From contig CADCIO010000004.1 in NCBI GenBank assembly GCA_902801475.1, forward strand, positions 13,784 through 77,783: a stretch of DNA of 64,000 bases, in the 5' to 3' direction. The stretch is from an uncultured Bacteroidales bacterium (GTDB taxonomy: Bacteria; Bacteroidota; Bacteroidia; Bacteroidales; Bacteroidaceae). Shown in pieces: positions 1 to 64,000 of the stretch; within the stretch, counting starts at the first letter, position 1, and each line of letters opens with the position of its first letter. The notes under the pieces are model-generated. The model made no database searches and was not told the origin of the DNA. It worked only from the letters and a program-made list of their open reading frames with translations. Both the position numbers and the translations under genes were made by a program.

Positions 1-149
1 CATGAACTGTTCCTCTCGTTGTTCCATTCTTCAGTTTGTCTTCTACCATTATATTCCCCGTTTTTGGAAAATATATAATCTGCTGGTGAGTTTTTTTGCG
101 GAAAAGGCTCATTTTTAACATATCATTTTGTATTGTGAACACTAATTCG

Positions 150-157
150 TACCTTTG
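150..157 (+). promoter_or_regulatory. Bacteroidota -7 promoter box TACCTTTG (lptF/G-like gene)
   Basis: Exact TAnnTTTG. The 20-nt string CGTACCTTTGCAGCGGATTT is identical to the one at 22195-22214. Confidence 0.55.
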
Positions 158-198
158 CAGCGGATTTAAAGTGTACGGACACACAAGTGCACGCGTAA

Positions 199-2109
199 AT
201 GAGACTCATCAAGCGATTAGACATGTTCATTCTGGGGAATTTCCTCACGCTGTTTGCAGGCACGTTCTGCATCAGCCTGTTCGTCGTCATGATGCAGTTT
301 CTGTGGAAGTACATCGATGACCTCATCGGAAAGGGACTCACGGTGGATGTCTATGTGAAGTTCTTCTTCTATGCCGCTCTGACCTTGGTTCCGATGGCGC
401 TCCCGCTGGCGATCCTGCTGGCAAGCCTCATCTCCTTCGGCAACATGGGCGAACGTCTCGAGTTACTTTCCATCAAGGCAGCAGGCATCTCGCTCATCCG
501 CACGCTCCGACCACTCATCATCCTGGTGTCGCTGATGTCGCTGACAGCCTTCCACTTCCAGAACCGGATTGTTCCCGACGCCCAGCTGAACCTCTTGCAG
601 ATGCTCACCTCCATGAAGATGAAATCGCCCGAGCTGGACATTCCCGAGGGAGTCTTCTACGACGGCATCGAGAACATCAACCTGTATGTAAGGCACAAGA
701 ACGAGGACACGGGCATGCTCTACGATGTGATCATCTACAACATGCAGGACGGAGTGAACCGTGCGCACATCATCTTGGCAGACTCTGCCCAACTGGAAAC
801 CAGCAGCGACAAGATGCACCTCCTCCTACACATGTATCAGGGGGAACAGTTCGAGAACCTCACCAGCAATGCCCTGCAGACGAGGAACGTTCCATACCGA
901 AGGGAGACCTTCGTGGAGAAGCACTTCATCATCGACTTCGACACGAACTTCAACATGGCAGACCAAGAGGATGTGGCAGGAAGTGCCCGTACGAAGACCA
1001 TCCACCAGTTGACGCACGACATCGACTCCATGCGATGCTATTACGACAGTCTCAGCGTCATCTTCTATGGTAACATGCAGCAATATGCTTTAGGCATTCC
1101 ACATAAGATCCGTCTCTCCGACTATGACTCGCTGACCATCGCCAATATGGCCGACAGCACCAAGAAGGATCTGGAGAAAGAGGAAAAGAACTATCAGGCT
1201 CTCAAGGCGAAAACCGCCTACGTCATACCCCAATCGGCTGTGAACATCGACACACTGTATGCCAAGACCAATTCGCAAGCCAGGCAGCGCATCATCATGA
1301 ATGCCCTACAGAAAGCAGGGTTTCAGGAGATGGATGCCAACAGCAAGGCTGACGTGATGGAATATGGCGACAAGCAAATCCGTCTGCACCAGATTCAGTT
1401 CTGGCAGAAAATCACGATGTCGCTGGCCTGTCTGATCTTCTTCTTCATCGGAGCGCCATTGGGTGCCATCATCCGCAAGGGAGGATTGGGTTTCCCAGTG
1501 GTGGTGGCAGTCATCATCTTCATCGCCTACTACATCATCGATACAGGAGCCATGAAGGTGAGCCGTGAGGGAGAGATACCCGTATGGTTCGGCATGTGGA
1601 TCAGTACGCTGGTCTTGGCACCTCTGGGCGTGTTCTTCACCATCAAGTCCAACAACGACTCTGCCGTGTTCAACATGGATGCCTACGTGAGTCTGTGGAA
1701 GCGGTTCTTAGGCATTCGACCCAAGCGCAACATTGTCCGCAAGGAGGTCATCATCAACGATCCCGACTATGCCGACATGCACAAGACCTTGGGTGTGCTC
1801 ATCAACACCAGCCGAGAGTATCTGGGTGCCCTACCCCGTTCGACCTTCTTCGGCTATATGAAGTACATCGTCCGCTATTGGTTCTCGAAGCGTGAGGACA
1901 TGAAGGCAGAGGGCATCAACGAGATCATGGAATACGTGGTGGATGTGCTGTCGAACAGTAAAGACCGTCAAGTGCTCAGATTGCTCAATGGTTACCCTGT
2001 GATGGAGACCCGCAACTTCCGTTTCTATCGCCGTCGCAGGAAGGACTTGCGAGCCATCACCAAGTATTCTGAGCAGATAAGAAAAGAAATAGAGAAATTT
2101 ATAAACTAA
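199..2109 (+). CDS. LptF/LptG-family (YjgP/YjgQ) LPS-export permease, long form
   Basis: 636-aa ORF. The N-terminus '[42 protein letters not shown]' and the C-terminal TM block are typical of YjgP/YjgQ permeases. A TAnnTTTG box lies upstream at 150-157. Confidence 0.8.
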
Positions 2110-2113
2110 AGAT

Positions 2114-3322
2114 ATGATACAGTTCAGTAAGATAGAAGAGGCTATTGAGGACTTCCGACAGGGCAAGTTCGTCATTGTAGTGGATGATGAAGACCGTGAG
2201 AACGAGGGTGACTTCATCACCCCTGCTGAGACCATCACCCCTGAGAAGGTGAACTTCATGTTGCGCGAAGGTCGTGGTGTGCTCTGTGCGCCCATCACCA
2301 TCTCGCGTGCCAAAGAACTGGATTTACCCCATCAGGTGGAAGAGAACACGTCCATGTTGGGCACACCCTTCACGGTGACCATCGACAAATTGGAAGGCTG
2401 TACGACAGGAGTGAGCGCTCACGACCGTGCTGCCACCATCCAGTGGTTGGCGAATCCAGAGGCGAAATCGAGTGATTTCGGACGTCCTGGACACATCAAT
2501 CCACTTTATGCGCAGGACAATGGTGTGCTGCGCCGCTCTGGACATACGGAAGCAGCTGTCGATTTGGCACGTCTGGCAGGACTGAAACCTGCCGCTGCCC
2601 TCATCGAGATACTCAACCCCGATGGTACAATGGCACGTATGCCCCAGCTCATCGAGAAGGCCAAGGAGTTTGGACTGAAACTCATCCAGATCAAAGACCT
2701 CATCGCCTACCGTCTGCAACGTGAGAGCTTGGTGGAGAAAGGTGTGGAAGCAGATATGCCTACCGCTTACGGACACTTCCGCATCATTCCCTTCCGTCAG
2801 AAGAGCAACGGACTGGAGCATGTCGCCCTCATCAAAGGCGAGTGGGAGAAGGATGAACCCGTGCTGGTGAGAATGCACTCCAGCTGTGCCACAGGCGACA
2901 TCTTCGCCAGTCAGCGCTGCGACTGCGGTGAACAGCTCCACAAGTCCATGCAGCTCATCGAGAAGGAGGGCAAGGGAGCAGTTGTTTACCTCATCCAGGA
3001 GGGACGTGGCATCGGCCTGATGAACAAGATTGCCGCCTATAAGTTGCAGGAACAGGGACTCGACACTGTGGATGCTAATATCCATCTGGGCTTTGACCCC
3101 GACCTCAGAGACTACGGCGTGGGTGCGCAGATTCTCAGGGAGATTGGCATCAGCAAGATTCGTCTGCTGACCAACAACCCCGTGAAGCGTGTGGGACTTG
3201 AAGGTTACGGACTCGAAATCGTGGAGAACGTGCCGATTGAAATCACTCCCAACCCCTATAACGAACGCTACCTCCACACGAAGAAGGAGCGCATGGGACA
3301 CACCTTGCATTTCAACAAGTAA
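2114..3322 (+). CDS. ribBA: bifunctional 3,4-dihydroxy-2-butanone-4-phosphate synthase / GTP cyclohydrolase II
   Basis: 402-aa ORF with an N-terminal DHBP-synthase half ('[13 protein letters not shown]') and a C-terminal GCH-II half ('[23 protein letters not shown]'). It starts 4 nt after the upstream stop. Confidence 0.92.
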
Positions 3323-3356
3323 CAACAACGAATTCAACAAATAAAATTCAACATAT

Positions 3357-4550
3357 ATGGAAAATCTTTCAGATCGTCTTAACAGACTTTCCCCTTCTGC
3401 CACTCTCGCAATGAGTCAGAAGAGCTCCGAGCTGAAAGCTCAGGGCGTGGATGTGATTAACCTTAGTGTCGGCGAACCCGACTTCAACACTCCCGACCAC
3501 ATCAAGGCTGCTGCCATCAAGGCAGTGGAGGAGAACTGGAGCCGCTACAGCCCAGTGCCTGGTTACCCAGAACTGAAACAAGCCATCGTGAACAAGCTCA
3601 AGAACGAGAACGGACTCGACTACAAGCCCTCTCAGATTCTCTGCTCGAACGGTGCCAAGCAGTCTGTCTGCAACACCATCATGGCGATTATCAATGCAGG
3701 TGACGAGGTCATCATCCCAGCACCTTACTGGGTGTCTTACCCTCAGATGGTGCTCCTGGCTGAAGGTACTCCTGTATTCATCGATGCACCTATCGAACAG
3801 GACTTCAAGATCACCCCAGCACAGTTGGAGGCTGCCATCACACCTAAGACCCGTGCCCTCATCCTCTGCTCACCCAGCAACCCAACCGGTTCTGTCTATA
3901 GCAAGGAAGAGCTCGAAGGACTCAAGAACGTGCTGCTGAAGCATGAGAATGTCATCGTGATTGCCGATGAGATTTATGAGCACATCAACTATGTGGGCAA
4001 GCACGCTTCAATGGCTTCGTTCGACGACATCAAGGATCGTGTGGTGGTCATCAATGGTGTGTCTAAGGCTTATGCAATGACAGGTTGGCGTATTGGTTTC
4101 ATCGCTGCTCCTGAGTGGATTGTGAAGGGCTGCAACAAGCTTCAGGGTCAGTACACCTCTGGTCCTTGCTCTGTGTCTCAGAAAGCTGCTGAAGCTGCAT
4201 TCTCTGGCGACCAGCAGTGTGTGGAGGATATGCGTCAGGCCTTCGAACGCAGAAAGAACCTCATTGTGAAACTCGCCAAGGAGATTCCTGGTCTTGAGGT
4301 GAACGACCCACAAGGTGCCTTCTACCTCTTCCCCAAGTGCTCCAGCTACTTCGGCAAGAAGGATGGCGACCGTGTCATCAACAACTCCACCGACTTCGCC
4401 ATGTACCTGCTCGAGGTGGGTCACGTAGCCACAGTGGGTGGTGATGCCTTCGGCTCTCCTGAGTGCTTCCGCATGAGCTATGCGACCAGCGATGAGAACA
4501 TCGTGGAGTCCATGAAGCGCATCAAGGAAACTTTGGCACGTCTGAAATAG
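3357..4550 (+). CDS. class I pyridoxal-phosphate aminotransferase (aspartate aminotransferase-like)
   Basis: 397-aa ORF with the PLP-lysine context 'NGVSKAYAMTGWRIGF', 'LCSPSNPTG', and a typical AspAT length. Confidence 0.85.
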   Translation: MENLSDRLNRLSPSATLAMSQKSSELKAQGVDVINLSVGEPDFNTPDHIKAAAIKAVEENWSRYSPVPGYPELKQAIVNKLKNENGLDYKPSQILCSNGAKQSVCNTIMAIINAGDEVIIPAPYWVSYPQMVLLAEGTPVFIDAPIEQDFKITPAQLEAAITPKTRALILCSPSNPTGSVYSKEELEGLKNVLLKHENVIVIADEIYEHINYVGKHASMASFDDIKDRVVVINGVSKAYAMTGWRIGFIAAPEWIVKGCNKLQGQYTSGPCSVSQKAAEAAFSGDQQCVEDMRQAFERRKNLIVKLAKEIPGLEVNDPQGAFYLFPKCSSYFGKKDGDRVINNSTDFAMYLLEVGHVATVGGDAFGSPECFRMSYATSDENIVESMKRIKETLARLK

Positions 4551-4567
4551 TTGACAATTGACAGTTT
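4551..4567. repeat. heptamer word array TTGACAA-TTGACAG-TTT filling the aminotransferase|4568 spacer
   Basis: Read directly. It is complementary (13/14) to part of the array at 6859-6884. Confidence 0.8.
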
Positions 4568-6994
4568 ATGAAGAAACTGCTAACCATAGCCCTCTTGGCA
4601 TTGGCTCTATCGGTCAATGCTCAAGAGGGTTTTGTGTCTTATACAGAGGGCGTCATCACAGCTGATTTCGTCCCTGAAGGCACCATGAAGCAAGACCTCT
4701 TGCAGATGTTGGCAGATTTCTCCACTTATATGGTCAACGACTGGCAAGAGTGTGAATATCCCAACGACCTTGGTGAGGCGTGTGGCTGTTTCAAGGGCGA
4801 GAACACGATGGCGAACGACGAACGTGGTGTGCGACCCAATGCCGACCTCTCCATGATTTGCGCTTTCTTGGTGAAGTATGGAAAGCCTACCAACGTCAAA
4901 CTGCCCGATGGGGTGAGTTGGGAGAGGCTCGAAGAATTGGCAAGGAAGTCGCTGGTCTTCGCTTATTCCACTCACAAGGCCAATCGGTTGAAAGTTTGCA
5001 AGGGCAACAACTATTGGGGTTCCACTTCCAAGTCAGATGCTGTGTGGGAGTCATCCCTCTGGGCGATGTCTGTGGCTTATTCCGCCTTCTTCCAATGGGA
5101 ACGACTCAGCGAAGCACAAAAGGGGTATGTCTATGCCCTGCTGAAGGCCGAATGCAACTACGAACTGGAACGCTCGATTCCTACCGGTTATGCTGGTGAC
5201 ACGAAAGCCGAAGAGAATGGTTGGGAGGCAGATGTATTGGCTGCCACTTTAGGACTTTTCCCCAACGACCCATTGGCACCTCAATGGTTTGAACGATTAA
5301 GGGCATTTGCCATCAACAGCTATTCACACCCCTCTGACAAAGAGAATCAGCAGGTCATCGACCCTTGGTATGACAACAAGACGGTGGCAGACCTCTATCA
5401 AGGGCAAAACCTCTACGACGACTATTCCCTCCAGAACCATAACCTCTTTCATACCTCTTACCAGAATGTGGTGATGCAGGAACTGGGCGAAGCTGCTTTG
5501 GCACTCAAGATGTTCCAACAGGGACTGTATGGGGAAGAGAAGTGGAAGACCCGTGCCCTGATGCACCACAACCAAGAGGTGCAGGACAGCATCCTCAACT
5601 GGCTCGCGCTGGCTGATGGCGAACTGGCAATGCCCAACGGCAACGACTGGAGTCTCTTCCTCTACGACCAAATCACGAGCTACACCACCCAAGCCTGTTT
5701 CCAGCGTGATCCCAATGCGTTGATGCTGGAGAATATGGCATACAAATATATCAAGGCACGTCAGAAGACCACTTCTGACGGTTCATGGCTCTTGCGTCCT
5801 GATGTAGGGGCAAGGCGTATGGGTGTGGAAGCCCATCGTGTGATGATGACTTACCTGATGCACGATGTACTTTCAACGGCAGACCTCAAACCCACCCGAT
5901 GGAAAGACTTCAACAAGACCTACAGCGAGGCAAAGATTCTTCCTTGCCAGAACATCGTACGTGCAGCTTCTGACGACCGCTTCACCTGCTTCTCTTGGAG
6001 CGAGGGCTTGAAGTCCTACACAGGTTATTTTGCTGCCAACTCCCCCGACAAGAACAAGATTGTAGTGCCCTATCGTGCCCACAACACAGGCAATTTACTG
6101 GGCTGGTACGAGGTGGAGGGTAAGAAAACAGATGCAGCACCCATTCCTAACTATCAACTCTCAACCCTCAACTGTCAACTCAGCGGCAACAGCTATGTGA
6201 TGAATGGTGAACTGAACACGAACGAAGGCACACTCAACCATCGCTTCGTCCTATACTCTACTCCCAAGAACGCCCTCATCTACCTCGACTACGTGACTGC
6301 CAACACGGATGCCACCATCACAGCAGCAAAGGGAGGCATGCTTGCCATCTCCACCGACGAGCTGATGAAGACCTCGCGTACATTATATTATAATGGGGGG
6401 AAACAGACAACGGATGGTTCGCAAATGGTCACCTTTGAAAGCAACTGGGTGAATATCGATAACGAGTTAGGAGTCATTAAAATAGTTGATAGTGGACAGT
6501 TGACAGTTGATAGTTCCATGCGGGCCATAAAGAAGCAAGGCGGTAGCCAACTATCAACTGTCAACTATCAACTATCAACTCCAATGGCTTTTGGCGATAG
6601 AAGCACCAACAATTCCATCTTCACCTCGAAGCTCTATCCCCTCTATTCCAACACCCCACGCACTGTCAAGGCAGGCGAGGTGGTTGATGCCCGCAACCTG
6701 GTCTATTACAGTCGCATCAATGCCAAGCAGACCCAGAAGATGGCATCCAAACTCGTTTCCCTGGAAGACCAGTTGCCCGAAGGTTGGAATGGTGTCATTG
6801 TACCCGATGCCGGCTGTTCCTATCTGCTCATCAGCAACTTCAAAGGCGAGAACACCATCAATTGTCAATTGTCAACTGTCAACTGGAACGACTGGAAGCC
6901 TGTCTTCCCAGAATCCACCCACATCAACAAAAATGGTTCCACTACCACATTGTCTGTGGAGCAGAACCATTCTATCGTGTTTATCCGTAGATAG
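4568..6994 (+). CDS. secreted protein of unknown function containing in-frame heptamer-repeat insertions
   Basis: 808-aa ORF with a signal peptide 'MKKLLTIALLALALSVNAQ'. The N-terminal two-thirds is Trp/Tyr-rich and helical-looking, and the C-terminal third looks like a beta-sandwich. A carbohydrate-active (lyase/hydrolase-like) fold is only a guess. The ORF reads through repeat blocks at 6149-6181, 6484-6580 and 6859-6884. Confidence 0.7.
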   Translation: MKKLLTIALLALALSVNAQEGFVSYTEGVITADFVPEGTMKQDLLQMLADFSTYMVNDWQECEYPNDLGEACGCFKGENTMANDERGVRPNADLSMICAFLVKYGKPTNVKLPDGVSWERLEELARKSLVFAYSTHKANRLKVCKGNNYWGSTSKSDAVWESSLWAMSVAYSAFFQWERLSEAQKGYVYALLKAECNYELERSIPTGYAGDTKAEENGWEADVLAATLGLFPNDPLAPQWFERLRAFAINSYSHPSDKENQQVIDPWYDNKTVADLYQGQNLYDDYSLQNHNLFHTSYQNVVMQELGEAALALKMFQQGLYGEEKWKTRALMHHNQEVQDSILNWLALADGELAMPNGNDWSLFLYDQITSYTTQACFQRDPNALMLENMAYKYIKARQKTTSDGSWLLRPDVGARRMGVEAHRVMMTYLMHDVLSTADLKPTRWKDFNKTYSEAKILPCQNIVRAASDDRFTCFSWSEGLKSYTGYFAANSPDKNKIVVPYRAHNTGNLLGWYEVEGKKTDAAPIPNYQLSTLNCQLSGNSYVMNGELNTNEGTLNHRFVLYSTPKNALIYLDYVTANTDATITAAKGGMLAISTDELMKTSRTLYYNGGKQTTDGSQMVTFESNWVNIDNELGVIKIVDSGQLTVDSSMRAIKKQGGSQLSTVNYQLSTPMAFGDRSTNNSIFTSKLYPLYSNTPRTVKAGEVVDARNLVYYSRINAKQTQKMASKLVSLEDQLPEGWNGVIVPDAGCSYLLISNFKGENTINCQLSTVNWNDWKPVFPESTHINKNGSTTTLSVEQNHSIVFIRR
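6149..6181. repeat. intragenic heptamer array AACTATC-AACTCTC-AACCCTC-AACTGTC-AACTC
   Basis: Read directly. It is translated in-frame as 'NYQLSTLNCQLS'. Confidence 0.85.
6484..6580. repeat. intragenic palindromic heptamer-array element (32-nt arms, 33-nt loop)
   Basis: Left arm 6484-6515 is AGTTGATAGTGGACAGTTGACAGTTGATAGTT. The reverse complement of the right arm 6549-6580 is AGTTGATAGTTGATAGTTGACAGTTGATAGTT. They match at 30 of 32 positions. Confidence 0.9.
6859..6884. repeat. intragenic heptamer array CAATTGT-CAATTGT-CAACTGT-CAACT
   Basis: Read directly. It is translated in-frame as 'NCQLSTVN'. Confidence 0.85.
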
Positions 6995-7006
6995 ATGCTG
7001 TAATCC

Positions 7007-7870
7007 TTATCCGTAGATAATTTTACCTGTCTCCCTATCGGTATTCTCCTCGATGAAGGACTTGTTGTACTGTGTCATACCACGCAGCGACATACCCATG
7101 TTGGAGAAACCGCCATCGTGGAAGAGGGTCTGCATGGTCACCTTCTTGGTGAGGTCTGAGAACATCACGATGCAGTAGTCAGCACACTCGTCAGCACTGG
7201 CGTTGCCCAGCGGAGACATGCGGTCTGAGAAGTCGTAGAGACCATCGAAGCCCTTGATGCCTGAACCTGCAGTAGTGTAGGTAGGCGACTGACTGATGGT
7301 GTTCACACGTACACCCTTCTCACGGCCATAGATGTAGCCGAACGAACGAGCAATAGACTCCAAAAGAGACTTGGCATCTGCCATATCATTATAACCAAAG
7401 AATGTACGATGACTTGCCACATAAGTGAGCGCCAGCACACTGGCATTATCATTCAGCGCGTCCATCTTCTTAGCCACCTGCAACATCTTGTGGAACGAGA
7501 TGGCAGAGATGTCGAGCGTCTTGTCCAAGAGACTATAGTCGAGGTCATCGTAAGTGCGCTTCTTTCTCATGTTCGCACTCATAGCGCAAGAGTGGAGCAC
7601 AAAGTCAATCTGACCACCCAATGCCTTCTGAGCCTCAGAGAAGAGCATCTCGAGGTCTTCCACACTGGTCGCGTCAGCGGCAATCACTGTCGCGTTGGTC
7701 TTCTCTGCCAGTTCCGCGATGGTACCCATGCGGCAGGCAACAGCTGTATTGGTGAGTACGATTTGTGCACCTTCTTCATAAGCACGTTCTGCCACCTTCC
7801 AAGCGATGGACTGATCGTTGAGTGCACCAAAAATGATTCCCTTTTTACCTTTCAGCAAATTGTAAGCCAT
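7007..7870 (-). CDS. fabI: enoyl-[acyl-carrier-protein] reductase (NADH), FabI
   Basis: 287-aa ORF. 'LKGKKGIIFGALNDQSIAWKVAE' is a FabI-type N-terminus, and the overall SDR-like layout fits. Confidence 0.9.
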   Translation of the reverse strand: MAYNLLKGKKGIIFGALNDQSIAWKVAERAYEEGAQIVLTNTAVACRMGTIAELAEKTNATVIAADATSVEDLEMLFSEAQKALGGQIDFVLHSCAMSANMRKKRTYDDLDYSLLDKTLDISAISFHKMLQVAKKMDALNDNASVLALTYVASHRTFFGYNDMADAKSLLESIARSFGYIYGREKGVRVNTISQSPTYTTAGSGIKGFDGLYDFSDRMSPLGNASADECADYCIVMFSDLTKKVTMQTLFHDGGFSNMGMSLRGMTQYNKSFIEENTDRETGKIIYG

Positions 7871-7919
7871 AAGATTCGTTTTTTTACCTTATTATATATT
7901 ATTCTGTGTAAATCGGGTG

Positions 7920-7927
7920 CAAAGGTA
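7920..7927 (-). promoter_or_regulatory. -7 box TACCTTTG (fabI)
   Basis: TAnnTTTG on the minus strand, ~50 nt upstream of the fabI ATG. Confidence 0.55.
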
Positions 7928-7991
7928 CGACATTTTATGCGTTTTGCCAAAAAAAACTCCCTAAATCCTTTGCCAGTTCCCCAAAAAGCGC

Positions 7992-7999
7992 TACCTTTG
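7992..7999 (+). promoter_or_regulatory. -7 box TACCTTTG (tRNA-Met)
   Basis: TACCTTTGCACTCGCTAAA lies 30 nt upstream of the tRNA. The same extended string precedes tRNA-Phe and tRNA-Glu. Confidence 0.6.
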
Positions 8000-8028
8000 C
8001 ACTCGCTAAAGCAAAAAGCCATAGCGAT

Positions 8029-8102
8029 GGCGGGGTAGCTCAGCTGGTTAGAGCGTCGGATTCATAATCCGGAGGTCGAGGGTTCGAGCCCCTCCCCCGC
8101 TA
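8029..8102 (+). tRNA. tRNA-Met (anticodon CAT); elongator type, or possibly a lysidine-modified tRNA-Ile2
   Basis: 74-nt cloverleaf read by eye: acceptor GGCGGGG/CCCCGCT, D arm GCTC..GAGC, anticodon loop TTCATAA, T arm GAGGG-TTCGAGC-CCCTC. CCA is not encoded. The anticodon stem lacks the 3 G-C pairs typical of initiator tRNA. Confidence 0.85.
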
Positions 8103-8108
8103 CAAGAC

Positions 8109-8147
8109 AAGAGGTTGCACAAACAGGTGCGACCTCTTCTTGTTTTT
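8109..8147 (+). terminator. intrinsic terminator after tRNA-Met
   Basis: 12-bp stem AAGAGGTTGCAC/GTGCGACCTCTT (one G-U pair), a 6-nt loop, then CTTGTTTTT. Confidence 0.7.
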
Positions 8148-8266
8148 ACCTCGAAGGGAGGCATCGTCATCCCTACCAGCTGGGAAAACCTGAAGAGTTG
8201 GAAGAATGGGGAGAAGGTCTATTACAAAAAATAGCAGCAAACAAGCAATAATTGGAAAAGACTTCG

Positions 8267-8274
8267 TATCTTTG
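8267..8274 (+). promoter_or_regulatory. -7 box TATCTTTG (BASS transporter)
   Basis: TAnnTTTG 20 nt upstream of the ATG at 8294. Confidence 0.5.
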
Positions 8275-8293
8275 CAGTCAAAATGGAAAGAAT

Positions 8294-9223
8294 ATGAAGA
8301 GCATTTGTAATTTCATTGCCCGATGGATGGGCGCACTGGTGCTATTGATGGCAGTTGTGGCGATATTGTGGCCTCAACCCTTCAACGATATACCGACCTT
8401 ATGGATCAACCCGATGCTGGGACTCATCATGTTTGGAATGGGTCTGACGCTGAATGTGGAGGATTTCCGGATTGTGTTCAGTCGTCCGAAGGATGTGCTG
8501 ATTGGATGTCTGGCTCAGTTCACCATCATGCCTTTGATGGCGTGGGTGTTGGCGAAGGGGTTCCAATTGCCAGATGAACTGGCACTGGGTGTCATCTTGG
8601 TGGGCTGTTGTCCTGGTGGCACAGCCTCGAACGTGATCACCTATCTGGCGAAAGGCGATTTGGCACTCTCTGTGGGTATGACAGCCTGTTCCACCCTGCT
8701 GGCTCCGCTCATGACTCCCCTCCTCACTTGGTTGATGGCAGACACGTTTGTCGACGTAGATACATGGGGGATGCTGCTATCCATCCTGTATGTGGTCATC
8801 CTACCCATCGTGGGTGGATTCCTGATACAGAAGTTCCTGCCGAAGTTCACGAAGGAAGTGGTGGCTTATCTACCCGCTTTCTCCACGTTGATGATTACAG
8901 GTGCGGTTGGCATCGTGATAGGTCATAATGCAGGAAAGCTGCTGAGTGGGGGAATGATTGTCATCCTCGTGGTGATGCTTCATAACCTCAGTGGACTGGC
9001 TTTGGGTTATGGTCTTGGCCGTCTGCTTCGACTGTCCCATCCCAAACGTACTGCCATCAGCATCGAGGTGGGTATGCAGAACAGCGGCTTGGCTTGTTCA
9101 CTGGCTGCGACACACTTTGCCGCTTCACCTATGGCCACTATCCCAGGCGCCATCTTCAGTGTATGGCACAACATCAGCGGCGCGCTGGTGGCGAAGCTGT
9201 ATGCGATGAGAAGTGAGAAGTAA
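8294..9223 (+). CDS. bile acid:sodium symporter (BASS) family transporter
   Basis: Multi-TM protein with '[29 protein letters not shown]' and '[10 protein letters not shown]', typical of the BASS/SBF family. The start was moved to the ATG at 8294 because the -7 box at 8267-8274 lies inside the longer ORF. Confidence 0.85.
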   Translation: [309 protein letters not shown]

Positions 9224-9255
9224 GAGGGAAGAGGGAAGAAGTAAGAAGTAAGAGG
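9221..9255. repeat. five heptamers TAAGAGG-GAAGAGG-GAAGAAG-TAAGAAG-TAAGAGG starting at the stop codon of the BASS gene
   Basis: Read directly. Confidence 0.85.
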
Positions 9256-9373
9256 TTACACGGACTTTCATTTTTGAAACATCGTGGCATATAGGTCACG
9301 TTGTTCTCTCAAGGATTAATTTGAGCGGAGGGTGCTTTGCAAGTCTCTGATAGAGAGACTGCTATAAATATCT

Positions 9374-9439
9374 TGTGAACTTTTTGTGAACTTTTTTCTG
9401 GCTCCTCATGAAAATGTGAACTTTTTGTAAACTCATTTT
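9374..9439 (+). promoter_or_regulatory. direct repeats TGTGAACTTTTT (x3 plus a degenerate TGTAAACTCATTTT) upstream of the DUF4419-like gene
   Basis: Copies start at 9374, 9385, 9415 and 9426, so each pair is spaced by 11 bp. They lie just upstream of the -7 box at 9465. Confidence 0.5.
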
Positions 9440-9464
9440 CTTGGTATTTTGAGGACGAAAGGCG

Positions 9465-9472
9465 TAACTTTG
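9465..9472 (+). promoter_or_regulatory. -7 box TAACTTTG (DUF4419-like gene)
   Basis: TAnnTTTG 38 nt upstream of the ATG, preceded by TGTGAACTTTTT direct repeats. Confidence 0.5.
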
Positions 9473-9509
9473 CGGCAGAAAATGTATCATCAACTAAACA
9501 CTATGCATT

Positions 9510-11207
9510 ATGAAAGCCAATCGTACCACCTTCCTGGCAATCTTTTGCCTCTGCTTCTTCACCATCTCTTTTGGTGAGAACGCAACCGTTCAGAAAAAAT
9601 CGAAAAAGGTGCTCAAGCAAACGAAAAAGAGCATCACGTTCGTCGTGGACGAAGATTTGCCTGCCCCCAAGCAGACCTTTACGATGTTGCCATCCAATGA
9701 AATTTCCAGTCAGATTATTAGTAAGAAGGGGATTCCATACGTCGATCACAATGTGGTGAAGACCAGTTTCGATGGGGAAAAACTGTGCTATCTGGGTGAG
9801 GACAACTTCTTTAAATGTATCGTGCAGGCGTTTGCCGATCACCGTTCCCTGGTGCTGTCGCCCGACATGATGTGGCTCCTCATTGGTCAGGGCTTCTCAC
9901 GCTATGTGAATGCCCATTCTGAGGAGTTGCGCGACAAGCTGGTGTCTCATCAGGGCAAGATGACCTTGAAGGTGAACAAAGACAACAACGTCCTCGACCC
10001 CGCCAAGGGGGATTGGGCACAGTTGCTCAACGACTTCTCTGCCATGATAGCTGAAAACACGAAGGGGGAGGTGGCGGACATGATGACAGCCAACTTCTCC
10101 ACCACAGGCATGGATGAACGTATCGCCTCGCAGATCACGCTGATGGAGACCGTCAAGACCTATTTCGACTTCTGGAACGTCGCCATCTCATGTGGCATTC
10201 CCACCATCACGCTCGAAGGCACACCAGAAGACTGGCAGAAGGTGCGTGAGAAGGCACGTGGCTTATCGAAGTATGGTCTTGAGAGATGGGCGAACGAATT
10301 GGACCCCATCCTTGCCGAATTCGTCAAGGCATCGGAAGGGAAACCCAATCAGGCGTTCTGGGAGAATATGGTGATGAAATACCGCGTGGAGAAGTTCAAG
10401 TCCAAGAAATGGTGTGGTGGATATGTTCCCAACGAAACCACCCGTCTGGATGGCTGGTTCCTGAAGTTCTTCCCCAATGAACATGGATATACACAAGACG
10501 ACATACTCTATACGGAAAGTATGCCAACGGAGATGGCACGCGGCAACTTCAAACAGGAATACATTGATCCCGTCACAGGCGCGTCAATGAAGGTCGTCCC
10601 TGTGCAGCTTTGGGCTGGATTTGTGGGCGTGCAGGTGGATGAAAAGACGGGTGCCCTCACCCCCAAGATTGGCTGGTTTGCCCGCATCGGCGATGATGAA
10701 CAAGAAAAACTCTCACGCCTGTATCAGATAGAAAGACACGGGGGACTCTCCTATTCTTATCTTCATGAAACAGACACCCTGCCAGGCATCCTCGCCAAGA
10801 TGTCGGGCATCAGCAAACTGACGCTCCGTTTCAACCAGTACCCCGTCAACATCCCTGCATGGGTGGACAACATGAAGATAGGCAAACTCCGCATCGACGG
10901 CAGACTCTCCGATGCAGAAGAAGCCCAGCTGCGCCAGCGGTTCCCCGAAGCCGAAATCAACAACGCCAAGAAACGGGAATTGATTGGAGAGGATGCCATC
11001 AAAGAGGAGGAAGCCACGAAAGTAATTGTGTTTGACAAGACGCCTGACAAAGCGGAGATAGATCGTGTGATTCAAGCTGAGACTGAGGGCAATGAGCTAC
11101 CTGTGCCCACCTCGGAGAAATCCGGTCCCATCAAAGCAATAGACATGTCCGAATTTGAGAGCATCGGTTTATTTGACCCATCCGACATCCGACAAGTGCT
11201 GGAATGA
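9510..11207 (+). CDS. secreted DUF4419-like protein with a C-terminal extension
   Basis: 565-aa ORF with a signal-like N-terminus. 'SPDMMWLLIGQGFSRYVNAHSEELRDKLVSHQGKMTLKV' resembles the conserved DUF4419 N-terminal block as I recall it. The last ~150 aa are additional to that domain. Confidence 0.55.
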   Translation: MKANRTTFLAIFCLCFFTISFGENATVQKKSKKVLKQTKKSITFVVDEDLPAPKQTFTMLPSNEISSQIISKKGIPYVDHNVVKTSFDGEKLCYLGEDNFFKCIVQAFADHRSLVLSPDMMWLLIGQGFSRYVNAHSEELRDKLVSHQGKMTLKVNKDNNVLDPAKGDWAQLLNDFSAMIAENTKGEVADMMTANFSTTGMDERIASQITLMETVKTYFDFWNVAISCGIPTITLEGTPEDWQKVREKARGLSKYGLERWANELDPILAEFVKASEGKPNQAFWENMVMKYRVEKFKSKKWCGGYVPNETTRLDGWFLKFFPNEHGYTQDDILYTESMPTEMARGNFKQEYIDPVTGASMKVVPVQLWAGFVGVQVDEKTGALTPKIGWFARIGDDEQEKLSRLYQIERHGGLSYSYLHETDTLPGILAKMSGISKLTLRFNQYPVNIPAWVDNMKIGKLRIDGRLSDAEEAQLRQRFPEAEINNAKKRELIGEDAIKEEEATKVIVFDKTPDKAEIDRVIQAETEGNELPVPTSEKSGPIKAIDMSEFESIGLFDPSDIRQVLE

Positions 11208-11265
11208 AAATAAATTCTTGTATATATTGTATCACTAATAAATTGTATCACTAAAAGGTTTACAC

Positions 11266-12321
11266 ATGATGAAAAGATTAGCAACACTCTTTATCGTCTT
11301 GTTGCCCACCCTCGGCGTTTGGGCACAGAAGAACCAGTACGTGGGACAGCTGGACAGCATTGTCGTTCGTGATGACAACCAGCCAGAACAAACAAGGAAA
11401 TTTGAGTTCTCTTATACAGAGGAAGGGAAAGTGGAACGGATTCTGTATTACGATTGGACTGAAAATGAAACATGGTCTTTGACACACAAAAGAGAGTTCT
11501 TCTATGACGAGCAAGGCAACGACACTTTGTGCATCTTCCGTTTCCTTGATAATGATGGAGAATGGAAGATTGGGGAAAAATCCTACAACACTTACGGAAG
11601 TGACGGAAAGATTCATCGGTCAGGATGGATGGACGGTCTTGACAGAGATGAAGGCCTTCAGATGGGAAATTATAGGGATTACCTATATGATGAACAGGGA
11701 CATTTGCAATCAACATTCGATTATAGGAAGAGAAATGGAGAGTGGAAAAAAACGGACGTGATTCACTATGAATATGATATCATGGGGAACCAAGTCAAGG
11801 TGGTGGACGAAGATTTGGATGCTAATCCCATGACGAAGAACGTGGAAATCAGGTATTATGACGAGAAAGGGAGGATGACGGCATCCATAGATTCCATTTA
11901 TGATGGGGAGGAAGCAAGAGCGTGGAAAAGGTGTGAGATCTCGTACAACGGAGATTGGATGAATGAAGTGAAAATCATTCTGCAGCTGAGGGATCATGGA
12001 GAAAGAGAATCCATGCAAGATTACCTGTTTGACGCTCAAGGCAACCTCTTGCAGGCAAGGATTTACAGAAGAACGGGGCAGACAAAGTGGACACACGTCT
12101 TTTCCGAGACTTACATCTATGATCTGAATCAGGAAGGGGCATCTATCATGGGAAATGATCTGATACCCAAGATGGTGAACCTGAGGAATCCCCTGTACAT
12201 GGACGCCAAGTATCATCATAAGCTCATGCAGAAGTCACGTTTTTGGCATCTGGACGAAGACGAGGATGATGAGGAAGAGGACGAAATAACTGAAACACGC
12301 TTATATTATACGCTATTTTGA
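11266..12321 (+). CDS. small secreted YD-repeat (RHS-repeat-like) protein with an acidic tail
   Basis: 351 aa with signal peptide '...LLPTLGVWAQ'. It has repeated Y-D/T-x-x-G motifs (YTEEGK, YDEQGN, YGSDGK, YDEQGH, YDIMGN, YDEKGR, FDAQGN) and a C-terminal 'DEDEDDEEEDE' run. Confidence 0.65.
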   Translation: MMKRLATLFIVLLPTLGVWAQKNQYVGQLDSIVVRDDNQPEQTRKFEFSYTEEGKVERILYYDWTENETWSLTHKREFFYDEQGNDTLCIFRFLDNDGEWKIGEKSYNTYGSDGKIHRSGWMDGLDRDEGLQMGNYRDYLYDEQGHLQSTFDYRKRNGEWKKTDVIHYEYDIMGNQVKVVDEDLDANPMTKNVEIRYYDEKGRMTASIDSIYDGEEARAWKRCEISYNGDWMNEVKIILQLRDHGERESMQDYLFDAQGNLLQARIYRRTGQTKWTHVFSETYIYDLNQEGASIMGNDLIPKMVNLRNPLYMDAKYHHKLMQKSRFWHLDEDEDDEEEDEITETRLYYTLF

Positions 12322-12400
12322 AAAAAGTTGCATTTTTTTGTTTACTTTGCAACACTTATACGTTTTATCAACAGAAACAACCAACAAAACCATAACAATA

Positions 12401-13891
12401 ATGAAGAAACTATCATTCATTTTGATTCTGCTTGCCCTCGTATCATGCGCTTGGGCACAGACAAACCAGTACACAGAGCGTCTGGACAGCATCATTTCGG
12501 ACTTGGCATATGGGAGTCCGTCAAAGTTTGTGTTCCATTACGATGAAGAGGGACGACTGGTGAAACAGTTGTTCTATAGCAAGTGGGATGGTAAATGGAC
12601 GAATGCAGAACAGCGGATCTATGCCTATGATGAGAAAGGACGAGTCACGACTGTGAGCACCTATTCCCTGGAGGAGAAAAATGTGGCACCTACTCGCGAA
12701 CGAGTTGAATACGATGACAAGGGACGCATCGCCTTGTGGGTGTATGAGGTCTTTGACAAGGAACGGGGTGAATGGTACGCATCCATGCATAGCGGCGAAC
12801 GGAAGTACGAGTACGACGCTCAGGGGAATCAGATCAGCGATACGTATGGTATTCGCTCCCCTCTCCTGAATGGCAAGTTCAGAGAGATTCAGAAGTCGGA
12901 AAAAGACTATGACAAGAAGGGGCGGCTCATCACCCAACGCGACTATAGGCGCGAATACAAGAACGAAAAGGACGAGATGAAGCTGAATATCACGCACCAC
13001 TACACCTATGACAAGCAAGGGCGGCTCAAGAGCGTCGTAAGGGAGAGTGAAGACGATTACTATAACAGAGAAGAGCATTATACCTACGACAAGCAGGGAC
13101 GCCTCACTTCCATGACGGAAGGAGGAACAAAAACGCCCAAAAAGGAGGAATACTATTATGACTCGCATGGCAACCTGATTCAGATAGCCACTTTCTTTTT
13201 GTTTGATGGAGAATGGGATCATGAGTGGACCAAGACGTTCACCTACGACCAGAACACGCCCGTCTCTTCCGTGATGGGACTCACCTGCCCAGAGGTGCTC
13301 AGTACCGACAACTTCTTGAAGAATAAACTCAACCTGACGAGCAAGCCTCTCAGCGTGTCTGAGAATTGGATGGACGCAACTCGTTATCATGAGAGCAGAG
13401 AGGTCGTTTATTATTACTCTGACATTGAGGAACCTGCCCCACCCTCTTCCTCAAACAACATCTACTTGAGCCAGATGGACTCCGTGAAGCGAAATGAATA
13501 TTTGATGAAGCTTGCCAGAGAGGTTGTCCTGAACTTCGGCCCTGACTACTATCGAGACAACATGAATCCCACTATTTCAGACCTGAGAGTATTCTCCGAC
13601 AGCAGCATGGTGGAACGATTCCCTGAAGCCCAACAGAATTTAGGTCGGAAATACTATGTGGTCACCATCCCCTATGACCACGCCCAGGAACAACTCGAAT
13701 GGGATTATGCCGCCAAGGTGGAGATTTGGGAAGATGATGGAGAGCCCAAAGGCGTGATGTTCGGTTGCAATTTGGGGTATCACTTCACCTTCACTTCCTA
13801 TCGTGAATGGGTGAAGATGGGCATCAAGCGTGGCGAAATCATGCCTTACCAGCACTACACCATCAAACCTGAAAAGATCGTGTACAAATAA
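12401..13891 (+). CDS. small secreted YD-repeat protein, paralog of 11266..12321, with a distinct C-terminal domain
   Basis: The start was set at 'MKKLSFILILLALVSCAWAQ'. There are at least 9 YD motifs (YDEEGR, YDEKGR, YDDKGR, YDAQGN, YDKKGR, YDKQGR x2, YDSHGN...). A C-terminal domain of ~150 aa has no repeats. Confidence 0.65.
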   Translation: MKKLSFILILLALVSCAWAQTNQYTERLDSIISDLAYGSPSKFVFHYDEEGRLVKQLFYSKWDGKWTNAEQRIYAYDEKGRVTTVSTYSLEEKNVAPTRERVEYDDKGRIALWVYEVFDKERGEWYASMHSGERKYEYDAQGNQISDTYGIRSPLLNGKFREIQKSEKDYDKKGRLITQRDYRREYKNEKDEMKLNITHHYTYDKQGRLKSVVRESEDDYYNREEHYTYDKQGRLTSMTEGGTKTPKKEEYYYDSHGNLIQIATFFLFDGEWDHEWTKTFTYDQNTPVSSVMGLTCPEVLSTDNFLKNKLNLTSKPLSVSENWMDATRYHESREVVYYYSDIEEPAPPSSSNNIYLSQMDSVKRNEYLMKLAREVVLNFGPDYYRDNMNPTISDLRVFSDSSMVERFPEAQQNLGRKYYVVTIPYDHAQEQLEWDYAAKVEIWEDDGEPKGVMFGCNLGYHFTFTSYREWVKMGIKRGEIMPYQHYTIKPEKIVYK

Positions 13892-13907
13892 ACATGGGCA
13901 ACTAACT

Positions 13908-13958
13908 GTCTTACCCTGAAAAACGTTGAATCCAAAACAACGTTTTTCAGGGTAAGAC
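13908..13958. terminator. 21-bp perfect hairpin after the second YD-repeat gene
   Basis: GTCTTACCCTGAAAAACGTTG, a 9-nt loop, then CAACGTTTTTCAGGGTAAGAC. There is no clear U-tract, so the function (terminator or other) is uncertain. Confidence 0.55.
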
Positions 13959-14104
13959 ACAAAAACGACGATGAAAAAGATGATTCATCTTTATAATCCT
14001 TCTAATCCTTTCAATCATCGCGCAGCGATATGTTTATAAAGAACATGTGCCTTCTGTACAATTAAAAAGATGAAAAGGATTTGAAAGAAAATGGGAAAAA
14101 CACG

Positions 14105-14112
14105 TATCTTTG
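14105..14112 (+). promoter_or_regulatory. -7 box TATCTTTG (ECF sigma operon)
   Basis: TAnnTTTG ~100 nt upstream of the sigma-factor ATG. Confidence 0.45.
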
Positions 14113-14211
14113 CCCTTGAAATGTTAAAATGCAGCTTTGATGTAAAAAAGTTGTTCCTTAGATTATATATTTTTCGAAAACGGGTAATATAGGTGTAGAA
14201 GACATTGAAGA

Positions 14212-14745
14212 ATGACACCTGACGAGAATCAGATAAGGAACTTGGTAAAACAGCATGCAGCGGATGTATTCTGGTTTGTTGCACGTCTCATTCCTCGGCG
14301 TGAGGATGCTGAGGATGTGGCACAGGATGTCTTTGTTGCTGCTTATCAGAGCCTGACACAATATGATGCAGAGAGAGCGAGTTTCAAGACCTGGTTGTTC
14401 CGCATTGCCTACAATATGGTGCTGAAACGTCTTCGAGACGGGAAGAGATTGTCGTTTGTGGAGATGAAGGGAGATGAGTTGGAGGCGATTGCAGACGATG
14501 CAGCAGACGAGATTCTCAACGAATCGTTACCAAGTCGGGCGACTCTGCTTGAACCAGCTGTAAGACAGTTGTCGGACGATGACCAATTGCTGTTGATTCT
14601 GTATTACCACAACAGTAAATCTCTACGTGAGATAGCCTACATCACCGGTCATTCGGAGAGTTACTTGGCTTCACGATTGCAATATCTGAGAAAGAAATTA
14701 AGTACTATCATCATCAAACTCGAACAAGATGGAAAAGAACATTAA
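14212..14745 (+). CDS. RNA polymerase ECF-type sigma-70 factor
   Basis: 177 aa. Region 2 is 'REDAEDVAQDVFVAAYQSL...FKTWLFRIAYN' and the region 4 HTH is 'SLREIAYITGHSESYLASRLQYLRKKL'. Confidence 0.88.
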   Translation: MTPDENQIRNLVKQHAADVFWFVARLIPRREDAEDVAQDVFVAAYQSLTQYDAERASFKTWLFRIAYNMVLKRLRDGKRLSFVEMKGDELEAIADDAADEILNESLPSRATLLEPAVRQLSDDDQLLLILYYHNSKSLREIAYITGHSESYLASRLQYLRKKLSTIIIKLEQDGKEH

Positions 14746-15460
14746 ACATCAAGACGAGCTACTGCGCACAGTAATGCATCGAGTGGCTGAAGATACAGAA
14801 AGGATGAGTCTTTCTGACGACTTCGCTGACCGACTGATACAACGTATCAAGCAGGAAGAAGCAGCGAAGAGGACAAGAATGCTGCACAAGCGCATTTGGT
14901 TCAGCGTGGGAATAGCGGCAGTAATCCTTCTGCTATTGGTGATGGGATTCTGGTTGAACGGCCAATTCAACAAAGAGCCTGAACTTATCGCACAGACAGA
15001 CACCACAAAGCCCGCCCCACAGGTAGAAGAGGGGCAAAGGGCAAAGAGTGAGGGGCAAGGAGCAAGGGAGGAAGAGCCAGAGACGAAGCAAAAGCCTGTG
15101 GAGAAAGCGGATAGCGTGAACAAGGTGAAGGAAATGGAAAGAGTGCCAAGACCACCAAAGAGGTATATGGCAAGAGACGTGGAGAAGGAGATTGTACAAC
15201 CAGAGAGGAATGTACGACTTGATGCAATTGTCTTCACAGAGCCACCTTATCTGTTCTTACAAAGAAATCCTATGGAGGAGTTTTTAAGTGAAAGGTTTCA
15301 GGAAAGAGAGGAAGCGATAGAACACGATGATTATTCCATAGAATCAATCAATCAACAACAACTCTCCAAGACTTTTGAAGATGTGGAACGTGACATCCGA
15401 ATACGTGGGGAGCGGATGAACCAAGCAATGGAATTGGCAATGAGTGACGATTTCGACTAA
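14729..15460 (+). CDS. putative anti-sigma factor (single-pass membrane protein)
   Basis: It overlaps the sigma gene by 17 nt and has one TM segment, 'IWFSVGIAAVILLLLVMGFWL', followed by a charged low-complexity periplasmic part. The call rests on position and topology only; no zinc-finger anti-sigma motif is visible. Confidence 0.45.
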   Translation: MEKNIKHQDELLRTVMHRVAEDTERMSLSDDFADRLIQRIKQEEAAKRTRMLHKRIWFSVGIAAVILLLLVMGFWLNGQFNKEPELIAQTDTTKPAPQVEEGQRAKSEGQGAREEEPETKQKPVEKADSVNKVKEMERVPRPPKRYMARDVEKEIVQPERNVRLDAIVFTEPPYLFLQRNPMEEFLSERFQEREEAIEHDDYSIESINQQQLSKTFEDVERDIRIRGERMNQAMELAMSDDFD

Positions 15461-15479
15461 TCAATAAAACCAGATCTAT

Positions 15480-16727
15480 ATGAAAAGAGTTAACATCATA
15501 CTTACCACCCTATGGCTGGCGTTAAGCTTGCAGGCACAGACCAACCCTAAAATCGCCAGTTTGGTGGACAAGGCGTATTCCATAGAAGGGAGTCATGTGA
15601 CGTATCTCTGTGGCTACAATGGCACCTATTACGAAAGTGTCACCATATTCCTTGAGTCCAACCCCGATGCCCGTTCCATCAAGTTCGCCAACGATTCCAT
15701 CACCCAACTGACAGACAGCATCATACGTCTTAACAATCAAGCAGCCCGACCTGTTTATGATGCCATCCGAAAGACCTGCCGTTCACTCGCACAAGATGCG
15801 GATGAGAGCAACATGTGGGAATACCATCACGACGGGACAGACAGCATCAAATATGCCATTATGCTAAAAAATGGGAAAAGCCTATATAGTATTAACAGGG
15901 GCAGTTGGAGGATGATTGTTGACTCATACCAACAGCCACTCTTTTCCACGTTGACCGGTCAGGAAGCACTCAAATATGAGTACAACCCCATAATGCCCAT
16001 AAAAGATTCTCAGCAATACGAGCACGAGGATTGGCCACTAAAGGGACAGGGACAACTCGACTATCGCTACGATGTCGATACGGTGAGAGGAGAGATTGAA
16101 CCTTTTGATAAGAAAGACTACAGCAAGAGGATAGATAAATTGTTCAGCAATGTCCCCAACGTGACCAGCCGTTCCATTCACCTCAGCCACGACTCCATCA
16201 CGTCCTTTAGTCCAAACACAAACATGATGGCATTTTATGTTCATGCACCCTATCAGAGAGGAGATTATGACGAGCAGACTCATCGGTGGGTAACAAGAAG
16301 GCTCAGACCCACATCGGAAAGCAAGGGAATGCTCTACACAACACACTCGAAGGAACTGGCTGATTCCCTGCTCCAGCAAATCGTCCTCACCACAAAGGCA
16401 TATCTCAAGAAGCATCCCCATATCAGGCACAAATTCCACCCTAAAGTCAGATACGAGGAGAAACTATGTCCTGTCTTCTCTGGCGAGAACGGATCGGGTG
16501 CCGTTGAGGATTATCGCATCTTCGTGCATCGAGACCAAAACAACGAGTACCATATCCTCACTTTCGACACGAAGGGAGAGTTGTGGATACCTTTGGAGTG
16601 GCCTGAACTGAAAACATGGAAGAATGGAGAAGCCACCTACTACTCTCGCAAGATGAGCGAGACAGAATTCTCCATTTACACTCGCAGTAGGGAAAAGGAA
16701 GAAAGAACATGGGAGAGTCCCCGATAG
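15480..16727 (+). CDS. secreted protein of unknown function (paralog A)
   Basis: 415 aa with signal peptide '...LALSLQAQ'. It shares blocks with the next gene ('IRKTCRSLAQDADESNMWEYHHDGTDSIKYAIML', 'HSKELADSLLQQI...KKHPH'). Confidence 0.6.
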   Translation: MKRVNIILTTLWLALSLQAQTNPKIASLVDKAYSIEGSHVTYLCGYNGTYYESVTIFLESNPDARSIKFANDSITQLTDSIIRLNNQAARPVYDAIRKTCRSLAQDADESNMWEYHHDGTDSIKYAIMLKNGKSLYSINRGSWRMIVDSYQQPLFSTLTGQEALKYEYNPIMPIKDSQQYEHEDWPLKGQGQLDYRYDVDTVRGEIEPFDKKDYSKRIDKLFSNVPNVTSRSIHLSHDSITSFSPNTNMMAFYVHAPYQRGDYDEQTHRWVTRRLRPTSESKGMLYTTHSKELADSLLQQIVLTTKAYLKKHPHIRHKFHPKVRYEEKLCPVFSGENGSGAVEDYRIFVHRDQNNEYHILTFDTKGELWIPLEWPELKTWKNGEATYYSRKMSETEFSIYTRSREKEERTWESPR

Positions 16728-16753
16728 TCATTCATCAACAAAAAAGAAAGAAT

Positions 16754-17794
16754 ATGAAAAAAGGCATCATCATACTTGGAGCAATGCTCTTCTCTCTCTG
16801 CACTTGGGCACAGGGAAGTGAACGGCTGCGCGACTACCAAATACCAGCAAAATTGGAGGAATTTCTCCAATATGCAGACTCGTTGGGGTATAGGGCAAAT
16901 GTCCATTACATACAACGTGAGACACGTAAAGTGAGCGTCTCTTTTAGCCATTTCGTCAGGAAGGATGAAAATGTCGCGTTGCTTTTGGACTCAGTTCGTC
17001 ACACTTTCCATGCTCTTGCCGACGAAGCCCAAGAGACTTTCTTTTGGGAATCACACAAGGACGGTGTAGACAGCGTGGAATACGCCTTACATTTAGATAA
17101 GGGCAACCTGAAATTCACCTACAAACCCAGTTCATTAGTTTATTTAGACTTTATGTATCAGGTGGACAGCATCAAACATCCCATCACAGAAAAAATCGAC
17201 AAGAGAGGGTATTGGAAAATGCTCAAAAAAGTCCTGAAAAGAAAGGGGGTCAGCAAACAGAAGTTCTATATCTATAACGACAGCACCCACATCATTCCAA
17301 GGGAAGATCAATTCGTGGGAGGCTCCCATTCACAGAATCCGAACATCGAACATCGTGGCATCATCTATACTATTGCATCGAAGGAACTGGCAGATGAACT
17401 CAAGCAGGAGATATTACAGGAAACGTGGAGTTATATTGACAAACACCCCAATACCATGTTCACCATCAACCCTGATGTCACTCAAGGTGAAATCGTCGTA
17501 TTTCTCTCTGCTGAAGGACAAAAGTATCGAATACAGGAAATGTTCACGCTAGCACTGCGCAACAATCGGGACACATACCAGATTGTGGCTTGCGACTTCA
17601 ACGGAGACCAATATCTGTCTGCTGATTTGACGGGACTCAAGAGCTACAAGAACGGCAAGAAGGTTTATCACAAAAACCAAGAGCCAGCACCAGTTCTTCC
17701 AACAACTCCTGCTGCTCCTACCACGAATACATCAAAATCTTCAGAAGGAAAGAAGAAAATCACTTTCCCCCCAGTCTTTAATCACGTAAAATAA
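16754..17794 (+). CDS. secreted protein of unknown function (paralog B)
   Basis: The start was set at 'MKKGIIILGAMLFSLCTWAQ'. Blocks homologous to paralog A: 'VRHTFHALADEAQETFFWESHKDGVDSVEYALHL' and 'ASKELADELKQEI...DKHPN'. It ends in a Pro/Thr-rich tail. Confidence 0.6.
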   Translation: MKKGIIILGAMLFSLCTWAQGSERLRDYQIPAKLEEFLQYADSLGYRANVHYIQRETRKVSVSFSHFVRKDENVALLLDSVRHTFHALADEAQETFFWESHKDGVDSVEYALHLDKGNLKFTYKPSSLVYLDFMYQVDSIKHPITEKIDKRGYWKMLKKVLKRKGVSKQKFYIYNDSTHIIPREDQFVGGSHSQNPNIEHRGIIYTIASKELADELKQEILQETWSYIDKHPNTMFTINPDVTQGEIVVFLSAEGQKYRIQEMFTLALRNNRDTYQIVACDFNGDQYLSADLTGLKSYKNGKKVYHKNQEPAPVLPTTPAAPTTNTSKSSEGKKKITFPPVFNHVK

Positions 17795-17818
17795 ACATTT
17801 AATCACGTAAAATAAACA
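17777..17818. repeat. perfect 21-bp tandem duplication TTTAATCACGTAAAATAAACA x2 spanning the stop codon of 16754..17794
   Basis: Read directly. 17777-17797 and 17798-17818 are identical. Confidence 0.9.
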
Positions 17819-17821
17819 ATC

Positions 17822-19792
17822 ATGAAGCAACTATCATTCATCTTAATCCTGATCGCTTTGGTGCAATGCACCTGGGCACAGACAAACGGAAGTGCATCGC
17901 CCGATGTGGTGAGAACCATTGAGCATCCAGACTTCACCTCCCTCTTTACCTATGATATAGAGATTCCCAAGGTGGAGTTCGGCGAGGAGCAGACCACATT
18001 GTATTTCGATTTCAGCCATTACACGGGCACCTCCTTCAGTTTCCGCTCTTCCACCTATCTGGTGGATGAGGAGGGGCGACGCTATCCCATCAAGAGTTGC
18101 AAAGGCTTTCAGTTGGACAAAGGGTACAATGTGAAAGAAGATGGAGTGAAAGAAATATCCATCTCCTTCGAGCCTCTGCCAGAGGGTACGCGTGTGTTCG
18201 ACTGCATCGAAGGTCCCGACTTGCAATTGTCCTTCCAGTTCTACGGCATTCGTGAGAAAGGGCAGGACTGGGACGTGTTTCCTAAGAAGGACGTGGCAGA
18301 CAATCCTTTTCCAGAGAGTTTCTTCGGTATGGATACTGTCTATGTGACAGGACGCATCACCCAAAGCCGATATGACCGATGGGGCAGAATTGAACATGAC
18401 AGTAACTCCTATGCCGAGCAGGCTTTGCGGAGGCAGTTCAGACTTGGAAACGGTGCTTTCGACCACTTCTATGTGGCAAAGGACGGCACATTCTCCTTCA
18501 AGACCCTTGTGGTCAAACCCACGATGGACGAACTGAATATCAATGGCAACAGGATTCCCATCCTTCTCATCCCAAGTGACCACCTTCAGGTGGATATCAG
18601 CCATTGGGGCGAATACAACCAGCAGGTGAACATCCGAAGTGAAAAGGGAGACTACAGCCGTATGCTCACCAACTACCCCTTCTTGTGGGAAAAGGAGATA
18701 GCCGACCCAAGAGGCACCCTCATCTGGTCAGAGACAGGCAAATTGGCTGCTGACACCTGGCAACCGTTACACGACGAGTTGGAGAAGCAGATGGAGGTCT
18801 GCCGCTATTTGGCAGCCAAGCACCATTTCACGCCCACAGAGCAGAAACTGATGCAGATGAATGTACAAATCGATCAAGCCTTTATTGCATGTATGAGAAT
18901 GCAGACGCCTCTCCATATCAAATACAGGAAAGGGTATGACCTCTATGTAAAAGGGAACTACGATAACAAGAAGTTGTTCCCAGCACACTTCTCCATAGAA
19001 GACCTTGAGGCAGACAGCATTTTTCTCGACCTTTCCTTCATCAAAGATTGTCCGTGGGATGACCCCACCTTCTCCGCCACAAAATACTATGAGGTTGTTC
19101 TCAGTAAGCTCTGCAGTCTGTTCTCTTATATCATGTTCATACCAGGAACAGAAAAGCCATCAAGCGAGAATGACAGCATCAATATCTATGCCGCTGCTGA
19201 ACAGTTGGGAATAAGAGAGGCGTTGATTGGCGAGTACCTGACTAATTATTTGTACAGCAGGATGGTAAATAATCCCAAACTGCGACAAAAAGTCGAAGGC
19301 ATTGTGGATGATTTCAAATTGCCACACACAAAAGTGTTGGCTAATCCATCTTTGATGGTTGCCCTGAACGAATATGATACCAGAAGCTATCCAGCCAACC
19401 AATCCATTGCAGCCGATGTCATCAAGAAGTTATATGCTCCTTACAAAGGCAAGAAAGTGTTGCTCCTGCCGCTTAGCTGCTACAGCCCTGCTGGTCTGCA
19501 AAAAATCGACAGCCTCTATCAGGCAAGGCGTGCTGAGATAGACAGGGAAGCCGTCTTCCTGCCTGTCGCCACACCCAAATACACCAGCAAGCAGGAACTG
19601 AAAGAGCTGCAGCAAAAGTATCCGACGCTGAAGAACACCATCTATCTGGATGAAGAGGAACTTCTGCGACTCTACGTCGCCTTCCAGCGAGGGAACGGTC
19701 CCCAAGCTGATCCTGAGATGCTTATCCTGCAAGACGGTACCTTCGGCATACCCGGACGCTACTTTTTAGAGAATTATAGAAAAAAACCATAA
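17822..19792 (+). CDS. secreted protein of unknown function; the C-terminus may be a degenerate thioredoxin-fold (TlpA-like) domain without CxxC
   Basis: 656 aa with signal peptide 'MKQLSFILILIALVQCTWAQ'. The C-terminal 'KGKKVLLLPLSCYSPAG...MLILQDGTF' resembles the TlpA layout, but the catalytic CxxC is replaced by SCYSP. This is an inference. Confidence 0.5.
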   Translation: MKQLSFILILIALVQCTWAQTNGSASPDVVRTIEHPDFTSLFTYDIEIPKVEFGEEQTTLYFDFSHYTGTSFSFRSSTYLVDEEGRRYPIKSCKGFQLDKGYNVKEDGVKEISISFEPLPEGTRVFDCIEGPDLQLSFQFYGIREKGQDWDVFPKKDVADNPFPESFFGMDTVYVTGRITQSRYDRWGRIEHDSNSYAEQALRRQFRLGNGAFDHFYVAKDGTFSFKTLVVKPTMDELNINGNRIPILLIPSDHLQVDISHWGEYNQQVNIRSEKGDYSRMLTNYPFLWEKEIADPRGTLIWSETGKLAADTWQPLHDELEKQMEVCRYLAAKHHFTPTEQKLMQMNVQIDQAFIACMRMQTPLHIKYRKGYDLYVKGNYDNKKLFPAHFSIEDLEADSIFLDLSFIKDCPWDDPTFSATKYYEVVLSKLCSLFSYIMFIPGTEKPSSENDSINIYAAAEQLGIREALIGEYLTNYLYSRMVNNPKLRQKVEGIVDDFKLPHTKVLANPSLMVALNEYDTRSYPANQSIAADVIKKLYAPYKGKKVLLLPLSCYSPAGLQKIDSLYQARRAEIDREAVFLPVATPKYTSKQELKELQQKYPTLKNTIYLDEEELLRLYVAFQRGNGPQADPEMLILQDGTFGIPGRYFLENYRKKP

Positions 19793-19918
19793 CAATGAAA
19801 CAAATGAATCGTCTCAAATCTGAACCCCGTGATGAATATTCAGTAAGAATGCCACAAAAGAAGAGAACACCATGAAAGAAGGGCTGGTGTTGCATTTCGC
19901 GACCCCAGTCCTTTTTCT

Positions 19919-20022
19919 TTACAGTAGTCTCATGCAACTCGTGATTCCCAAGGCAGTCAACGAGCCGTCAGGATGGACACCACCACCTGGATGATGGTTC
20001 GCCAAAAATCTTTGTTCTTCAT
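19919..20022 (-). pseudogene. frameshifted small hydrophobic peptide gene (Bacteroidales 'smalltalk'-like)
   Basis: The minus strand reads ATG-'MKNKDFWRTIIQVVVSILTA' and then an in-frame TGA. Shifting the frame by 1 nt continues as 'SLTALGITSCMRLL*'. Joined, this gives a ~34-aa membrane peptide. Confidence 0.4.
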
Positions 20023-20040
20023 GATTTTAAGAATTTGATG

Positions 20041-20156
20041 TTTTTTTTCGAACACGGATTGAAAGGATTTTAAGGATTTTTTCTTTAATCTTTTTAATCC
20101 TTGTTCTAAAAACTCATATTATCCGTCCCATCCGTGTCATCCGTGTTCAAAAAAAA
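20041..20156. repeat. 116-bp element bounded by inverted repeats TTTTTTTTCGAACACGGAT / ATCCGTGTTCAAAAAAAA, with ATCCGT x3 and nested AAGGATT/AATCCTT dyads
   Basis: Read directly. It lies between the frameshifted small-peptide gene and the BRO-N fragment. Confidence 0.7.
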
Positions 20157-20173
20157 TCAACAACTGAGTTGGA

Positions 20174-20425
20174 GTGAAGAGGATGTTCTCGAGTAAATGG
20201 CCAAGGAATCTGACTTTCTTCGTAGGCAAGGACGTGGCAATGGCGCTGGGATACAGCAATCCTTCCAATGCTTTGCAAGTACATGTAGATAATGAGGACA
20301 AAACCACATACCTGATTCAGGTATCTGGTTTGAAGTACAAGTCAAAAACAACCTTCATCAACGAATCAGGCCTCTACTCCCTCATCCTCTCCTCCCAGCC
20401 CCTTATAGTTCGCCGACATCAATAA
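20174..20425 (+). pseudogene. BRO-N domain (phage antirepressor-like) gene fragment
   Basis: 'FFVGKDVAMALGYSNPSNALQVHVDNEDK...FINESGLYSLILSS' matches the BRO-N core. The normal N-terminus is missing, and the ORF ends inside the 3' end of the convergent LuxR-type gene. Confidence 0.6.
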
Positions 20426-20999
20426 GACCATTCATGACCACATACAGGATGATATCGGCAAGGGAACGTGCACGGAGCTTGTCCATGATGTTCTTACGAT
20501 GGGTGATGACGGTGGTGAGGCTGATGTGGAGCTGGTCGGCAATCTCTTTGTTGATGTGACCTTTGGCAAGGAGTATCGCCACCTCCACCTCACGAGAGGA
20601 AAGTCCCCCAGCCCACGCGTTGGGCGATTTTCCATTGGACTTTTGCCCTTTGACATTCTCCATTTGGGGATGTCCTTTGCGATGGACAGAAAGGATGGAC
20701 TTGACCAAAGCTTGTTCACTTTGGCACACATTGAGGGTGGGCACTCCAGCAATTTGGAGGTCTCCATTGACCAGCACGATACTTCTGCGTGCCTTTTCCC
20801 TAAAATAGGCAGCATGTTCGAAGTAGATGCCTGAAGCCACGAAATAGTGAACGAACTGCCCTTGATCCACAGCTCGCAGTTCGTCGAAAGAGATGAAGAT
20901 ATGCACCTCAGCCACAGGAATGAGGTCGGTCAGCAAGGGCTGCAAACCGAGTGCGGCTAAGATGTTGGAATCGACGATGGCTATCTCGAAATGCGGCAT
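20403..20999 (-). CDS. LuxR-family transcriptional regulator with a receiver-like N-terminal domain
   Basis: 198 aa. The C-terminal HTH is 'SSREVEVAILLAKGHINKEIADQLHISLTTVITHRKNIMDKL'. The N-terminal ~110 aa resemble a response-regulator receiver. Confidence 0.8.
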   Translation of the reverse strand: MPHFEIAIVDSNILAALGLQPLLTDLIPVAEVHIFISFDELRAVDQGQFVHYFVASGIYFEHAAYFREKARRSIVLVNGDLQIAGVPTLNVCQSEQALVKSILSVHRKGHPQMENVKGQKSNGKSPNAWAGGLSSREVEVAILLAKGHINKEIADQLHISLTTVITHRKNIMDKLRARSLADIILYVVMNGLIDVGEL

Positions 21000-21018
21000 A
21001 TACGTTCATTTTTCGATG

Positions 21019-21026
21019 CAAAGGTA
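21019..21026 (-). promoter_or_regulatory. -7 box TACCTTTG (LuxR-type regulator)
   Basis: TAnnTTTG on the minus strand, 20 nt upstream of the ATG at 20999. Confidence 0.55.
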
Positions 21027-21031
21027 GCGAA

Positions 21032-21134
21032 AAAAACTAAAAACTAAAAACTAAAAACTAAAAGTTAGTGTTACTGACCCATCGAAACAGCAGGATACTT
21101 ATACTTTTAACTTTTAACTTTTAGTTTTTAACTT
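21032..21134. repeat. palindromic heptamer-array element in the LuxR|mutY divergent promoter region
   Basis: The left arm is AAAAACT x4 plus AAAAGTT (21032-21066). The right arm is CTTTTAA-CTTTTAA-CTTTTAG-TTTTTAA-CTT (21104-21134). 21052-21067 is perfectly complementary to 21115-21130 (16 bp). Confidence 0.85.
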
Positions 21135-21143
21135 AAAAAGATT

Positions 21144-21151
21144 TACCTTTG
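21144..21151 (+). promoter_or_regulatory. -7 box TACCTTTG (mutY), only 4 nt before the ATG
   Basis: Exact TAnnTTTG ending at 21151. The mutY ATG is at 21156. Confidence 0.5.
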
Positions 21152-21155
21152 CACC

Positions 21156-22163
21156 ATGTTTACAACGACACTTCTCAATTGGTTCGCACTTCACAAGCGT
21201 GATTTGCCTTGGCGACACACGAAAGACCCGTATGCCATCTGGTTGAGTGAGGTCATCCTTCAGCAGACACGTATTCAGCAGGGGATGGACTATTGGTGGC
21301 GCTTCATGAAGAGGTGGCCAAAGGTAGAGAATTTGGCGAATGCGACGGAGGATGAGGTGCTGAAGGAGTGGCAGGGATTAGGCTATTATAGCAGAGCGCG
21401 CAACCTCCACACTGCTGCCCAACAGGTGATGACGCATGGTGGCTTCCCCACCACGATACAAGGCCTTCGTGCCCTGAAAGGGGTCGGCGACTACACTGCT
21501 GCCGCCATTGGTTCCATTGCTTTCGGGCTCCCTGCCGCTGTGGTGGACGGGAATGTCTATCGGGTACTGGCACGGCACTATGGCATTGACACCCCGATTA
21601 ACACCACACGAGGGAAGCACCTTTTCACAGAACTGGCACAATCGCTCCTGCCTGTGGACCAACCTGCGGAGTTCAACCAAGCCATGATGGACTTTGGTGC
21701 CATCCAATGCACCCCCACCTCACCCAAGTGCCTGGAATGTCCCTTGCAGGAGACCTGTGAAGCCCTGCACATGGGACGCATAGACGATCTGCCCGTCAAG
21801 GAGAAGAAATTGACCATCCAAACCCGCCTCCTTACCTATATATATATAAGATGTAAAGGGAAGACTGCCATCCGCAGGCGACCAGCAGGGGACATCTGGC
21901 AAGGTCTTTGGGAACCGTATCTTGAAGAGGCAAGAGGCAAGGAGCCTGAAACAAGAGGAATGCTGGAGCGAGCCACAATCATTGGCAAGAATGTGAAGCA
22001 TGTGCTCACCCATCGTGTTCTGATGGCAGATTTCTATCTGTTGGAGACAGACACGCCACCCGTCTTGCCAGACGAGTATATATGGGTGGAAGAGAGCGAG
22101 TTAGGCAATTACGCCGTACCCCGATTGATAGAGAAGCTATTGGAAAAACTGAACAAATCCTAA
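21156..22163 (+). CDS. mutY: A/G-specific adenine DNA glycosylase
   Basis: 335 aa with 'LLNWFALHKRDLPWR', an HhH-GPD region 'LKGVGDYTAAAI', a Cys cluster 'CTPTSPKCLECPLQETC', and a C-terminal NUDIX-like domain. Confidence 0.92.
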   Translation: MFTTTLLNWFALHKRDLPWRHTKDPYAIWLSEVILQQTRIQQGMDYWWRFMKRWPKVENLANATEDEVLKEWQGLGYYSRARNLHTAAQQVMTHGGFPTTIQGLRALKGVGDYTAAAIGSIAFGLPAAVVDGNVYRVLARHYGIDTPINTTRGKHLFTELAQSLLPVDQPAEFNQAMMDFGAIQCTPTSPKCLECPLQETCEALHMGRIDDLPVKEKKLTIQTRLLTYIYIRCKGKTAIRRRPAGDIWQGLWEPYLEEARGKEPETRGMLERATIIGKNVKHVLTHRVLMADFYLLETDTPPVLPDEYIWVEESELGNYAVPRLIEKLLEKLNKS

Positions 22164-22196
22164 CAAATAAGGATTGTGGGGTAAGCGAAAAGTCCG

Positions 22197-22204
22197 TACC
22201 TTTG
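22197..22204 (+). promoter_or_regulatory. -7 box TACCTTTG (DUF4491/calycin/HmuY/TonB-receptor operon)
   Basis: Exact TAnnTTTG 44 nt upstream of the ATG at 22248. Confidence 0.55.
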
Positions 22205-22247
22205 CAGCGGATTTCTGTTCTCTATAAGCAAGAAGGACTTTTAAGGT

Positions 22248-22577
22248 ATGAATTTTTTAGGACTCATCATCGCCATCGCCACCTTCCTCGTGATTGGCAT
22301 CTTCCATCCCATCGTAATCAAGTCCGAGTATCACTTCGGCACCCGATGTTGGTGGATATTCCTGATTGTTGGCATCGCATTCATCGTGGCATCGCTTTTC
22401 ACAACGAATGACATCCTGAGCCCAGTATTAGGTGTGGTGGGCTGTTCATGCCTATGGAGCATTCTCGAATTGTTTGAACAAAAGAAGCGTGTGGAACGAG
22501 GCTGGTTTCCGATGAATCCAAAACGTAAAAAAGAGTATCAACTTAATAATAACACAAAAACAAATGAAAGCAATTAA
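22248..22577 (+). CDS. small membrane protein (DUF4491-like)
   Basis: 109 aa with three predicted TM segments. It is the first gene of the calycin/HmuY/TonB-receptor operon and overlaps the next gene by 14 nt. Confidence 0.5.
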   Translation: MNFLGLIIAIATFLVIGIFHPIVIKSEYHFGTRCWWIFLIVGIAFIVASLFTTNDILSPVLGVVGCSCLWSILELFEQKKRVERGWFPMNPKRKKEYQLNNNTKTNESN

Positions 22578-23073
22578 ATTTTTAGCATTGGCGCTGGTTG
22601 CATTGATCGGCATGACCGCTTGCAGCAGCGATGACAAAGAGTACACCCAAGAATGGACTTACATTGGCAACAACACCGTGACTGTTGACAAGGAGTATCC
22701 TCCAGTTGAAATCACTTGCAAAGTCACCAAGAGAGAAAATGGTACCCTCGAAGTGGAGATGCCTGAGTATCAGCTCCTCAACACCACCATCGGCAACCTC
22801 ACCATTGGCGCTGTGACCATCAAGAACATCATGTATAATGCAGACAAGGGTTCTTACTATCGTGTGTATGGTAAGGATGGTCTGCAAATGCACTTCAAGT
22901 CAGAGGGCGGTCACTCTGCTATGGACGGTGACTACACATTCAATGAAGACAGCGACATTGAGGTGAAGCAGTCTAATAATGGTGTCACCATTGTCCTCAA
23001 CTACTCTTTCGGCAGGATGCCATTCAAAATCATCTCTAAATTTGAAGTAGCTGTCGCTAAAGACGAAGAATGA
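22564..23073 (+). CDS. lipoprotein, calycin-like beta-barrel domain
   Basis: 169 aa with lipobox 'LIGMTAC' and a beta-rich sequence. It sits immediately upstream of an HmuY-like gene, as commonly seen in Bacteroidales. Confidence 0.5.
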   Translation: MKAIKFLALALVALIGMTACSSDDKEYTQEWTYIGNNTVTVDKEYPPVEITCKVTKRENGTLEVEMPEYQLLNTTIGNLTIGAVTIKNIMYNADKGSYYRVYGKDGLQMHFKSEGGHSAMDGDYTFNEDSDIEVKQSNNGVTIVLNYSFGRMPFKIISKFEVAVAKDEE

Positions 23074-23828
23074 GAAGTAAACTCCTGACTCTCGTAACAT
23101 TCACATTACTCTTGTCCTCTCTGTCAGCCTGTCACGGCATCCTCGACGAGCTCTACGACGAGCCATCGGATGAGGTGACCCTGAAAGAGGGGCAACTGTA
23201 TGTGGACGCATCCAGCTGGACAGATTGGTATTATATCGACCTGACGGATGCGAAGAAGGAATTTGTCAGGAAAGAAATCCCAACAGAAGCCACAGACTCT
23301 TTACATCGCGTTAGCCCTCCCCCTTTGGGAGCTGGGGGGCTCTACACTTATTGGTATGATGTATTTGGTGAAGGAATTTCCAAGCATGAGTTTCGAGGTT
23401 TCACGCCAACAGATAAACAGCCCGAACCCGAGTCTTGGCATATCGCTGTTCATCGCAATAACGTGAGGACGAATGGTGGTGCTGTGTATGAGACTTCCTA
23501 CACCTCAATGAATGATCTGCCTGAAAGCAGCGAGGCATTTGCTGATGCCACCTTCACGGAAGATGAATGGAATGAACTGGACGTGTGGACAGTTCAGGCA
23601 CAGATGCTGCAAGGACTCATTGGCAATCAAGGCATCAAAATCAACCCAGTGTTGTCCTCGTGGCTCAAGGTGTCGCTTCCCCCTGTACCACCAGTATTCA
23701 CCCTCAACAATCACGTGTTCATCGTTCGTTTCGAAGACGGCACTTATGCTGCCATCCAATTAGAGAACTACCAGAATGCAGCAGGGGTGAAATGCCACCT
23801 TACTATTAATTATAAGTACCCGTTTTGA
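23070..23828 (+). CDS. HmuY-family (heme-binding) lipoprotein
   Basis: 252 aa with lipobox 'LSSLSAC'. 'WHIAVHRNNVRTNGGAVYET' matches the HmuY-family core motif. An ATGA start/stop overlap links it to the upstream gene. Confidence 0.65.
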   Translation: MRSKLLTLVTFTLLLSSLSACHGILDELYDEPSDEVTLKEGQLYVDASSWTDWYYIDLTDAKKEFVRKEIPTEATDSLHRVSPPPLGAGGLYTYWYDVFGEGISKHEFRGFTPTDKQPEPESWHIAVHRNNVRTNGGAVYETSYTSMNDLPESSEAFADATFTEDEWNELDVWTVQAQMLQGLIGNQGIKINPVLSSWLKVSLPPVPPVFTLNNHVFIVRFEDGTYAAIQLENYQNAAGVKCHLTINYKYPF

Positions 23829-23864
23829 AAGTTGAAAGTTGAGAGTCGATAGTTGAGAGTTTGA
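23826..23864. repeat. heptamer array TGAAAGT-TGAAAGT-TGAGAGT-CGATAGT-TGAGAGT-TTGA filling the hmuY|TonB-receptor spacer
   Basis: Read directly. It starts at the hmuY stop codon and ends at the receptor ATG. Confidence 0.85.
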
Positions 23865-25865
23865 ATGAAGTATTTATTTCTATTCATATTATTAATAGGA
23901 GCAACGCTCGTTTGCCACGCCAAGCAGGATCAGGAGGGCTCCCATCCCATGACGGAGGGAGGTCAGGAAGAGGGTCTTGACTCGATGTACTACCTGAATG
24001 ATGTGGTGGTAACGGGCACACGTACACCTAAGCTGCTGAAGGACACGCCCATACAAACACGCCTCATCACATCAGCTGACATCGAGAAGGTAGATGCCAC
24101 CAATGCGGAAGACCTGTTGCAGCAGGAGATGCCAGGTGTGGAGTTCTCTTATGCCATGAACCAACTGAAGCACATGAACTTGTGTGGCTTTGGCGGTCAG
24201 GGCATCCTTTTCCTTGTGGATGGAGAGCGTTTGGCTGGTGAGACGATGGACGATGTGGATTTTACCCGTCTGAATATGGCAAACGTGGAGCGCATCGAGA
24301 TTGTGAAGGGAGCGGCTTCTGCACTCTATGGCAGCAATGCAGGAGGTGGTGTCATCAATATCATCACGAAGGAAGGCACAGAACCCTGGACATTGAACCT
24401 GAACGGACGACTGGCACGCCACAATGAGCGTCGTTATGGTGGTTCGTATGGGGTGAATGGAAGTCGACTGAAAAATATGCTGAACGTGAACCACACCTCC
24501 ATTGACAACTTCGATGTACACAATGCTCCCAATCCTGCTACGCAAGTGGTGGCAACGGTATATGGCGACCGTACATGGAACATCAAGGACAGGCTCACAT
24601 TCATCCTCAACGATCAGATGAAACTCATCGGCAGAGCGGGCTATTTCTATCGAGAACAAACCAGAACGGCCGACAGCCCCGAGCGATACAGAGATTTCAG
24701 CGCTGGATTAAGAGGATTGTGGGACATCACCTCAAACGATAACCTCGAACTCTCTTATTCCTTCGACCAATACGACAAGTCCGACTATCACAAAATCACC
24801 CACATGGATGTGCGTGACTATCGCAACGTGCAGAACATCTTCAAAGGGCTCTACAACCACTATTGGCAGACAGGCAATATCTTGACAGTTGGGGCTGACT
24901 TTATGCACGACTTCCTGATGAACAAGAACTTGGGCAGTCGGACAGAGAGTCAGAACACGTTCGATGCCTTTGCGCAATACGACTGGCTCATCAACACCCA
25001 ATGGGAGGTTGTGGGTGCTGTGCGTTACGACTATTTCTCTGATTGTAAAGACTCCCAATTCACGCCCAAACTGTCTGCTCGTTACCAACCCATCAGCAAC
25101 CTTAACCTTCGCTTAGGTTATGGTATGGGATTTCGTGCGCCTGCGCTGAAAGAGAAATACTATAATTTCGATGCTGCTGGCATCTGGATCATTCGAGGGA
25201 ATCCAGATCTGAAGGCAGAACTCAGCCACAACTTCAATGCTTCTGCCGACTACACCAAAGGACATTACAACTTCACCATCGCTGCCTACTATAACGATGT
25301 GCAGAACAAGCTTGCCACAGGCGTTCCACACTATCTGCCTGGCGACGACAAACAGCTCTATCTCGACTACACCAACCTTGCTGGCTACTCCGTCTATGGA
25401 GGTGATGCGACCGTTCAGGCACGATGGGATAATGGCTTCAGTGCCCGAATCTCCTATGCCTACACCAACGAACGACTGCCAAAGGACAAGAGTGGTAACA
25501 CTATCAACAACCAATATATCCCAGCTCGTCACCACTCACTCACAGCACGTGTCGATTGGGACAAGCAATTCACAAAAAACTATGGTTTGCGTCTTTCCCT
25601 CAATGGACGCTTCCTCTCCGATGTGAAGAACGTGGAGTTCATCGACTACTACGATATCTCCAAAGGTACCAGCACCATTCACTACCCTGCCTATACCTAT
25701 TGGAAATTCTCTGCTGTTCAACGCATCGGCAAAGCTTTCAAGGTGACAACGGCTTTGGACAATCTCCTCAACTACAAACCCAAGTACCACTACTACAACA
25801 GCCCCCTCACCGATGGCATCAACCTGATGGTAGGTCTGTCAGTGGACATCGAAAAGCTGTTCTAA
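23865..25865 (+). CDS. TonB-dependent outer-membrane receptor (HmuR-like)
   Basis: 666 aa with a signal peptide, a plug region 'DVVVTGTRTPKLLKDTPIQTRLITSADIEK...VERIEIVKGAASALYGSNAGGGVINIITK', and a C-terminal aromatic residue (F). Confidence 0.9.
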   Translation: MKYLFLFILLIGATLVCHAKQDQEGSHPMTEGGQEEGLDSMYYLNDVVVTGTRTPKLLKDTPIQTRLITSADIEKVDATNAEDLLQQEMPGVEFSYAMNQLKHMNLCGFGGQGILFLVDGERLAGETMDDVDFTRLNMANVERIEIVKGAASALYGSNAGGGVINIITKEGTEPWTLNLNGRLARHNERRYGGSYGVNGSRLKNMLNVNHTSIDNFDVHNAPNPATQVVATVYGDRTWNIKDRLTFILNDQMKLIGRAGYFYREQTRTADSPERYRDFSAGLRGLWDITSNDNLELSYSFDQYDKSDYHKITHMDVRDYRNVQNIFKGLYNHYWQTGNILTVGADFMHDFLMNKNLGSRTESQNTFDAFAQYDWLINTQWEVVGAVRYDYFSDCKDSQFTPKLSARYQPISNLNLRLGYGMGFRAPALKEKYYNFDAAGIWIIRGNPDLKAELSHNFNASADYTKGHYNFTIAAYYNDVQNKLATGVPHYLPGDDKQLYLDYTNLAGYSVYGGDATVQARWDNGFSARISYAYTNERLPKDKSGNTINNQYIPARHHSLTARVDWDKQFTKNYGLRLSLNGRFLSDVKNVEFIDYYDISKGTSTIHYPAYTYWKFSAVQRIGKAFKVTTALDNLLNYKPKYHYYNSPLTDGINLMVGLSVDIEKLF

Positions 25866-25886
25866 GCCGCCACAAGGCATGAGGGC

Positions 25887-26513
25887 TTACCTGCATTTGA
25901 TGTCCTTGAATTGCCAAGTTGATGAAGGCTCAATGAGATCAAATTCTCTGGCATCAGAAGGCAATGCTGGGAAAATGAGGGCAAAGCGCAATTTCTGGTA
26001 AGGCCAAGGAATATAAGTTCTGGCAGGATACATGGTAATGTTATCCACACTCGCCAATCCCAATTTTCCACCCTTGTCACCCTTGATGTAGGTGGCACCA
26101 CCAATATAGAGAGACACATTGGAACTGCCAGCCTCATACTCCATCTCAACACGCGTCTCTCTGTCAGAGCATGACACCCGCACAATCTTCACACCCGTTG
26201 CCTGCTTTTTGTTCACAAAGACAGGATTCTCACGCGTATATCGATAGGCAGAATAGTCAGCCAGAATTGTTTTGTTATTGTTCAGGATGCTGGGACCATC
26301 TTCCTCACGTCCCCCTTTCACATAAAGACTGTTGATTTTCCTTGTCAAGGTGCGCTGGTCGGTATAGCCATACTTGCAGTTCAGTTTGGCGGCTTCCTCA
26401 TATTTCTCCAAAGCCTCCTCCCAATTCTCTTCCGACTCGAAGAACTTGGCCTCCGTCATCGCGTCTTGAAAACTCTGTTCAAATTCCACCTTCTGACGAG
26501 CCTGAATCTCCAT
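25887..26513 (-). CDS. hypothetical protein (no signal peptide)
   Basis: 208-aa ORF with coding-like composition. The N-terminus is helical ('ENWEEALEKYEEAAKL') and the C-terminal half is beta-rich. I recognise no family. Confidence 0.5.
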   Translation of the reverse strand: MEIQARQKVEFEQSFQDAMTEAKFFESEENWEEALEKYEEAAKLNCKYGYTDQRTLTRKINSLYVKGGREEDGPSILNNNKTILADYSAYRYTRENPVFVNKKQATGVKIVRVSCSDRETRVEMEYEAGSSNVSLYIGGATYIKGDKGGKLGLASVDNITMYPARTYIPWPYQKLRFALIFPALPSDAREFDLIEPSSTWQFKDIKCR

Positions 26514-26837
26514 TTCCTTCTTCCTTTCTGATGACTCAATGACAGGATTTGTAGAAGAAGGGCAAAAAACATCGTGAAGTTAACTCATTCGATGATTTGA
26601 GTTACTTCTATGTTTACCATAAGGTTTCCCTTAGCTTCAAGAATGCAAGGTTCATCTTGGGCTTCTGCAGAGGTCAAGTATTCCCCAGCAGAGGCATGTT
26701 ATTTCTCAATAAGGAACGAGTATTGAACAGTAGAGGCTGGTTATTGTGCCGACGTACCGACTTTAACGAAATGCCGTACCAAGAGCAACGATACGGCGTA
26801 GAAAGAACGTCGAAACGCCGTTGTTTTAAATTGGTGG

Positions 26838-26912
26838 CGGCAAAGCATCAAAGAGGCGTCGGCAAAGCATGGTTTTGCCGACGGCAAAAGGGTGGATTGC
26901 CGTCGGCAATTT
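26838..26912. repeat. four CGGCAA(A/T) sites phased at exactly 22 bp; two junctions form TTGCCG-N-CGGCAA palindromes
   Basis: CGGCAA starts at 26838, 26860, 26882 and 26904. The palindromes TTTTGCCGACGGCAAAA and ATTGCCGTCGGCAAT are centred at 26881 and 26903. A 10-bp hairpin CGTCGGCAAA/TTTGCCGACG spans 26857-26883. Confidence 0.8.
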
Positions 26913-27074
26913 ATTGCAGCCCTTAAGGCTTGCAACTTTTTGCTGCCTGGTTAGGAAAAATTATTGCCCTAACTGGGGAGCAAAGTTTTCCCCGTGGGAG
27001 AACAAATAAATGGTTTTTCTCAAAACACCTAACACAACACTCCTCCAACCCCGATGTACAAAGGGCTGGAGGGG

Positions 27075-27129
27075 TGTTACCTGTTTACAAAAGAGGTAAC
27101 AAACACCTAACAAACAGGTAACATTTTTT
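27075..27129 (+). terminator. hairpin plus T6 at the end of the 26.5-27.1 kb non-coding region
   Basis: TGTTACCTGTTT ... AAACAGGTAACA (12-bp stem, 25-nt loop) followed by TTTTTT. The orientation implies a plus-strand transcript ending here. Confidence 0.4.
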
Positions 27130-27156
27130 GTCGGGCTGCGATAAGGAGAAACGGAC

Positions 27157-28242
27157 TTATAGACCTTCATCAGGGAACGGTATATCCAATTGTATCCATT
27201 GCTGGAGGTCGGCTGGTAGTTCTCCTTTTTGATTGGACACTCCTAAACCCATGAGACGGATGGGACGTGAATGGAACTCCACTTGCCGCAGCAGTTGTTT
27301 GGCCAACGGCAGAATGTCGTCCTTGGTGCGGAGGATATGGTCAACAGTGATGCTGCGTGTTATCTGCTGAAAGTCCAAGAACTTCACTTTCAGCGTCAGC
27401 GTGCGGCCCTCGAATTCGTTCTTGGCGATACGCCTTTCCAATTCGAGAACGGTATGATATAGTTCGATGATAGCTGCCGACTGTTCGCTGATGTCTTTCT
27501 CGAAGGTCTGCTCGCAGCTGACAGACTTCCGCTCCCATTCAGAAACGACAGGGCGTTCGTCGATGCCTCGAGCAAAATTGTAGAATATCTGCCCCATCTT
27601 GCCAAATTCGGCTGTCAGATGCTGCAACGACACCTCACGCAGGTCGGCACCAGTGAAGATGCCCATGTGATGCATCTTGTCTGCCGTCTTGGGACCGATG
27701 CCCCATATCTTCTCCACCCTCAACCTGGAGATGAAATCCATCGCCCTGTCGGGATGAATCACCGTCAATCCATTGGGTTTTCGCCAGTCGGAGGCTATCT
27801 TTGCCAGGAACTTGCAATAGCTCACCCCAGCCGATGCTGTCAAGCCTGTGGTCTCAAGGATGCGCTGTTTGATTTCGCGGGCTATGTCCACACCCAATTC
27901 GATGCCTTTCTTGTTCTCCGTCACGTCGAGGAAGGCCTCATCGAGCGAAATGGGTTCTATCAAGTCTGTATAGTCATGGAAGATTTCATGCAGTTGCGCT
28001 GACACCTCCTTATAGCGCTGAAAGTGTGGCTCAACGATTATCAATTGGGGACATCGGCGTTTGGCCACTTGGATGGATTGGGCTGAATGAACACCAAACC
28101 GGCGAGCCTCATAGCTGGCTGTGGACACCACACCACGCTCGGCATCGTGTCCCACTGCTATCGGTTTGCCTTTCAGTTCTGGATGGTCGCGCTGCTCAAC
28201 GGCTGCGAAGAACTGATCCATATCTACATGAATGATTTTCAC
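27157..28242 (-). CDS. dinB: DNA polymerase IV
   Basis: 361 aa with 'MKIIHVDMDQFFAAVEQRDHPELKGKPIAVG' and 'EPISLDEAFLDVT', both Y-family polymerase motifs. Confidence 0.93.
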   Translation of the reverse strand: MKIIHVDMDQFFAAVEQRDHPELKGKPIAVGHDAERGVVSTASYEARRFGVHSAQSIQVAKRRCPQLIIVEPHFQRYKEVSAQLHEIFHDYTDLIEPISLDEAFLDVTENKKGIELGVDIAREIKQRILETTGLTASAGVSYCKFLAKIASDWRKPNGLTVIHPDRAMDFISRLRVEKIWGIGPKTADKMHHMGIFTGADLREVSLQHLTAEFGKMGQIFYNFARGIDERPVVSEWERKSVSCEQTFEKDISEQSAAIIELYHTVLELERRIAKNEFEGRTLTLKVKFLDFQQITRSITVDHILRTKDDILPLAKQLLRQVEFHSRPIRLMGLGVSNQKGELPADLQQWIQLDIPFPDEGL

Positions 28243-28289
28243 TTGTCTGTCACTTGTCCGTTAGAAGGGCCTTGTGCCTTTTTCTGCAG

Positions 28290-28297
28290 CAAAGGTA
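28290..28297 (-). promoter_or_regulatory. -7 box TACCTTTG (dinB)
   Basis: TAnnTTTG on the minus strand, ~48 nt upstream of the dinB ATG. Confidence 0.5.
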
Positions 28298-28411
28298 ACC
28301 ATTTGTGACTGAACTGCCAAACTTTATGGGATAATTAAAAAAGAACGTACTCTCGTTCGACAAAAAAAGTAAAAACTTCGGTTTTTCCTTTGTTTTGTGC
28401 TCACTTATTCG

Positions 28412-28419
28412 TACCTTTG
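28412..28419 (+). promoter_or_regulatory. -7 box TACCTTTG (iorA operon)
   Basis: Exact TAnnTTTG 78 nt upstream of the iorA ATG. Confidence 0.55.
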
Positions 28420-28433
28420 CATGTTTTTCGGGC

Positions 28434-28461
28434 TTTCTCAGCTTGAGAAACATGTTTTTTT
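28434..28461 (+). terminator. terminator-like hairpin plus T7 inside the iorA 5' leader (possible attenuator)
   Basis: TTTCTCA-GCT-TGAGAAA (7 bp), extendable to a 10-bp outer stem at 28420-28429/28445-28454, followed by CATG and TTTTTTT. Confidence 0.45.
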
Positions 28462-28496
28462 GTGTCTTTTACGAATCAATTACAATCAATTAAGAT

Positions 28497-30095
28497 ATGA
28501 AACAATTACTTCTTGGTGACGAAGCTATTGCCTTGGGAGCGATTAACGCCGGACTCTCTGGCGTGTATGCTTATCCTGGCACTCCTTCCACCGAAATTAC
28601 TGAATTTATTCAGACCAACAAGGTGGCACAAGAACGTGGCATCCACAGTCGTTGGTGTACAAACGAGAAGACAGCGATGGAGGCTGCGCTCGGTATGTCT
28701 TATGCAGGCAAGCGTGCCCTGGTGTGCATGAAGCACGTAGGTATGAACGTATGTGCTGATGCTTTTGTTAACAGTGCTATTACGGGTGTGAATGGCGGTC
28801 TTATCGTATTGGCTGCTGACGACCCATCGATGCACTCTTCACAGAACGAACAGGACAGCCGCTTCTATGGCAAGTTCGCGCTCATCCCTGTGTTTGAGCC
28901 ATCAAACCAGCAGGAAGCTTACGATATGGTGGCAAGCGCTTTCGAACTTTCTGAGAGTCTGAAAGTGCCAGTATTGCTACGCATTGTCACTCGTTTGGCA
29001 CACAGCCGTGCTGCTGTGGAAGTGGGTGAATTGGGTGTTGAGAACCAACTCAACCCCAGCACTGACCAGTGGGTGTTGCTGCCAGGTATTGCCAGAAAGA
29101 AGTATGTAGATCTGCTGGGCAAGCAGGTGGAATTTGAGAAGGCAAGCGAGGTTTCTGCATATAACCGTCTGGAGAAGGGTGGTCAGCAGCGTCTCGGCAT
29201 TATTGCTTGTGGCATTGGTTACAATTACGTGAAAGAAAATGTGGGTGACGATGCCAACATCCTGAAGGTAAGCCAATATCCATTGCCAGAAGGGAAGATT
29301 CAGGCTTTGGCTGCTGAAAACGATGCCATCCTCGTAGTGGAAGATGGTCAGCCAGTAGTGGAAGAGCAGTTGAAGGGTCTTCTGGGTGGAGGTTATGCGA
29401 TCAAGGGACGTCTGACGGGTGACCTTCCTCGTACAGGTGAGTTGACGCCTGACTGTGTGGCCAAGGCATTGGGCAAACCAGCAGGTCCTGCATTCGACAA
29501 CGCAAAGAATCTCGCAGGTCGTCCTCCTCAGCTCTGTCAGGGCTGCGGACACCGCGATGTATATACAGCGCTGAATGAGGTGCTGGCTGAATATCCTGAT
29601 TATCGTGTGTTTGGTGACATCGGTTGCTACACATTGGGTGCGCTGCCACCTTTCAAAGCACTCTCCAGCTGTGTGGACATGGGAGCTTCCATCACGATGG
29701 CGAAAGGTGCTGCTGATGCAGGATTGTTCCCATCTGTTGCCATCATCGGCGACTCAACCTTCACCCACTCTGGTATGACAGGTCTTTTGGATGCAGTCAA
29801 CGACAAATCCAATATCACCGTTGTCATCTCCGACAACCTGACCACAGGTATGACAGGTGGGCAGGATTCTGCAGGTACAAACAAGTTTGAGGCGATTTGT
29901 CTTGGTTTGGGCGTAGAGCCAGAGCATGTACGTGTGGTGGTGCCACTTCCCAAAAACATGCCTGAGATCACTCGCATCCTGAAGGAGGAGATAGAGTACA
30001 ATGGAGTTTCAGTGATTATTCCTCGTCGTGAGTGCATCCAGACAGCAGCACGTCACGCAAGAGAAAGACAGAAAGCAAAGGAGGCAAACAAATGA
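28497..30095 (+). CDS. iorA: indolepyruvate:ferredoxin oxidoreductase subunit alpha
   Basis: 532 aa with 'LLGDEAIALGAINAGLSGVYAYPGTPSTEI', a TPP-binding region 'GDIGCYTLG...GDSTFTHSG', and 'CQGCGHRDVY'. Confidence 0.9.
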   Translation: MKQLLLGDEAIALGAINAGLSGVYAYPGTPSTEITEFIQTNKVAQERGIHSRWCTNEKTAMEAALGMSYAGKRALVCMKHVGMNVCADAFVNSAITGVNGGLIVLAADDPSMHSSQNEQDSRFYGKFALIPVFEPSNQQEAYDMVASAFELSESLKVPVLLRIVTRLAHSRAAVEVGELGVENQLNPSTDQWVLLPGIARKKYVDLLGKQVEFEKASEVSAYNRLEKGGQQRLGIIACGIGYNYVKENVGDDANILKVSQYPLPEGKIQALAAENDAILVVEDGQPVVEEQLKGLLGGGYAIKGRLTGDLPRTGELTPDCVAKALGKPAGPAFDNAKNLAGRPPQLCQGCGHRDVYTALNEVLAEYPDYRVFGDIGCYTLGALPPFKALSSCVDMGASITMAKGAADAGLFPSVAIIGDSTFTHSGMTGLLDAVNDKSNITVVISDNLTTGMTGGQDSAGTNKFEAICLGLGVEPEHVRVVVPLPKNMPEITRILKEEIEYNGVSVIIPRRECIQTAARHARERQKAKEANK

Positions 30096-30670
30096 AGAAA
30101 GACATCATACTTTGCGGTGTGGGCGGACAAGGCATCCTCTCCATCGCTACCATCATCGGAGAAGCAGCTACAGAGGCAGGCATCAACCTGAAACAAGCTG
30201 AGGTACACGGAATGAGTCAACGTGGTGGTGACGTGCAGTCAAACCTGCGCCTCTCTACAGAGAACATCTATTCAGACCTCATTCCACAGGGAGGTGCTGA
30301 CGTGGTCATCTCAATGGAACCGATGGAGGCACTGCGTTACCTCCCCTATCTTGCCAAGACTGGCACCATCGTGACCAGCAGCAAGCCTTTCATCAACATC
30401 CCCAACTACCCTGACGAAACTGCTCTGATGGCTGAACTCGACAGCATGCCATCAGTAGTGAAACTCGACATCGAGAGTGTAGCTAAGGATGCAGGCAATG
30501 TGCGTGGCGCCAACATGGTGCTGCTCGGCATGGCCGCCCCATTTATTGAGATTATTACGGTCGAGCAACTTCGTAAGGCCATTTCCGTCATCTTTGCACG
30601 TAAAGGCGAAGCCATTGTCGAAGCCAACCTCAAGGCTTTCGACATGGGTGTAGCAGCAAGTAATAAATAA
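30092..30670 (+). CDS. iorB: indolepyruvate:ferredoxin oxidoreductase subunit beta
   Basis: The start at 'MKKDIILCGVGGQGILS' overlaps the iorA stop (ATGA). Length (192 aa) and sequence are typical of IorB. Confidence 0.88.
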   Translation: MKKDIILCGVGGQGILSIATIIGEAATEAGINLKQAEVHGMSQRGGDVQSNLRLSTENIYSDLIPQGGADVVISMEPMEALRYLPYLAKTGTIVTSSKPFINIPNYPDETALMAELDSMPSVVKLDIESVAKDAGNVRGANMVLLGMAAPFIEIITVEQLRKAISVIFARKGEAIVEANLKAFDMGVAASNK

Positions 30671-30691
30671 CAATCAAACACAAGTAAACAC

Positions 30692-32008
30692 ATGATTCAC
30701 AATCCTGAAATGGAATGCATGGACAGAGAGTCTATGCGCAAGTTGCAGACCGAGCGTTTGCAGAAAGTCGTCAAGAGGTGCTACGAGAATGTGCCTTTCT
30801 ATCGCAAGAAGATGGACAGAATGGGTGTGAGACCTGAGCACATCAAGAGCATTGACGACATCACGAAGTTGCCCTTCACCACGAAGCACGACTTGCGCGA
30901 CGAGTACCCCTTCGGACTCCAAGCCGTGCCTCAGAGTGAGATTCGCCGTATTCACGCCTCATCAGGTACGACCGGCAAGCCCGTGGTCGGCACCTACACA
31001 GAGAATGACCTGAAGATGTGGGCAGAGTGCGTAGCTCGTGTGATGGCAGTAGGCGATGTAGGACCAGGCGATGTCGTACAGGTGGCATACGGATATGGAT
31101 TATTCACAGGAGGCTTAGGTGCGCACGACGGTGCTGCTGTACGTGGCGCCATCCAGTTGCCTATCTCAGCAGGTAACTCTGCCAAGCAGATCATGCTGAT
31201 GAAGGACTTTGGCACGACAGCACTTTGCTGCACCCCTTCGTATGCTTTGCATCTGGCAGAGGTGATTGAACAGACTCCCAACATCGACGCTGAGGATCTG
31301 AAACTGAGAGTCGGCTTCTTCGGAGCAGAACCTTGGACTTGGGGCATCCGTCGTGAGTTGGAGAAGAAACTGCACATCAAGGCAATCGACATCTACGGAC
31401 TGACAGAGATGTGCGGTCCTGGTGTGGGCGGTGAGTGTCAATTCCAGAACGGTACGCACGTGGCTGAAGACATGTTCTATCCAGAAATCATCAATCCAGA
31501 AACCCTGCAGCCTGTAGAGCCAGGTGAAGAAGGTGAGTTGGTGTTCACTTCTTTGTGCAAGGAAGCAATGCCTATCCTCCGTTATCGTACAAGAGACCTC
31601 ACCCACCTCATCTATGAGCCTTGTGAGTGTGGACGTACAACGGTCCGCCTCGGAAAGATTTTGGGTCGTAGCGACGATATGCTCATCATACGTGGTGTGA
31701 ACGTCTTCCCATCGCAAATTGAGACCGTGCTGACCGAATTCCCAGTATTCACCCCACAGTATTTCATCACCGTGGATCGCAAGAACAACGAAGACACCTT
31801 CGACCTCGATGTCGAGTTGCGTGCAGAATACTTCTCGCCCAACCCAGCGAAGCAGATGCCATTCATCAAACCACTCTACGACCGCATCGTCAGTCTGGTG
31901 GGCATTAAGCCAAACATCCACATCAAGGAACCAGGCAACATCGAACGTTCTACAGGCAAGGCCAAGCATGTGCTCGATAAGAGAACACTCCTGAAGGATT
32001 GGAAGTAG
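30692..32008 (+). CDS. phenylacetate-CoA ligase family protein (paralog 1)
   Basis: 438 aa with 'ECMDRESMRKLQTERLQ', 'IHASSGTTGKP' and 'YGLTEMCGPGV...YRTRDL', all PaaK-type adenylate-forming motifs. Confidence 0.88.
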   Translation: MIHNPEMECMDRESMRKLQTERLQKVVKRCYENVPFYRKKMDRMGVRPEHIKSIDDITKLPFTTKHDLRDEYPFGLQAVPQSEIRRIHASSGTTGKPVVGTYTENDLKMWAECVARVMAVGDVGPGDVVQVAYGYGLFTGGLGAHDGAAVRGAIQLPISAGNSAKQIMLMKDFGTTALCCTPSYALHLAEVIEQTPNIDAEDLKLRVGFFGAEPWTWGIRRELEKKLHIKAIDIYGLTEMCGPGVGGECQFQNGTHVAEDMFYPEIINPETLQPVEPGEEGELVFTSLCKEAMPILRYRTRDLTHLIYEPCECGRTTVRLGKILGRSDDMLIIRGVNVFPSQIETVLTEFPVFTPQYFITVDRKNNEDTFDLDVELRAEYFSPNPAKQMPFIKPLYDRIVSLVGIKPNIHIKEPGNIERSTGKAKHVLDKRTLLKDWK

Positions 32009-32043
32009 AAACTTTCTGAACATATACATATTTAAAAATAGAA

Positions 32044-33351
32044 ATGACAACACCATTAGATTATACGATTGTGACCGATGCCATCGAGGGGATGGGGCTG
32101 GGCGACTTCTCGCAGGCCACCATCCGTGACATCCAATCACTCTCGAAAGTGCTGGAAGAAAAGACGGGACAGACGGTCATCCATCTGGAGATGGGTGTGC
32201 CAGGTCTGCAGCCTTCGGACATCGCCATCAAAGCAGAACAAGAGGCGTTGCAGAACGGTTGCGCCACCATCTACCCTCCCAACGGCGGTATTCCACGCAT
32301 CAAGAACGCGGCTTCGCGTTTCGTCAAGGCATTCATCGGAGTGGACATCGACCCACTCTGCTGCATCCCCACCACAGGTTCGATGCAGGGTACTTTTGCT
32401 GTCTTCACGGCTTGGCACCACGCCATGCCTGAGAAGGACACCGTGCTGTTCATCCATCCCGGTTTCCCTGTACAGACCTCGCAATGCGACGTGATTGGCT
32501 TGAAACATATCGGCTTGGACATTCACGACTATCGCGGTGATGCGCTCGTTGAGAAGCTGGAAGAGATCCTGTCGGCAGGCAACATCTGTGGTATTGTCTA
32601 TTCAAACCCCAACAACCCATCATGGGTATGCTTCAATGAGGAAGAGCTGAAGGGCATCGCCATGTTGGCAGACAAGCACGACTGCATCATCCTGGAAGAC
32701 CTCGCTTACTTCGCGATGGACTTCCGCAGGGATCTGAGTCATCCGTTCGAAGCACCTTATCAGGCTACGGTGGCAAGATATACAGACAAGTACATCTTGG
32801 CCGTGTCGGGCTCGAAGGCATTCTCGTATGCGGGTCAACGCATCGGTGTGGCTTGTATCAGCAACACCCTCTACCACCGTGTCTATCCTGCTTTGGAGCA
32901 GAACTTTGGCGTGGGTGAGTTCGGAAACTTCTTCTGCAACCGACTGATGTACACGCTCAGTAGCGGTACGACACATAGTGTGCAGCACGCAATGGCAGCG
33001 CTGATGGAAGCAGCTTGTGACGGTCAGTACAACTTCTTGGCTGATGTACGCGAGTATGGCAGAAGAGCCAAGTATATGAAGGACGTGCTCCTGACCAACG
33101 GCTTCTACCTCGTGTATGACAACGACATGGGCGCACCCTTAGCTGACGGTTTCTACTTTACGGTACAGTACCCAGGCATGACTGACCTCCAACTGACACG
33201 TGAACTGATGTACTATGGCATTGCCGTGTTCCCGCTCGACACGATGGGTTCGAACGAACAAGGCGTGCGCATATGTACCTCGTTCTTCTCAAAGGAACAG
33301 GAGCCGATGTTTAAAGAGAGAATAGAAAGTTTCAATCGTAATCATTCATAA
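32044..33351 (+). CDS. class I/II pyridoxal-phosphate aminotransferase
   Basis: 435 aa with 'VSGSKAFSYAGQRIG' (PLP-lysine context) and 'YSNPNNPSW'. It is embedded between the two PaaK paralogs. Confidence 0.8.
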   Translation: MTTPLDYTIVTDAIEGMGLGDFSQATIRDIQSLSKVLEEKTGQTVIHLEMGVPGLQPSDIAIKAEQEALQNGCATIYPPNGGIPRIKNAASRFVKAFIGVDIDPLCCIPTTGSMQGTFAVFTAWHHAMPEKDTVLFIHPGFPVQTSQCDVIGLKHIGLDIHDYRGDALVEKLEEILSAGNICGIVYSNPNNPSWVCFNEEELKGIAMLADKHDCIILEDLAYFAMDFRRDLSHPFEAPYQATVARYTDKYILAVSGSKAFSYAGQRIGVACISNTLYHRVYPALEQNFGVGEFGNFFCNRLMYTLSSGTTHSVQHAMAALMEAACDGQYNFLADVREYGRRAKYMKDVLLTNGFYLVYDNDMGAPLADGFYFTVQYPGMTDLQLTRELMYYGIAVFPLDTMGSNEQGVRICTSFFSKEQEPMFKERIESFNRNHS

Positions 33352-33400
33352 GACCTATAAGTCCTATAAGACCTATAAGACCTATAAGCCCCATAAAACC
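33347..33400. repeat. six 9-mers (C/T)ATAA(G/A)NCC filling the aminotransferase|paaK-2 spacer
   Basis: CATAAGACC-TATAAGTCC-TATAAGACC-TATAAGACC-TATAAGCCC-CATAAAACC, read directly. The first unit contains the stop codon. Confidence 0.85.
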
Positions 33401-33409
33401 AAAACTCTA

Positions 33410-34726
33410 ATGGACGATAAATCACCTTACTTTCATCCGCAGTACGAGACACTCTCGCACGAGGAGATTAAGAAGCTGCAGCTGGAACGGCTGCAGGCAA
33501 CGGTGAAGCATTGCATGAACTCACCGTTTTACAAGAAACGTTTTGAGGAAATCGGATTGAAACCAGAGGACATCAAGAGCCTCGATGACATCCGTAAGAT
33601 TCCTTTTACCACCAAACAAGACCTGAGAGACACCTACCCCTTTGGCATAGCCAGTGCGCCTCTCCGTCAGTGTGTACGTCTGCACTCTTCATCGGGTACG
33701 ACGGGTAATCCAACCGTGATTCTGCACACACAGAAAGACCTTGACGAGTGGTCGAACCAAGTGGCACGTAACCTCTGGATGGTGGGACTACGCCCCGATG
33801 ACGTGTTCCAGAACTCCTCTGGTTACGGCATGTTCACAGGCGGTCTCGGTTTCCAGTATGGTGCTGAGAAGTTGGGTATGCTCACTGTGCCAGCAGCAGC
33901 TGGTAACTCCCTGCGTCAGATCAAGTTCATCAAGGACTTTGGCACTACAGCCATTCACGCTGTGCCCAGCTACCTAACCCGTCTCTATGAGGTGATGCAG
34001 TCTGAAGGTGTTGACCCACGCAAGGACACGAAGCTGAAGGTGCTTGCCATCGGTGCTGAGCCTCACTCGGAAGAACAGCGCAAGCGCATCGAGGAGATGA
34101 TGGGCGCGAAGGCTTACAACTCGTTCGGCATGAGTGAGATGTGTGGCCCAGGCGTTGGTTTTGAGTGCCCAGAGCAGAACGGTTTGCACTTCTGGGAAGA
34201 CTACTATATCGTGGAAATTGTTGACCCTGATACCCTGGAGCCAGTGCCAGAGGGTGAAATCGGTGAACTGGTGCTCACCACCCTTTGCCGTGAAGCGATG
34301 CCATTGCTCCGCTATCGTACCAGAGACCTGACCCGTGTACTGGGACACACTTGTCCTTGTGGACGTAACCACGTACGTCTCGACCGCATGCGTGGACGTT
34401 CCGACGACATGATGGTGCTGCGTGGTGTGAACATCTTCCCCATCCAAATTGAGAAGATTCTGATGCAGTTCAAGGAACTCGCCAGCAACTACCTCATCAC
34501 TTTGACCACTGACGAGGACAACGACAACATGACCGTAGAGGTGGAACTCGAAGAACTCTTCACAGATGACTACCAGCGCCTCATTGCCTTGCAGAAGGAG
34601 ATCAAGCGCCGACTGAAGGACGAAATCCTCCTCACCCCTCATGTAAAACTCGTGCCTAAGGGCAGCCTGCCTGTGAGCGAAGGAAAAGCCGTGAGAGTGG
34701 TAGATAAGAGAAAAGTGTATCAATAA
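33410..34726 (+). CDS. phenylacetate-CoA ligase family protein (paralog 2)
   Basis: 438 aa with 'LHSSSGTTGNP' and 'FGMSEMCGPGV...YRTRDL'. It aligns collinearly with 30692..32008. Confidence 0.88.
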   Translation: MDDKSPYFHPQYETLSHEEIKKLQLERLQATVKHCMNSPFYKKRFEEIGLKPEDIKSLDDIRKIPFTTKQDLRDTYPFGIASAPLRQCVRLHSSSGTTGNPTVILHTQKDLDEWSNQVARNLWMVGLRPDDVFQNSSGYGMFTGGLGFQYGAEKLGMLTVPAAAGNSLRQIKFIKDFGTTAIHAVPSYLTRLYEVMQSEGVDPRKDTKLKVLAIGAEPHSEEQRKRIEEMMGAKAYNSFGMSEMCGPGVGFECPEQNGLHFWEDYYIVEIVDPDTLEPVPEGEIGELVLTTLCREAMPLLRYRTRDLTRVLGHTCPCGRNHVRLDRMRGRSDDMMVLRGVNIFPIQIEKILMQFKELASNYLITLTTDEDNDNMTVEVELEELFTDDYQRLIALQKEIKRRLKDEILLTPHVKLVPKGSLPVSEGKAVRVVDKRKVYQ

Positions 34727-34737
34727 AACTTTCAATT

Positions 34738-35163
34738 ATGACTATCAAGCAATTATCCATCTTCATCGAGAACAAGGGAGGCACGCTGATTAAGGTTCTC
34801 GACCTGCTGAGCAAGGCAGGCATACAGATTATTGCCTCCACCATTGCCGACACCAAAGATTACGGCATTTACCGTGTGCTGTGTAACAACCCGGCACAGG
34901 CGTATATCATCCTGAAAGATGCAGGCATCAATGTGCAGCTCTCTGACGTGATTGCCCTCAGCATCGACGACCAACCCGGTCGTGCTGCTGAAGCCATCAA
35001 GGAAATTTCTGCCGCTGGAGTCAGCATCCTTTATCTCTACTCCTTCCTTTGGCAGGGCAAGGGCGTTCTTGTGTTCCGTGCCGACCAGAGCGAGAAGGCA
35101 AAGGAGACCATCATGCTGAACAAATTGACATTCTTGACGGAAGAAGACTTTAAGTCTTTATAG
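34738..35163 (+). CDS. ACT domain-containing (amino-acid-binding) protein
   Basis: 141 aa with two ACT-like halves ('LSIFIENKGGTLIKVLDLLSKAGIQI', 'ALSIDDQPGRAAEAIKEISAAGVSI'). It is the last gene of the ior/paaK operon. Confidence 0.75.
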   Translation: MTIKQLSIFIENKGGTLIKVLDLLSKAGIQIIASTIADTKDYGIYRVLCNNPAQAYIILKDAGINVQLSDVIALSIDDQPGRAAEAIKEISAAGVSILYLYSFLWQGKGVLVFRADQSEKAKETIMLNKLTFLTEEDFKSL

Positions 35164-35244
35164 GAAAAAGTAGGGTTTCAGCACTTTTTTCGCCTTTCGT
35201 GCGAAAAAAGTGCTGAAATGTTTGGTCAGTCCAAAAAAAAGGCG

Positions 35245-35252
35245 TACCTTTG
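35245..35252 (+). promoter_or_regulatory. -7 box TACCTTTG (tRNA-Phe)
   Basis: GCGTACCTTTGCACTCGCTAAA lies 22 nt upstream of the tRNA. Confidence 0.6.
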
Positions 35253-35273
35253 CACTCGCTAAACAAAAGAGAT

Positions 35274-35349
35274 GGTGCCATAGCTCAGTTGGTAGAGCAT
35301 CGGACTGAAAATCCGTGTGTCCCCGGTTCGAATCCTGGTGGTACCACCA
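35274..35349 (+). tRNA. tRNA-Phe (anticodon GAA)
   Basis: 76 nt with CCA encoded: acceptor GGTGCCA/TGGTACC, anticodon loop CTGAAAA, T arm CCCGG-TTCGAAT-CCTGG. It has its own -7 box at 35245-35252 and a terminator at 35354-35397. Confidence 0.9.
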
Positions 35350-35353
35350 ATAA

Positions 35354-35397
35354 AGACTTCTGACAAACAAAAAGTTTCGTCAGAAGTCTCTTTTTTT
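35354..35397 (+). terminator. intrinsic terminator after tRNA-Phe
   Basis: AGACTTCTGAC ... GTCAGAAGTCT (11 bp) followed by C and TTTTTTT. Confidence 0.8.
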
Positions 35398-35461
35398 ACC
35401 CTTTTTACAGCCATTATTAAAAAAATCCGCAAAAAAACTTTTCGTTTCGAACTATTATTAC

Positions 35462-35469
35462 TACTTTTG
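35462..35469 (+). promoter_or_regulatory. -7 box TACTTTTG (SSS transporter)
   Basis: TAnnTTTG 48 nt upstream of the ATG. Confidence 0.5.
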
Positions 35470-35516
35470 CAAATCATCATATTCATACTTGTATCAAAAC
35501 TCATACATCTATCATT

Positions 35517-37469
35517 ATGAACACACAAATAGGTCTTACAGAGGCGTTGGGTCAGAGCGGACTGGAATCCATCGACTACGTCATACTTTTCACCTACCTC
35601 GTCATGCTCATCTGCCTTGGCGTCTTTCTCAGCTATAACAGAGAAACGAAAAGTACCAACGACTATTTTCTGGCAGGCAACACGCTGACATGGTGGGCCG
35701 TCGGTGCATCCCTCATTGCGGCCAACATCTCCGCAGAGCAGCTTATTGGTATGGCAGGTACGGGCTATGCTGACGGCATTGCAATTGCCGCCTACGAAAT
35801 CATGGCTGCCGTCGCCCTCGTTATCATTGGCAAGTTCATGCTCCCCATCATGATGGAACAGAGATTCTTCTCCATGCCACAGTTCCTGCGGAACCGCTAT
35901 ACCAACGGCGTGGGACTTTCTTTCTCCATCCTGTGGCTCTTTCTCTATATTTTCGTCAACCTCACCTCAGTGGCGTGGCTGGGTGCTCTTGCTATTGAAC
36001 AGATCATGGGATTTCAGGGGCTCGCCGTCTCAATAGGAGGATTGGAATTCTCTGCGCGTCTAATCATCATCATCGCCCTTTTCGCCATTGCTGGCCTCTA
36101 CTCCATCCACGGAGGTATGACATCTGTAGCATGGACCGATGTGATGCAAGTCGTATTCATCATCGGCGGTGGACTTGCCACCGCCTATTATGCCATAGGA
36201 GCTTTAGCAGGCGACGATGGTACCATTTCTGAAGGATGGAACAGACTGCTCAACTTCGCCATAGACCGCGAATACGCTAAAGACACCCACTTTCACCTCA
36301 TCATTCAGGAAAGCCATAATGCAGCAGCATACGACAATGTGCCTGGTATCGCTGCTGTCGTAGGTGGTATCTGGCTGACCAACCTTTCCTACTGGGGCTT
36401 CAACCAATACATCACCCAGAAGGGACTTGCCGCCTATAGCATTCATGAAGCACAGAAAGGCTTTATGTTTGCCGCCTTACTAAAAATGATCATCCCATTC
36501 ATCGTCTTGATTCCGGGTCTTTGTGCTTTCTACATCACACAATACGGCGACACAACCCTGCAAAATTCCATTCATGTGTCGGATGAAGCTTATCCTTGGT
36601 TCCTCAAGAATTTCATCCCCACTGGTATCAAGGGACTGGGTTTTGTGGCACTTGTTGCGGCAGTCGTGTCCTCGTTGGCATCGATGCTCAACAGTACTTC
36701 CACCATTTTTACCATCGACATCTATCGAAAATACATCAATCCAGATGCCTCAGACAAGAGGTTAGTGAACGTAGGACGAGCATCAGCCATCGTTGCACTT
36801 CTCCTCGCACTCGTCTCAGCCACACCATTGCTTGGCGAACTTGACCAAGCATTCCTATATATCCAGGAGTATTCGGGTTTCCTCTATCCAGGCATCACCA
36901 TCGTGTTCGGACTTGGACTTCTTTGGAAACGTGCTTCCAAGACTGCTGCCATCTGGATTACAATTCTCACCATTCCAATTGGAATCCTCTTCAAGTTACT
37001 CCTCCCTCATGTCGCCTTCATCTTCCGTGAAGGATACGTCTCCATGATTCTTTTGGTGCTGTTTATCACGATTTCCTTGTGCAGCCAGAAGACTCAGCCA
37101 AGTCAAAGCATCCCGAAACTGGGACGAGATATCATGAGAAAGTGGAGTTACATTTTGGGTGTCATAGCTGTCGTTTTAATTATCGCAGCCACCATTGTCT
37201 GCGTCGGTTATCTGCTGTTACCAGCAGAAGCCACACCTGAGAACAATCTCATCGCTTACCTCAATGACATCGGATTCCAGGCCTTCTTCTTCTTTGGCTG
37301 CTTAGTAGGTGCATGTGCCATCTTGTTGTTTACCAATGCCAAAAGTCCCAAGGAAGACACCAAGGCACTTTCCATTAACCTGGCTCTCTTCTCCACCACA
37401 CGAGGATATACTTATGGCGCCATTATTGTCTGCGCCATATCACTCATTATGTATATTGTTTTGTGGTAA
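35517..37469 (+). CDS. sodium:solute symporter (SSS) family transporter with additional C-terminal TM segments
   Basis: 650 aa. 'DYFLAGNTLTWWAVGASLIAANISAEQLIGMAG' is a typical SSS N-terminus. The protein has many TM segments. Confidence 0.85.
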   Translation: MNTQIGLTEALGQSGLESIDYVILFTYLVMLICLGVFLSYNRETKSTNDYFLAGNTLTWWAVGASLIAANISAEQLIGMAGTGYADGIAIAAYEIMAAVALVIIGKFMLPIMMEQRFFSMPQFLRNRYTNGVGLSFSILWLFLYIFVNLTSVAWLGALAIEQIMGFQGLAVSIGGLEFSARLIIIIALFAIAGLYSIHGGMTSVAWTDVMQVVFIIGGGLATAYYAIGALAGDDGTISEGWNRLLNFAIDREYAKDTHFHLIIQESHNAAAYDNVPGIAAVVGGIWLTNLSYWGFNQYITQKGLAAYSIHEAQKGFMFAALLKMIIPFIVLIPGLCAFYITQYGDTTLQNSIHVSDEAYPWFLKNFIPTGIKGLGFVALVAAVVSSLASMLNSTSTIFTIDIYRKYINPDASDKRLVNVGRASAIVALLLALVSATPLLGELDQAFLYIQEYSGFLYPGITIVFGLGLLWKRASKTAAIWITILTIPIGILFKLLLPHVAFIFREGYVSMILLVLFITISLCSQKTQPSQSIPKLGRDIMRKWSYILGVIAVVLIIAATIVCVGYLLLPAEATPENNLIAYLNDIGFQAFFFFGCLVGACAILLFTNAKSPKEDTKALSINLALFSTTRGYTYGAIIVCAISLIMYIVLW

Positions 37470-37485
37470 GGCTGTCAAAACATAA

Positions 37486-37525
37486 GCATGGGGTGAAACA
37501 TCTGTATCAAGGTTTCACCCCATGC
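37486..37525. terminator. bidirectional hairpin between the convergent SSS transporter and maoC genes
   Basis: GCATGGGGTGAAAC, a 12-nt loop, then GTTTCACCCCATGC (14-bp perfect stem). Confidence 0.7.
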
Positions 37526-37545
37526 CTTTATTATAAATGTATATA

Positions 37546-38010
37546 CTATTCAAAATAGTACAAGAAGGTAGCAAGACCTTCCAGCGCCTGCTTCTTCTGG
37601 TTCTCAATCTCCAACTTAAACTTGATTTGTGCCTTACAGATACCACGGATGTTTGCGATTTCGTGCAATGAGGCCGTGAGGCGTACACGCTGACCAGCCA
37701 AAACAGGCTGACCGAACTTCATCTGATCCATACCGTAGTTGACCAGCATCTTCACATTGTTCACCTGAATCAGCTCCTGCCACAAGTGAGGGAGAAGAGA
37801 CAGTGTCAGATAACCATGAGCAATGGTTGACTTGTAAGGACTTTCCACTTTAGCACGTTCTGGATCCACATGAATCCACTGGTGATCAATCGTGGCATCG
37901 GCAAAGAGGTTAATACGCTCCTGCGAAATCTCAAGCCACTCACTCGTACCTATTACTTCGCCCAGATGTGAGGCAAACTCATCATATGAATTGACAACAA
38001 GCTTTTCCAT
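37546..38010 (-). CDS. MaoC-family (R-specific) dehydratase
   Basis: The start was set at 'MEKLVVNSYDEF' because a -7 box at 38038-38045 lies inside the longer ORF. 'FADATIDHQWIHVDPERAK...TIAHGYLTLSLL' is a hot-dog-fold motif. Confidence 0.8.
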   Translation of the reverse strand: MEKLVVNSYDEFASHLGEVIGTSEWLEISQERINLFADATIDHQWIHVDPERAKVESPYKSTIAHGYLTLSLLPHLWQELIQVNNVKMLVNYGMDQMKFGQPVLAGQRVRLTASLHEIANIRGICKAQIKFKLEIENQKKQALEGLATFLYYFE

Positions 38011-38037
38011 ATACTTACACTTTTTGCTTTCAGGGTG

Positions 38038-38045
38038 CAAAGGTA
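38038..38045 (-). promoter_or_regulatory. -7 box TACCTTTG (maoC-like gene)
   Basis: TAnnTTTG on the minus strand, 28 nt upstream of the ATG at 38010. Confidence 0.5.
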
Positions 38046-38125
38046 GGGAAAAAAAATGAAAAGAGAACAAAGAAAAGACAAAAAAGAGAGAATTGCCGTG
38101 CAATTCCCTCCTTTGCTTCATCCAA

Positions 38126-38503
38126 TTAAGCTTCAGCCTTCTTACCTGTGAGCTTTTCCTTGATGCGAGCCTTCTTACCTGTGAGCTTGCGCAGGTAGTA
38201 AAGCTTAGCGCGACGCACCTTACCTACCTTGTTCACTTCGATAGAATCAATGTTAGGTGAGTTGAGTGGGAAAATACGCTCCACACCTACGGTGCCAGAC
38301 ATCTTGCGAACAGTAAAGCGCTTCTTGTCCTGATGGCCTGCAATCTTAATGACTACACCACGATACAACTGAATACGCTCTTTCGTACCCTCGATAATCT
38401 TGTAAGCTACTGTTACAGTATCACCTGCCTTGAACTCAGGGAACTGCTTTGGCTCAGAGGTCTGCATAGCCTCTTCAGCCACTTTAATTAAATCTACTGC
38501 CAT
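38126..38503 (-). CDS. rplS: 50S ribosomal protein L19, with a duplicated C-terminal KLTGKKA segment
   Basis: 125 aa with '[31 protein letters not shown]...[18 protein letters not shown]'. Confidence 0.93.
38136..38188. repeat. 20-nt direct repeat GCCTTCTTACCTGTGAGCTT x2 (33-bp period) in the 3' end of rplS
   Basis: Copies at 38136-38155 and 38169-38188. They encode the duplicated 'KLTGKKA' at the L19 C-terminus. Confidence 0.85.
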
Positions 38504-38628
38504 TTTGGTCTTTTATTGATAATTAAAGAGTTACAGCGAAGCATTCTCCTTTTCAGAACATCAGAACACCTTTGTTCCAAGTCCTTGGGCTCTCTCCCTA
38601 TCAGACAGCGGCTTCGCCAAAGCGGGTG

Positions 38629-38636
38629 CAAAGGTA
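38629..38636 (-). promoter_or_regulatory. -7 box TACCTTTG (rplS), giving a ~120-nt leader
   Basis: TAnnTTTG on the minus strand, 126 nt upstream of the rplS ATG. Confidence 0.5.
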
Positions 38637-38644
38637 GATAAAAT

Positions 38645-38764
38645 AATTGAGAATTGAAAATTGAGAATTGAAAAATTCACCATTCGGTACGTTTTTTCTG
38701 ACAGAAAGCACGTTGAACAGCCAATTTGTCAATTCCCAATTATCAATTATCCATCTTCAATTGC
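38645..38764. repeat. imperfect palindromic heptamer-array element between the GH97 stop and the rplS promoter
   Basis: The left arm is AATTGAG-AATTGAA-AATTGAG-AATTGAA-AAATT (38645-38677). The right arm is CAATTTGT-CAATTCC-CAATTAT-CAATTAT-CCATCTT-CAATTGC (38722-38764), whose reverse complement gives AATTGA-type words. Confidence 0.75.
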
Positions 38765-38766
38765 CA

Positions 38767-40704
38767 TTATTTATTCACAATCACCAGACCGCCATTCGTT
38801 GGAATCGTGACAGCGATTTGCTTCTTGGCCTTGACAGTGGTAAGACTGCCATTGAGTTGGGCATCGTCGCTATACATCATCAGTTTAGCACCTTTTCCAT
38901 ACATGCTAAGGTCGATGTTTGTTTTCAGTGGCTCCTTGCTTGCGTTGATACCTGCAATAAACCAATGATCGCCAGCACGACGAGCAATGATGGCATACTT
39001 GCCTGGATAACCATCGATGAACTTCACCTCATCCCAAGTGGTGGGCACATGCTTCATGAAATCAATCGCCCAATCAGGAGCATCAGTCAGGTTGTTGGGT
39101 GCGAGGGCGAAGTGCTGCACGGCACTCTGGAAGAGAACCGCTGTGGAGAGGGCATAAACATCAGAAGTGACGCGGTGTGTACCACGCTTGTTGTCTGCAC
39201 TATAGAACTTATTGAGTGTGGAACCACCAAAGTCCATGGAACCAACGGTGTTGCGGATGAAGGTGTGAAGGGTGGCATTGTGTGCCTCAGCATCGCAAGC
39301 GCCTTGTCCGAAGTGGAGATTCTCAGAGGCGAGAACGGCTTCACTGGCTGCATAGTTAGGGTACATACGTTCCCAACCACGAGGCAGGGTGCAACCATGG
39401 AAGATGACCAGAATGCCAAAATCGTTGGCGTCTGAAAGGATATCCTCATAGAGCTGCATCATGTTCTGCTTGTCACCACCAAAGAAATCGACCTTAATAC
39501 CACGGATGCCCACACGCTTCATCCATGCCATTTCTGCACGACGTTCACGACTCTTGTCCATCTTGCCAATAGGTGACTGAGGGGCATCGTTCCAAGAACC
39601 ATTGGAGTTGTACCAAAGGAAGAGACCCACACCCTTGGTCTTACCGTAGGCAGCCAATTCCGCAATTCTGTCATAACCAATTTGCTTGTCCCAAAGGGCA
39701 TCGATGAGTACAGTCTGATAACCCATCGCAGCAGAGAAGTCAATGTAGCGTTTCTGTTCATCGTAATTACAGCTGGCATCCATACCGATAATCCAGCTCC
39801 ACGAACCCTTACCATAGATATATTCCTGCGAAGCTTGGTACTTTGGAGCCACCAAGTCAAAAGGAACTGTGGTCTCCACGATAGGAGCCAAGGTCGTACC
39901 CAACGTGATAGTGCGCCAAGGCGTCTCACAAGGCAATGCTACAGAAGCAGAGGTGGATCCCCAACCGTTGCACTCACCTGGCTGTGGAAAACCAATCTTA
40001 TAGAGTCCACCATTCACATTGAGAAGTCGACTGGCCACATAGCCACCATCCACTCCAGTTTCGCTGATGAGCACCCAACCTTTGTCGCCAAAATGGAAAA
40101 GGCATGGGAAAGAATAGCCTTCACCCCAGCCGTTCTTGCCCATCTGGTCATCGTCGGTATAGGAAGTCTCATAACTGGGAGATGTACGGGCAAAACCACC
40201 CATAGGACGTGACTGAGGGCACATGAAAGTGGTCGTACCCTCTGGCAACTGAAAACCACTAGCTTCACTCTCAATCACACATACTTTTGTATCGCGCTGT
40301 GGTAAAATGCGATAGCGATAAGCCACGTCACGATTGCTCACACGGAAGATGACATCCATCACCTTCTTGCCCTTCTGTTCGAAGCTGCACACGGCCTCTA
40401 TCGCTTCATAATCGACATGACTCCGTTTGATGTTACGCAGGTCATAGGATTCCTTCACCTCATTCACTTCGCAACCCGCCAAAGTTAGGTCACTGGTATA
40501 GTTGCCGATGTTAGTGTTGACGCCCAGAGGTGAACTGCCAATAAATTCGGTGGTGCCCACATTGACACGATAGGTGGCCACCCCGTTCTGATCTTCCACC
40601 ACTACAGTCAGTTTTCCGTCAGGACTTGTAAAAGACTTCTCTGTCGCCCATGCCGACGACCACACACTTGCCAACGCAAGCATTCCCAAAATGATTTTCT
40701 TCAT
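38767..40704 (-). CDS. glycoside hydrolase family 97 (alpha-glucosidase/alpha-galactosidase-like)
   Basis: 645 aa with a signal peptide. 'IKVDFFGGDKQNMMQLYEDILSDANDFGILVIFHGCTLPRGWERMYPN' is a GH97-type catalytic-region pattern. Confidence 0.75.
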   Translation of the reverse strand: MKKIILGMLALASVWSSAWATEKSFTSPDGKLTVVVEDQNGVATYRVNVGTTEFIGSSPLGVNTNIGNYTSDLTLAGCEVNEVKESYDLRNIKRSHVDYEAIEAVCSFEQKGKKVMDVIFRVSNRDVAYRYRILPQRDTKVCVIESEASGFQLPEGTTTFMCPQSRPMGGFARTSPSYETSYTDDDQMGKNGWGEGYSFPCLFHFGDKGWVLISETGVDGGYVASRLLNVNGGLYKIGFPQPGECNGWGSTSASVALPCETPWRTITLGTTLAPIVETTVPFDLVAPKYQASQEYIYGKGSWSWIIGMDASCNYDEQKRYIDFSAAMGYQTVLIDALWDKQIGYDRIAELAAYGKTKGVGLFLWYNSNGSWNDAPQSPIGKMDKSRERRAEMAWMKRVGIRGIKVDFFGGDKQNMMQLYEDILSDANDFGILVIFHGCTLPRGWERMYPNYAASEAVLASENLHFGQGACDAEAHNATLHTFIRNTVGSMDFGGSTLNKFYSADNKRGTHRVTSDVYALSTAVLFQSAVQHFALAPNNLTDAPDWAIDFMKHVPTTWDEVKFIDGYPGKYAIIARRAGDHWFIAGINASKEPLKTNIDLSMYGKGAKLMMYSDDAQLNGSLTTVKAKKQIAVTIPTNGGLVIVNK

Positions 40705-40756
40705 GTTTGTTTTGTTATTTGGTTTGTTAGTTTGTTAGTGATTTAGTTTGTTCGCA
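40705..40756. repeat. G/T-rich word array (GTTTGTT / AGTTTGTT types), which is the A/C-rich 5' UTR of GH97 on the minus strand
   Basis: Read directly. It begins immediately next to the GH97 start codon. Confidence 0.7.
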
Positions 40757-40767
40757 GTTTCAAGGCA

Positions 40768-40775
40768 CAAAGGTA
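40768..40775 (-). promoter_or_regulatory. -7 box TACCTTTG (GH97)
   Basis: TAnnTTTG on the minus strand, 64 nt upstream of the ATG. The leader is an A/C-rich word array. Confidence 0.5.
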
Positions 40776-40884
40776 CGACATTTTTTCCATATATTCTTTA
40801 CATTCTGTTACACATTCTTTCGTTCATGTTACGGCAGCGAACAAAAATGATACGGGAAAGCAAATCTATCTGAATAATTTTTCC

Positions 40885-40892
40885 TAACTTTG
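40885..40892 (+). promoter_or_regulatory. -7 box TAACTTTG (uxuA operon)
   Basis: TAnnTTTG 73 nt upstream of the ATG. Confidence 0.5.
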
Positions 40893-40925
40893 CACCCAAC
40901 CAGCCTATGGGCTGGGCGATTCTTT

Positions 40926-40960
40926 AAACTCTAAACACTAAACTTTAAATTTTATAATAA
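40926..40960. repeat. heptamer array AAACTCT-AAACACT-AAACTTT-AAATTTT-ATAATAA in the uxuA 5' UTR
   Basis: Read directly. It ends 4 nt before the uxuA ATG. Confidence 0.75.
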
Positions 40961-40964
40961 AGAT

Positions 40965-42218
40965 ATGGAAAGAACATGGCGTTGGTTTGGCAAGAAAGAT
41001 AAGATTACACTTGCCCAGCTGAAACAGATTGGTGTGGAGGGCATCGTAACTGCCCTGCACGACGTACCTCTTGGCGAGGTGTGGACACGTGAGAAGATTC
41101 ATGATTTGAAGACGTACATTGAGAGTTATGGAATGCGTTGGAGCGTGGTTGAGAGTCTGCCTGTGGTGGAGACCATCAAGTATGGCGGTCCTGATCGTGA
41201 CCATCAGATTGAGGTCTATAAGGAAAGCCTGCGCAACCTCTCCGCTGAGGGCATCCACTGCATCTGCTACAACTTCATGCCTGTGCTCGACTGGGCACGT
41301 ACCGACCTATTGCATGAGAATCCTAATGGTTCCACTAATCTCTACTTCAACTATGCAGAGTTCGCTTATTTCGACATCTACATCCTGAAACGTGCTGGTG
41401 CTCGTGAGGAGTGGGCGAAGTTTGAGTTCCCTGCCGGTGTAGGTGCAGGTCGCAACGTGTTGGCTGAGTGCGATGAACTCGCAAAGACAATGACTCCAGA
41501 AAAGGATCACAAGCTTGTGGAGACCATCATCATTAAGACACAAGGCTTTGTATCTGGTAATTTCAGCGAAAACGACGAGGCTCCTATCCAGAAGTTCCGT
41601 GACTTCCTCGACCTCTATAAGGGTATTGACAAGGCACAGCTTCGTGCCAACATGAAGTACTTCCTCGAGGCTATCATGCCAACTTGCGAGGAGTATGGCA
41701 TGAACATGTGTGTTCACCCTGACGATCCACCTATCGAGGTGCTGGGTCTGCCACGCATCGTACGAACAAAAGAGGATATCGAGTGGTTCCTCAATGCTGT
41801 GCCCAACAAGCACAACGGACTCACCTTCTGTGCAGGCTCCCTCTCAGCTGGTGCCTACAACAACGTGGTGGAGATGGCAAAGAAGTTCGCATCACGCACC
41901 CACTTCGTACATCTCCGTTCGTGCCACATCTTCCCCAATGGCGACTTCACAGAAGCATCTCACTTGGGTGGCCGTGCAGACCTCATCGAACTCTGCCGCA
42001 TTTTCGAGCAAGAGAACCCACAACTGCCCATGCGTGTTGACCACGGCATGACCTTCACAGACGAGCCTGGTGGCATCTTCGATGAGAGCAACCACGGTCA
42101 CAACTCTGGATACACTCTCCTCGGACGTATGTTCGCTATGGGTCAGGTACAGGGTATCCTCGCCACTGTGGATAGAGAATTGGGAATTGAATACAAACAA
42201 CCAGGATTCTTTGATTAA
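40965..42218 (+). CDS. uxuA: mannonate dehydratase
   Basis: 417 aa with the N-terminus 'MERTWRWFGKKDKITLAQLKQIGVEGIVTALHD', typical of UxuA. Confidence 0.9.
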   Translation: MERTWRWFGKKDKITLAQLKQIGVEGIVTALHDVPLGEVWTREKIHDLKTYIESYGMRWSVVESLPVVETIKYGGPDRDHQIEVYKESLRNLSAEGIHCICYNFMPVLDWARTDLLHENPNGSTNLYFNYAEFAYFDIYILKRAGAREEWAKFEFPAGVGAGRNVLAECDELAKTMTPEKDHKLVETIIIKTQGFVSGNFSENDEAPIQKFRDFLDLYKGIDKAQLRANMKYFLEAIMPTCEEYGMNMCVHPDDPPIEVLGLPRIVRTKEDIEWFLNAVPNKHNGLTFCAGSLSAGAYNNVVEMAKKFASRTHFVHLRSCHIFPNGDFTEASHLGGRADLIELCRIFEQENPQLPMRVDHGMTFTDEPGGIFDESNHGHNSGYTLLGRMFAMGQVQGILATVDRELGIEYKQPGFFD

Positions 42219-42221
42219 AAA

Positions 42222-43808
42222 ATGAAACTCAACGATATTTTCTCGGGCAACTTTAATGCCGCAGAGTGGGAAGCCAAAGGCTATCAGCTTCCCAAGTTTG
42301 ACATAGCAGCAGTGCGTCAGAAGACACATGACAACCCCACATGGGTACATTTTGGTGGAGGCAACATCTTCCGTGCCTTCCCTGCAGCCATCCTCAACGA
42401 TGCCCTCAATACAGGTAAGTATGACAAAGGTGTGATTGTGGCAGAAACCTTCGACTTCGAAGTGGTCGATAAGGCATACGCGCCTTACAATAACCTTTCT
42501 CTCTTGGTGTCTCTCCAATCTACAGGCACCATCGAGAAGAAGGTCATCGCTTCTGTCACTGAGGCACTCAAGGCTGACTACCAATTTGCTGACTGGCAGC
42601 GCCTTGTGGAGATTTTCAAGAGCCCATCCCTCCAGATGATTTCCTTCACTATCACAGAGAAGGGATACACCTACAACGATGCAGACCTCGCACGTGGTCT
42701 CACTCCAGTCTTCGCCATGGGTAAGGTATGTGCCTTGCTCTTAGAGCGCTTCAATGCCGGTCAGCTATCACTCACCGTCCAATCTATGGACAACTGTTCC
42801 CACAATGGTGATAAGGTGAAGGCAGGCGTCTTCGCATACGCAGAGAAGTGGGTGGCTAATGGACTCGTACCTGCTGCCTTCCTCGACTATCTGAAGGACG
42901 AGACAAAGATCACCTTCCCCTGGTCGATGATTGACAAGATCACTCCCCGTCCACACGAGAAGGTGAAGGAGATGCTGGCTGCCGATGGTTTTGAAGACAA
43001 CGACTACATCGAGACAGAGAAGCACACGTTCACTGCTCCTTTCGTGAATGCAGAAGAGGTACAGTATCTGGTCATCGAGGACAACTACACCAATGGTCGC
43101 CCCCCACTCGACCTTGGCGGCGCACTCTACACCACCCGTGAAACGGTGGACAAGGTGGAGACCATGAAGGTGACCACTTGTCTCAATCCGCTCCACACAG
43201 CGATGTCCATCTATGGTTGCATGTTGGGTTACACCCTCATCTCTGCAGAGATGGCTGACGATGACCTTCGCAGCTTCATCCAGAAGATTGGCTATATGGA
43301 AGCCATGCCTGTGGTGACTGATCCGGGTGTGCTCAACCCATACGAATTCATTGGTGCCGTCATCAACCGCCGTCTGCCTAATCCTTTCATGCCTGACGCG
43401 CCTCAGCGCATCGCGATGGACACCAGTCAGAAGCTTCCTATCCGCTTTGGTGAGACCATCAAGAAATACTTGGCACGTGGACTCGACAAGAGCAACCTCG
43501 TGCTCATCCCACTCACCCTCGCAGGCTATGCACGCTACCTCAAGGGCATCAAGGATGATGGCACCCCCTTCGAGCCTTCACCCGACCCCATGCTGGCAGA
43601 GTTACAAGCTATCGTCGCTCCCCTCGAAGTGGGCAAAGCAGACCAAGACTACAGCTGTTTGAAGTCTCTCTACAGCCGTGCCGACGTCTTTGGTGTCAAC
43701 CTTTATGATGCTGGTCTTGGCGAACAGATTGAAGGCATGGTCAAGGAACTCTACGCTGGCAATGGTGCCGTACGCAAGACATTGCACAAGTATGTGGCAG
43801 CACGTTAA
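42222..43808 (+). CDS. mannitol dehydrogenase family oxidoreductase (fructuronate/tagaturonate reductase-like)
   Basis: 528 aa with the dinucleotide-binding N-terminus 'WVHFGGGNIFRAF'. It starts 3 nt after uxuA. Confidence 0.75.
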   Translation: MKLNDIFSGNFNAAEWEAKGYQLPKFDIAAVRQKTHDNPTWVHFGGGNIFRAFPAAILNDALNTGKYDKGVIVAETFDFEVVDKAYAPYNNLSLLVSLQSTGTIEKKVIASVTEALKADYQFADWQRLVEIFKSPSLQMISFTITEKGYTYNDADLARGLTPVFAMGKVCALLLERFNAGQLSLTVQSMDNCSHNGDKVKAGVFAYAEKWVANGLVPAAFLDYLKDETKITFPWSMIDKITPRPHEKVKEMLAADGFEDNDYIETEKHTFTAPFVNAEEVQYLVIEDNYTNGRPPLDLGGALYTTRETVDKVETMKVTTCLNPLHTAMSIYGCMLGYTLISAEMADDDLRSFIQKIGYMEAMPVVTDPGVLNPYEFIGAVINRRLPNPFMPDAPQRIAMDTSQKLPIRFGETIKKYLARGLDKSNLVLIPLTLAGYARYLKGIKDDGTPFEPSPDPMLAELQAIVAPLEVGKADQDYSCLKSLYSRADVFGVNLYDAGLGEQIEGMVKELYAGNGAVRKTLHKYVAAR

Positions 43809-43860
43809 CTAGCTCACTCAATAGACAAATTTCTTAGTCCATAACTAATCTATAACCAAG

Positions 43861-43895
43861 AGGAGGGTGTGTCAACTGGCACATCCTCCTTTTTG
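43861..43895 (+). terminator. intrinsic terminator after the uxu operon (convergent with recO)
   Basis: AGGAGGGTGTG, an 8-nt loop, CACATCCTCCT, then TTTTG. Confidence 0.75.
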
Positions 43896-43898
43896 TGA

Positions 43899-44624
43899 TC
43901 AGGAATAAAACTCCTGCAAGACCTCTAAAGATTTCAGTTCTGGGAAGTTAGGGACATGCAGTCGGTAATACTCATTGAGCACCTGTAGGATGCGCATCCG
44001 TTCCTGACGTGAAAAGCGGAAGATATGCAGAGTCGGATAATCCATGCGGAAGAGCACAGGCAGAGCTTGTGCCTCCTGACGTCGTAGGAAATGGGCATGA
44101 GGGGGTTGACGGTCGCAATAAGAACCCGCCAAGAGGTCGAAATAATGATCTGGGCGTTCCAGATTGGGATAAATACCCATGAAACGGCTGAGGTGCATCA
44201 GAAAAGCAAGGTGGAAATTCGCCATCGCATCAGCCGATTCCACCATATCGAGCCACTGAAGAGAGGATTCGATATAGCGATACAGAGACGGATTCTCCTT
44301 TTCCTCCCGCAAAGCAGCACTTAGAAACTCCGCAAGAAAAAGGGCAAGCGTCGATTTAACAGGCGAGAATGGGAGGTCTGTATAATTATAATAGGTACGC
44401 ACGTCATTGGGACGGGGCAACTTCCCCCCATTCGGCCTCAACTCCACACTGAACTCCACCATCGACAAAGGTTGCCAAAACGACACATTACGTACACTCC
44501 GTTTCGTACGCGAAGTGGATGCCATGAACGACAAACGCCCACGTCCCTCCGTGAAGAGGTCAACAATCATCGAATTGTCACCATACTTCACTGTCCGCAA
44601 CACAATCCCACGAAGTGTTTCCAT
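43899..44624 (-). CDS. recO: DNA repair protein RecO
   Basis: 241 aa with a RecO-type OB-fold N-terminus 'LRGIVLRTVKYGDNSMIVDLFTEGRGRLSF'. Confidence 0.85.
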   Translation of the reverse strand: METLRGIVLRTVKYGDNSMIVDLFTEGRGRLSFMASTSRTKRSVRNVSFWQPLSMVEFSVELRPNGGKLPRPNDVRTYYNYTDLPFSPVKSTLALFLAEFLSAALREEKENPSLYRYIESSLQWLDMVESADAMANFHLAFLMHLSRFMGIYPNLERPDHYFDLLAGSYCDRQPPHAHFLRRQEAQALPVLFRMDYPTLHIFRFSRQERMRILQVLNEYYRLHVPNFPELKSLEVLQEFYS

Positions 44625-44651
44625 TGTTTAAATTTAAATTAGAACAGGCAG

Positions 44652-45716
44652 TTAAACTGGTTTGAAAGGGAGTCCCCCTGCTTGCTCCAGCATCAAGTCG
44701 GCGAGTACACCATTCGCATCGGACTCGCCATTGATGGTGTCATAGATGAACTTGAGTCCCTCGCGTCCCCCACCATGTTTCAGCACATAGACCAGACATA
44801 GGTACTGCAGGGCAGCGCTGGAGGAGAGAATGTCGAGGTCGGTGAGGGCGAGATGCGAGAGTGCCAGCTGGTGGGCATCATCACTGTTTTCGTCAATGAA
44901 ACGCTGCACATCGCCCAGAGTCTCCAGTCCAAAGGATTCGAGTACGGGCAGGAAAGGCATCATCGATACGGGAAATATCTCGGCTTGATTGACAGCGGCG
45001 ATGCGCCTGTTCAGACGGTCGAAGGGGTGCAGTTCGAGGTAACTGCGGAATGAGCCTGCTGACAGCGGCACATCATCGAGTTGTCCATTCTGTACCAAGG
45101 ACATGATTTGGCGACGGTAGTCGGTAAGTACAAGACGCAGACGGCTGAACTCATCATCAATTAGTTCCAACATACCTGCCAAACGACTGAACTGCCGCTG
45201 GTACTCTCGTGGAATTCTCACGTCACCCTTGTAGCCGGTGTCGTGTTCGATGGTTGACCATACGTGCTGCAGTGCTGTGCGCATCTGCAGTTCGAAACGC
45301 GGGCCGCCTTCTTTCAATCGACAAATGTAATGCAGCGAGTTGTAGCCAAAGCTGTCCAGCTGGTGCAGTTTGCGTTTATCCACACTTTCTTTCCAGTCGA
45401 TGTCAAAGATGCGTTTGGCGATAGCTGCCACCTTATCTACTTCATCTGTATAGAAGGTGATGACACGCACACCCACGAGATCGGTCACATCGTCGATGCT
45501 CTTGTATTTTGCGCCTTTCAACTCCAGTTTTCCCATCAACGACTTCTCAGTCTTCACACGATGTTCCATGGCGGTAACGTAGATGCCTTTATCAAGGAGC
45601 GCATGACGCAGCTGGTCATAGGCATTCTTTGCCAGCTGTTCCAATGTGGGACGCAGTTCCCGGTACTGCTCCATCAACGCCATTCCATGCGCGTCCAGTT
45701 TCACTTTTTTTTCCAT
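44652..45716 (-). CDS. RelA/SpoT-domain (p)ppGpp synthetase-only protein (small alarmone synthetase-like) with a ~130-aa C-terminal extension
   Basis: The start was set at 'MEKKVKLDAHG', 7 nt after the upstream stop. 'DVTDLVGVRVITFYTDEVDKV...FGYNSLHYICRL...LQMRTALQHVWSTIEHD' is the RelA_SpoT nucleotidyltransferase core. Confidence 0.8.
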   Translation of the reverse strand: MEKKVKLDAHGMALMEQYRELRPTLEQLAKNAYDQLRHALLDKGIYVTAMEHRVKTEKSLMGKLELKGAKYKSIDDVTDLVGVRVITFYTDEVDKVAAIAKRIFDIDWKESVDKRKLHQLDSFGYNSLHYICRLKEGGPRFELQMRTALQHVWSTIEHDTGYKGDVRIPREYQRQFSRLAGMLELIDDEFSRLRLVLTDYRRQIMSLVQNGQLDDVPLSAGSFRSYLELHPFDRLNRRIAAVNQAEIFPVSMMPFLPVLESFGLETLGDVQRFIDENSDDAHQLALSHLALTDLDILSSSAALQYLCLVYVLKHGGGREGLKFIYDTINGESDANGVLADLMLEQAGGLPFKPV

Positions 45717-45723
45717 CTTTTCT

Positions 45724-46359
45724 TCATGATTTGACTGGTATTGGATTACATCTCCCAAATACCTGATTAATGAGTTGTTGGAACTCCTTGTAGGCAAAGG
45801 TATCTTGGAGTTCACGAAGTGCTTCGGCCAACCCTCGGTAGTGCCACTCATGAACCTGACGTTCTCTGATGCGGAAAAGGCTCCAAAGGGTGTCGCCTTG
45901 TGTGGCATAATCACGAGCTATGGCCCGCATGTTCGAAAGTTTGTCACCCAGAGCTACCATCTTGGCATCGTGCGGGGCTACGGACAAGCGGTCGATGGCA
46001 GCTTGCTTGCGGATGCGCCAACTTGCTTCCTCACTCATGCCGCCGACTTTTATGTCGCTCTCCGCATCCACCAACGAGGCAATGCGTTCGCCAAATTCAG
46101 CACGAATCTGTTCCAAGGTAACATCGGTATCTTCCACAGTATCATGCAGAGCAGCAGCAGCCAGCAATTCCTGGTCGGAGGTCATCGTAGCTACGATTTC
46201 CACAGCCTCCATTGGGTGTACGATATAAGGGAATCCCTTGCCGCGACGCTCTGTCCCAGCATGAGCACGAACCGCAAATATGATGGCGCGGTCCAGCAGT
46301 TCTGTATCTAAAGGTTGATTTGCCATTGTTTGTATTGATTCATTATTACTTCCGAACAC
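45724..46359 (-). CDS. HD-domain (p)ppGpp hydrolase-only protein (small alarmone hydrolase-like)
   Basis: 211 aa. 'AHAGTERRGKGFPYIVHPMEAVEIV...AAALHDTVEDTDVTLEQIRAEFG' is the SpoT/Mesh1-type HD motif. The start may be the internal M at 46326. Confidence 0.8.
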   Translation of the reverse strand: MFGSNNESIQTMANQPLDTELLDRAIIFAVRAHAGTERRGKGFPYIVHPMEAVEIVATMTSDQELLAAAALHDTVEDTDVTLEQIRAEFGERIASLVDAESDIKVGGMSEEASWRIRKQAAIDRLSVAPHDAKMVALGDKLSNMRAIARDYATQGDTLWSLFRIRERQVHEWHYRGLAEALRELQDTFAYKEFQQLINQVFGRCNPIPVKS

Positions 46360-46465
46360 GTTTGCAAATTACGGGAAAAAACCACAAACCACAAAACATT
46401 TCGAAAACTTTTTTGATAAAAGGACAAAAAAGTGGCGAAAAGTTTTGGTGGTCGGAGAAAAAGTC

Positions 46466-46473
46466 GTACCTTT
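46466..46473 (+). promoter_or_regulatory. -7 box TACCTTTG (tRNA-Glu)
   Basis: GTCGTACCTTTGCACTCGCAA lies 32 nt upstream of the tRNA. Confidence 0.6.
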
Positions 46474-46504
46474 GCACTCGCAATTGAAAAATTGCCTTCA
46501 GGTT

Positions 46505-46579
46505 GGCCCGTTCGTCTATCGGCTAGGACGAGAGATTTTCATTCTCTAAAGAGGAGTTCGACTCTCCTACGGGCTACCA
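46505..46579 (+). tRNA. tRNA-Glu (anticodon TTC)
   Basis: 75 nt with CCA encoded: acceptor GGCCCGT/ACGGGCT, anticodon stem-loop AGAGA-TTTTCAT-TCTCT, T arm AGGAG-TTCGACT-CTCCT. A -7 box lies at 46466-46473. Confidence 0.85.
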
Positions 46580-46601
46580 GCCCACACGCTGGGCGTTTTT
46601 T
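46580..46601 (+). terminator. weak hairpin plus T6 after tRNA-Glu
   Basis: GCCCA-CACGC-TGGGC, then G and TTTTTT. Confidence 0.45.
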
Positions 46602-46709
46602 ATGTTTCTTCGGAAACAAGCAGGGAGATGGGTGCGAGGTCACAGCGCCATACCACATCGGACTCCCAAAAACAAACTTAATGTTTAATTCTAAATTCTT
46701 AATTAACAA

Positions 46710-46964
46710 ATGGCACACCACAAGTCATGTCTGAAGCGCATCCGCCAGAACGAGAAGCGCAGACTCCACAACCGTTACTACGCAAAGACAATGCGTAACT
46801 TCCTCCGCGACATCCGCAACGAAAAGGACAAGGCAACCGCTCAGGAAATGTTCCCAAAACTTCAGAAGATGCTCGACAAGCTGGCTAAGCAGAACATCAT
46901 TCACTGGAAGAAGGCTGCAAACTTGAAGTCAAACACAGCAAAGATGATTGCCAAACTCGCGTAA
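46710..46964 (+). CDS. rpsT: 30S ribosomal protein S20
   Basis: 84 aa beginning '[30 protein letters not shown]'. Confidence 0.92.
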
Positions 46965-47014
46965 GAAGAGAAACAAGAACTATTCGGCATAGCCAAATAT
47001 TCTATAGAGACAAG

Positions 47015-47050
47015 AAGGTCGGAACTCGTATGAGTTTTCCGACCTTTTTC
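47015..47050 (+). terminator. intrinsic terminator after rpsT
   Basis: AAGGTCGGAACTC / GAGTT(TT)CCGACCTT stem with a 2-nt bulge, then TTT. Confidence 0.7.
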
Positions 47051-47198
47051 GTGTTTCCAACATACACCCATCTATGAATGATGCAAATAAAACGAACAAA
47101 TCGCAAGCGATTTTGCCGTTTAAAACTACTATTTTCAAGTTTTTTCCCCATAGGGGAATATTTCTTCGTTTTTCTTTTGTCATGTCGAAAAAAAGTCG

Positions 47199-47206
47199 TA
47201 ACTTTG
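47199..47206 (+). promoter_or_regulatory. -7 box TAACTTTG (gyrB)
   Basis: AAAAAGTCGTAACTTTG lies 26 nt upstream of the ATG. Confidence 0.5.
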
Positions 47207-47231
47207 TAACGTATAAAAAGAGAATATAAAA

Positions 47232-49208
47232 ATGGATGAAACACAGATGAACGGGGCGAATTACTCCGCCAGTAACATCCAAGTCCTCGAGGGCTTGGAG
47301 GCAGTAAGAAAACGCCCCGCCATGTACATCGGCGACATCAGCGAGAAGGGTCTGCACCATCTCGTTTATGAAACGGTCGATAACTCTATCGATGAGGCGC
47401 TGGCAGGTTTCTGTACGCACATCGAAGTAACAATCAATGAAGATAATTCCATCACGGTTCAGGATAACGGACGTGGTATTCCCGTGGATATGCACGAGAA
47501 GGAGCATCGCAGTGCCCTCGAGGTGGTGATGACAGTGCTGCATGCCGGCGGTAAGTTCGACAAAGGCTCTTACAAGGTGTCGGGCGGTCTGCACGGTGTG
47601 GGTGTGAGTTGTGTGAACGCACTGTCGAAGCACATGACCTCACAGGTATATCGTGATGGCAAGATTTATCAGCAGGAATATGAGAAGGGCAAGCCTCTCT
47701 ACGACGTGAAGGTGGTGGGCGAGACAGAGCTGCGAGGCACTCGTCAGCAGTTCTGGCCAGACAATAGCATCTTCATCACCACCACATACAAGTACGACAT
47801 CTTGGCAAACCGTATGCGTGAACTGGCCTACCTGAATGCAGGCATCAAGATTACGCTGACAGACATGCGTCTGGACAAGAATGCCGAGGTGGGTATCGAG
47901 GGCATCCGTCAGGAAGTATTCCACAGTGAGGGTGGCTTGAAGGACTTCGTACGTTATATCGACTCAACCCGTACATGCCTGTTCGACGACGTGATCTATC
48001 TGAACACGGAGAAGCAGAACACACCAATCGAGGTGGCGATCATGTATAACACTTCTTATAGCGAGAATATCCACTCCTACGTGAACAACATCAACACCAT
48101 CGAAGGTGGTACGCACCTGCAGGGATTCCGTACAGCCTTGACACGTGTGCTGAAGAAGTATGCTGACGACAACAAGATAACGGAGAAACTGGAGAAGCAG
48201 AAGATTGAAATCAGTGGCGAGGACTTCCGCGAGGGTCTGACTGCGGTCATCAGCGTGAAGGTGTCTGAGCCTCAGTTCGAGGGTCAGACAAAGACCAAGT
48301 TGGGTAACAGTGAGGTGGCTGGTGCCGTTCAGCAGGCTGTGGGTGAGGCGTTGACCTATTATCTGGAGGAACATCCTAAGGAGGCGAAGATGGTCATCGA
48401 CAAGGTCGTTCTGGCCGCTGAAGCTCGTGTGGCAGCCCGTGCAGCCCGTGAGAAGGTGCAGCGCAAAAACCCGATGACGGGTGGTGGTCTGCCCGGTAAA
48501 CTGGCTGACTGCTCCGACAAAGATGCTGCGAACTGCGAGATGTTTATCGTCGAGGGTGACTCAGCAGGTGGTTCTGCCAAGCAGGGTCGCGACCGTCATT
48601 TCCAAGCAATTCTTCCGATTCGTGGTAAGATCTTTAATGTGGAGCGTGTAAAATGGCATCAAGCCTTCGAGCACGAGGAGGTGAACAACATCTTTCAGGC
48701 ATTAGGCGTGAAGTTCGGTCTGAATCCAGAAGACCAAAAGGAAGCCAACTACGAGAAGCTGCGCTACTACAAGACCATCATCATGACCGATGCCGATGTC
48801 GATGGTTCTCACATCGACACCCTTCTGATGACGCTCTTCTTCCGTTTCCTGCCTCAGCTCATCCGCGACGGCCGTCTCTACATCGCCACTCCCCCACTCT
48901 ACAAGTGTACGAAGGGTAAGGTAAGCGAGTATTGCTACGACGAGGCCGCTCTGCAGCGCTTCATCGACACATATGGCGAGGGCTCAGAGGACAAGATCAA
49001 GGTGCAGCGATACAAAGGTCTTGGCGAGATGAACCCGGAGCAACTTTGGGAGACCACCATGAATCCCGAGACGCGTCTGCTGAAACAGGTGACCATCGAC
49101 GACGCAGCTGAAGCCGACTACACCTTCTCCATGCTGATGGGTGAAGACGTGGGTCCACGTCGCGAGTTCATCGAAAAGAACGCGACCTACGCTAATATTG
49201 ATGCGTAA
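47232..49208 (+). CDS. gyrB: DNA gyrase subunit B
   Basis: 658 aa with 'YSASNIQVLEGLEAVRKRPAMYIGD', 'GGLHGVGVSCVNALS', 'EMFIVEGDSAGGSAKQGRDR' and 'IMTDADVDGSHI'. Confidence 0.96.
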   Translation: MDETQMNGANYSASNIQVLEGLEAVRKRPAMYIGDISEKGLHHLVYETVDNSIDEALAGFCTHIEVTINEDNSITVQDNGRGIPVDMHEKEHRSALEVVMTVLHAGGKFDKGSYKVSGGLHGVGVSCVNALSKHMTSQVYRDGKIYQQEYEKGKPLYDVKVVGETELRGTRQQFWPDNSIFITTTYKYDILANRMRELAYLNAGIKITLTDMRLDKNAEVGIEGIRQEVFHSEGGLKDFVRYIDSTRTCLFDDVIYLNTEKQNTPIEVAIMYNTSYSENIHSYVNNINTIEGGTHLQGFRTALTRVLKKYADDNKITEKLEKQKIEISGEDFREGLTAVISVKVSEPQFEGQTKTKLGNSEVAGAVQQAVGEALTYYLEEHPKEAKMVIDKVVLAAEARVAARAAREKVQRKNPMTGGGLPGKLADCSDKDAANCEMFIVEGDSAGGSAKQGRDRHFQAILPIRGKIFNVERVKWHQAFEHEEVNNIFQALGVKFGLNPEDQKEANYEKLRYYKTIIMTDADVDGSHIDTLLMTLFFRFLPQLIRDGRLYIATPPLYKCTKGKVSEYCYDEAALQRFIDTYGEGSEDKIKVQRYKGLGEMNPEQLWETTMNPETRLLKQVTIDDAAEADYTFSMLMGEDVGPRREFIEKNATYANIDA

Positions 49209-49296
49209 GGAATTTGACCAGTTGCACTAGTTGGGCTAGACTAACTAGTTTGACTAGAAGACAAGCACATTTCATTCAATTCTTACATATATTCTC

Positions 49297-49342
49297 GTGC
49301 CGACCAACCAGAAGTGATTCTGACCGAGTCGGCACATCTTTT
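49297..49342 (+). terminator. hairpin plus T-run after gyrB
   Basis: GTGCCGAC ... GTCGGCAC (8 bp, 23-nt loop with an inner stem) followed by ATCTTTT. Confidence 0.5.
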
Positions 49343-49348
49343 GTGCCC

Positions 49349-49422
49349 ATGCGGATGGGTGAAAAAGATAATGCGCATTACCGGACTCGATAATGCGCAT
49401 TAACTATTTGAATGATGCGGAT
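49349..49422. promoter_or_regulatory. four ATGCG(G/C)(A/C)AT-type sites phased at exactly 22 bp; the central two are perfect 12-bp palindromes TAATGCGCATTA
   Basis: ATGCGGAT at 49349, ATGCGCAT at 49371, ATGCGCAT at 49393 and ATGCGGAT at 49415. The 14-nt string GATAATGCGCATTA is repeated at 49367 and 49389. The last site abuts the ftsZ stop codon. Confidence 0.6.
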
Positions 49423-50735
49423 CAGTTGAACAGGATAGTCGTTCCAGGTTCAATTGGATTCGACTTGTTAGTGTTCATTTCTGTAAGCTGGCGCAGGGTT
49501 TCCTTCGAACGCTTGTAGGTGGGCGATGTCTCCACCATGCTAATGACATCTTCGTTGTCGAGGTCTTCCTCCTTGAAAATGTAGCTATAGAGCGGACGAC
49601 GGATGGAACCGTGCTTTTTGTCGGGACCGTAGATAGTTTCACGACGGTGGGCACGTTCTGCCTCCTGCTCTGCCTTCTCTGCATCACGCTGCTGCTGTTC
49701 TTTGTCACGTGCCATCAGACGGCTACCCAGCTCATCGGAGTCGATGTCCTCAACACCAAAACCGGTGGCGAGGATAGTAATCTTCACTTGATCGGTCAAG
49801 GCAGGATCGACAGACAGACCCCATTTGGTCTCCACATCGTCACGCTTCACCTTCGCCATGAACTCGTGTACCTCGTTCATCTCGTCCATCATCAAGGCAC
49901 TGGTCCCCTCGCCCGTCTCGTCTGGCACAGAGATACGGAGGAGAATCTTGTTTGCACGATAGATGTCGTTATTGTTGAGGAGAGGTGAGTTGAGTGCATC
50001 GTTGATACCTTTCGTCACACGGTTCTCGCCCGATCCATAGCCCGTACTCATGATTGCCACACCGCCATCCTTGAGGACTGTACTGACATCATTGAAGTCG
50101 AGGTTAATGACACCATGCATCGTGATGATCTCAGCAATAGAACGTGCTGCATTACAAAGGGTGTCGTCAGCCTTGGCAAATGCCTTGATGACCGTGAAGT
50201 CTTGATAGATTTCACGCAGACGTTCGTTGTTGATGACCAGCAGCGCATCCACGTTCTTGCTCATTTCCTCCACACCGTCGAGTGCCTGATCAATCTTCTT
50301 ATTGCCCTCCCAACGGAATGGGATGGTCACGATACCTACCGTCAAGATGCCCATATCCTTGGCTGTCTTGGCAATGAGCGGAGCAGCACCTGTGCCTGTT
50401 CCACCACCCATACCAGCCGTAATGAATGCCATCTTCGTACCATCAGAAAGCATACTCTTAATGGCCTCAATGGACTCCTCTGTCGCCTTACGAGCCTTGT
50501 CAGGACGGTTACCAGCACCAAGTCCCTCACTGCCCAACTGTATCTTTTCAGGCACAGGAGAGTCTTGGAGAGCCTTGTTGTCCGTGTTACATACTACAAA
50601 TGTGACATCGTGAATGCCCTCATTATACATGTGGTTGACAGCATTACTACCACCGCCGCCAACGCCAATCACCTTGATAATGCTTGTGGCGCCTTTCGCA
50701 AAGTTGAAAACACCAAAATTCTCTTCTTCTGCCAT
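49422..50735 (-). CDS. ftsZ: cell division GTPase FtsZ
   Basis: 437 aa with 'IKVIGVGGGGSNAVNHM' and 'GMGGGTGTGAAPLIAK'. Confidence 0.96.
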   Translation of the reverse strand: MAEEENFGVFNFAKGATSIIKVIGVGGGGSNAVNHMYNEGIHDVTFVVCNTDNKALQDSPVPEKIQLGSEGLGAGNRPDKARKATEESIEAIKSMLSDGTKMAFITAGMGGGTGTGAAPLIAKTAKDMGILTVGIVTIPFRWEGNKKIDQALDGVEEMSKNVDALLVINNERLREIYQDFTVIKAFAKADDTLCNAARSIAEIITMHGVINLDFNDVSTVLKDGGVAIMSTGYGSGENRVTKGINDALNSPLLNNNDIYRANKILLRISVPDETGEGTSALMMDEMNEVHEFMAKVKRDDVETKWGLSVDPALTDQVKITILATGFGVEDIDSDELGSRLMARDKEQQQRDAEKAEQEAERAHRRETIYGPDKKHGSIRRPLYSYIFKEEDLDNEDVISMVETSPTYKRSKETLRQLTEMNTNKSNPIEPGTTILFN

Positions 50736-50754
50736 ATCTTATTCGAGCTTTTTC

Positions 50755-52386
50755 TTAGTTATTATCTTCGTCGCTTACCAAGTCTGTGAGTGTCTTCTTA
50801 AAACGACCCCACGCACTGTTCTCCTTGTTCGCGCTGTTCACATGATCGGTCAAGTCATCCACCGCCTTCTTGAGCAACTCTGCCAACTCAGCGCCCTCTC
50901 TGAGGCTCTGCTTGAATTTGTCTTTGCCCTCCAAAGCCTTGACAGCCTTCTCGTACTTCTCGCCGATGGTCTCGTCTAGGATGGCGAGAGAAAGCTCCTT
51001 GGCTCTCTGGCGCACCTTCTTGTCGCTGCCATACTTCTTCAGTTCGTCATCCTGCTTCCTCACCTTGTCGATGGCAGAACGAATCTCCGACTTGATACCG
51101 TCGAACGTGGTTGCATCTTGCGCTTCAGCAGCAGCTGCTGCATCCGCCTCTTCCTGACGCTTACGACGCTCTTCCTCTTTCTGTTGTTGGTCGAACATGT
51201 CTGGAGCACGTCCAATTCCCTCGCCTCCACAAGGAACAGTACCTCCGAAGAGCAAAGAAACAATCGTGGTTGAATCGGTGCTGTCCAACGTAAGACCCGA
51301 TGCATTCGAGGTCTTGACCACCATCTGATTGATCTTGTTGGCCACACGAACCTTGTCAATCTTCGTGCTCTTGACAAACGCCTTAACGATATTCTTCATG
51401 TTGCTGCCGCCACCCGTGATCACAAGACCCGCCAACAGCTTACCACTGTAATCGGAGTTGATGATCTGGTTACGGACATTATCAACAATCTCGCCCATAC
51501 GAGCTTCTATCACGTTCTTGATGGTGGTCACATCAATCTGACGACCATCGGAAGTAGTATAATATTGTGGTTCCACCTCATCGGAAGACTCAAACTCCTG
51601 ACAAGCATCGCCATACTTCAGCTTCACTTCTTCCGTCTCAGCCTCATCAATGGGTAAGGTAGAAAGGTCTTTGTTGATATTATTGCTTCCCAGTGGAATC
51701 GTCACCAAATAACGTACGATATTATTCTTATAGACCACCAGCGTAGTGGTGTCTGCACCCAAATTCACCAAAGCGCATCCTGAACGCTTCTCCGCATCCG
51801 TCAGCACATTGTTCGCCAACTGCAAAGGAGAAATCAAACCTTCCACAATCTCCACACCCACATTGGCAAATACCGTCTCGATGTTGGCACGAAGCGTGTT
51901 CTTGGCAATGACATCCAGGAACTCTCCTTCGATGTTGGTGCCCATCACACCCACAGGGTCAGCGATGACGCTCGAATCCACCACATATTCCTGTGGGAAA
52001 TTCTCCAACATCTCGTAGTCGTTGAAAGGAATCTCGCAACTCTCCTGACGGATGGCGTCAATCAGTTCGTTGGTGATGTAGCTCTGCGTCAACAGATTGC
52101 GTTTGATGACACACTTGTAAGAACGCATCGACTGACCACCCAGACCGATATAAGCACGAGTGATCTTCGTCTTGAGCACAGCCTCCAACTTCTGTATGAT
52201 GGTATTGATACTCTGATAGGTCTTCTCAATGTTATAGACGACACCTCTCTTGACACACCCCGCAGTCTTCTCCTCAGCGTAGGCGAGAACCTGCATCGTC
52301 CCATCCTTTTTCTTACCTGCGATACCCGAAATCTTGCTCGAGCCAAGTTCTATCGCAACGATGAAATCTTTATCAGAATTTGTCAT
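50755..52386 (-). CDS. ftsA: cell division protein FtsA with a long charged C-terminal extension
   Basis: 543 aa with an actin-like fold ('IVAIELGSSKISGIAG', 'VITGGGSNMKNI'), a C-terminal amphipathic 'WGRFKKTLTDLV', and a position immediately upstream of ftsZ. Confidence 0.9.
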   Translation of the reverse strand: MTNSDKDFIVAIELGSSKISGIAGKKKDGTMQVLAYAEEKTAGCVKRGVVYNIEKTYQSINTIIQKLEAVLKTKITRAYIGLGGQSMRSYKCVIKRNLLTQSYITNELIDAIRQESCEIPFNDYEMLENFPQEYVVDSSVIADPVGVMGTNIEGEFLDVIAKNTLRANIETVFANVGVEIVEGLISPLQLANNVLTDAEKRSGCALVNLGADTTTLVVYKNNIVRYLVTIPLGSNNINKDLSTLPIDEAETEEVKLKYGDACQEFESSDEVEPQYYTTSDGRQIDVTTIKNVIEARMGEIVDNVRNQIINSDYSGKLLAGLVITGGGSNMKNIVKAFVKSTKIDKVRVANKINQMVVKTSNASGLTLDSTDSTTIVSLLFGGTVPCGGEGIGRAPDMFDQQQKEEERRKRQEEADAAAAAEAQDATTFDGIKSEIRSAIDKVRKQDDELKKYGSDKKVRQRAKELSLAILDETIGEKYEKAVKALEGKDKFKQSLREGAELAELLKKAVDDLTDHVNSANKENSAWGRFKKTLTDLVSDEDNN

Positions 52387-52406
52387 ATATATTGATGATT
52401 TACATT

Positions 52407-52466
52407 TAACTTCTAACCACTAACCTCCCAACTCTATAACCTCTAACCCATAACCTATAACCCCTC
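52407..52466. repeat. heptamer array (TAACTTC-TAACCAC-TAACCTC-CCAACTC-TATAACC-TCTAACC-CATAACC-TATAACC) in the ftsQ|ftsA spacer
   Basis: Read directly. Confidence 0.8.
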
Positions 52467-52467
52467 A

Positions 52468-53229
52468 TCACCTCTTCGTGCATATAATCTGGTTGTCGTA
52501 CTCCAGATTCACTCTCGCATACTTTCTCCAGCCCACTGTTCCAATGGCCTTGTCATAGAAAGTCTTGAGCTTGCGGAGTTTCTTCTCATAGTCGTCCAGC
52601 GTACCCAGATAGACAATCTGGTCACCCACTCTCGGCACCAGTTCCACGACATGCTTTCCCTTCCTGTCCTTCATCACGTAGATCTGCTCAATTTGGTTGT
52701 TCCAGAACTCATCCGTCTGAAGGTACTGACCGAACTCTGCCAATTCCTTGCTGGCATACTTTTCGTCGATATTGCCTGAAGCAACCACCAAGTTTGTGCC
52801 ATTGCTGTGATTGGGAATGATGTTGCCCTGTGCATCAACAAAGTAACCATCCTTTCCCTCAGGAATCACAAAGATGATGGGAATGCGCTGCTCCACCGTC
52901 ACACAGAGTTTTCCGTTGGCAGACTTATAGCACTCCACCTTCGAGATAAACTCGTTTCCTCGTATGGTTTCTTCTATCTTCTCTGTATCCACATCCTTCA
53001 TCAACATACCCTTGGGGTACACGTTCGCATTCTTCAACATCTTCTCAATGTCCTTCTCGTCCACAAAGAGGGAGGCATCGTCGCCCTTCTTCACAATCAG
53101 TTCCACAGCCGAGCATCTTTCCTCCTCGTCTGGACCCGACAGGAACAGCATCGCATAAGCCACGTAAGCCACCAACCCTAATGAGAGCAGCGACAGCACT
53201 GTAAACTTCACGATCTTGGACATCTTCAT
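52468..53229 (-). CDS. ftsQ: cell division protein FtsQ/DivIB-like
   Basis: 253 aa with one N-terminal TM segment and a POTRA-like region. It lies between murC and ftsA. Confidence 0.75.
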   Translation of the reverse strand: MKMSKIVKFTVLSLLSLGLVAYVAYAMLFLSGPDEEERCSAVELIVKKGDDASLFVDEKDIEKMLKNANVYPKGMLMKDVDTEKIEETIRGNEFISKVECYKSANGKLCVTVEQRIPIIFVIPEGKDGYFVDAQGNIIPNHSNGTNLVVASGNIDEKYASKELAEFGQYLQTDEFWNNQIEQIYVMKDRKGKHVVELVPRVGDQIVYLGTLDDYEKKLRKLKTFYDKAIGTVGWRKYARVNLEYDNQIICTKR

Positions 53230-53266
53230 GATTCTTCTGCTTTTTAATGATGAATGTATTTCCTGT

Positions 53267-54640
53267 TTATTTCGAAAGTATCTCCGTTATCTGAGGTACA
53301 TAGTTCTCTATATCTCCAGCTCCCAACGACATCAGCACATCAAAGTTCTTGCTACGAGCCACATCCAGAATGTCCTCCTTATGAATGAGGTGTTTCTCAA
53401 TGCCTGGACGTAAGTTGTCGTAAATGAGTTTGCTTGTCACACCCTCAATCGGCAATTCACGTGCAGGATAAATGTCGCAGAGATACACGCAATCCAGCAA
53501 AGACAACGCCGATGCAAACTCCTTGTAGAAGTCACGAGTACGGGTGTACAGATGTGGTTGGAAAATTGCGGCGATCTTCTTGTCTTGGTACAACTCGCGA
53601 ACCGACTTCACACTCTGCTCTATTTCGTTTGGATGATGTGCATAATCGCTGAGGAACACCATCTTGTCGTTCTTCACCTTGAAATCGAAGCGACGATCCA
53701 CCCCTCTGAAACTCTTCATGCCCTCACGCAGTTCCTCGTCTGTCACACCATTCAGAATCGCCAATGCCATAGCAGCAATGCCGTTCTCGATATTGATGCT
53801 GACAGGCACACCCAATTGGATATCCTTCACCACCCCATTGGGATGTACGAAGTCAAACACAATCTCACCCCCACCAATGCGGATGTTCTCAGCATGGAAG
53901 TCACCTTCCTCACGAGCGTATTCATACACCTTCACACCCTCTTGCACATCAGCCTTCATCTCCAATCCCTTATGGATAATCAGCGCACCACCTGGCTGAA
54001 TCAGCGTCGTATATTTGCGGAAGCTTTCCAGATAGGCTTCTTTCGTGCCATAGATATCCAAGTGGTCTGGGTCAGTGGCTGTAATCACCGTCATGTAGGG
54101 ACGCAGCCAATGGAAAGAACGGTCGAACTCATCTGCTTCAATCACCACATAATCGCTGTCTGAGAGGATGTAGTTGGTACCGTAGTTCTTTGAGATGCCA
54201 CCCAAGAAAGCATTGCAATCCACTTTGCTCTGATGCAGGAGGTGTGCTGCCATCGTCGAAGTGGTGGTCTTACCATGCGTACCTGCCACACAGAGCCCCT
54301 TGTGCGATTGTGTCAAGAAGCCCAGCACCTGTGCACGTTTCTGAATCTCAAATCCATTCTCACGGAAATAGACCATTTCCTTGTGCTCAGCAGGAATGGC
54401 TGGTGTATAGACCACCAAAGTGCTCTCCTTCTGCTTGAAGCAAGGGTCAATAGCCTCCACATTCTCCTCGTAATGAATCTTCGCACCCTCCTCTATCAAC
54501 CTTTCCGTCAACTCACTTGGTGTCTTGTCATAACCACCCACGTTATAGCCCTTTGTCAGGAAATAACGAACCAGCGCGCTCATGCCAATGCCACCAGCAC
54601 CTACAAAATACACGGATTTCATCTCTGTCGTCTGCATCAC
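53267..54640 (-). CDS. murC: UDP-N-acetylmuramate--L-alanine ligase
   Basis: 457 aa with 'VYFVGAGGIGMSALVRYF' and 'VAGTHGKTTTSTM'. Confidence 0.94.
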   Translation of the reverse strand: MMQTTEMKSVYFVGAGGIGMSALVRYFLTKGYNVGGYDKTPSELTERLIEEGAKIHYEENVEAIDPCFKQKESTLVVYTPAIPAEHKEMVYFRENGFEIQKRAQVLGFLTQSHKGLCVAGTHGKTTTSTMAAHLLHQSKVDCNAFLGGISKNYGTNYILSDSDYVVIEADEFDRSFHWLRPYMTVITATDPDHLDIYGTKEAYLESFRKYTTLIQPGGALIIHKGLEMKADVQEGVKVYEYAREEGDFHAENIRIGGGEIVFDFVHPNGVVKDIQLGVPVSINIENGIAAMALAILNGVTDEELREGMKSFRGVDRRFDFKVKNDKMVFLSDYAHHPNEIEQSVKSVRELYQDKKIAAIFQPHLYTRTRDFYKEFASALSLLDCVYLCDIYPARELPIEGVTSKLIYDNLRPGIEKHLIHKEDILDVARSKNFDVLMSLGAGDIENYVPQITEILSK

Positions 54641-55773
54641 TTTTGTCTGTTTTTATATTCAATGGCCAGCTTATACACTTCTTCGGCTATCACATCTGCC
54701 GAATTGTGTAGAGCCAGCATCTTTACATTCTCACTTAACGATTTCAGTTTCTCGTCATCCACCACGGTTTTGAGCGCGATGTCGATCAACTGATTTTTTG
54801 CGTCCTTGTCTCGCACCAGGATGGCAGCACCTCTGCTCGACAACGCCTGTGCATTCTTCGTCTGGTGGTCTTCTGCCACATTGGGCGAAGGTACCAAGAT
54901 ACAGGGCTTGCCCAAGAGACAAAGTTCGGAGATGGAACTTGCTCCTGCACGGCTCACCACGATGTCAGCCGCTGCATACGCATTGTCCATGCTGCTGATG
55001 AAGTCCATCACCTTCAGATTCTCCACCGGTTCCACCTTGCCCATCTCCTCTGCGATATGTGCACTGTAGTATTTGCCCGTCTGCCAGATGAACTGCACGT
55101 CGCTCTTCCGGATGTCCTCCAAATGGGCAAGGACACTCTCATTCACTGTCCTCGCACCCAAGCTTCCACCCACAATCAGCACAGTCTTCTTATCCGGATC
55201 CAAGCCGAAGCTCTTTCGGGCCTCTTCCTTCGAGATGTTGCACTCCAACAGATTCTGGCGCACAGGATTGCCCGTCATGATAATCTTCTCAGCAGGGAAG
55301 AAACGGTTCATGCCGCTATAGGCCACACAAACTTTCTTCGCTTTCTTCGCCAACGACTTGTTGGTCACGCCTGCATACGAGTTCTGTTCCTGAATCAAGC
55401 AAGGGATGCCCAACGAATATGCGGCGTTCAACGTGGGAGCTGAGGCGTAACCGCCTACACCCACCGCCACCTGCGGTTGGAAGTCGCGGATGATCTGCTT
55501 CACCATCTTCTTGCTCTTCATGAAATCCATCATCACACCCACATTCTTGGGACTCCACAATGGGCGCACAAGACCTCTGACCGGAAGACCCTCAATCTTA
55601 TATCCAGCAGCAGGTACACGCTGCATCTCCATACGTCCAAGAGCACCCACAAAGAGGATTTCCGCTTCTGGATGTTGCTTTTTGATGGCATTGGCAATCG
55701 ACACCGCTGGAAAGATGTGGCCACCTGTTCCACCACCACTGATAATCACACGCAAAGGTCTGTTCTGTTCCAT
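54637..55773 (-). CDS. murG: undecaprenyldiphospho-muramoylpentapeptide beta-N-acetylglucosaminyltransferase
   Basis: 378 aa beginning 'ISGGGTGGHIFPAVSIANA'. It overlaps murC by 4 nt. Confidence 0.94.
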   Translation of the reverse strand: MEQNRPLRVIISGGGTGGHIFPAVSIANAIKKQHPEAEILFVGALGRMEMQRVPAAGYKIEGLPVRGLVRPLWSPKNVGVMMDFMKSKKMVKQIIRDFQPQVAVGVGGYASAPTLNAAYSLGIPCLIQEQNSYAGVTNKSLAKKAKKVCVAYSGMNRFFPAEKIIMTGNPVRQNLLECNISKEEARKSFGLDPDKKTVLIVGGSLGARTVNESVLAHLEDIRKSDVQFIWQTGKYYSAHIAEEMGKVEPVENLKVMDFISSMDNAYAAADIVVSRAGASSISELCLLGKPCILVPSPNVAEDHQTKNAQALSSRGAAILVRDKDAKNQLIDIALKTVVDDEKLKSLSENVKMLALHNSADVIAEEVYKLAIEYKNRQK

Positions 55774-55811
55774 TTTCAGCTACTCAAATTCAGGATGTAT
55801 TATATATGTGG

Positions 55812-55819
55812 CAAAGATA
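55812..55819 (-). promoter_or_regulatory. internal dcw -7 box TATCTTTG upstream of murG
   Basis: TAnnTTTG on the minus strand, in the 131-nt ftsW-murG spacer. Confidence 0.4.
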
Positions 55820-55904
55820 CAAATAATTGATGGATGGGCAAGCATAAATGCCCATAATTTATCAAAATATCGTGCTTTTTTTTCGTGCAAATGTCCTTTT
55901 GACT

Positions 55905-57239
55905 TTAAGACATTCCTCCGTCAGTGTAATACTCGCTGGTCTCCCCATCTGCCACCGCTTCCACCAAGGGTGTTTTCATCTCCTTTTTTTCGGCATAACG
56001 GCTCACACTCAGGATGACGCCGATATAGAAACTCGTGATGAGGATGGATGTTCCTCCCTTACTGATCAGCGGCAAAGTCTGACCCGTCACAGGCACCAAA
56101 CCGACCGCCACGCTCATATTGACAAACGCCTGCAACACCATCATGATGCCGAAGCCCAGCACCAGATAAGCAGGGAAGAAACTCGTGCACTTCTGGGCGA
56201 TACGTCCGACGCGAATGAGCAACGCCAAATAGAGGAAGGCCACGAAGAAAGCACCTCCTATGCCCAATTCCTCCACGATGATGGCGTAGATGAAGTCAGA
56301 TTCTGCATGCTGCAGGAAATCGCGCTGAATGGAATTGCCCGGTCCCAACCCGATCACGTCCGAGTTGGCGATGGCAATGGAGGCATAGGTGGTCTGCGAA
56401 TTCTCGTCATTCAGCAGAATCTCCGTCTTACTCTTGCTCGCCTTCTTCACATCGTTGTCTTCGCCCAAATCGAACTTGCGCATCACACGGTGCTTCACCG
56501 TCACCAGACGCTTGGTCATCGAGGTCTCATTGAGCACCTTCTCAGGAGTCACCATCGCCACCATACCGACAATGGCACCCATGAGGACCAGCACCATGAT
56601 GCCCTTGAACATCAGGTCACGAGGTACATGACCAATGAACATCATCACCAGCACCACGAAGAAGAGCATCAGACCCGTTGACATGTTGTCCATCATGATG
56701 AGTCCGCAAACCAGCAGCGACGCGCCACCCACGATGGCAAAGGCCAGATAGCGCTTTCCCTTGATGGCGCCCACCACCTTCCGTTTCCGGCCTCGCACCC
56801 ACTCCTCCTTTTCCGTCTGCGTCTTGGCCAACACCATCGCAGCCGTCATCAGGAGGGCGGCTTTCGCCAATTCCGAAGGCTGGAAACGGATGCCCAAGAA
56901 TTCCACCCATCGGTTCGTCTCATTCACCGTGCTGCCGCCACCAAACACAGCCGTGTAGAACAGCAGCAGGATGACGACCGGCAACAGCACAAACGGGAAA
57001 AGCATGAACCACTTGCAAGGGATGCGATGCACCAAAAGGATGATGATCAGACCAAACACGAGGAATCCAGCCTGGCTCACCATCGGTGCCCAGTGATGTC
57101 CTCCTTCGAACGTCAGACGGCTCGAAGCGCTATATACCTCCACCAGCGAAATCATGCACAGGAAGAAGTAAATCATCCACACACCCTTGTCACCCTTGAA
57201 GAGGCTGCCTCCGAAGAGGGCATTCACAAACTTTCCCAT
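55905..57239 (-). CDS. ftsW: SEDS-family peptidoglycan polymerase FtsW
   Basis: 444 aa, multi-TM, with 'FQPSELAK' and 'ESDFIYAIIVEELG...GQTLPLISKGGTS', in the dcw context. Confidence 0.9.
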   Translation of the reverse strand: MGKFVNALFGGSLFKGDKGVWMIYFFLCMISLVEVYSASSRLTFEGGHHWAPMVSQAGFLVFGLIIILLVHRIPCKWFMLFPFVLLPVVILLLFYTAVFGGGSTVNETNRWVEFLGIRFQPSELAKAALLMTAAMVLAKTQTEKEEWVRGRKRKVVGAIKGKRYLAFAIVGGASLLVCGLIMMDNMSTGLMLFFVVLVMMFIGHVPRDLMFKGIMVLVLMGAIVGMVAMVTPEKVLNETSMTKRLVTVKHRVMRKFDLGEDNDVKKASKSKTEILLNDENSQTTYASIAIANSDVIGLGPGNSIQRDFLQHAESDFIYAIIVEELGIGGAFFVAFLYLALLIRVGRIAQKCTSFFPAYLVLGFGIMMVLQAFVNMSVAVGLVPVTGQTLPLISKGGTSILITSFYIGVILSVSRYAEKKEMKTPLVEAVADGETSEYYTDGGMS

Positions 57240-57270
57240 ATCATCGTTCTTTATATTTTGTTCTTATCTT

Positions 57271-57393
57271 AAAATGACGTCGTTTGGACTCTTGTAATGA
57301 TTACGAGCCTTTAAAACGGGGTCGTTTTGACCTTCGTAACGATTACGAACCTTTAAAACGAGGTCGTTTGGGCCTTTGTAACGACTACATTAC
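57271..57393. repeat. three tandem ~42-bp units with internal dyads in the murD|ftsW spacer
   Basis: The units are 57271-57312, 57313-57354 and 57355-57393, with consensus AAAACGNGGTCGTTT..C.T.GTAACGATTACGA.CCTTT. Each contains AAACGA-NN-TCGTTT-like and CGTAA-N3-TTACG-like dyads. The last unit overlaps the murD stop. Confidence 0.85.
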
Positions 57394-58721
57394 AGATTCT
57401 TCACACATTCCTTGAACTGCTCACCACGATCTTCCATATTCTTGAAGAGGTCGAAGCTTGCGCAGCAGGGACTCAACAGCACCGTGCTCCCTGGTTTTGC
57501 CATCTTGAAGCATTCATCCACACAATCCTTCATGCTCTTCACGTCTGCAATAGGTATGCCGAAGCCATCGAAGGCCGCATGGAGTTTTGAGTTGTCAACA
57601 CCCAGGAAAACCAGGCCGATGCACTTCTCCTTCACCAGATCAAAGATCTCCGAATAGTCGTTGCCCTTGTCCTTACCGCCCAAGATGAGCACAACGGGGG
57701 TGCGCATGCTGTCCAACGCATACCAGCAAGCATTCACGTTGGTGGCTTTCGAGTCGTTGATGAACTCCACACCACGCACTCTGCCCGCTTTCTCCAAACG
57801 ATGCTCCACCCCTTCGAAGGTTTTCAGACCCTCACGAATCTGCTCGTTGCTCACTCCTGCCAAATCGGCCGTGATGCCTGCTGCCAGCGAGTTGTAGAGG
57901 TTGTGCTTGCCGCGCAATGCCAACTCCTCCTGTTCCATATTGAATGGCGTGGGCCCTTCAATCACGTATTCATCCTTATCCACATAGCCAATCACGCTGT
58001 TGCTCTTGAACTCGCTGAACGGACAGAGCTTTGCCTTGATGTTGTATTTCTTCAGTTCAGCCGTCACAATCGGGTCATCGTTCCAGAAGACGAAGGCATC
58101 GTCTGGGGTCTGGTTCTGGATGATGCGCATCTTCGAATCCACATAGTTCTGCATCTTGAAGTCGTAGCGGTCGAGGTGGTCGGGCGTGATGTTCATCAAC
58201 ACGGCAATGTCGGCCTTGAAGTCATACATGTTGTCCAACTGGAAACTGCTCAGCTCGATCACGTAGTAATCATGCTGCTCCTCTGCCACCTGCAGCGCCA
58301 GACTGTTGCCGATATTACCAGCCAAACCCACATTGTAACCCGCATTCTTCAGGATGTGATAGATGAGCGACGTGGTGGTGGTCTTACCGTTCGAACCCGT
58401 GATGCAAATCATCTTTGCGTGGGTGTATCTGCCTGCAAACTCAATCTCCGAAATGATGGGGATGTGCTTCTCCTTAATCTTCAGAATCATCGGCGCATTC
58501 TCGGGAATGCCTGGGCTCTTGATGACCTCGTCGGCATTGAGGATCAGTTCCTCCGTATGATGTCCCTCTTCCCAAACAATCTCGTGACTGTTCAGAAGTT
58601 CCTTATACTTATCCTTGATGGCAGACATGTCGCTGACGAACACATCAAAGCCTTCTTTCTTGGCCAACACAGCGGCTCCAGCACCACTTTCGGCTGCACC
58701 CAAAACTACAATTCTTTTCAT
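57390..58721 (-). CDS. murD: UDP-N-acetylmuramoylalanine--D-glutamate ligase
   Basis: 443 aa with 'ICITGSNGKTTTTSLIYH', in the dcw position. Confidence 0.93.
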   Translation of the reverse strand: MKRIVVLGAAESGAGAAVLAKKEGFDVFVSDMSAIKDKYKELLNSHEIVWEEGHHTEELILNADEVIKSPGIPENAPMILKIKEKHIPIISEIEFAGRYTHAKMICITGSNGKTTTTSLIYHILKNAGYNVGLAGNIGNSLALQVAEEQHDYYVIELSSFQLDNMYDFKADIAVLMNITPDHLDRYDFKMQNYVDSKMRIIQNQTPDDAFVFWNDDPIVTAELKKYNIKAKLCPFSEFKSNSVIGYVDKDEYVIEGPTPFNMEQEELALRGKHNLYNSLAAGITADLAGVSNEQIREGLKTFEGVEHRLEKAGRVRGVEFINDSKATNVNACWYALDSMRTPVVLILGGKDKGNDYSEIFDLVKEKCIGLVFLGVDNSKLHAAFDGFGIPIADVKSMKDCVDECFKMAKPGSTVLLSPCCASFDLFKNMEDRGEQFKECVKNL

Positions 58722-58765
58722 CTTGTTCTATGTTTTATATCGACTACGCCCCATGCGTGGGCTGA

Positions 58766-60025
58766 TTATCTAATCTTCAATGTGATGATGGTGATGGCGG
58801 CAAGCAGGATGGTGACAATCCAGAATCTTGTCGTAATCATGGATTCAAACAGCAATCCGTGTGGACGCTTGATGAGGTACTTCACCCCGTCTTCCATTCT
58901 GTGACGGTAATGATCATGGAAGGGCGCACGCTTGAACACTCTCCACTTCTCGCCTCTCGCATTTCCCTTCTTGGCATACGACAGCTGCAAGATGACCGAA
59001 AGGCTCTCCATCAGGAAGATGCCACACAGGATGGGCAACAGCAATTCCTTATGGATGATGATGGCAGTGACAGCAATCACACCACCAATGGCAAGGCTGC
59101 CGGTGTCACCCATGAAGACCTTCGCTGGATAGGCATTGTACCACAAGAAACCGACCAACGCTCCCACAAAGGCACAAAGGAATACCAACACCTCTTCTGT
59201 ACCTGGAATATACATGACATTCAGGTAACTGGCAAACTGCACATGACCACTCACGTAGGCCAAAATGCCCAACGTCACACCAATGATGGCTGAGTTTCCA
59301 GCACACATTCCGTCCATACCGTCATTCAGGTTCGCACCATTGCTGACAGCAGCAATCACGAAGGTGGTGACCAGCACGAAGAGGATCCAGCCACACGCAC
59401 GCTTGGTCTTACCGTCATGAATGAAACCAAAAACTTCGTAGTAGTCGATGTTATTGCTCTTCACGAAAGGCACAGTCGTCACCGTACTCTTTCTCGACTC
59501 ACTCATATGATAGACCTCGACCTTCTCACCAATCTCACGTTCCACATTCTCGCGCACCACAGCGTCGGGACTCAACCACAAAGTCAAACCGACCGCGATG
59601 CCAAACGCAAACTGCGCCAACAATTTCAGTTTGGGAGGCATACCATCCTTGTTGCCACCCAACTTGATCTTATCGTCAATGAAGCCAATGATGCCGAAGA
59701 ATGCGATGGTGGCAATCAGCAGCACCATATACACATTGCTCAATTTACCAAAGAACAAAGCAGGCACCAGCACGGCCAGCAGGATGACCACACCACCCAT
59801 CGAAGGCACGCCTTTCTTCTGCACTCCATACGGGTCGATGGATGCGTCGCGCGCCTCCTCTATATGCTTCTTCTTACGCATATACTTGATGAAATACTCA
59901 CCTGCCACCATCGAAATGATCAACGAGAGAATCAAGGATGACAAACCTCTGAAAGACACATAACAGAACATTCCCGCGCCAGGAATGTCAAGTCCATCTA
60001 AATATTTGAATAAGTCGTATAACAT
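58766..60025 (-). CDS. mraY: phospho-N-acetylmuramoyl-pentapeptide transferase
   Basis: 419 aa, multi-TM, with 'GANLNDGMDGMCAG', 'FMGDTGSLAIGG' and 'PFHDHY'. Confidence 0.94.
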   Translation of the reverse strand: MLYDLFKYLDGLDIPGAGMFCYVSFRGLSSLILSLIISMVAGEYFIKYMRKKKHIEEARDASIDPYGVQKKGVPSMGGVVILLAVLVPALFFGKLSNVYMVLLIATIAFFGIIGFIDDKIKLGGNKDGMPPKLKLLAQFAFGIAVGLTLWLSPDAVVRENVEREIGEKVEVYHMSESRKSTVTTVPFVKSNNIDYYEVFGFIHDGKTKRACGWILFVLVTTFVIAAVSNGANLNDGMDGMCAGNSAIIGVTLGILAYVSGHVQFASYLNVMYIPGTEEVLVFLCAFVGALVGFLWYNAYPAKVFMGDTGSLAIGGVIAVTAIIIHKELLLPILCGIFLMESLSVILQLSYAKKGNARGEKWRVFKRAPFHDHYRHRMEDGVKYLIKRPHGLLFESMITTRFWIVTILLAAITIITLKIR

Positions 60026-60045
60026 ATATTGTATTGGTCAAATTT

Positions 60046-60129
60046 TCTCTTACCTCTTACCTCTAACTTCTAACTTCTTACCTCTAACTTCTTACCTCTT
60101 ACTTCTCACCTCTTCCTTCTTACCTCTCC
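60046..60129. repeat. twelve consecutive heptamers CYTCTYA in the murE|mraY spacer
   Basis: TCTCTTA-CCTCTTA-CCTCTAA-CTTCTAA-CTTCTTA-CCTCTAA-CTTCTTA-CCTCTTA-CTTCTCA-CCTCTTC-CTTCTTA-CCTCTCC. On the mRNA (minus) strand these read as GGTAAGA/GTTAGAG-type purine words. Confidence 0.9.
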
Positions 60130-60130
60130 A

Positions 60131-61582
60131 TCAAGCAAAGCACGCTCTCACTTCCTCCTTGTCATCAAAATGGTGCTTCACACCCTTCACGTCCTGATAG
60201 TCCTCGTGTCCCTTTCCAGCGATGAGGATGACATCCCCACTCTTCGCCATCATGCAGGCAGTCTTGATGGCCTGACGACGATCTACGATGGCGATGACTT
60301 TCTTCATCTGCTCTTCGTCCAATCCTGCCAACATGTCGTTGATGATGTCCTGAGGTTCCTCAAATCGGGGGTTATCGCTGGTGATGATGACGCGATCACT
60401 CTGCTTCACTGCCTCACGTGCCATCAACGGACGCTTACCTTTGTCGCGATTGCCACCAGCGCCACAAACGGTGATGACCTCTCCCTTTCCTTCCAACACA
60501 CCATGAATGGCATTCAGCACATTCTCCAACGCATCGGGCGTGTGAGCATAATCAACGATGGCCGTATATCCTGATGGAGAGCGCAACGCCTCAAATCGTC
60601 CATTCACAGGCTTCATCGCACTCAAAGCCACCAGCACCTCCTGCTCGTCCTTGCCCAACATCACAGCAGCACCATACACAGCCAAAAGATTGCTCACATT
60701 GAACTTTCCAATGAACTGCACACCCACTTCCTTTCCGTTGATATTGAGGTACATGCCCTCGAAGTGGCACTCGATGATCTTTGCCTTGAAGTCGGCTGGA
60801 CTCTGCACTGAATAGGTCTTCACCTGCGCCTTCGTGTTCTGCACCATCACCATTCCGTTCTTGTCATCGACGTTCGTGATGGCAAACGCCTCTTTAGGCA
60901 GATTGTCGAAGAAAAGTTTCTTGGCCTTGATATAGTTCTCGAAGGTCTTGTGATAGTCGAGGTGGTCACGTGTGATATTCGTGAACATGCCCCCAGCAAA
61001 GGTCAAGCCGCCAATGCGGTTCTGCACAATGCTGTGACTGCTCACCTCCATGAAGGCATACTCGCATCCTTCCTCCACCATACGAGCCAGAAGCGCATTC
61101 AGCGTGATGGGATCAGGAGTCGTATGTTCTGTGGGTATCGCCTCACCATCGATGTAGTTGCACACCGTCGAGAGCAATCCCACTTTATGTCCCATGTAGC
61201 GGAACATCTCGTACAGCACAGTGGCAATGGTCGTCTTACCGTTCGTACCCGTCACACCCACCAGTTTCATCTTGCTCGTCGGGTCACCATAGAAGGTGGT
61301 TGCCACCTGTCCCACCACCTGTTCCGTGTTCTCCACACGAACATAAGTGACGTTCTCGGCCACATCCTCTGGAATCATCTCGCAAAGTACGGCAGCCGCT
61401 CCTTTCTCCAAAGCTTTGCCAATATAGTTATGACCATCGGCCACAGTACCCCTCACAGCGATGAAGAGATGTCCTTCTGCCACCTGACGGGAGTCTATCT
61501 GCACGCCACAAATGTCACGCTCCAAATCGCCCTTGACCTCAAGGACATTGAGCTTGCTTACGAGATTCTTCAGTTTCATCAT
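60131..61582 (-). CDS. murE: UDP-N-acetylmuramoyl-L-alanyl-D-glutamate--2,6-diaminopimelate ligase
   Basis: 483 aa with '[17 protein letters not shown]' and 'DNPRFEEP'. Confidence 0.93.
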
Positions 61583-61585
61583 TAT

Positions 61586-61623
61586 TAATTTTCAATTTTC
61601 AATTCTCAATTTTCAATTTTCAA
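61586..61623. repeat. heptamer array TAATTTT-CAATTTT-CAATTCT-CAATTTT-CAATTTT-CAA filling the ftsI|murE spacer
   Basis: Read directly. On the mRNA strand it reads TTGAAAA/TTGAGAA, with a TGA in every unit. Confidence 0.9.
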
Positions 61624-63828
61624 CTAGTTCAGCTCCAGCGTCACCGTCTGTCCTTTCACCACCTTGCTGCCGCTTGCCACACTCTGTCCAATCACCTTGC
61701 CTCTACCCTTCATCCGCACGCGCATTCCTCGACTGCTCAACGCATACACTGCATCTTTCGCACCCATGCCCATCACATTGGGCACGATGTTGTCGTTCAC
61801 CTTCACGGGCTGGAATTCCACACACGAGCCTCCTGCCGATGCCAAACCCCATTCGTAGCCCTTGCCACCCGTTGACTTCAGACCCAACTCACGCAACACA
61901 TACTGCGCAGACACCACGTTGCCGTTCTTCACGTCTGGCACATGCACTGCGGTCGAGTCCTTAGCCAAATTGATGTCGGTTGTCACATTCTTCGAATAGA
62001 TGCGCTGGGCAATCTTCGAGAACACAGGACCAGCTTGACCACCACCACTTGCCACATAATAAGCGTGACGAATCGCCACAATACACGTGTATTTCGGGTC
62101 TTCCGATGGATAGAAACCACAGAAGCTGACCAAGTGCTCATTGTGTCCAGCCTTATAGCCGCCACCGGTTGCCACCTGCGCCGTACCGGTCTTTCCGCTC
62201 ACATGGAAGTAAGGATTACCGGCACGTTTTCCCAATCCGTCCTTGTCGTTCACCACCCGATAGAGGATGTTTCGGATGTCATCAAGGGCTTCCTGTCTGC
62301 AGATGCGAGGACGAATCACCTCCACAGGAAATTCCTCCACCATCTCACCATCCTTCGAGATACCTTTCACGAAACGAGGACGCACCATCTTGCCGTTGTT
62401 GGCAATCGCATTGTAGAAGCTCACCGTACTGATTGGTGGTATCTGGGTTTCATAACCGATGGACATCCAAGCCAATGCCGTTGCCGACCAGTTGTCAGAC
62501 ATCCTGTAACCACCCTTGCTGTCCTTATGAGGCATACGGATGTTGGGGTTGGCAGCACCATCGAAAGGTAAACCCAGAGGTGTTCCGATGCCCACACGGC
62601 GCAAGCCTTCCACAAACTTATCTGGCTGATTGTGATAGTATTTGTCAATGAGTTTGCTCACACCCACGTTACTGGACACCATCAACACATGGGGCACATC
62701 AATCGTACCATAACCACCTCTGTGCCAGTTGTGGTCTTTCATCATCGCCCCATACATATTGCAGATACCAGCACCTGTGTCCACATAGTCGGTCGTCTTG
62801 ATATAGCCGTCATCCAACGCCACCAGAATCGATGCCGTCTTGAACGTGGAACCTGGCTCCATCAAGGCTGCCAAAGCGTAGTTTCTGGCTTCGTAGTATT
62901 CGCCATCGTCGTAGCGCATCAGGTTCACGATGGCCTTCACGTCACCTGTCTTCACCTCCATCAGCACCACCACACCCATCGAGGCCTCCAGTTCGTGCAA
63001 CTTCTCACGCAAGGCGCTCTCGCAGATGTCCTGCATGCTCACGTCGATGGTACTGACCAAATCGTAACCATCCACAGGTTCCTGATCCACAATCGAAAGG
63101 TATTTCGACAGCACCTTCTTGTTGTGCACCTTGCCTGGTACACCTCTCAAGAGCGAGTCGTAGGCCAATTCCAGACCTGAACGTGCTGAGTCTTTCGCAC
63201 CAAACATCTCACCCAAAGTACGGCGTGCCAATGAACCAAAAGGCTTGTTGCGGTTGTTGCGCTCTTCTGCCACCATACCGCTCCTGTTGCGATTTTTCAG
63301 ATTGAAGATGGGCAGCTTCACCATCTGATGATACTGAATGAAGTTCAGCACGGTATGTGGACACACCTCCCAGTAGCGTTTGCGTTTTTCCAAGCCTTCC
63401 AACAGGTGCGACTTGTATTCCTCAGCTGTATATTTGGGGCAAATCTCCACCAACCCACTGGAAATCGAGTCAATGTTTGCACGCCACATCGAATCCTTCT
63501 CATGCCATTGGTCTGGGTCATAGACCTTCTGCTTCTTATCAGTGCCCAACGAGTCATACCACCACTCAATGCCTGCCAAGAAGTCCACATACACCTTGTA
63601 GTCGGGCAGACTGCTCGCCATCAACTGACCGTCGGCACTCAGGATGTTGCCACGATTGGGTTTCAGCAACATCGTATCGCTGACACTCACGGCACCCACC
63701 TTCTTCCAAAACGCATTCTGTGCTGTGGCAGTAATGACAGCCTTGGCTATAATCGCAATCATCACCAGTACCGCTATGACGACGATACCCGTGATGCGCG
63801 TGTTGATATATTTCTTATCGAACTTCAT
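61624..63828 (-). CDS. ftsI: penicillin-binding protein (FtsI/PBP3-type transpeptidase), long form
   Basis: 734 aa with an N-terminal TM segment, an SxxK motif in 'PGSTFKTASI', 'KTGTAQ', a C-terminal PASTA-like region, and the dcw position. Confidence 0.9.
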   Translation of the reverse strand: MKFDKKYINTRITGIVVIAVLVMIAIIAKAVITATAQNAFWKKVGAVSVSDTMLLKPNRGNILSADGQLMASSLPDYKVYVDFLAGIEWWYDSLGTDKKQKVYDPDQWHEKDSMWRANIDSISSGLVEICPKYTAEEYKSHLLEGLEKRKRYWEVCPHTVLNFIQYHQMVKLPIFNLKNRNRSGMVAEERNNRNKPFGSLARRTLGEMFGAKDSARSGLELAYDSLLRGVPGKVHNKKVLSKYLSIVDQEPVDGYDLVSTIDVSMQDICESALREKLHELEASMGVVVLMEVKTGDVKAIVNLMRYDDGEYYEARNYALAALMEPGSTFKTASILVALDDGYIKTTDYVDTGAGICNMYGAMMKDHNWHRGGYGTIDVPHVLMVSSNVGVSKLIDKYYHNQPDKFVEGLRRVGIGTPLGLPFDGAANPNIRMPHKDSKGGYRMSDNWSATALAWMSIGYETQIPPISTVSFYNAIANNGKMVRPRFVKGISKDGEMVEEFPVEVIRPRICRQEALDDIRNILYRVVNDKDGLGKRAGNPYFHVSGKTGTAQVATGGGYKAGHNEHLVSFCGFYPSEDPKYTCIVAIRHAYYVASGGGQAGPVFSKIAQRIYSKNVTTDINLAKDSTAVHVPDVKNGNVVSAQYVLRELGLKSTGGKGYEWGLASAGGSCVEFQPVKVNDNIVPNVMGMGAKDAVYALSSRGMRVRMKGRGKVIGQSVASGSKVVKGQTVTLELN

Positions 63829-64000
63829 TACCCTTCTGTTTTTAACGTGTCTTTTTTCTCTTCCTGTTTCACTTCTTCCTTCTTTCCACTTCCATCATCC
63901 TTTTTCTCTTCCATCTTCACCTCTTCTTTCTTCCCTTCCAGCATCTCCTCCTCTTGCGGTGCCAGTTCTTGGGAATCCACCAGCACCTCTTCTGGCAGGT
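63828..64000 (-). CDS. C-terminal part of an FtsL-like / hypothetical dcw protein (truncated by the window edge)
   Basis: An open frame runs to the window end and translates to '...LPEEVLVDSQELAPQEEEMLEGKKEEVKMEEKKDDGSGKKEEVKQEEKKDTLKTEG*'. Its TAA shares one nt with the ftsI ATG. The function is assigned by position only. Confidence 0.45.
   Translation of the reverse strand, partial: LPEEVLVDSQELAPQEEEMLEGKKEEVKMEEKKDDGSGKKEEVKQEEKKDTLKTEG

Follow-up and report, generated by a model that had tools for sequence, protein, structure and literature searches.

The STRR sequences of cyanobacteria are heptamer repeats, built of 7-nt units arranged head-to-tail. Heptamer repeats have long been known in scattered bacterial phyla (Mrazek et al., 2007 and MacGregor, 2015, as covered in PMC4679880), and the heptanucleotide LSSRs of Mrazek et al. 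(2007) are summarized there as lineage-specific and mostly intergenic, with polymerase slippage proposed. Direct repeats of TAACTGA are found in Beggiatoaceae, Cyanobacteria and a few Bacteroidetes, where they lie just upstream of start codons or overlap stop codons (MacGregor, 2015; PMC4679880). Because the forward orientation of this unit carries stops in all three frames, its intragenic copies are reversed, and these are located at the periphery of proteins; the system uses a single unit sequence, with only one inverted repeat reported and no conserved intragenic hairpin described (PMC4679880). A different route into genes is taken by the Rickettsia palindromic elements (RPEs), which, as outlined in PMC10969869, are about 100-150 bp long and sit in frame in unrelated protein-coding genes (Ogata et al., 2000), forming multi-copy families in which both the sequence and the encoded peptide are conserved (PMC10969869). 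For heptamer arrays in rumen Prevotella-like bacteria, a targeted literature search found no report.

Here, we analysed a window of 64,000 nt, meaning the whole stretch of DNA under study, in which an earlier note had described an 808-aa signal-peptide ORF reading through four blocks of 7-nt words. The host organism is a rumen Prevotella-like bacterium. TRF and the ORF call agree with the description, placing period-7 arrays within the ORF at 6149-6181, 6482-6515, 6548-6580 and 6858-6885 (3.6-4.9 copies, 80-95% matches). The same word family had been noticed between genes, and A-R-TTGA-N units do fill nearby spacers (4549-4567, 23825-23864). The features of the locus are:

4549..4567, + strand: upstream intergenic array, a TAG stop codon plus TTGACAATTGACAGTTT, which is the entire 17-nt spacer before the ATG
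4568..6994, + strand: host gene, an 808-aa ORF whose N-terminus resembles a signal peptide, putatively a secreted protein
6149..6181, + strand: array 1, 4.7 CAACTNT-type units encoding aa 528-538 (NYQLSTLNCQL)
6482..6515, + strand: left hairpin arm, 4.9 AGTTGAN units in the orientation that bears stops
6516..6547, + strand: hairpin loop, beginning TCCATGCGGGCCATAAAGAAGCAAGGCGGTAG and encoding the peptide SMRAIKKQGGS
6548..6580, + strand: right hairpin arm, 4.7 CAACT(A/G)T units in the stop-free orientation
6858..6885, + strand: array 4, CAATTGT/CAACTGT x4, encoding aa 764-773 (INCQLSTVNW)
23825..23864, + strand: another intergenic AGTTGA-family array, occupying the whole 36-nt spacer that separates two genes of the same direction

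The two central arrays form an inverted repeat (6484-6515 with 6549-6580) for which recomputation gives the values first reported, 30/32 complementary positions (94%) with 33 nt between the arms. The RNA fold of 6473-6590 reaches -52.5 kcal/mol against -22.8 +/- 3.3 for shuffled sequences (z = -9.0; 0/200 shuffles equal). Rfam at gathering thresholds returns only three tRNAs in the window and no match for the hairpins. With at most one mismatch, CAACTRTCAACT is observed 15 times in the 64-kb window against 0.74 expected, 11 of these matches being in the host ORF, one at 4549-4560 and two at 23830-23855. The upstream intergenic array is missing from loci L091, L093 and L084, where the spacer measures 4-6 nt (L-numbers denote the related loci compared, W the window copy). 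Assemblies made independently (ENA, JGI, Logan, MAG) contain the same array sequences, and so the arrays are not assembly artefacts.

The arrays resemble LSSRs and STRR sequences in having head-to-tail 7-nt units that are far commoner than neighbouring periods, in being lineage-specific and in lying mostly between genes. In 2.08 Mb comprising the window and related loci, period 7 accounts for 195 arrays, period 6 for 23 and period 8 for 21 (by TRF, 78, 7 and 29, respectively), and outside the host gene array density is 12.9 per 100 kb where the genome has the enlarged loop described below, versus 3.6 in the other genomes. Unlike LSSRs and STRR sequences, the arrays here have many unit sequences around a loose consensus and are short and uniform at about 32 nt (typically about 30-34 nt, or about 4.5 units). 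About 30% form inverted pairs with 30-bp stems, and four lie in frame within a single gene. Of the 78 arrays, 23 have a partner within 200 nt that is inverted and at least 75% complementary, against only 2 with a direct partner. Copy-number differences between strains are absent at the window's own arrays and were seen elsewhere, as 2 versus 5 units and as the two units of L088. An orientation rule for the intergenic arrays, by which sense-strand stops would fall in all frames, fits in the window and was abandoned on the full set of loci (14 sense and 16 antisense, of 32). The likeness to TAACTGA repeats consists in heptamer arrays near start and stop codons, orientation-dependent stops and peripheral intragenic copies. 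In contrast to that system, one forward-orientation array persists inside an ORF here, and it survives because its in-frame stops are broken.

The CAACTNT orientation has no stop in any of the three frames, whereas in a run of at least three AGTTGAN units every frame contains a TGA; the orientation dependence proposed earlier thus holds for at least three AGTTGAN units. Were the left arm fully complementary to the right, its sequence would be GTT GAT AGT TGA TAG TTG. The left arm is kept open through G6494 (TGA to GGA) and C6497 (TAG to CAG), which hand checking places at the first codon positions of GGA and CAG, and it stops where the next in-frame TGA would come (AGT TCC). Codon positions and complement therefore confirm that the only two hairpin mismatches are the bases preventing an in-frame TGA and TAG. 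The earlier note had gone further, proposing that an intergenic-type palindrome inserted and was then repaired. Of this reading, a derived, DNA-level repeat of an otherwise intergenic type, absent from distant orthologues, is supported, and the repair step is not. G6494 is unchanged across seven aligned hairpin-bearing orthologues, and AGTGGAC units are also found in arrays that appear to be non-coding (L170). In 5/7 orthologues C6497 forms a normal C-G pair, its mismatch in the window stemming from a right-arm G-to-A change (CAACTGT to CAACTAT) whose compensation would create TAG. These three observations leave repair after insertion undemonstrable, and it cannot be separated from a history in which fixation was open to stop-free variants alone.

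The host-gene protein search yielded 1,546 matches among public relatives, and the host ORF is intact in 18 aligned close-clade copies. Seven to ten residues separate NIDNELGVI from AFGDR in 70/80 species-level orthologues, compared with 38 aa in the window, and 8-29 extra residues at this site are found only in the window, L001-L009 and close relatives. Alignment thus confines the enlarged central loop to the closest clade, with distant orthologues lacking arrays, and on this alignment the arrays in the host gene are the derived state. Sister strains differ at the central site in repeat unit (period 6/7) and in length. The AGTTGAC hairpin is present in W, L001, L081, L082 and L084-L087; L008 has an AAATGTC hairpin, L007 TCAAACC, L009 AACCAT/CTCAACC, and L003, L005 and L006 have AACCCT repeats. 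In L088 the array has collapsed to two units, and in L004 and L002 a decayed hairpin has lost its left arm while the gene is still intact.

The view of the blocks as insertions fares unevenly across them. Array 1 stands where the ancestor had a VV(S/K)G(N/I)Y(Q/L)L turn with the seed CTATCAACT already there, and this state is confined to some members of the close clade. Array 4 stands where the ancestor had TATLTNLKLKG, whose DNA (CAACTTG AAACTGA) was already quasi-period-7, and L082 and L008 carry a 33-nt insertion within it. At both blocks ancestral sequence has been replaced by arrays, with a net gain of +15, +3 or +6 nt, so that neither is a clean insertion, CAACT seeds being ancestral. 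Outgroups have ATC TAT CAA CTC at block 1, ATC TCA ACC in the central loop and ACC AAC TTG AAA CTG at block 4. The hairpin loop, however, is foreign, not being derived from the ancestral SSGNGKK turn, which indicates that the central block, at least, came by insertion or replacement and not by expansion alone. An apparent resemblance of the loop to that turn reversed was dismissed, as we know of no mechanism for sequence reversal. Another loop in the family of the host protein carries 2 TTCAACG units in L124 and L126 and 5 in L125 and L127 (+21 nt), a difference shown, by comparison of these copies, to be an in situ expansion by 3 units.

Taken together, the four blocks probably belong to a class of heptanucleotide arrays specific to this lineage and often arranged as inverted pairs. 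As its intragenic members they would have been seeded in indel-tolerant C-terminal beta-sandwich stretches, altered by slippage or conversion and filtered by the ORF. Arrays would nucleate on short seeds, the ancestral gene having TCAAC or CAACT at all three sites, and would then grow or shrink by strand slippage or be overwritten by conversion from similar arrays. Homogenisation may draw the units to an A-R-TTGA-N consensus (coding-strand N-TCAA-Y-T), and recombination may shuffle alleles between co-resident strains. Purifying selection on the ORF would act as the filter, leaving as survivors stop-free CAACTNT arrays or an AGTTGAN arm with its in-frame TGA and TAG broken, and permitting only frame-keeping changes to persist. 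The 32-bp stem would be a consequence of the inverted-pair architecture. Several observations count against this account, among them the foreign loop and the conservation of the hairpin described below. Five of the six CAACT-family arrays in the 64 kb lie within or adjoin the host gene, a clustering that independent nucleation does not explain, and the AGTTGAC hairpin is 114 nt long and in frame in every copy examined, which is odd for a slippage-prone tract.

It could instead be, as the reading of the earlier note would have it for the central block, that this block is a mobile palindromic (MITE- or RPE-like) element that transposed in frame, is younger than host-gene divergence and spread between strains, its stop-free state being selected at or after insertion. 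We regard this as rather doubtful. The block brings about 84 nt of net foreign sequence with 32-nt inverted termini (30/32) in place of a 7-aa turn, in an in-frame permissive site in all copies. Including its loop, the hairpin is 93-98% identical between L001 and L084/L086, with sharp boundaries to immediate flanks at 75-83%, and two loop alleles are distributed among strains incongruently with the gene backbone. In distant pairs, synonymous codons are also more conserved in the arms (0.78-0.90) than in the rest of the gene (0.53-0.63), and this conservation of hairpin and arms is more easily reconciled with a young element spreading horizontally, or with selection at the nucleotide level, than with neutral slippage. 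Hairpins with heptamer arms are dispersed in the lineage, those of the GTGAAAA type sharing a loop core at different genomic sites, and a related AGTGGAC/AGTTGAT hairpin lies on an unrelated contig (L170). Against mobility, no target-site duplication flanks the arms (...TTAAAAT/AGTTGA...TCAACT/CCAATG in the window, ...AGAAC/.../CAAAA in L084; no direct repeat), and a second copy of the loop was not found in the DNA listings inspected. Among 1.84 billion representative proteins the hairpin peptide has 4 matches, none in another real protein family. One is a fragment of the same gene and one an unrelated repeat protein; the other two are apparently spurious ORFs that overlie arrays. Clean insertion does not describe blocks 1 and 4, and at the central site sister lineages show repeats of other types with no remnant of the ancestral turn, a pattern that one old event plus turnover explains better than repeated insertions. 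The block resembles RPEs, as these are outlined in PMC10969869, in being palindromic and in frame and in adding a fold-compatible peptide, but its arms are tandem heptamers, no second arm-loop-arm was found in the DNA inspected, and sister strains have unrelated sequences at the site. We hold it unlikely that an active process, enzymatic or recombinational, in some rumen Prevotella writes and homogenises ~32-nt arrays of 7-nt units and duplicates them inverted, with hairpins whose spread between strains outpaces the divergence of the surrounding genes and the 114-nt coding hairpin being one caught in a gene and kept by nucleotide-level constraint. The hairpin could also be a selected nucleic-acid element within the CDS, acting in RNase III or other processing, as a ribosome pause or as a DNA cruciform or recombination site. 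The very stable stem (z = -9), the pairing kept in 93% of pair cells across 7 orthologues, the constant length and the synonymous conservation of the arms speak for such a role, and the stem might affect the mRNA. We nevertheless think it improbable. Changes on both sides of the stem (2) were reached by 139/500 shuffles and, being no commoner than in shuffles, give no evidence for compensatory evolution. L081, L090 and L092 have three G-A mismatches in the stem (AGTGGAC x3), the L085 hairpin folds at only -26 kcal/mol, L004 and L002 keep an intact gene after losing the left arm, most orthologues lack the hairpin wholly, and no terminator-like site is present.

The protein sequence of the host gene has no match in Pfam, NCBIfam or PDB; the fold assignment, which comes solely from AlphaFold and Foldseek, is an (alpha/alpha) toroid plus beta-sandwich like that of PL8/PL17/PL15/PL12 polysaccharide lyases, and the product is predicted to be a secreted polysaccharide-lyase-like protein. 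Mean pLDDT is 86.6, falling below 50 at residues 528-533 and at 642-668, the latter between strands E634-639 and E673-681, and to 53-66 around 761-780. The array-encoded inserts are thus modelled as low-confidence loops in the C-terminal beta-sandwich domain. Selection of the repeat peptides themselves (QLSTVNC and similar), for example through exposed-loop diversification under phage or host pressure, would suit a central loop that is hypervariable in strains otherwise 80-94% identical and a secreted protein whose relatives have T9SS or dockerin tails. It is highly improbable, however, given that the inserts are modelled at low confidence, that the same units occur in non-coding spacers, and that variation follows the DNA unit and not the codon. 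Variable array columns fall at 4/4 for unit position 6 and 3/5 for position 4, compared with 4/11, 3/11 and 3/11 for the three codon positions, and this tracking of the 7-nt unit points to the array peptide being a passenger. On sequence variation and the structural model, the array-encoded peptides look like tolerated passengers in dispensable loops. The variants are C/T at position 4 and G/A/T/C at position 6 with AA constant at positions 2-3, and, judged on this pattern, which is not adenine-specific, a diversity-generating retroelement target was rejected. A translational-bypass ('byp'-like) hairpin insert was also set aside, every copy being stop-free and in frame. Slipped-strand phase variation, in which gain or loss of one 7-nt unit would switch the gene as at a contingency locus, had been suggested from the sequence alone by the intragenic arrays of 4-5 units and a unit length that is not a multiple of 3. 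We give it almost no credence, since all the arrays observed keep the frame and a stable length. No frameshifted or truncated copy was seen at the orthologous loci examined, all hairpin-bearing copies measure 114 nt, block 1 is 75 nt wherever present except in L002 (63 nt), and block 4 measures 45 nt in those five W-type copies that lack the 33-nt insertion. The sole copy-number difference seen in the family, the 3 units that add +21 nt, keeps the frame. Unlike slipped-strand contingency loci, the arrays show no frame-shifting length variation, occupy an atypical position in the last (3') third of the gene and have imperfect units (80-94% matches), an imperfection that suppresses slippage.

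For heptamer arrays this locus offers a natural comparison series: a repeat-free ancestor, several nucleation sites whose seeds can be seen, an expansion by +21 nt, copies that have decayed, and a hairpin conserved beyond its flanks. With such states in one conserved gene in many public relatives, the birth, growth and filtering of arrays can be traced. The locus also calls for caution in annotation, as a low-complexity insert in a Prevotella protein can be a DNA repeat that the ribosome has translated. For the biology of the host gene, the arrays look like tolerated passengers.

The host gene, ORF 4568..6994 on the plus strand, encodes an 808-aa protein with a signal-peptide-like N-terminus, and Tandem Repeats Finder recovers within it the four heptamer blocks that an earlier note had described:

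6149-6181, plus strand, period-7 array (block 1)
6482-6515, plus strand, period-7 array, left hairpin arm
6548-6580, plus strand, period-7 array, right hairpin arm
6858-6885, plus strand, period-7 array (block 4)

Comparison of complementarity likewise bears out the 32-nt inverted repeat (6484-6515 with 6549-6580; 30/32 complementary, 33 nt apart), and the predicted RNA fold of 6473-6590 reaches -52.5 kcal/mol, against -22.8 +/- 3.3 in dinucleotide shuffles (z = -9.0). The word CAACTRTCAACT, allowing at most one mismatch, has 15 matches in the window where 0.74 are expected, 11 of them in the ORF, one in the 17-nt spacer preceding its ATG and two at 23830-23855. Comparison with the related loci L091, L093 and L084 shows that this heptamer spacer (4551-4567) is a presence/absence polymorphism even among strains at 94% protein identity; in L091, where only 4 nt precede the ATG, the upstream aminotransferase gene also ends in diverged sequence, suggesting a recombination breakpoint at this position.

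Once at least three AGTTGAN units stand in a row, TGA falls in every frame, so a forward-orientation arm survives in an ORF only with one altered unit per 21 nt. In the left arm this is the unit containing G6494, and the arm stops at the very position of what would be the next in-frame TGA (AGT TCC). G6494 and C6497 are first codon positions (GGA, CAG), and a left arm perfectly complementary to the right one would read AGT TGA TAG; the reading frame thus confirms that these bases avoid an in-frame TGA and TAG. Neither base varies among the seven hairpin-bearing orthologues in the alignment. The partner of C6497 is G in 5/7 of these and A in the window and the related locus L001 (CAACTGT to CAACTAT, Cys to Tyr), and a compensating C-to-T change at 6497 would create TAG. 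The coincidence of stops and mismatches is real, and purifying selection on the ORF must produce such a pattern. The earlier note had proposed an element inserted and then repaired; the broken stops stand, but G6494 is invariant and an AGTGGAC/AGTGGAA unit lies beside AGTTGAT units on a contig (L170) that is unrelated and seems non-coding, making repair after insertion inseparable from fixation of the only stop-free variant. L170 (1-704) is a short metagenome contig of low coverage in which TAGTGGT/TAGTTGA and CAACTNT arrays (~17 units) take up nearly the whole length; it also has an AGTGGAC/AGTTGAT hairpin, after which CAGGGC(T/G)TTGCCCTG with a T-run, a terminator-like arrangement, occurs twice.

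The host protein has more than 1,500 homologues, T9SS or dockerin tails being frequent among its relatives, and sequence searches against Pfam, NCBIfam and the PDB gave no match. An AlphaFold model built from an alignment of 52 sequences (mean pLDDT 86.6, pTM 0.88) predicts an N-terminal helical toroid (37-451) and a C-terminal beta-sandwich (456-807), with PL8, PL17, PL15 and PL12 polysaccharide lyases as Foldseek neighbours (E-values to 1e-11). The earlier note had raised surface loops as the site of the repeat-encoded peptides; in the model, pLDDT falls below 50 outside the signal-peptide region (14-21) only at 528-533 (block 1) and 642-668 (hairpin), and is 53-66 around block 4.

In 70 orthologues from 80 species-level genomes, just 7-10 residues (e.g. 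SSGNGKK) separate the conserved motifs NIDNELGVI and AFGDR, and only the closest clade of the window has 8-29 extra residues. Judged by these alignments, the four blocks are evidently a derived state. The ancestral turn is kept in none of the close-clade central loops listed here:

Central-loop content in the window's own copy (W) and related loci
AGTTGAC-type hairpin: W, L001, L081, L082, L084-L087
AAATGTC/ACATTTA hairpin: L008
TCAAACC heptamers: L007
AACCAT and CTCAACC: L009
AACCCT hexamers with a short G-rich fold-back: L003, L005, L006
Two-unit remnant: L088
Decayed AGTTGAC hairpin versions: L004, L002

The most economical history is a single old replacement followed by fast turnover. Insertion into the gene, as the earlier note had it, holds in part: the central block replaces the ancestral turn, but the other two blocks, 1 and 4, cannot count as clean insertions, their arrays replacing ancestral stretches with a net change of +15, +3 or +6 nt. 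Outgroups read GGC ATC TAT CAA CTC AAG at block 1 and ACC AAC TTG AAA CTG AAA at block 4, with CAACT seeds already there. The states of the three array sites are mosaic among strains, which implies recombination. Direct evidence of in-place, in-frame expansion comes from a clade of the same protein family more distant from the window, where a further loop of the beta-sandwich (about aa 487-497 in window numbering) has its own, independent TTCAACG array, whose length differs by exactly 21 nt:

L124 3932-3988 and L126 2368-2424, TTCAACG array, 2 units
L125 3739-3816 and L127 3932-4009, TTCAACG array, 5 units

Other low-complexity inserts occupy this loop in L129 and L131. A fourth variable loop (window aa 609-619, about 6392-6425) bears GCAAGGA-type heptamer arrays in L001 (11787-11814) and L086 (2069-2099) and a short KGATTTKQQ insert in L084, L087, L003 and L005; the window lacks an array at this loop. 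L082 (5303-5330), L083 (5303-5330) and L008 (12255-12282), strains that differ elsewhere in the gene, share an identical in-frame insertion of 33 nt, AGGCTACGGGTAGGCGAGCAAAGCTCGGGAATA, within the block-4 array at about window position 6868; it contains a small hairpin, CGAGC-AAA-GCTCG. Small dispersed repeats insert into heptamer arrays in cyanobacteria, and this insertion is reminiscent of them.

Slipped-strand phase variation, which the earlier note had considered possible, finds no backing. Among the orthologous loci examined, which are assemblies that minority variants could escape, no frameshifted or truncated copy was found; all 18 aligned close-clade copies are intact. The hairpin measures 114 nt in every copy examined, block 1 is 75 nt long in all copies that have it bar L002 (63 nt), and block 4 is 45 nt in the five W-type copies that lack the 33-nt insertion. 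Nothing here speaks for a contingency locus. No terminator-like site was found, and in L004 and L002 the gene has persisted despite loss of the stem, leaving a stem function possible but unsupported.

Many further period-7 arrays, with other units (AAGTAAG/AGGGAAG, AAAAACT, AATTGAG, CTTTAAA, TAACCNC, CTCTTAC, AATTTTC), lie in the window and are listed with the AGTTGA-family intergenic array:

9207-9255, other period-7 array
21032-21063 and 21103-21134, other period-7 arrays, inverted pair
23825-23861, AGTTGA-family intergenic array
38645-38674 and 38729-38762, other period-7 arrays, inverted pair
40922-40954, other period-7 array
52407-52463, other period-7 array
60047-60127, other period-7 array
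61587-61623, other period-7 array
63859-63934, other period-7 array

Some form the whole spacer between co-directional genes, starting at or overlapping the upstream stop codon. A uniform period scan of 2.08 Mb (the window and 169 related loci) gave 195 arrays at period 7, 23 at 6, 21 at 8 and at most 7 each at 5, 9, 10 and 11. A reverse-complement partner lies within 200 nt of 23/78 Tandem Repeats Finder arrays and a direct partner near only 2, with inverted-pair loops of about 13-116 nt, mostly 30-92. Outside the gene, enlarged-loop genomes carry 12.9 arrays per 100 kb versus 3.6 in ancestral-loop genomes (27 seen versus 7.5 expected at the background rate, in loci that are partly syntenic and not independent).

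Hairpins with GTGAAAA/TTTTCAC heptamer arms at different genomic sites (L002 5500-5615; L006 17815-17945 and 21200-21315; L096 6033-6164; L005 1763-1860) have a loop core in common (ATCTAAGTTAC ... CCATYCGRATGG-like ... GTAACTTAGAT) and lie directly upstream of TACCTTTGCA, a match to the Bacteroidetes -7 promoter motif TAnnTTTG; they may represent either a dispersed element or a module placed upstream of promoters. The window's two inverted-pair hairpins, built of other units, had no Rfam match. A 9-nt tandem array (ATAAGACCT x5.9, 33348-33400) takes up the spacer that separates genes 32044..33351 and 33410..34726, and a 42-nt tandem repeat (57269-57388; 2.9 copies, 82% matches) lies in a 150-nt spacer between two minus-strand genes.

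In Beggiatoaceae, Cyanobacteria and five Bacteroidetes, TAACTGA heptamer arrays directly precede start codons; copies in forward orientation have stops in all frames, and those inside genes are reversed and lie at the protein periphery (MacGregor, 2015; PMC4679880). As summarised there, Mrazek (2007) found no class of long SSR more abundant than heptanucleotide repeats and suggested that polymerase slippage causes them. For palindromic repeats that have entered genes in frame, the classic case is the Rickettsia palindromic elements (PMC10969869). The window arrays share features with both, but they use many different unit sequences, are short and uniform, often form inverted pairs, number four within one gene and include a forward-orientation arm held open inside an ORF. 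Targeted literature searches turned up nothing published on heptamer arrays in Prevotella.

Across seven distinct right arms, the variable columns are unit position 6 (4/4) and position 4 (3/5) and spread evenly over codon positions (4/11, 3/11, 3/11), which argues for constraint on the DNA/RNA unit, not the peptide; the constrained unit, N-TCAA-Y-T, is the complement of the intergenic A-R-TTGA-N. Strains at 94-96% protein identity have identical loops and arms differing by whole-unit variants (AGTGGAC x3 in L081, L090 and L092; right arm CAACTAT versus CAATTGT); the pattern is inverted in distant strains, where synonymous codon identity is 0.78-0.90 in the arms versus 0.53-0.63 in the remaining gene. 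Stem pairing is retained in 93% of cells across seven orthologues, in which both-sided changes are no commoner than in shuffles (139/500 are at least as high), a result that does not demonstrate compensatory evolution. Between L001 and L084/L086, the 114-nt hairpin with its loop (6473-6586) is 93-98% identical and its immediate flanks 75-83%, with sharp edges, and two loop alleles are incongruent with the gene-backbone phylogeny. Recent spread, arm-anchored recombination and nucleotide-level selection are candidates for this conservation, the main point that the best explanation leaves unaccounted for. A mobile hairpin element at the central block is a serious rival, although we consider it rather unlikely. 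The factual statements of the earlier note are all correct and the feature is real and well described; its interpretation is right only in part. On balance, the arrays are probably passenger copies of a lineage-specific heptamer-repeat class, carried in permissive loops and filtered by ORF integrity.

Follow-up and report, generated by a model that had tools for sequence, protein, structure and literature searches.

Short tandemly repeated repetitive (STRR) sequences are heptanucleotide repeats of heterocystous cyanobacteria. Long simple-sequence repeats (LSSR) were reportedly described by Mrazek and colleagues in 2007, together with a proposal of in-place slippage with a 7-nt preference. Both classes are introduced in PMC4679880 (MacGregor 2015), a paper that itself describes TAACTGA direct repeats in intergenic DNA of five Bacteroidetes, of cyanobacteria and of marine Beggiatoaceae. 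Two further systems serve for comparison: 23S rRNA intervening sequences (IVS) with an S23p ORF occur in Coxiella burnetii and Leptospira, the Coxiella IVS having a 28-bp terminal stem that is cut by RNase III (PMC4990558), and Rickettsia palindromic elements (RPE) and other in-frame MITEs are palindromic repeats in unrelated housekeeping genes (reviewed in PMC10969869).

The window, by which we mean the whole 64,000-nucleotide stretch analysed here, belongs to an uncultured rumen Prevotellaceae with a 3.0-Mb genome, a draft MAG that is 98.7% complete. We called tandem repeats with Tandem Repeats Finder (TRF) in the window and the whole genome, and read the sequence directly; all genomes compared are draft MAGs, with crude ORF calls as gene calls. 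Heptamer arrays at three dcw junctions, reported in a sequence-only reading of this DNA, were confirmed by both approaches, and the dcw spacers compare as follows:

52407-52463, minus strand: ftsQ-ftsA spacer, degenerate array of about eight heptamer-sized units, mRNA sense GGTTATA/GGTTAGA
60047-60127, minus strand: murE-mraY spacer, solitary heptamer array, 11.6 units of CTCTTAC, mRNA sense GAGGTAA/GAAGTTA
61587-61623, minus strand: ftsI-murE spacer, solitary array, 5.3 units of AATTTTC, mRNA sense TTGAAAA
mraY-murD spacer: 44 nt, no array
murD-ftsW spacer: 150 nt, no heptamer array, contains 42-nt repeats
ftsW-murG spacer: 131 nt, no array
murC-ftsQ spacer: 37 nt, no array

The ftsI-murE array spans the whole stop-to-start gap. 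At ftsQ-ftsA, TRF reports 4.0 units of period 7 (52436-52463) inside a 14-nt-period array with 3.9 copies over the site. The dcw gene names are supported by NCBIfam except for ftsQ, which had no NCBIfam match in the dcw block. The four array-free spacers contradict the proposal that neighbouring genes overlap or abut wherever an array is lacking. Outside dcw, the reported heptamer arrays at 23825-23861, 9222-9255 and 40922-40954 and the 9-mer version at 33348-33400 hold up; the site at 4551-4567 has only 2.4 units, and that at 40706-40752 has period 8/12, not 7:

4551-4567, plus strand: TTGACAN repeat, 2.4 units, between an aminotransferase gene and an 808-aa gene, too short to be significant alone
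9207-9255, plus strand: solitary arrays of TGAGAAG followed by AAGAGGG/AAGAAGT, starting at an SBF-family transporter gene's stop codon (TRF, 4.9 units at 9222-9255)
23825-23861, plus strand: solitary array TTGAAAG/TTGAGAG, 5.3 units, occupying a stop-to-start spacer (TRF)
33348-33400, plus strand: array of 9-nt units, ATAAGACCT, 5.9 copies, occupying a stop-to-start spacer (TRF and sequence)
40706-40752, minus strand: period-8 array GTTTGTTA, read as TAACAAAC in the mRNA sense and located upstream of the gene at 38767-40704 (TRF)
40922-40954, plus strand: CTTTAAA-like array, 4.7 units, in a 5' leader (TRF and sequence)

Upstream of the array at 40922-40954 lies a TAnnTTTG box accompanied by a small GC hairpin, and downstream of it a start codon at 40965; the 8-nt word family of 40706-40752 recurs elsewhere in the genome. 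The window also contains previously unlisted arrays at 6149-6181, 6482-6580 and 6858-6885, all within one gene, and inverted pairs at 21032-21134 and 38645-38762.

Genome-wide, we found about 404-410 period-7 arrays; of the 1065 clusters called by TRF, 404 have period 7. Order-3 Markov simulations, with separate training on coding and intergenic DNA, gave 0, 0 and 1 period-7 clusters in three runs, so the scan against a composition-matched null places the arrays well beyond chance. Array length shows a sharp mode at 32-33 nt, common to period-7 and period-8 arrays, and copy number has a median of 4.7 and a range of 3 to 20. There are 64 canonical words in all, the top five accounting for 163 of 410 arrays; an AACT/AGTT core is present in 45% of words against 8.8% expected, a five-fold enrichment. 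CAACTNT, the commonest word family, lacks an intact cassette in the host genome, a point against a cassette origin. About 78% of arrays lie outside ORFs, although non-coding DNA makes up only about 10% of the genome, and about 19% lie in frame within genes; hairpin arms constitute about 20%. Arrays occupy roughly 10% of junctions (co-directional 9.5%, divergent 13.1%, convergent 7.3%), at a median of 20 nt from the downstream start codon (lower quartile 7 nt).

Like STRR and LSSR, these are 7-nt tandem direct repeats in excess of composition, predominantly intergenic and dispersed, with several unrelated words per genome, an unexplained function and a sporadic distribution over the phylogeny. 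They differ in their Bacteroidota host, the length peak near 33 nt, their use as hairpin arms, a tie to cassettes carrying a PF05635 gene, and the share in frame within genes. The TAACTGA repeats are likewise direct repeats of a heptamer, present in 2-6 copies and ending no more than a few nucleotides before a start codon; they occur in some Bacteroidetes and share the AACT core; they consist of a single word, however, in place of the 64 other words here, no cassette or hairpin link is reported for them (PMC4679880), and no tandem TAACTGA of at least two units on either strand is present in the genome. Tandem heptamers are thus already described under these three names, contrary to the suggestion that no such repeat family was known.

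The arrays take three linked forms: solitary arrays, gene-less inverted-array hairpins of about 100 nt, and cassettes around a PF05635 gene. A cassette of about 450-500 nt comprises a small four-helix-bundle gene between two inverted arrays, each about 33 nt long and mostly of 7-nt units, and is wedged into the interval that separates a host gene's stop codon from the start codon of the following gene. All five full-length PF05635 genes of the host genome, and one remnant, lie between such arrays, with a word unique to each cassette and arm duplex energies of -22 to -37.5 kcal/mol. Across the genus, inverted arrays flank about 26 of 30 PF05635 loci (27 PF05635-positive genomes); in other genera of the order they flank 15 of 28 PF05635 genes versus 1 of 200 random genes. 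The same cassette type occurs in different contexts: in another species we found a cassette protein 87% identical, with arms (TAAATGA) and tail unchanged and unrelated flanks, and one junction hosts cassettes that are 58-79% identical with differing arms.

PF05635 is the "23S rRNA intervening-sequence protein" family; the five genes pass the Pfam cut-off, and their products score 102-124 bits against TIGR02436. The cassettes share with 23S IVS the S23p/PF05635 ORF, long-stem inverted repeats around all five genes (a stem of about 28-33 bp), a length of about 430-500 nt and a putatively selfish character. Unlike IVS, they lie between protein-coding genes of operons, have heptamer arms and have many gene-less or solitary derivatives; the copies located all lie between or upstream of protein-coding genes, none of them in 23S rRNA helix 25, 45 or 9. 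RNase III excision is demonstrated for rRNA IVS and predicted for the elements here; the host genome encodes RNase III at C27:54415-55062. The closest solved structure is PDB 2RLD (E=5e-32), deposited with five chains. Avd of DGR systems is a pentamer with a homologous four-helix-bundle fold. Identification of the cassette protein as DGR Avd was rejected, as its scores with the Avd equivalog model NF033474 are 31-34 bits, well under the cut-off (80 bits), and the 98.7%-complete genome contains no reverse transcriptase (no PF00078 match). As no transposase, target-site duplication or reverse transcriptase was found for the element, it has no known route of movement, a point that weighs against the cassette reading.

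Gene-less hairpins in the window include the following:

21032-21134, no strand assigned: family-A hairpin, with arms (AAAAACT)x4.6 and (AACTTTT/AGTTTTT)x4.6 on either side of an inner segment plus loop (sequence)
38645-38762, no strand assigned: inverted pair, AATTGAG x3.9 and TCAATTA x4.9 around a 57-nt loop (TRF and sequence)

The first sits between two divergent TAnnTTTG promoter boxes and has a minimum free energy (MFE) of -21.6 kcal/mol versus -7.4 in shuffles; the second is placed between two minus-strand genes. Family-A hairpins, with at least 20 copies, are internal-deletion copies of the PF05635 cassette at C48:19956-20462 of the host genome (G000), matching it at both inner ends and sharing its arms. 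They resemble MITEs as short, non-autonomous inverted-repeat elements formed by internal deletion, but their parent encodes only the PF05635 protein and no transposase. The inverted pairs contain conserved cores. At 20 hairpin borders we saw no target-site duplication, although array ends are fuzzy. On the sense strand of gene-less hairpins A.C mismatches outnumber G.U (46 versus 10), which makes it less likely that these copies were selected to form a strong stem in mRNA.

In-frame copies occur in real genes, and three of them fall within the 808-aa gene of the window:

6149-6181, plus strand: solitary array AACTNTC x4.7, read NYQLSTLNCQL, found only in G000 and G010
6482-6580, plus strand: family-B hairpin, inverted ATAGTTG / CAACTAT arrays with a GGCTACCGCC core, 99 nt, 33 codons
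6858-6885, plus strand: solitary array TCAATTG/TCAACTG x4, read INCQLSTVNW, found only in G000, net +6 nt

The family-B hairpin (MFE -48.2) is missing from nine congeneric homologues of the gene, and the arm unit that would give an in-frame TGA is mutated (AGTGGAC). About 77 arrays lie deep within long ORFs, mostly translated as QLSTVNS or QLSTVNC, with point changes abolishing in-frame TGA; their hosts include ATP synthase gamma (two elements, both placed in variable loops of the protein), RecG, UvrA, FtsK and pyruvate formate-lyase (PFL). The likeness to RPE lies in in-frame peptide insertion via short palindromes, in unrelated conserved genes and missing in orthologues, and in gene-less derivatives of a larger element. 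It is one of behaviour alone, with no sequence relation: the arms here are tandem arrays, the QLSTVNS-like peptide results from a 7-nt unit read in all three frames, and, in a difference from both RPE and MITEs, we found no transposase-encoding parent and saw no target-site duplication. The arrays at 6149-6181, which overwrites part of the ancestral sequence for a net +15 nt, and at 6858-6885 appear seeded on local CAACTG-like sequence that they partly overwrite, and the ftsI-murE array resembles the local gene end (GAATTGAAT); for these arrays, in-situ growth fits as well as insertion.

Arrays turn over fast at the dcw junctions. At each junction some sister species, at 92-96% MurE identity, have short spacers lacking arrays, while others have arrays with altered word, copy number or even orientation, so no junction has a conserved array. 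The murE-mraY junction in relatives has different words or no array; at ftsI-murE the spacer is short and lacks an array in about 7 of 17 relatives, and the array is flipped in two (L056 and L066). At ftsQ-ftsA, homologous arrays in L057 and L059 differ in their units and share the 3' flank. Orthologous arrays have common flanks and units homogenised species by species, which indicates concerted evolution. One relative has a shared core-plus-array element of about 50 nt at both murE junctions, and the relatives' dcw words GTTTAGA and GGTTTGA also serve as cassette arms in the genus. Among the loci of 80 relatives, no PF05635 gene lies at a dcw junction, making the link between dcw arrays and cassettes an indirect one.

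Where genomes are well sampled, array density tracks the presence of PF05635: it is 0.0, 1.0 and 3.0 per 100 kb in three genomes that lack the gene (92-99% complete) and 13.5-18.6 in four that have 4-7 copies of it. Three other genomes count against a cassette origin: G006 (86% complete) and G010 (74% complete) contain arrays with no PF05635 gene detected, and G012 has five PF05635 genes and zero arrays in the 9 kb sampled.

On balance, and with moderate confidence, we regard the arrays not as an operon device but as the arms, intact or left over, of selfish cassettes that resemble IVS, subsequently reshaped by slippage. Internal deletion of a cassette would give gene-less, MITE-like hairpins of about 100 nt. 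Solitary arrays, the three dcw ones among them, would derive from cassettes that lost an arm, or would arise through local seeding; the length mode of 30-35 nt common to arms and solitary arrays and the restricted word set link the two. Replication slippage and unequal exchange would then remodel the arrays, homogenising units and letting copy number drift up to 20. A host filter would let arrays survive in spacers, admit into genes only stop-free orientations and frame-preserving lengths, and deplete mRNAs of C-rich (CCTC) orientations. Once transcribed, the two arms are predicted to base-pair over about 33 bp, giving a stem comparable to the 28-bp stem of the Coxiella IVS, which RNase III could cut to free the cassette RNA. 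A more speculative and rather unlikely extension is that the PF05635 protein, an Avd-like four-helix bundle, itself recognises and propagates tandem arrays of about 33 nt.

It is possible, but in our judgement improbable, that the arrays are autonomous LSSRs, produced by in-place slippage with an intrinsic 7-nt preference and purged from coding DNA, with PF05635 cassettes as bystanders that use or capture them. Such an origin would account for the concerted evolution of orthologous arrays and their copy numbers of 3 to 20, for seeding on local sequence (GAATTGAAT at ftsI-murE, CAACTG in genes), and for the arrays of G006 and G010; heptanucleotides are also the top LSSR class in many prokaryotes, as cited in PMC4679880. 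Yet PF05635-less sisters with the same replication machinery have 0-3 arrays per 100 kb against 13-19, and the sharp length mode in both period-7 and period-8 arrays, the restricted words with their AACT/AGTT core, the conserved cores of inverted pairs and the core-plus-array element at two junctions of a single genome all speak against it. The earlier suggestion of neutral slippage products survives for the homogenisation of units, but the length mode, the restricted words, the inverted pairs and the PF05635 link go beyond slippage alone.

Less probable still is a host-beneficial RNA, with arrays as unstructured purine- or A-rich spacers or SD-like (GAGG) pads that tune or uncouple translation, and hairpins as processing or terminator signals for stoichiometry; a comparable proposal exists for TAACTGA repeats (PMC4679880). 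Arrays often fill their spacers exactly, given the short distances to start codons, and the orientation of solitary arrays is biased in a manner that depends on the word (p=0.001), although purifying selection alone can account for this. The sequence-only reading described purine-rich words on the mRNA strand, which is true of the three dcw arrays and of GAGG-type words (30 sense versus 12 antisense, p=0.008) but not in general, the purine fraction exceeding 0.5 in 111 arrays and falling below it in 89. Most words do contain stop triplets, as it stated (66% here), but equally on the antisense strand (133 versus 132 of 201), and stops in all three frames occur in 107 arrays sense versus 115 antisense; with no excess on the sense strand, the idea of a selected all-frame stop fails. 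An unstructured landing pad fares no better: arrays have a little less structure than spacers lacking them (-0.023 versus -0.050 kcal/mol per nt), yet are no more unstructured than their own shuffles (MFE per nt -0.027 versus -0.019). Occupancy of only about 10% of junctions, divergent and convergent ones included, the 77 copies within coding sequences and the flips at ftsI-murE also weigh against a host function, and processing or stoichiometry signals in dcw are unlikely as a conserved function when no dcw junction array is conserved among sister species. Finally, a dedicated non-cassette nucleic-acid-binding protein (for example with cold-shock or S1 domains, 6-7 nt per domain) that reads the arrays as a post-transcriptional regulon, as suggested for TAACTGA repeats in PMC4679880, would suit the enriched core and uniform length of about 33 nt but is very improbable given 64 different words in both orientations relative to transcription, flanking genes that, where inspected, show no functional theme, and close relatives without arrays.

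If true, propagation of the arrays by the PF05635 protein would establish a class of mobile element with neither transposase nor reverse transcriptase, whose arms of 7-8-nt units enter spacers, and genes in frame, by being written or copied there. Heptamer repeats of the STRR, LSSR and TAACTGA kinds, a puzzle for decades in bacteria across phyla, would then have an explanation.

We ran Tandem Repeats Finder (TRF) on the window and also read the array sequences directly. The sequence-only reading had placed period-7 arrays at three junctions of the dcw block, and TRF bears out all three. In this block NCBIfam models match a PBP (FtsI-like), MurE, MraY, MurD, FtsW, MurG, MurC, FtsA and FtsZ, and the putative ftsQ has no NCBIfam match. 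Of two other proposed sites, the one at 4551-4567 holds just 2.4 units, and that at 40706-40752 has a period of 8/12, not 7. A weak period-7 TRF signal (63% matches) at 63859-63934 comes from T/C-rich sequence of the ORF that lies upstream of ftsI, and is probably low-complexity coding sequence, not a member of the array family.

Arrays and inverted pairs in the window (dcw genes on the minus strand)
60047-60127: dcw junction array, period 7, 11.6 units (TRF)
61587-61623: dcw junction array, period 7, 5.3 units (TRF)
52407-52463: dcw junction array, 4.0 units at period 7, inside a 14-nt-period array of 3.9 copies (TRF)
9222-9255; 23825-23861; 40922-40954: further period-7 arrays (TRF)
33348-33400: 9-mer array (TRF)
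6149-6181; 6482-6580; 6858-6885: arrays inside a gene, absent from the sequence-only reading
21032-21134; 38645-38762: inverted pairs, absent from the sequence-only reading

Across the host genome (a 3.0-Mb draft in 77 contigs, 48.6% GC, 98.7% complete), TRF finds 1065 repeat clusters, 404 of them with period 7. Simulated genomes yielded 0, 0 and 1 in three runs of an order-3 Markov model that treated coding and intergenic sequence separately, so the arrays exceed chance expectation. After merging, 410 arrays fall into 64 canonical words, the commonest five accounting for 163 arrays, and 45% of the words contain an AACT/AGTT core, versus 8.8% expected. Array length peaks sharply at 32-33 nt, or 4.6-4.7 units; because period-8 arrays keep a median of 33 nt with 4.1 units, it is length, not unit number, that is conserved. 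By crude ORF calls, 201 arrays lie at co-directional junctions, 73 at divergent and 28 at convergent junctions, and 89 inside ORFs. About 10% of junctions are occupied in each orientation class, and arrays make up ~4% of intergenic DNA. All genomes compared here are draft MAGs, and the relatives share kinship and are not independent. An assembly artefact is ruled out, as arrays at orthologous sites recur, with frame kept, in dozens of independent MAGs. Phase-variation (contingency) loci are unlikely, since gaining or losing a single unit would throw housekeeping genes out of frame, and the majority of arrays do not lie between promoter elements.

Inverted pairs make up ~20% of the arrays, and two hairpin families can be recognized among them. 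Family A folds at -22 to -40 kcal/mol, versus about -10 for shuffles.

Hairpin families
Family A, 20 copies or more, among them window 21032-21134: (AAAAACT)x4, AAAAGTnAnAGTTAC, loop, GTAACTTATACTTTT, (AGTTTTT)x4
Family B, present at window 6482-6580 and on contigs C13 and C21: CAACTNT-type arms, GGCTACCGCC core

In other loci the inverted arrays enclose a gene. This genome carries five full-length PF05635 genes ("23S rRNA intervening-sequence protein" family) and one remnant, and inverted arrays of ~33 nt bracket all six, with a word specific to each. We call these units cassettes and name them by contig.

Cassette arm words
C1: AGGAGCA
C6: TAAAGGT
C2: TAAATGA
C12: AATTAAG
C48: AAAAACT
C53 (remnant): GTGAGAG

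The C48 cassette has family-A arms, and its inner ends (AAAAGTTAAAATTAC... and ...CCCCTATCCGCATGGTGGTAACTATTACTTTT) recur as the inner segments of the gene-less family-A hairpins, which marks these hairpins as copies of the C48 cassette that arose by internal deletion. The cassette proteins belong to TIGR02436 ("four helix bundle protein"), score under the Avd equivalog cut-off and match PDB 2RLD, a five-chain entry. A scheme of one heptamer per pentamer subunit is weakened by the period-8 arrays, which reach the same length with fewer units. A retro-element/DGR origin is ruled out by the lack of any RVT_1 match in the genome and by the sub-cut-off Avd scores, and no reverse transcriptase, transposase or target duplication was found that would point to a mode of transfer. 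Separately, the stems of 20 inverted pairs whose direction of transcription is known carry, genome-wide, 46 sense-strand A.C versus 10 G.U mismatches, with most cases coming from family A and the sign opposite to the RNA-stem expectation for gene-less hairpins. By this count the hairpins prefer the orientation in which the mRNA forms the weaker stem. This suggests, though not decisively given the weight of one family, that strong stems in the mRNA are not favoured among gene-less copies.

The same architecture extends well beyond this genome. PF05635 genes occur in 27 of 41 genomes of the genus, and ~26 of the 30 loci read there have inverted short-period arrays on both sides (period mostly 7, sometimes 8-10), the cassettes spanning the gap between the stop codon of a host gene and the start codon of the gene that follows. 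Elsewhere in the order, outside the genus, the gene is found in 62 of 81 genomes; 15 of 28 such loci pass a strict test (at least 19/24 inverted matches plus periodicity), versus 1 of 200 genes picked at random from this genome. Genome G042, of another species, encodes a protein 87% identical to that of the C2 cassette, with TAAATGA arms and a GCGTAGCGTA tail also alike and with unrelated flanks; a second pair of cassette proteins shares 82% identity, its flanks likewise unrelated. The KYYKKNSK-stop/MANSYTDVPEIKF junction, which lies ~10 kb from murE on its upstream side, holds in several species cassettes only 58-79% identical (relatives' loci L137, L146, L147, L164, L075 and L077) whose arm words differ and whose periods are 8, 10 and 11 nt, which suggests a hotspot of insertion or replacement. 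Among the 21-kb loci of 80 relatives, no PF05635 gene lies at a dcw junction; the sole two matches (L075 and L077) are those at this upstream junction. In the literature searched we found no paper tying IVS or PF05635 to heptanucleotide repeats.

Among well-sampled sister species, array density follows PF05635 presence, although the association is not perfect. Arrays without a detected PF05635 gene occur in G006 (86% complete) and G010 (74% complete), both from noisy ~13-kb samples, and G012 has five PF05635 genes and no array in a similarly noisy ~13-kb sample.

Array density and PF05635 genes in large samples of sister genomes, kinship ignored
G031: 0 PF05635 genes, 95% complete, 0.0 arrays per 100 kb
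G043: 0 PF05635 genes, 99% complete, 1.0 arrays per 100 kb
G045: 0 PF05635 genes, 92% complete, 3.0 arrays per 100 kb
G003: 6 PF05635 genes, 98% complete, 15.4 arrays per 100 kb
G033: 4 PF05635 genes, 98% complete, 17.0 arrays per 100 kb
G046: 7 PF05635 genes, 99% complete, 18.6 arrays per 100 kb
This genome: 5 PF05635 genes, 98.7% complete, 13.5 arrays per 100 kb

Arrays also reside within genes. Counting those that lie 150 nt or more inside an ORF of 300 aa or longer gives 77, mostly read as QLSTVN[SC]-type peptides because a 7-nt unit passes through all three frames over 21 nt and CAACTGT is stop-free in every frame (its complement has TGA). Pfam-supported hosts are RecG, UvrA, FtsK, CbiD/CbiJ, a PrmC-like methyltransferase, CobQ, a GH35 glycosidase, pyruvate formate-lyase (array within the PFL domain) and ATP synthase gamma. 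The longest coding copy found lies outside the window, in recG.

G000 (this genome) C9:79211-79327: RecG array, CAACTGT, 16.7 units, 117 nt, 39 codons, in frame, wedge-helicase interdomain

Arms of antisense orientation carry a mutation in the single unit that would give an in-frame TGA, which reads AGTGGAC in the window and TAAACTG on C21; the genes are therefore translated through the element. The 99-nt hairpin at 6482-6580 is missing in nine congeners, and five close species each have another insert there; ATP synthase gamma has two hairpin elements in variable loops, limited to a subset of the genus. Sequence comparison supports an origin of the in-gene copies by insertion or replacement. 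The arrays at 6149-6181 and 6858-6885 partly overwrite ancestral sequence beside a local CAACTG-like seed, and pure insertion would not explain these two. The host of all three inserts, the 808-aa gene (4568-6994), has no Pfam domain; the homologous frame reaches ~1250-1300 aa in more distant congeners, so this clade's version is shortened at the C-terminus.

For these junctions, the sequence-only reading had proposed a comparison with sister strains or species. Every dcw junction is a mosaic across 17 relatives: occupancy is patchy, with short array-free spacers in some (the ftsI-murE spacer of L057 is ~10 nt) and arrays of different word, copy number or orientation in others. Orthologous arrays have common flanks and units homogenised per species, as at ftsQ-ftsA in this genome, L057 and L059, a pattern that indicates concerted evolution. 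In G006, one ~50-nt element (arrays plus core GGCTCCGCCGAGCTGAAG) is found at each of the two murE junctions and once more within the 808-aa gene. The 80 dcw loci of 21 kb, which come from named MAGs and isolates, include many array-free species, cultured Prevotella and Xylanibacter ruminicola among them; others have 3-6 arrays of ~4.6-4.7 units.

These spacers contain other elements as well. The murD-ftsW spacer (57269-57388) has 2.9 copies of a 42-nt unit, each with a small palindrome, and palindrome arrays of ~21-nt period occupy this junction in relatives; genome-wide, arrays with 41-42-nt units number at least 20, and units of 21-22 nt are found in many more. These repeats form a second class in intergenic DNA, with periods that are multiples of 7. 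Small GC-rich hairpins at ~58725-58745 (mraY-murD spacer) and 40897-40917 (CAGCCCACGCATGGGGCGTAG and CCAGCCTATGGGCTGGGCG), a motif also present at two dcw junctions of L061, may be another small dispersed element. The 131-nt ftsW-murG spacer (55774-55904) is kept in nearly all relatives and contains TTTGTATCTTTGCC, a Bacteroidota-type TAnnTTTG -7 box, and so probably serves as a promoter inside the dcw cluster.

How, then, do functional accounts of the arrays fare? A role in all-frame translational stopping fails, as stop-bearing words are equally frequent on both strands (133 sense versus 132 antisense of 201; discordant 58 versus 57), so the stops are a by-product of AT-rich words. Nor is an unstructured landing pad supported: solitary arrays (single, without a partner) are unstructured, yet no more so than their own shuffles. 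Setting the stoichiometry of dcw products is argued against by the lack of array conservation among close species. Purine richness on the mRNA is not general (111 versus 89), only GAGG-type words being biased. Solitary arrays show a modest, word-specific orientation bias (p=0.001), and GAGG outnumbers CCTC on the sense strand by 30 to 12; purifying selection, acting for instance on unstructured RNA rich in C, can suffice for this without a function. Most likely the dcw arrays do not regulate the dosage of cell-division genes and are passengers that the host could do without. Replication slippage fares better as an origin, accounting for part of the pattern but not for everything.

On balance, we lean toward the arrays being a selfish family of IVS-like cassettes with tandem-array arms, together with hairpin and solitary derivatives, reshaped by slippage. 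Deletion within a cassette would yield gene-less hairpins, loss of one arm or local seeding would yield solitary arrays, slippage would reshape arms, hairpins and solitary arrays alike, and the dcw arrays would themselves derive from cassettes. The Coxiella IVS has an ORF of the same family as the cassette gene and a 28-bp terminal stem that RNase III cuts in its middle (PMC4990558). Judged from sequence, the cassette arms would pair as such a stem, and by this close parallel RNase III, which is encoded in this genome, might cleave the array stems. In-frame palindromic repeats are already known from Rickettsia (PMC10969869), and tandem heptamers, which the sequence-only reading could assign to no described family, are known as STRR, LSSR and TAACTGA repeats (PMC4679880). 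Membership in the TAACTGA family is ruled out for the arrays of this genome.

Tandem heptanucleotide repeats have been catalogued since 1990 in cyanobacteria, Beggiatoaceae, Xanthomonas, Burkholderia and others, and to our knowledge no source and no function for them has yet gained acceptance. Arrays as the arms of a small cassette with an Avd-like gene, hairpins as its deletion copies, and a density that tracks the gene in well-sampled sister species offer a concrete, testable handle on these repeats. ATP synthase gamma, RecG, UvrA and pyruvate formate-lyase, which carry the repeats in frame as QLSTVNS-like peptides, show how widely they are tolerated, and this bears on annotation and on the evolution of proteins in rumen Prevotellaceae.
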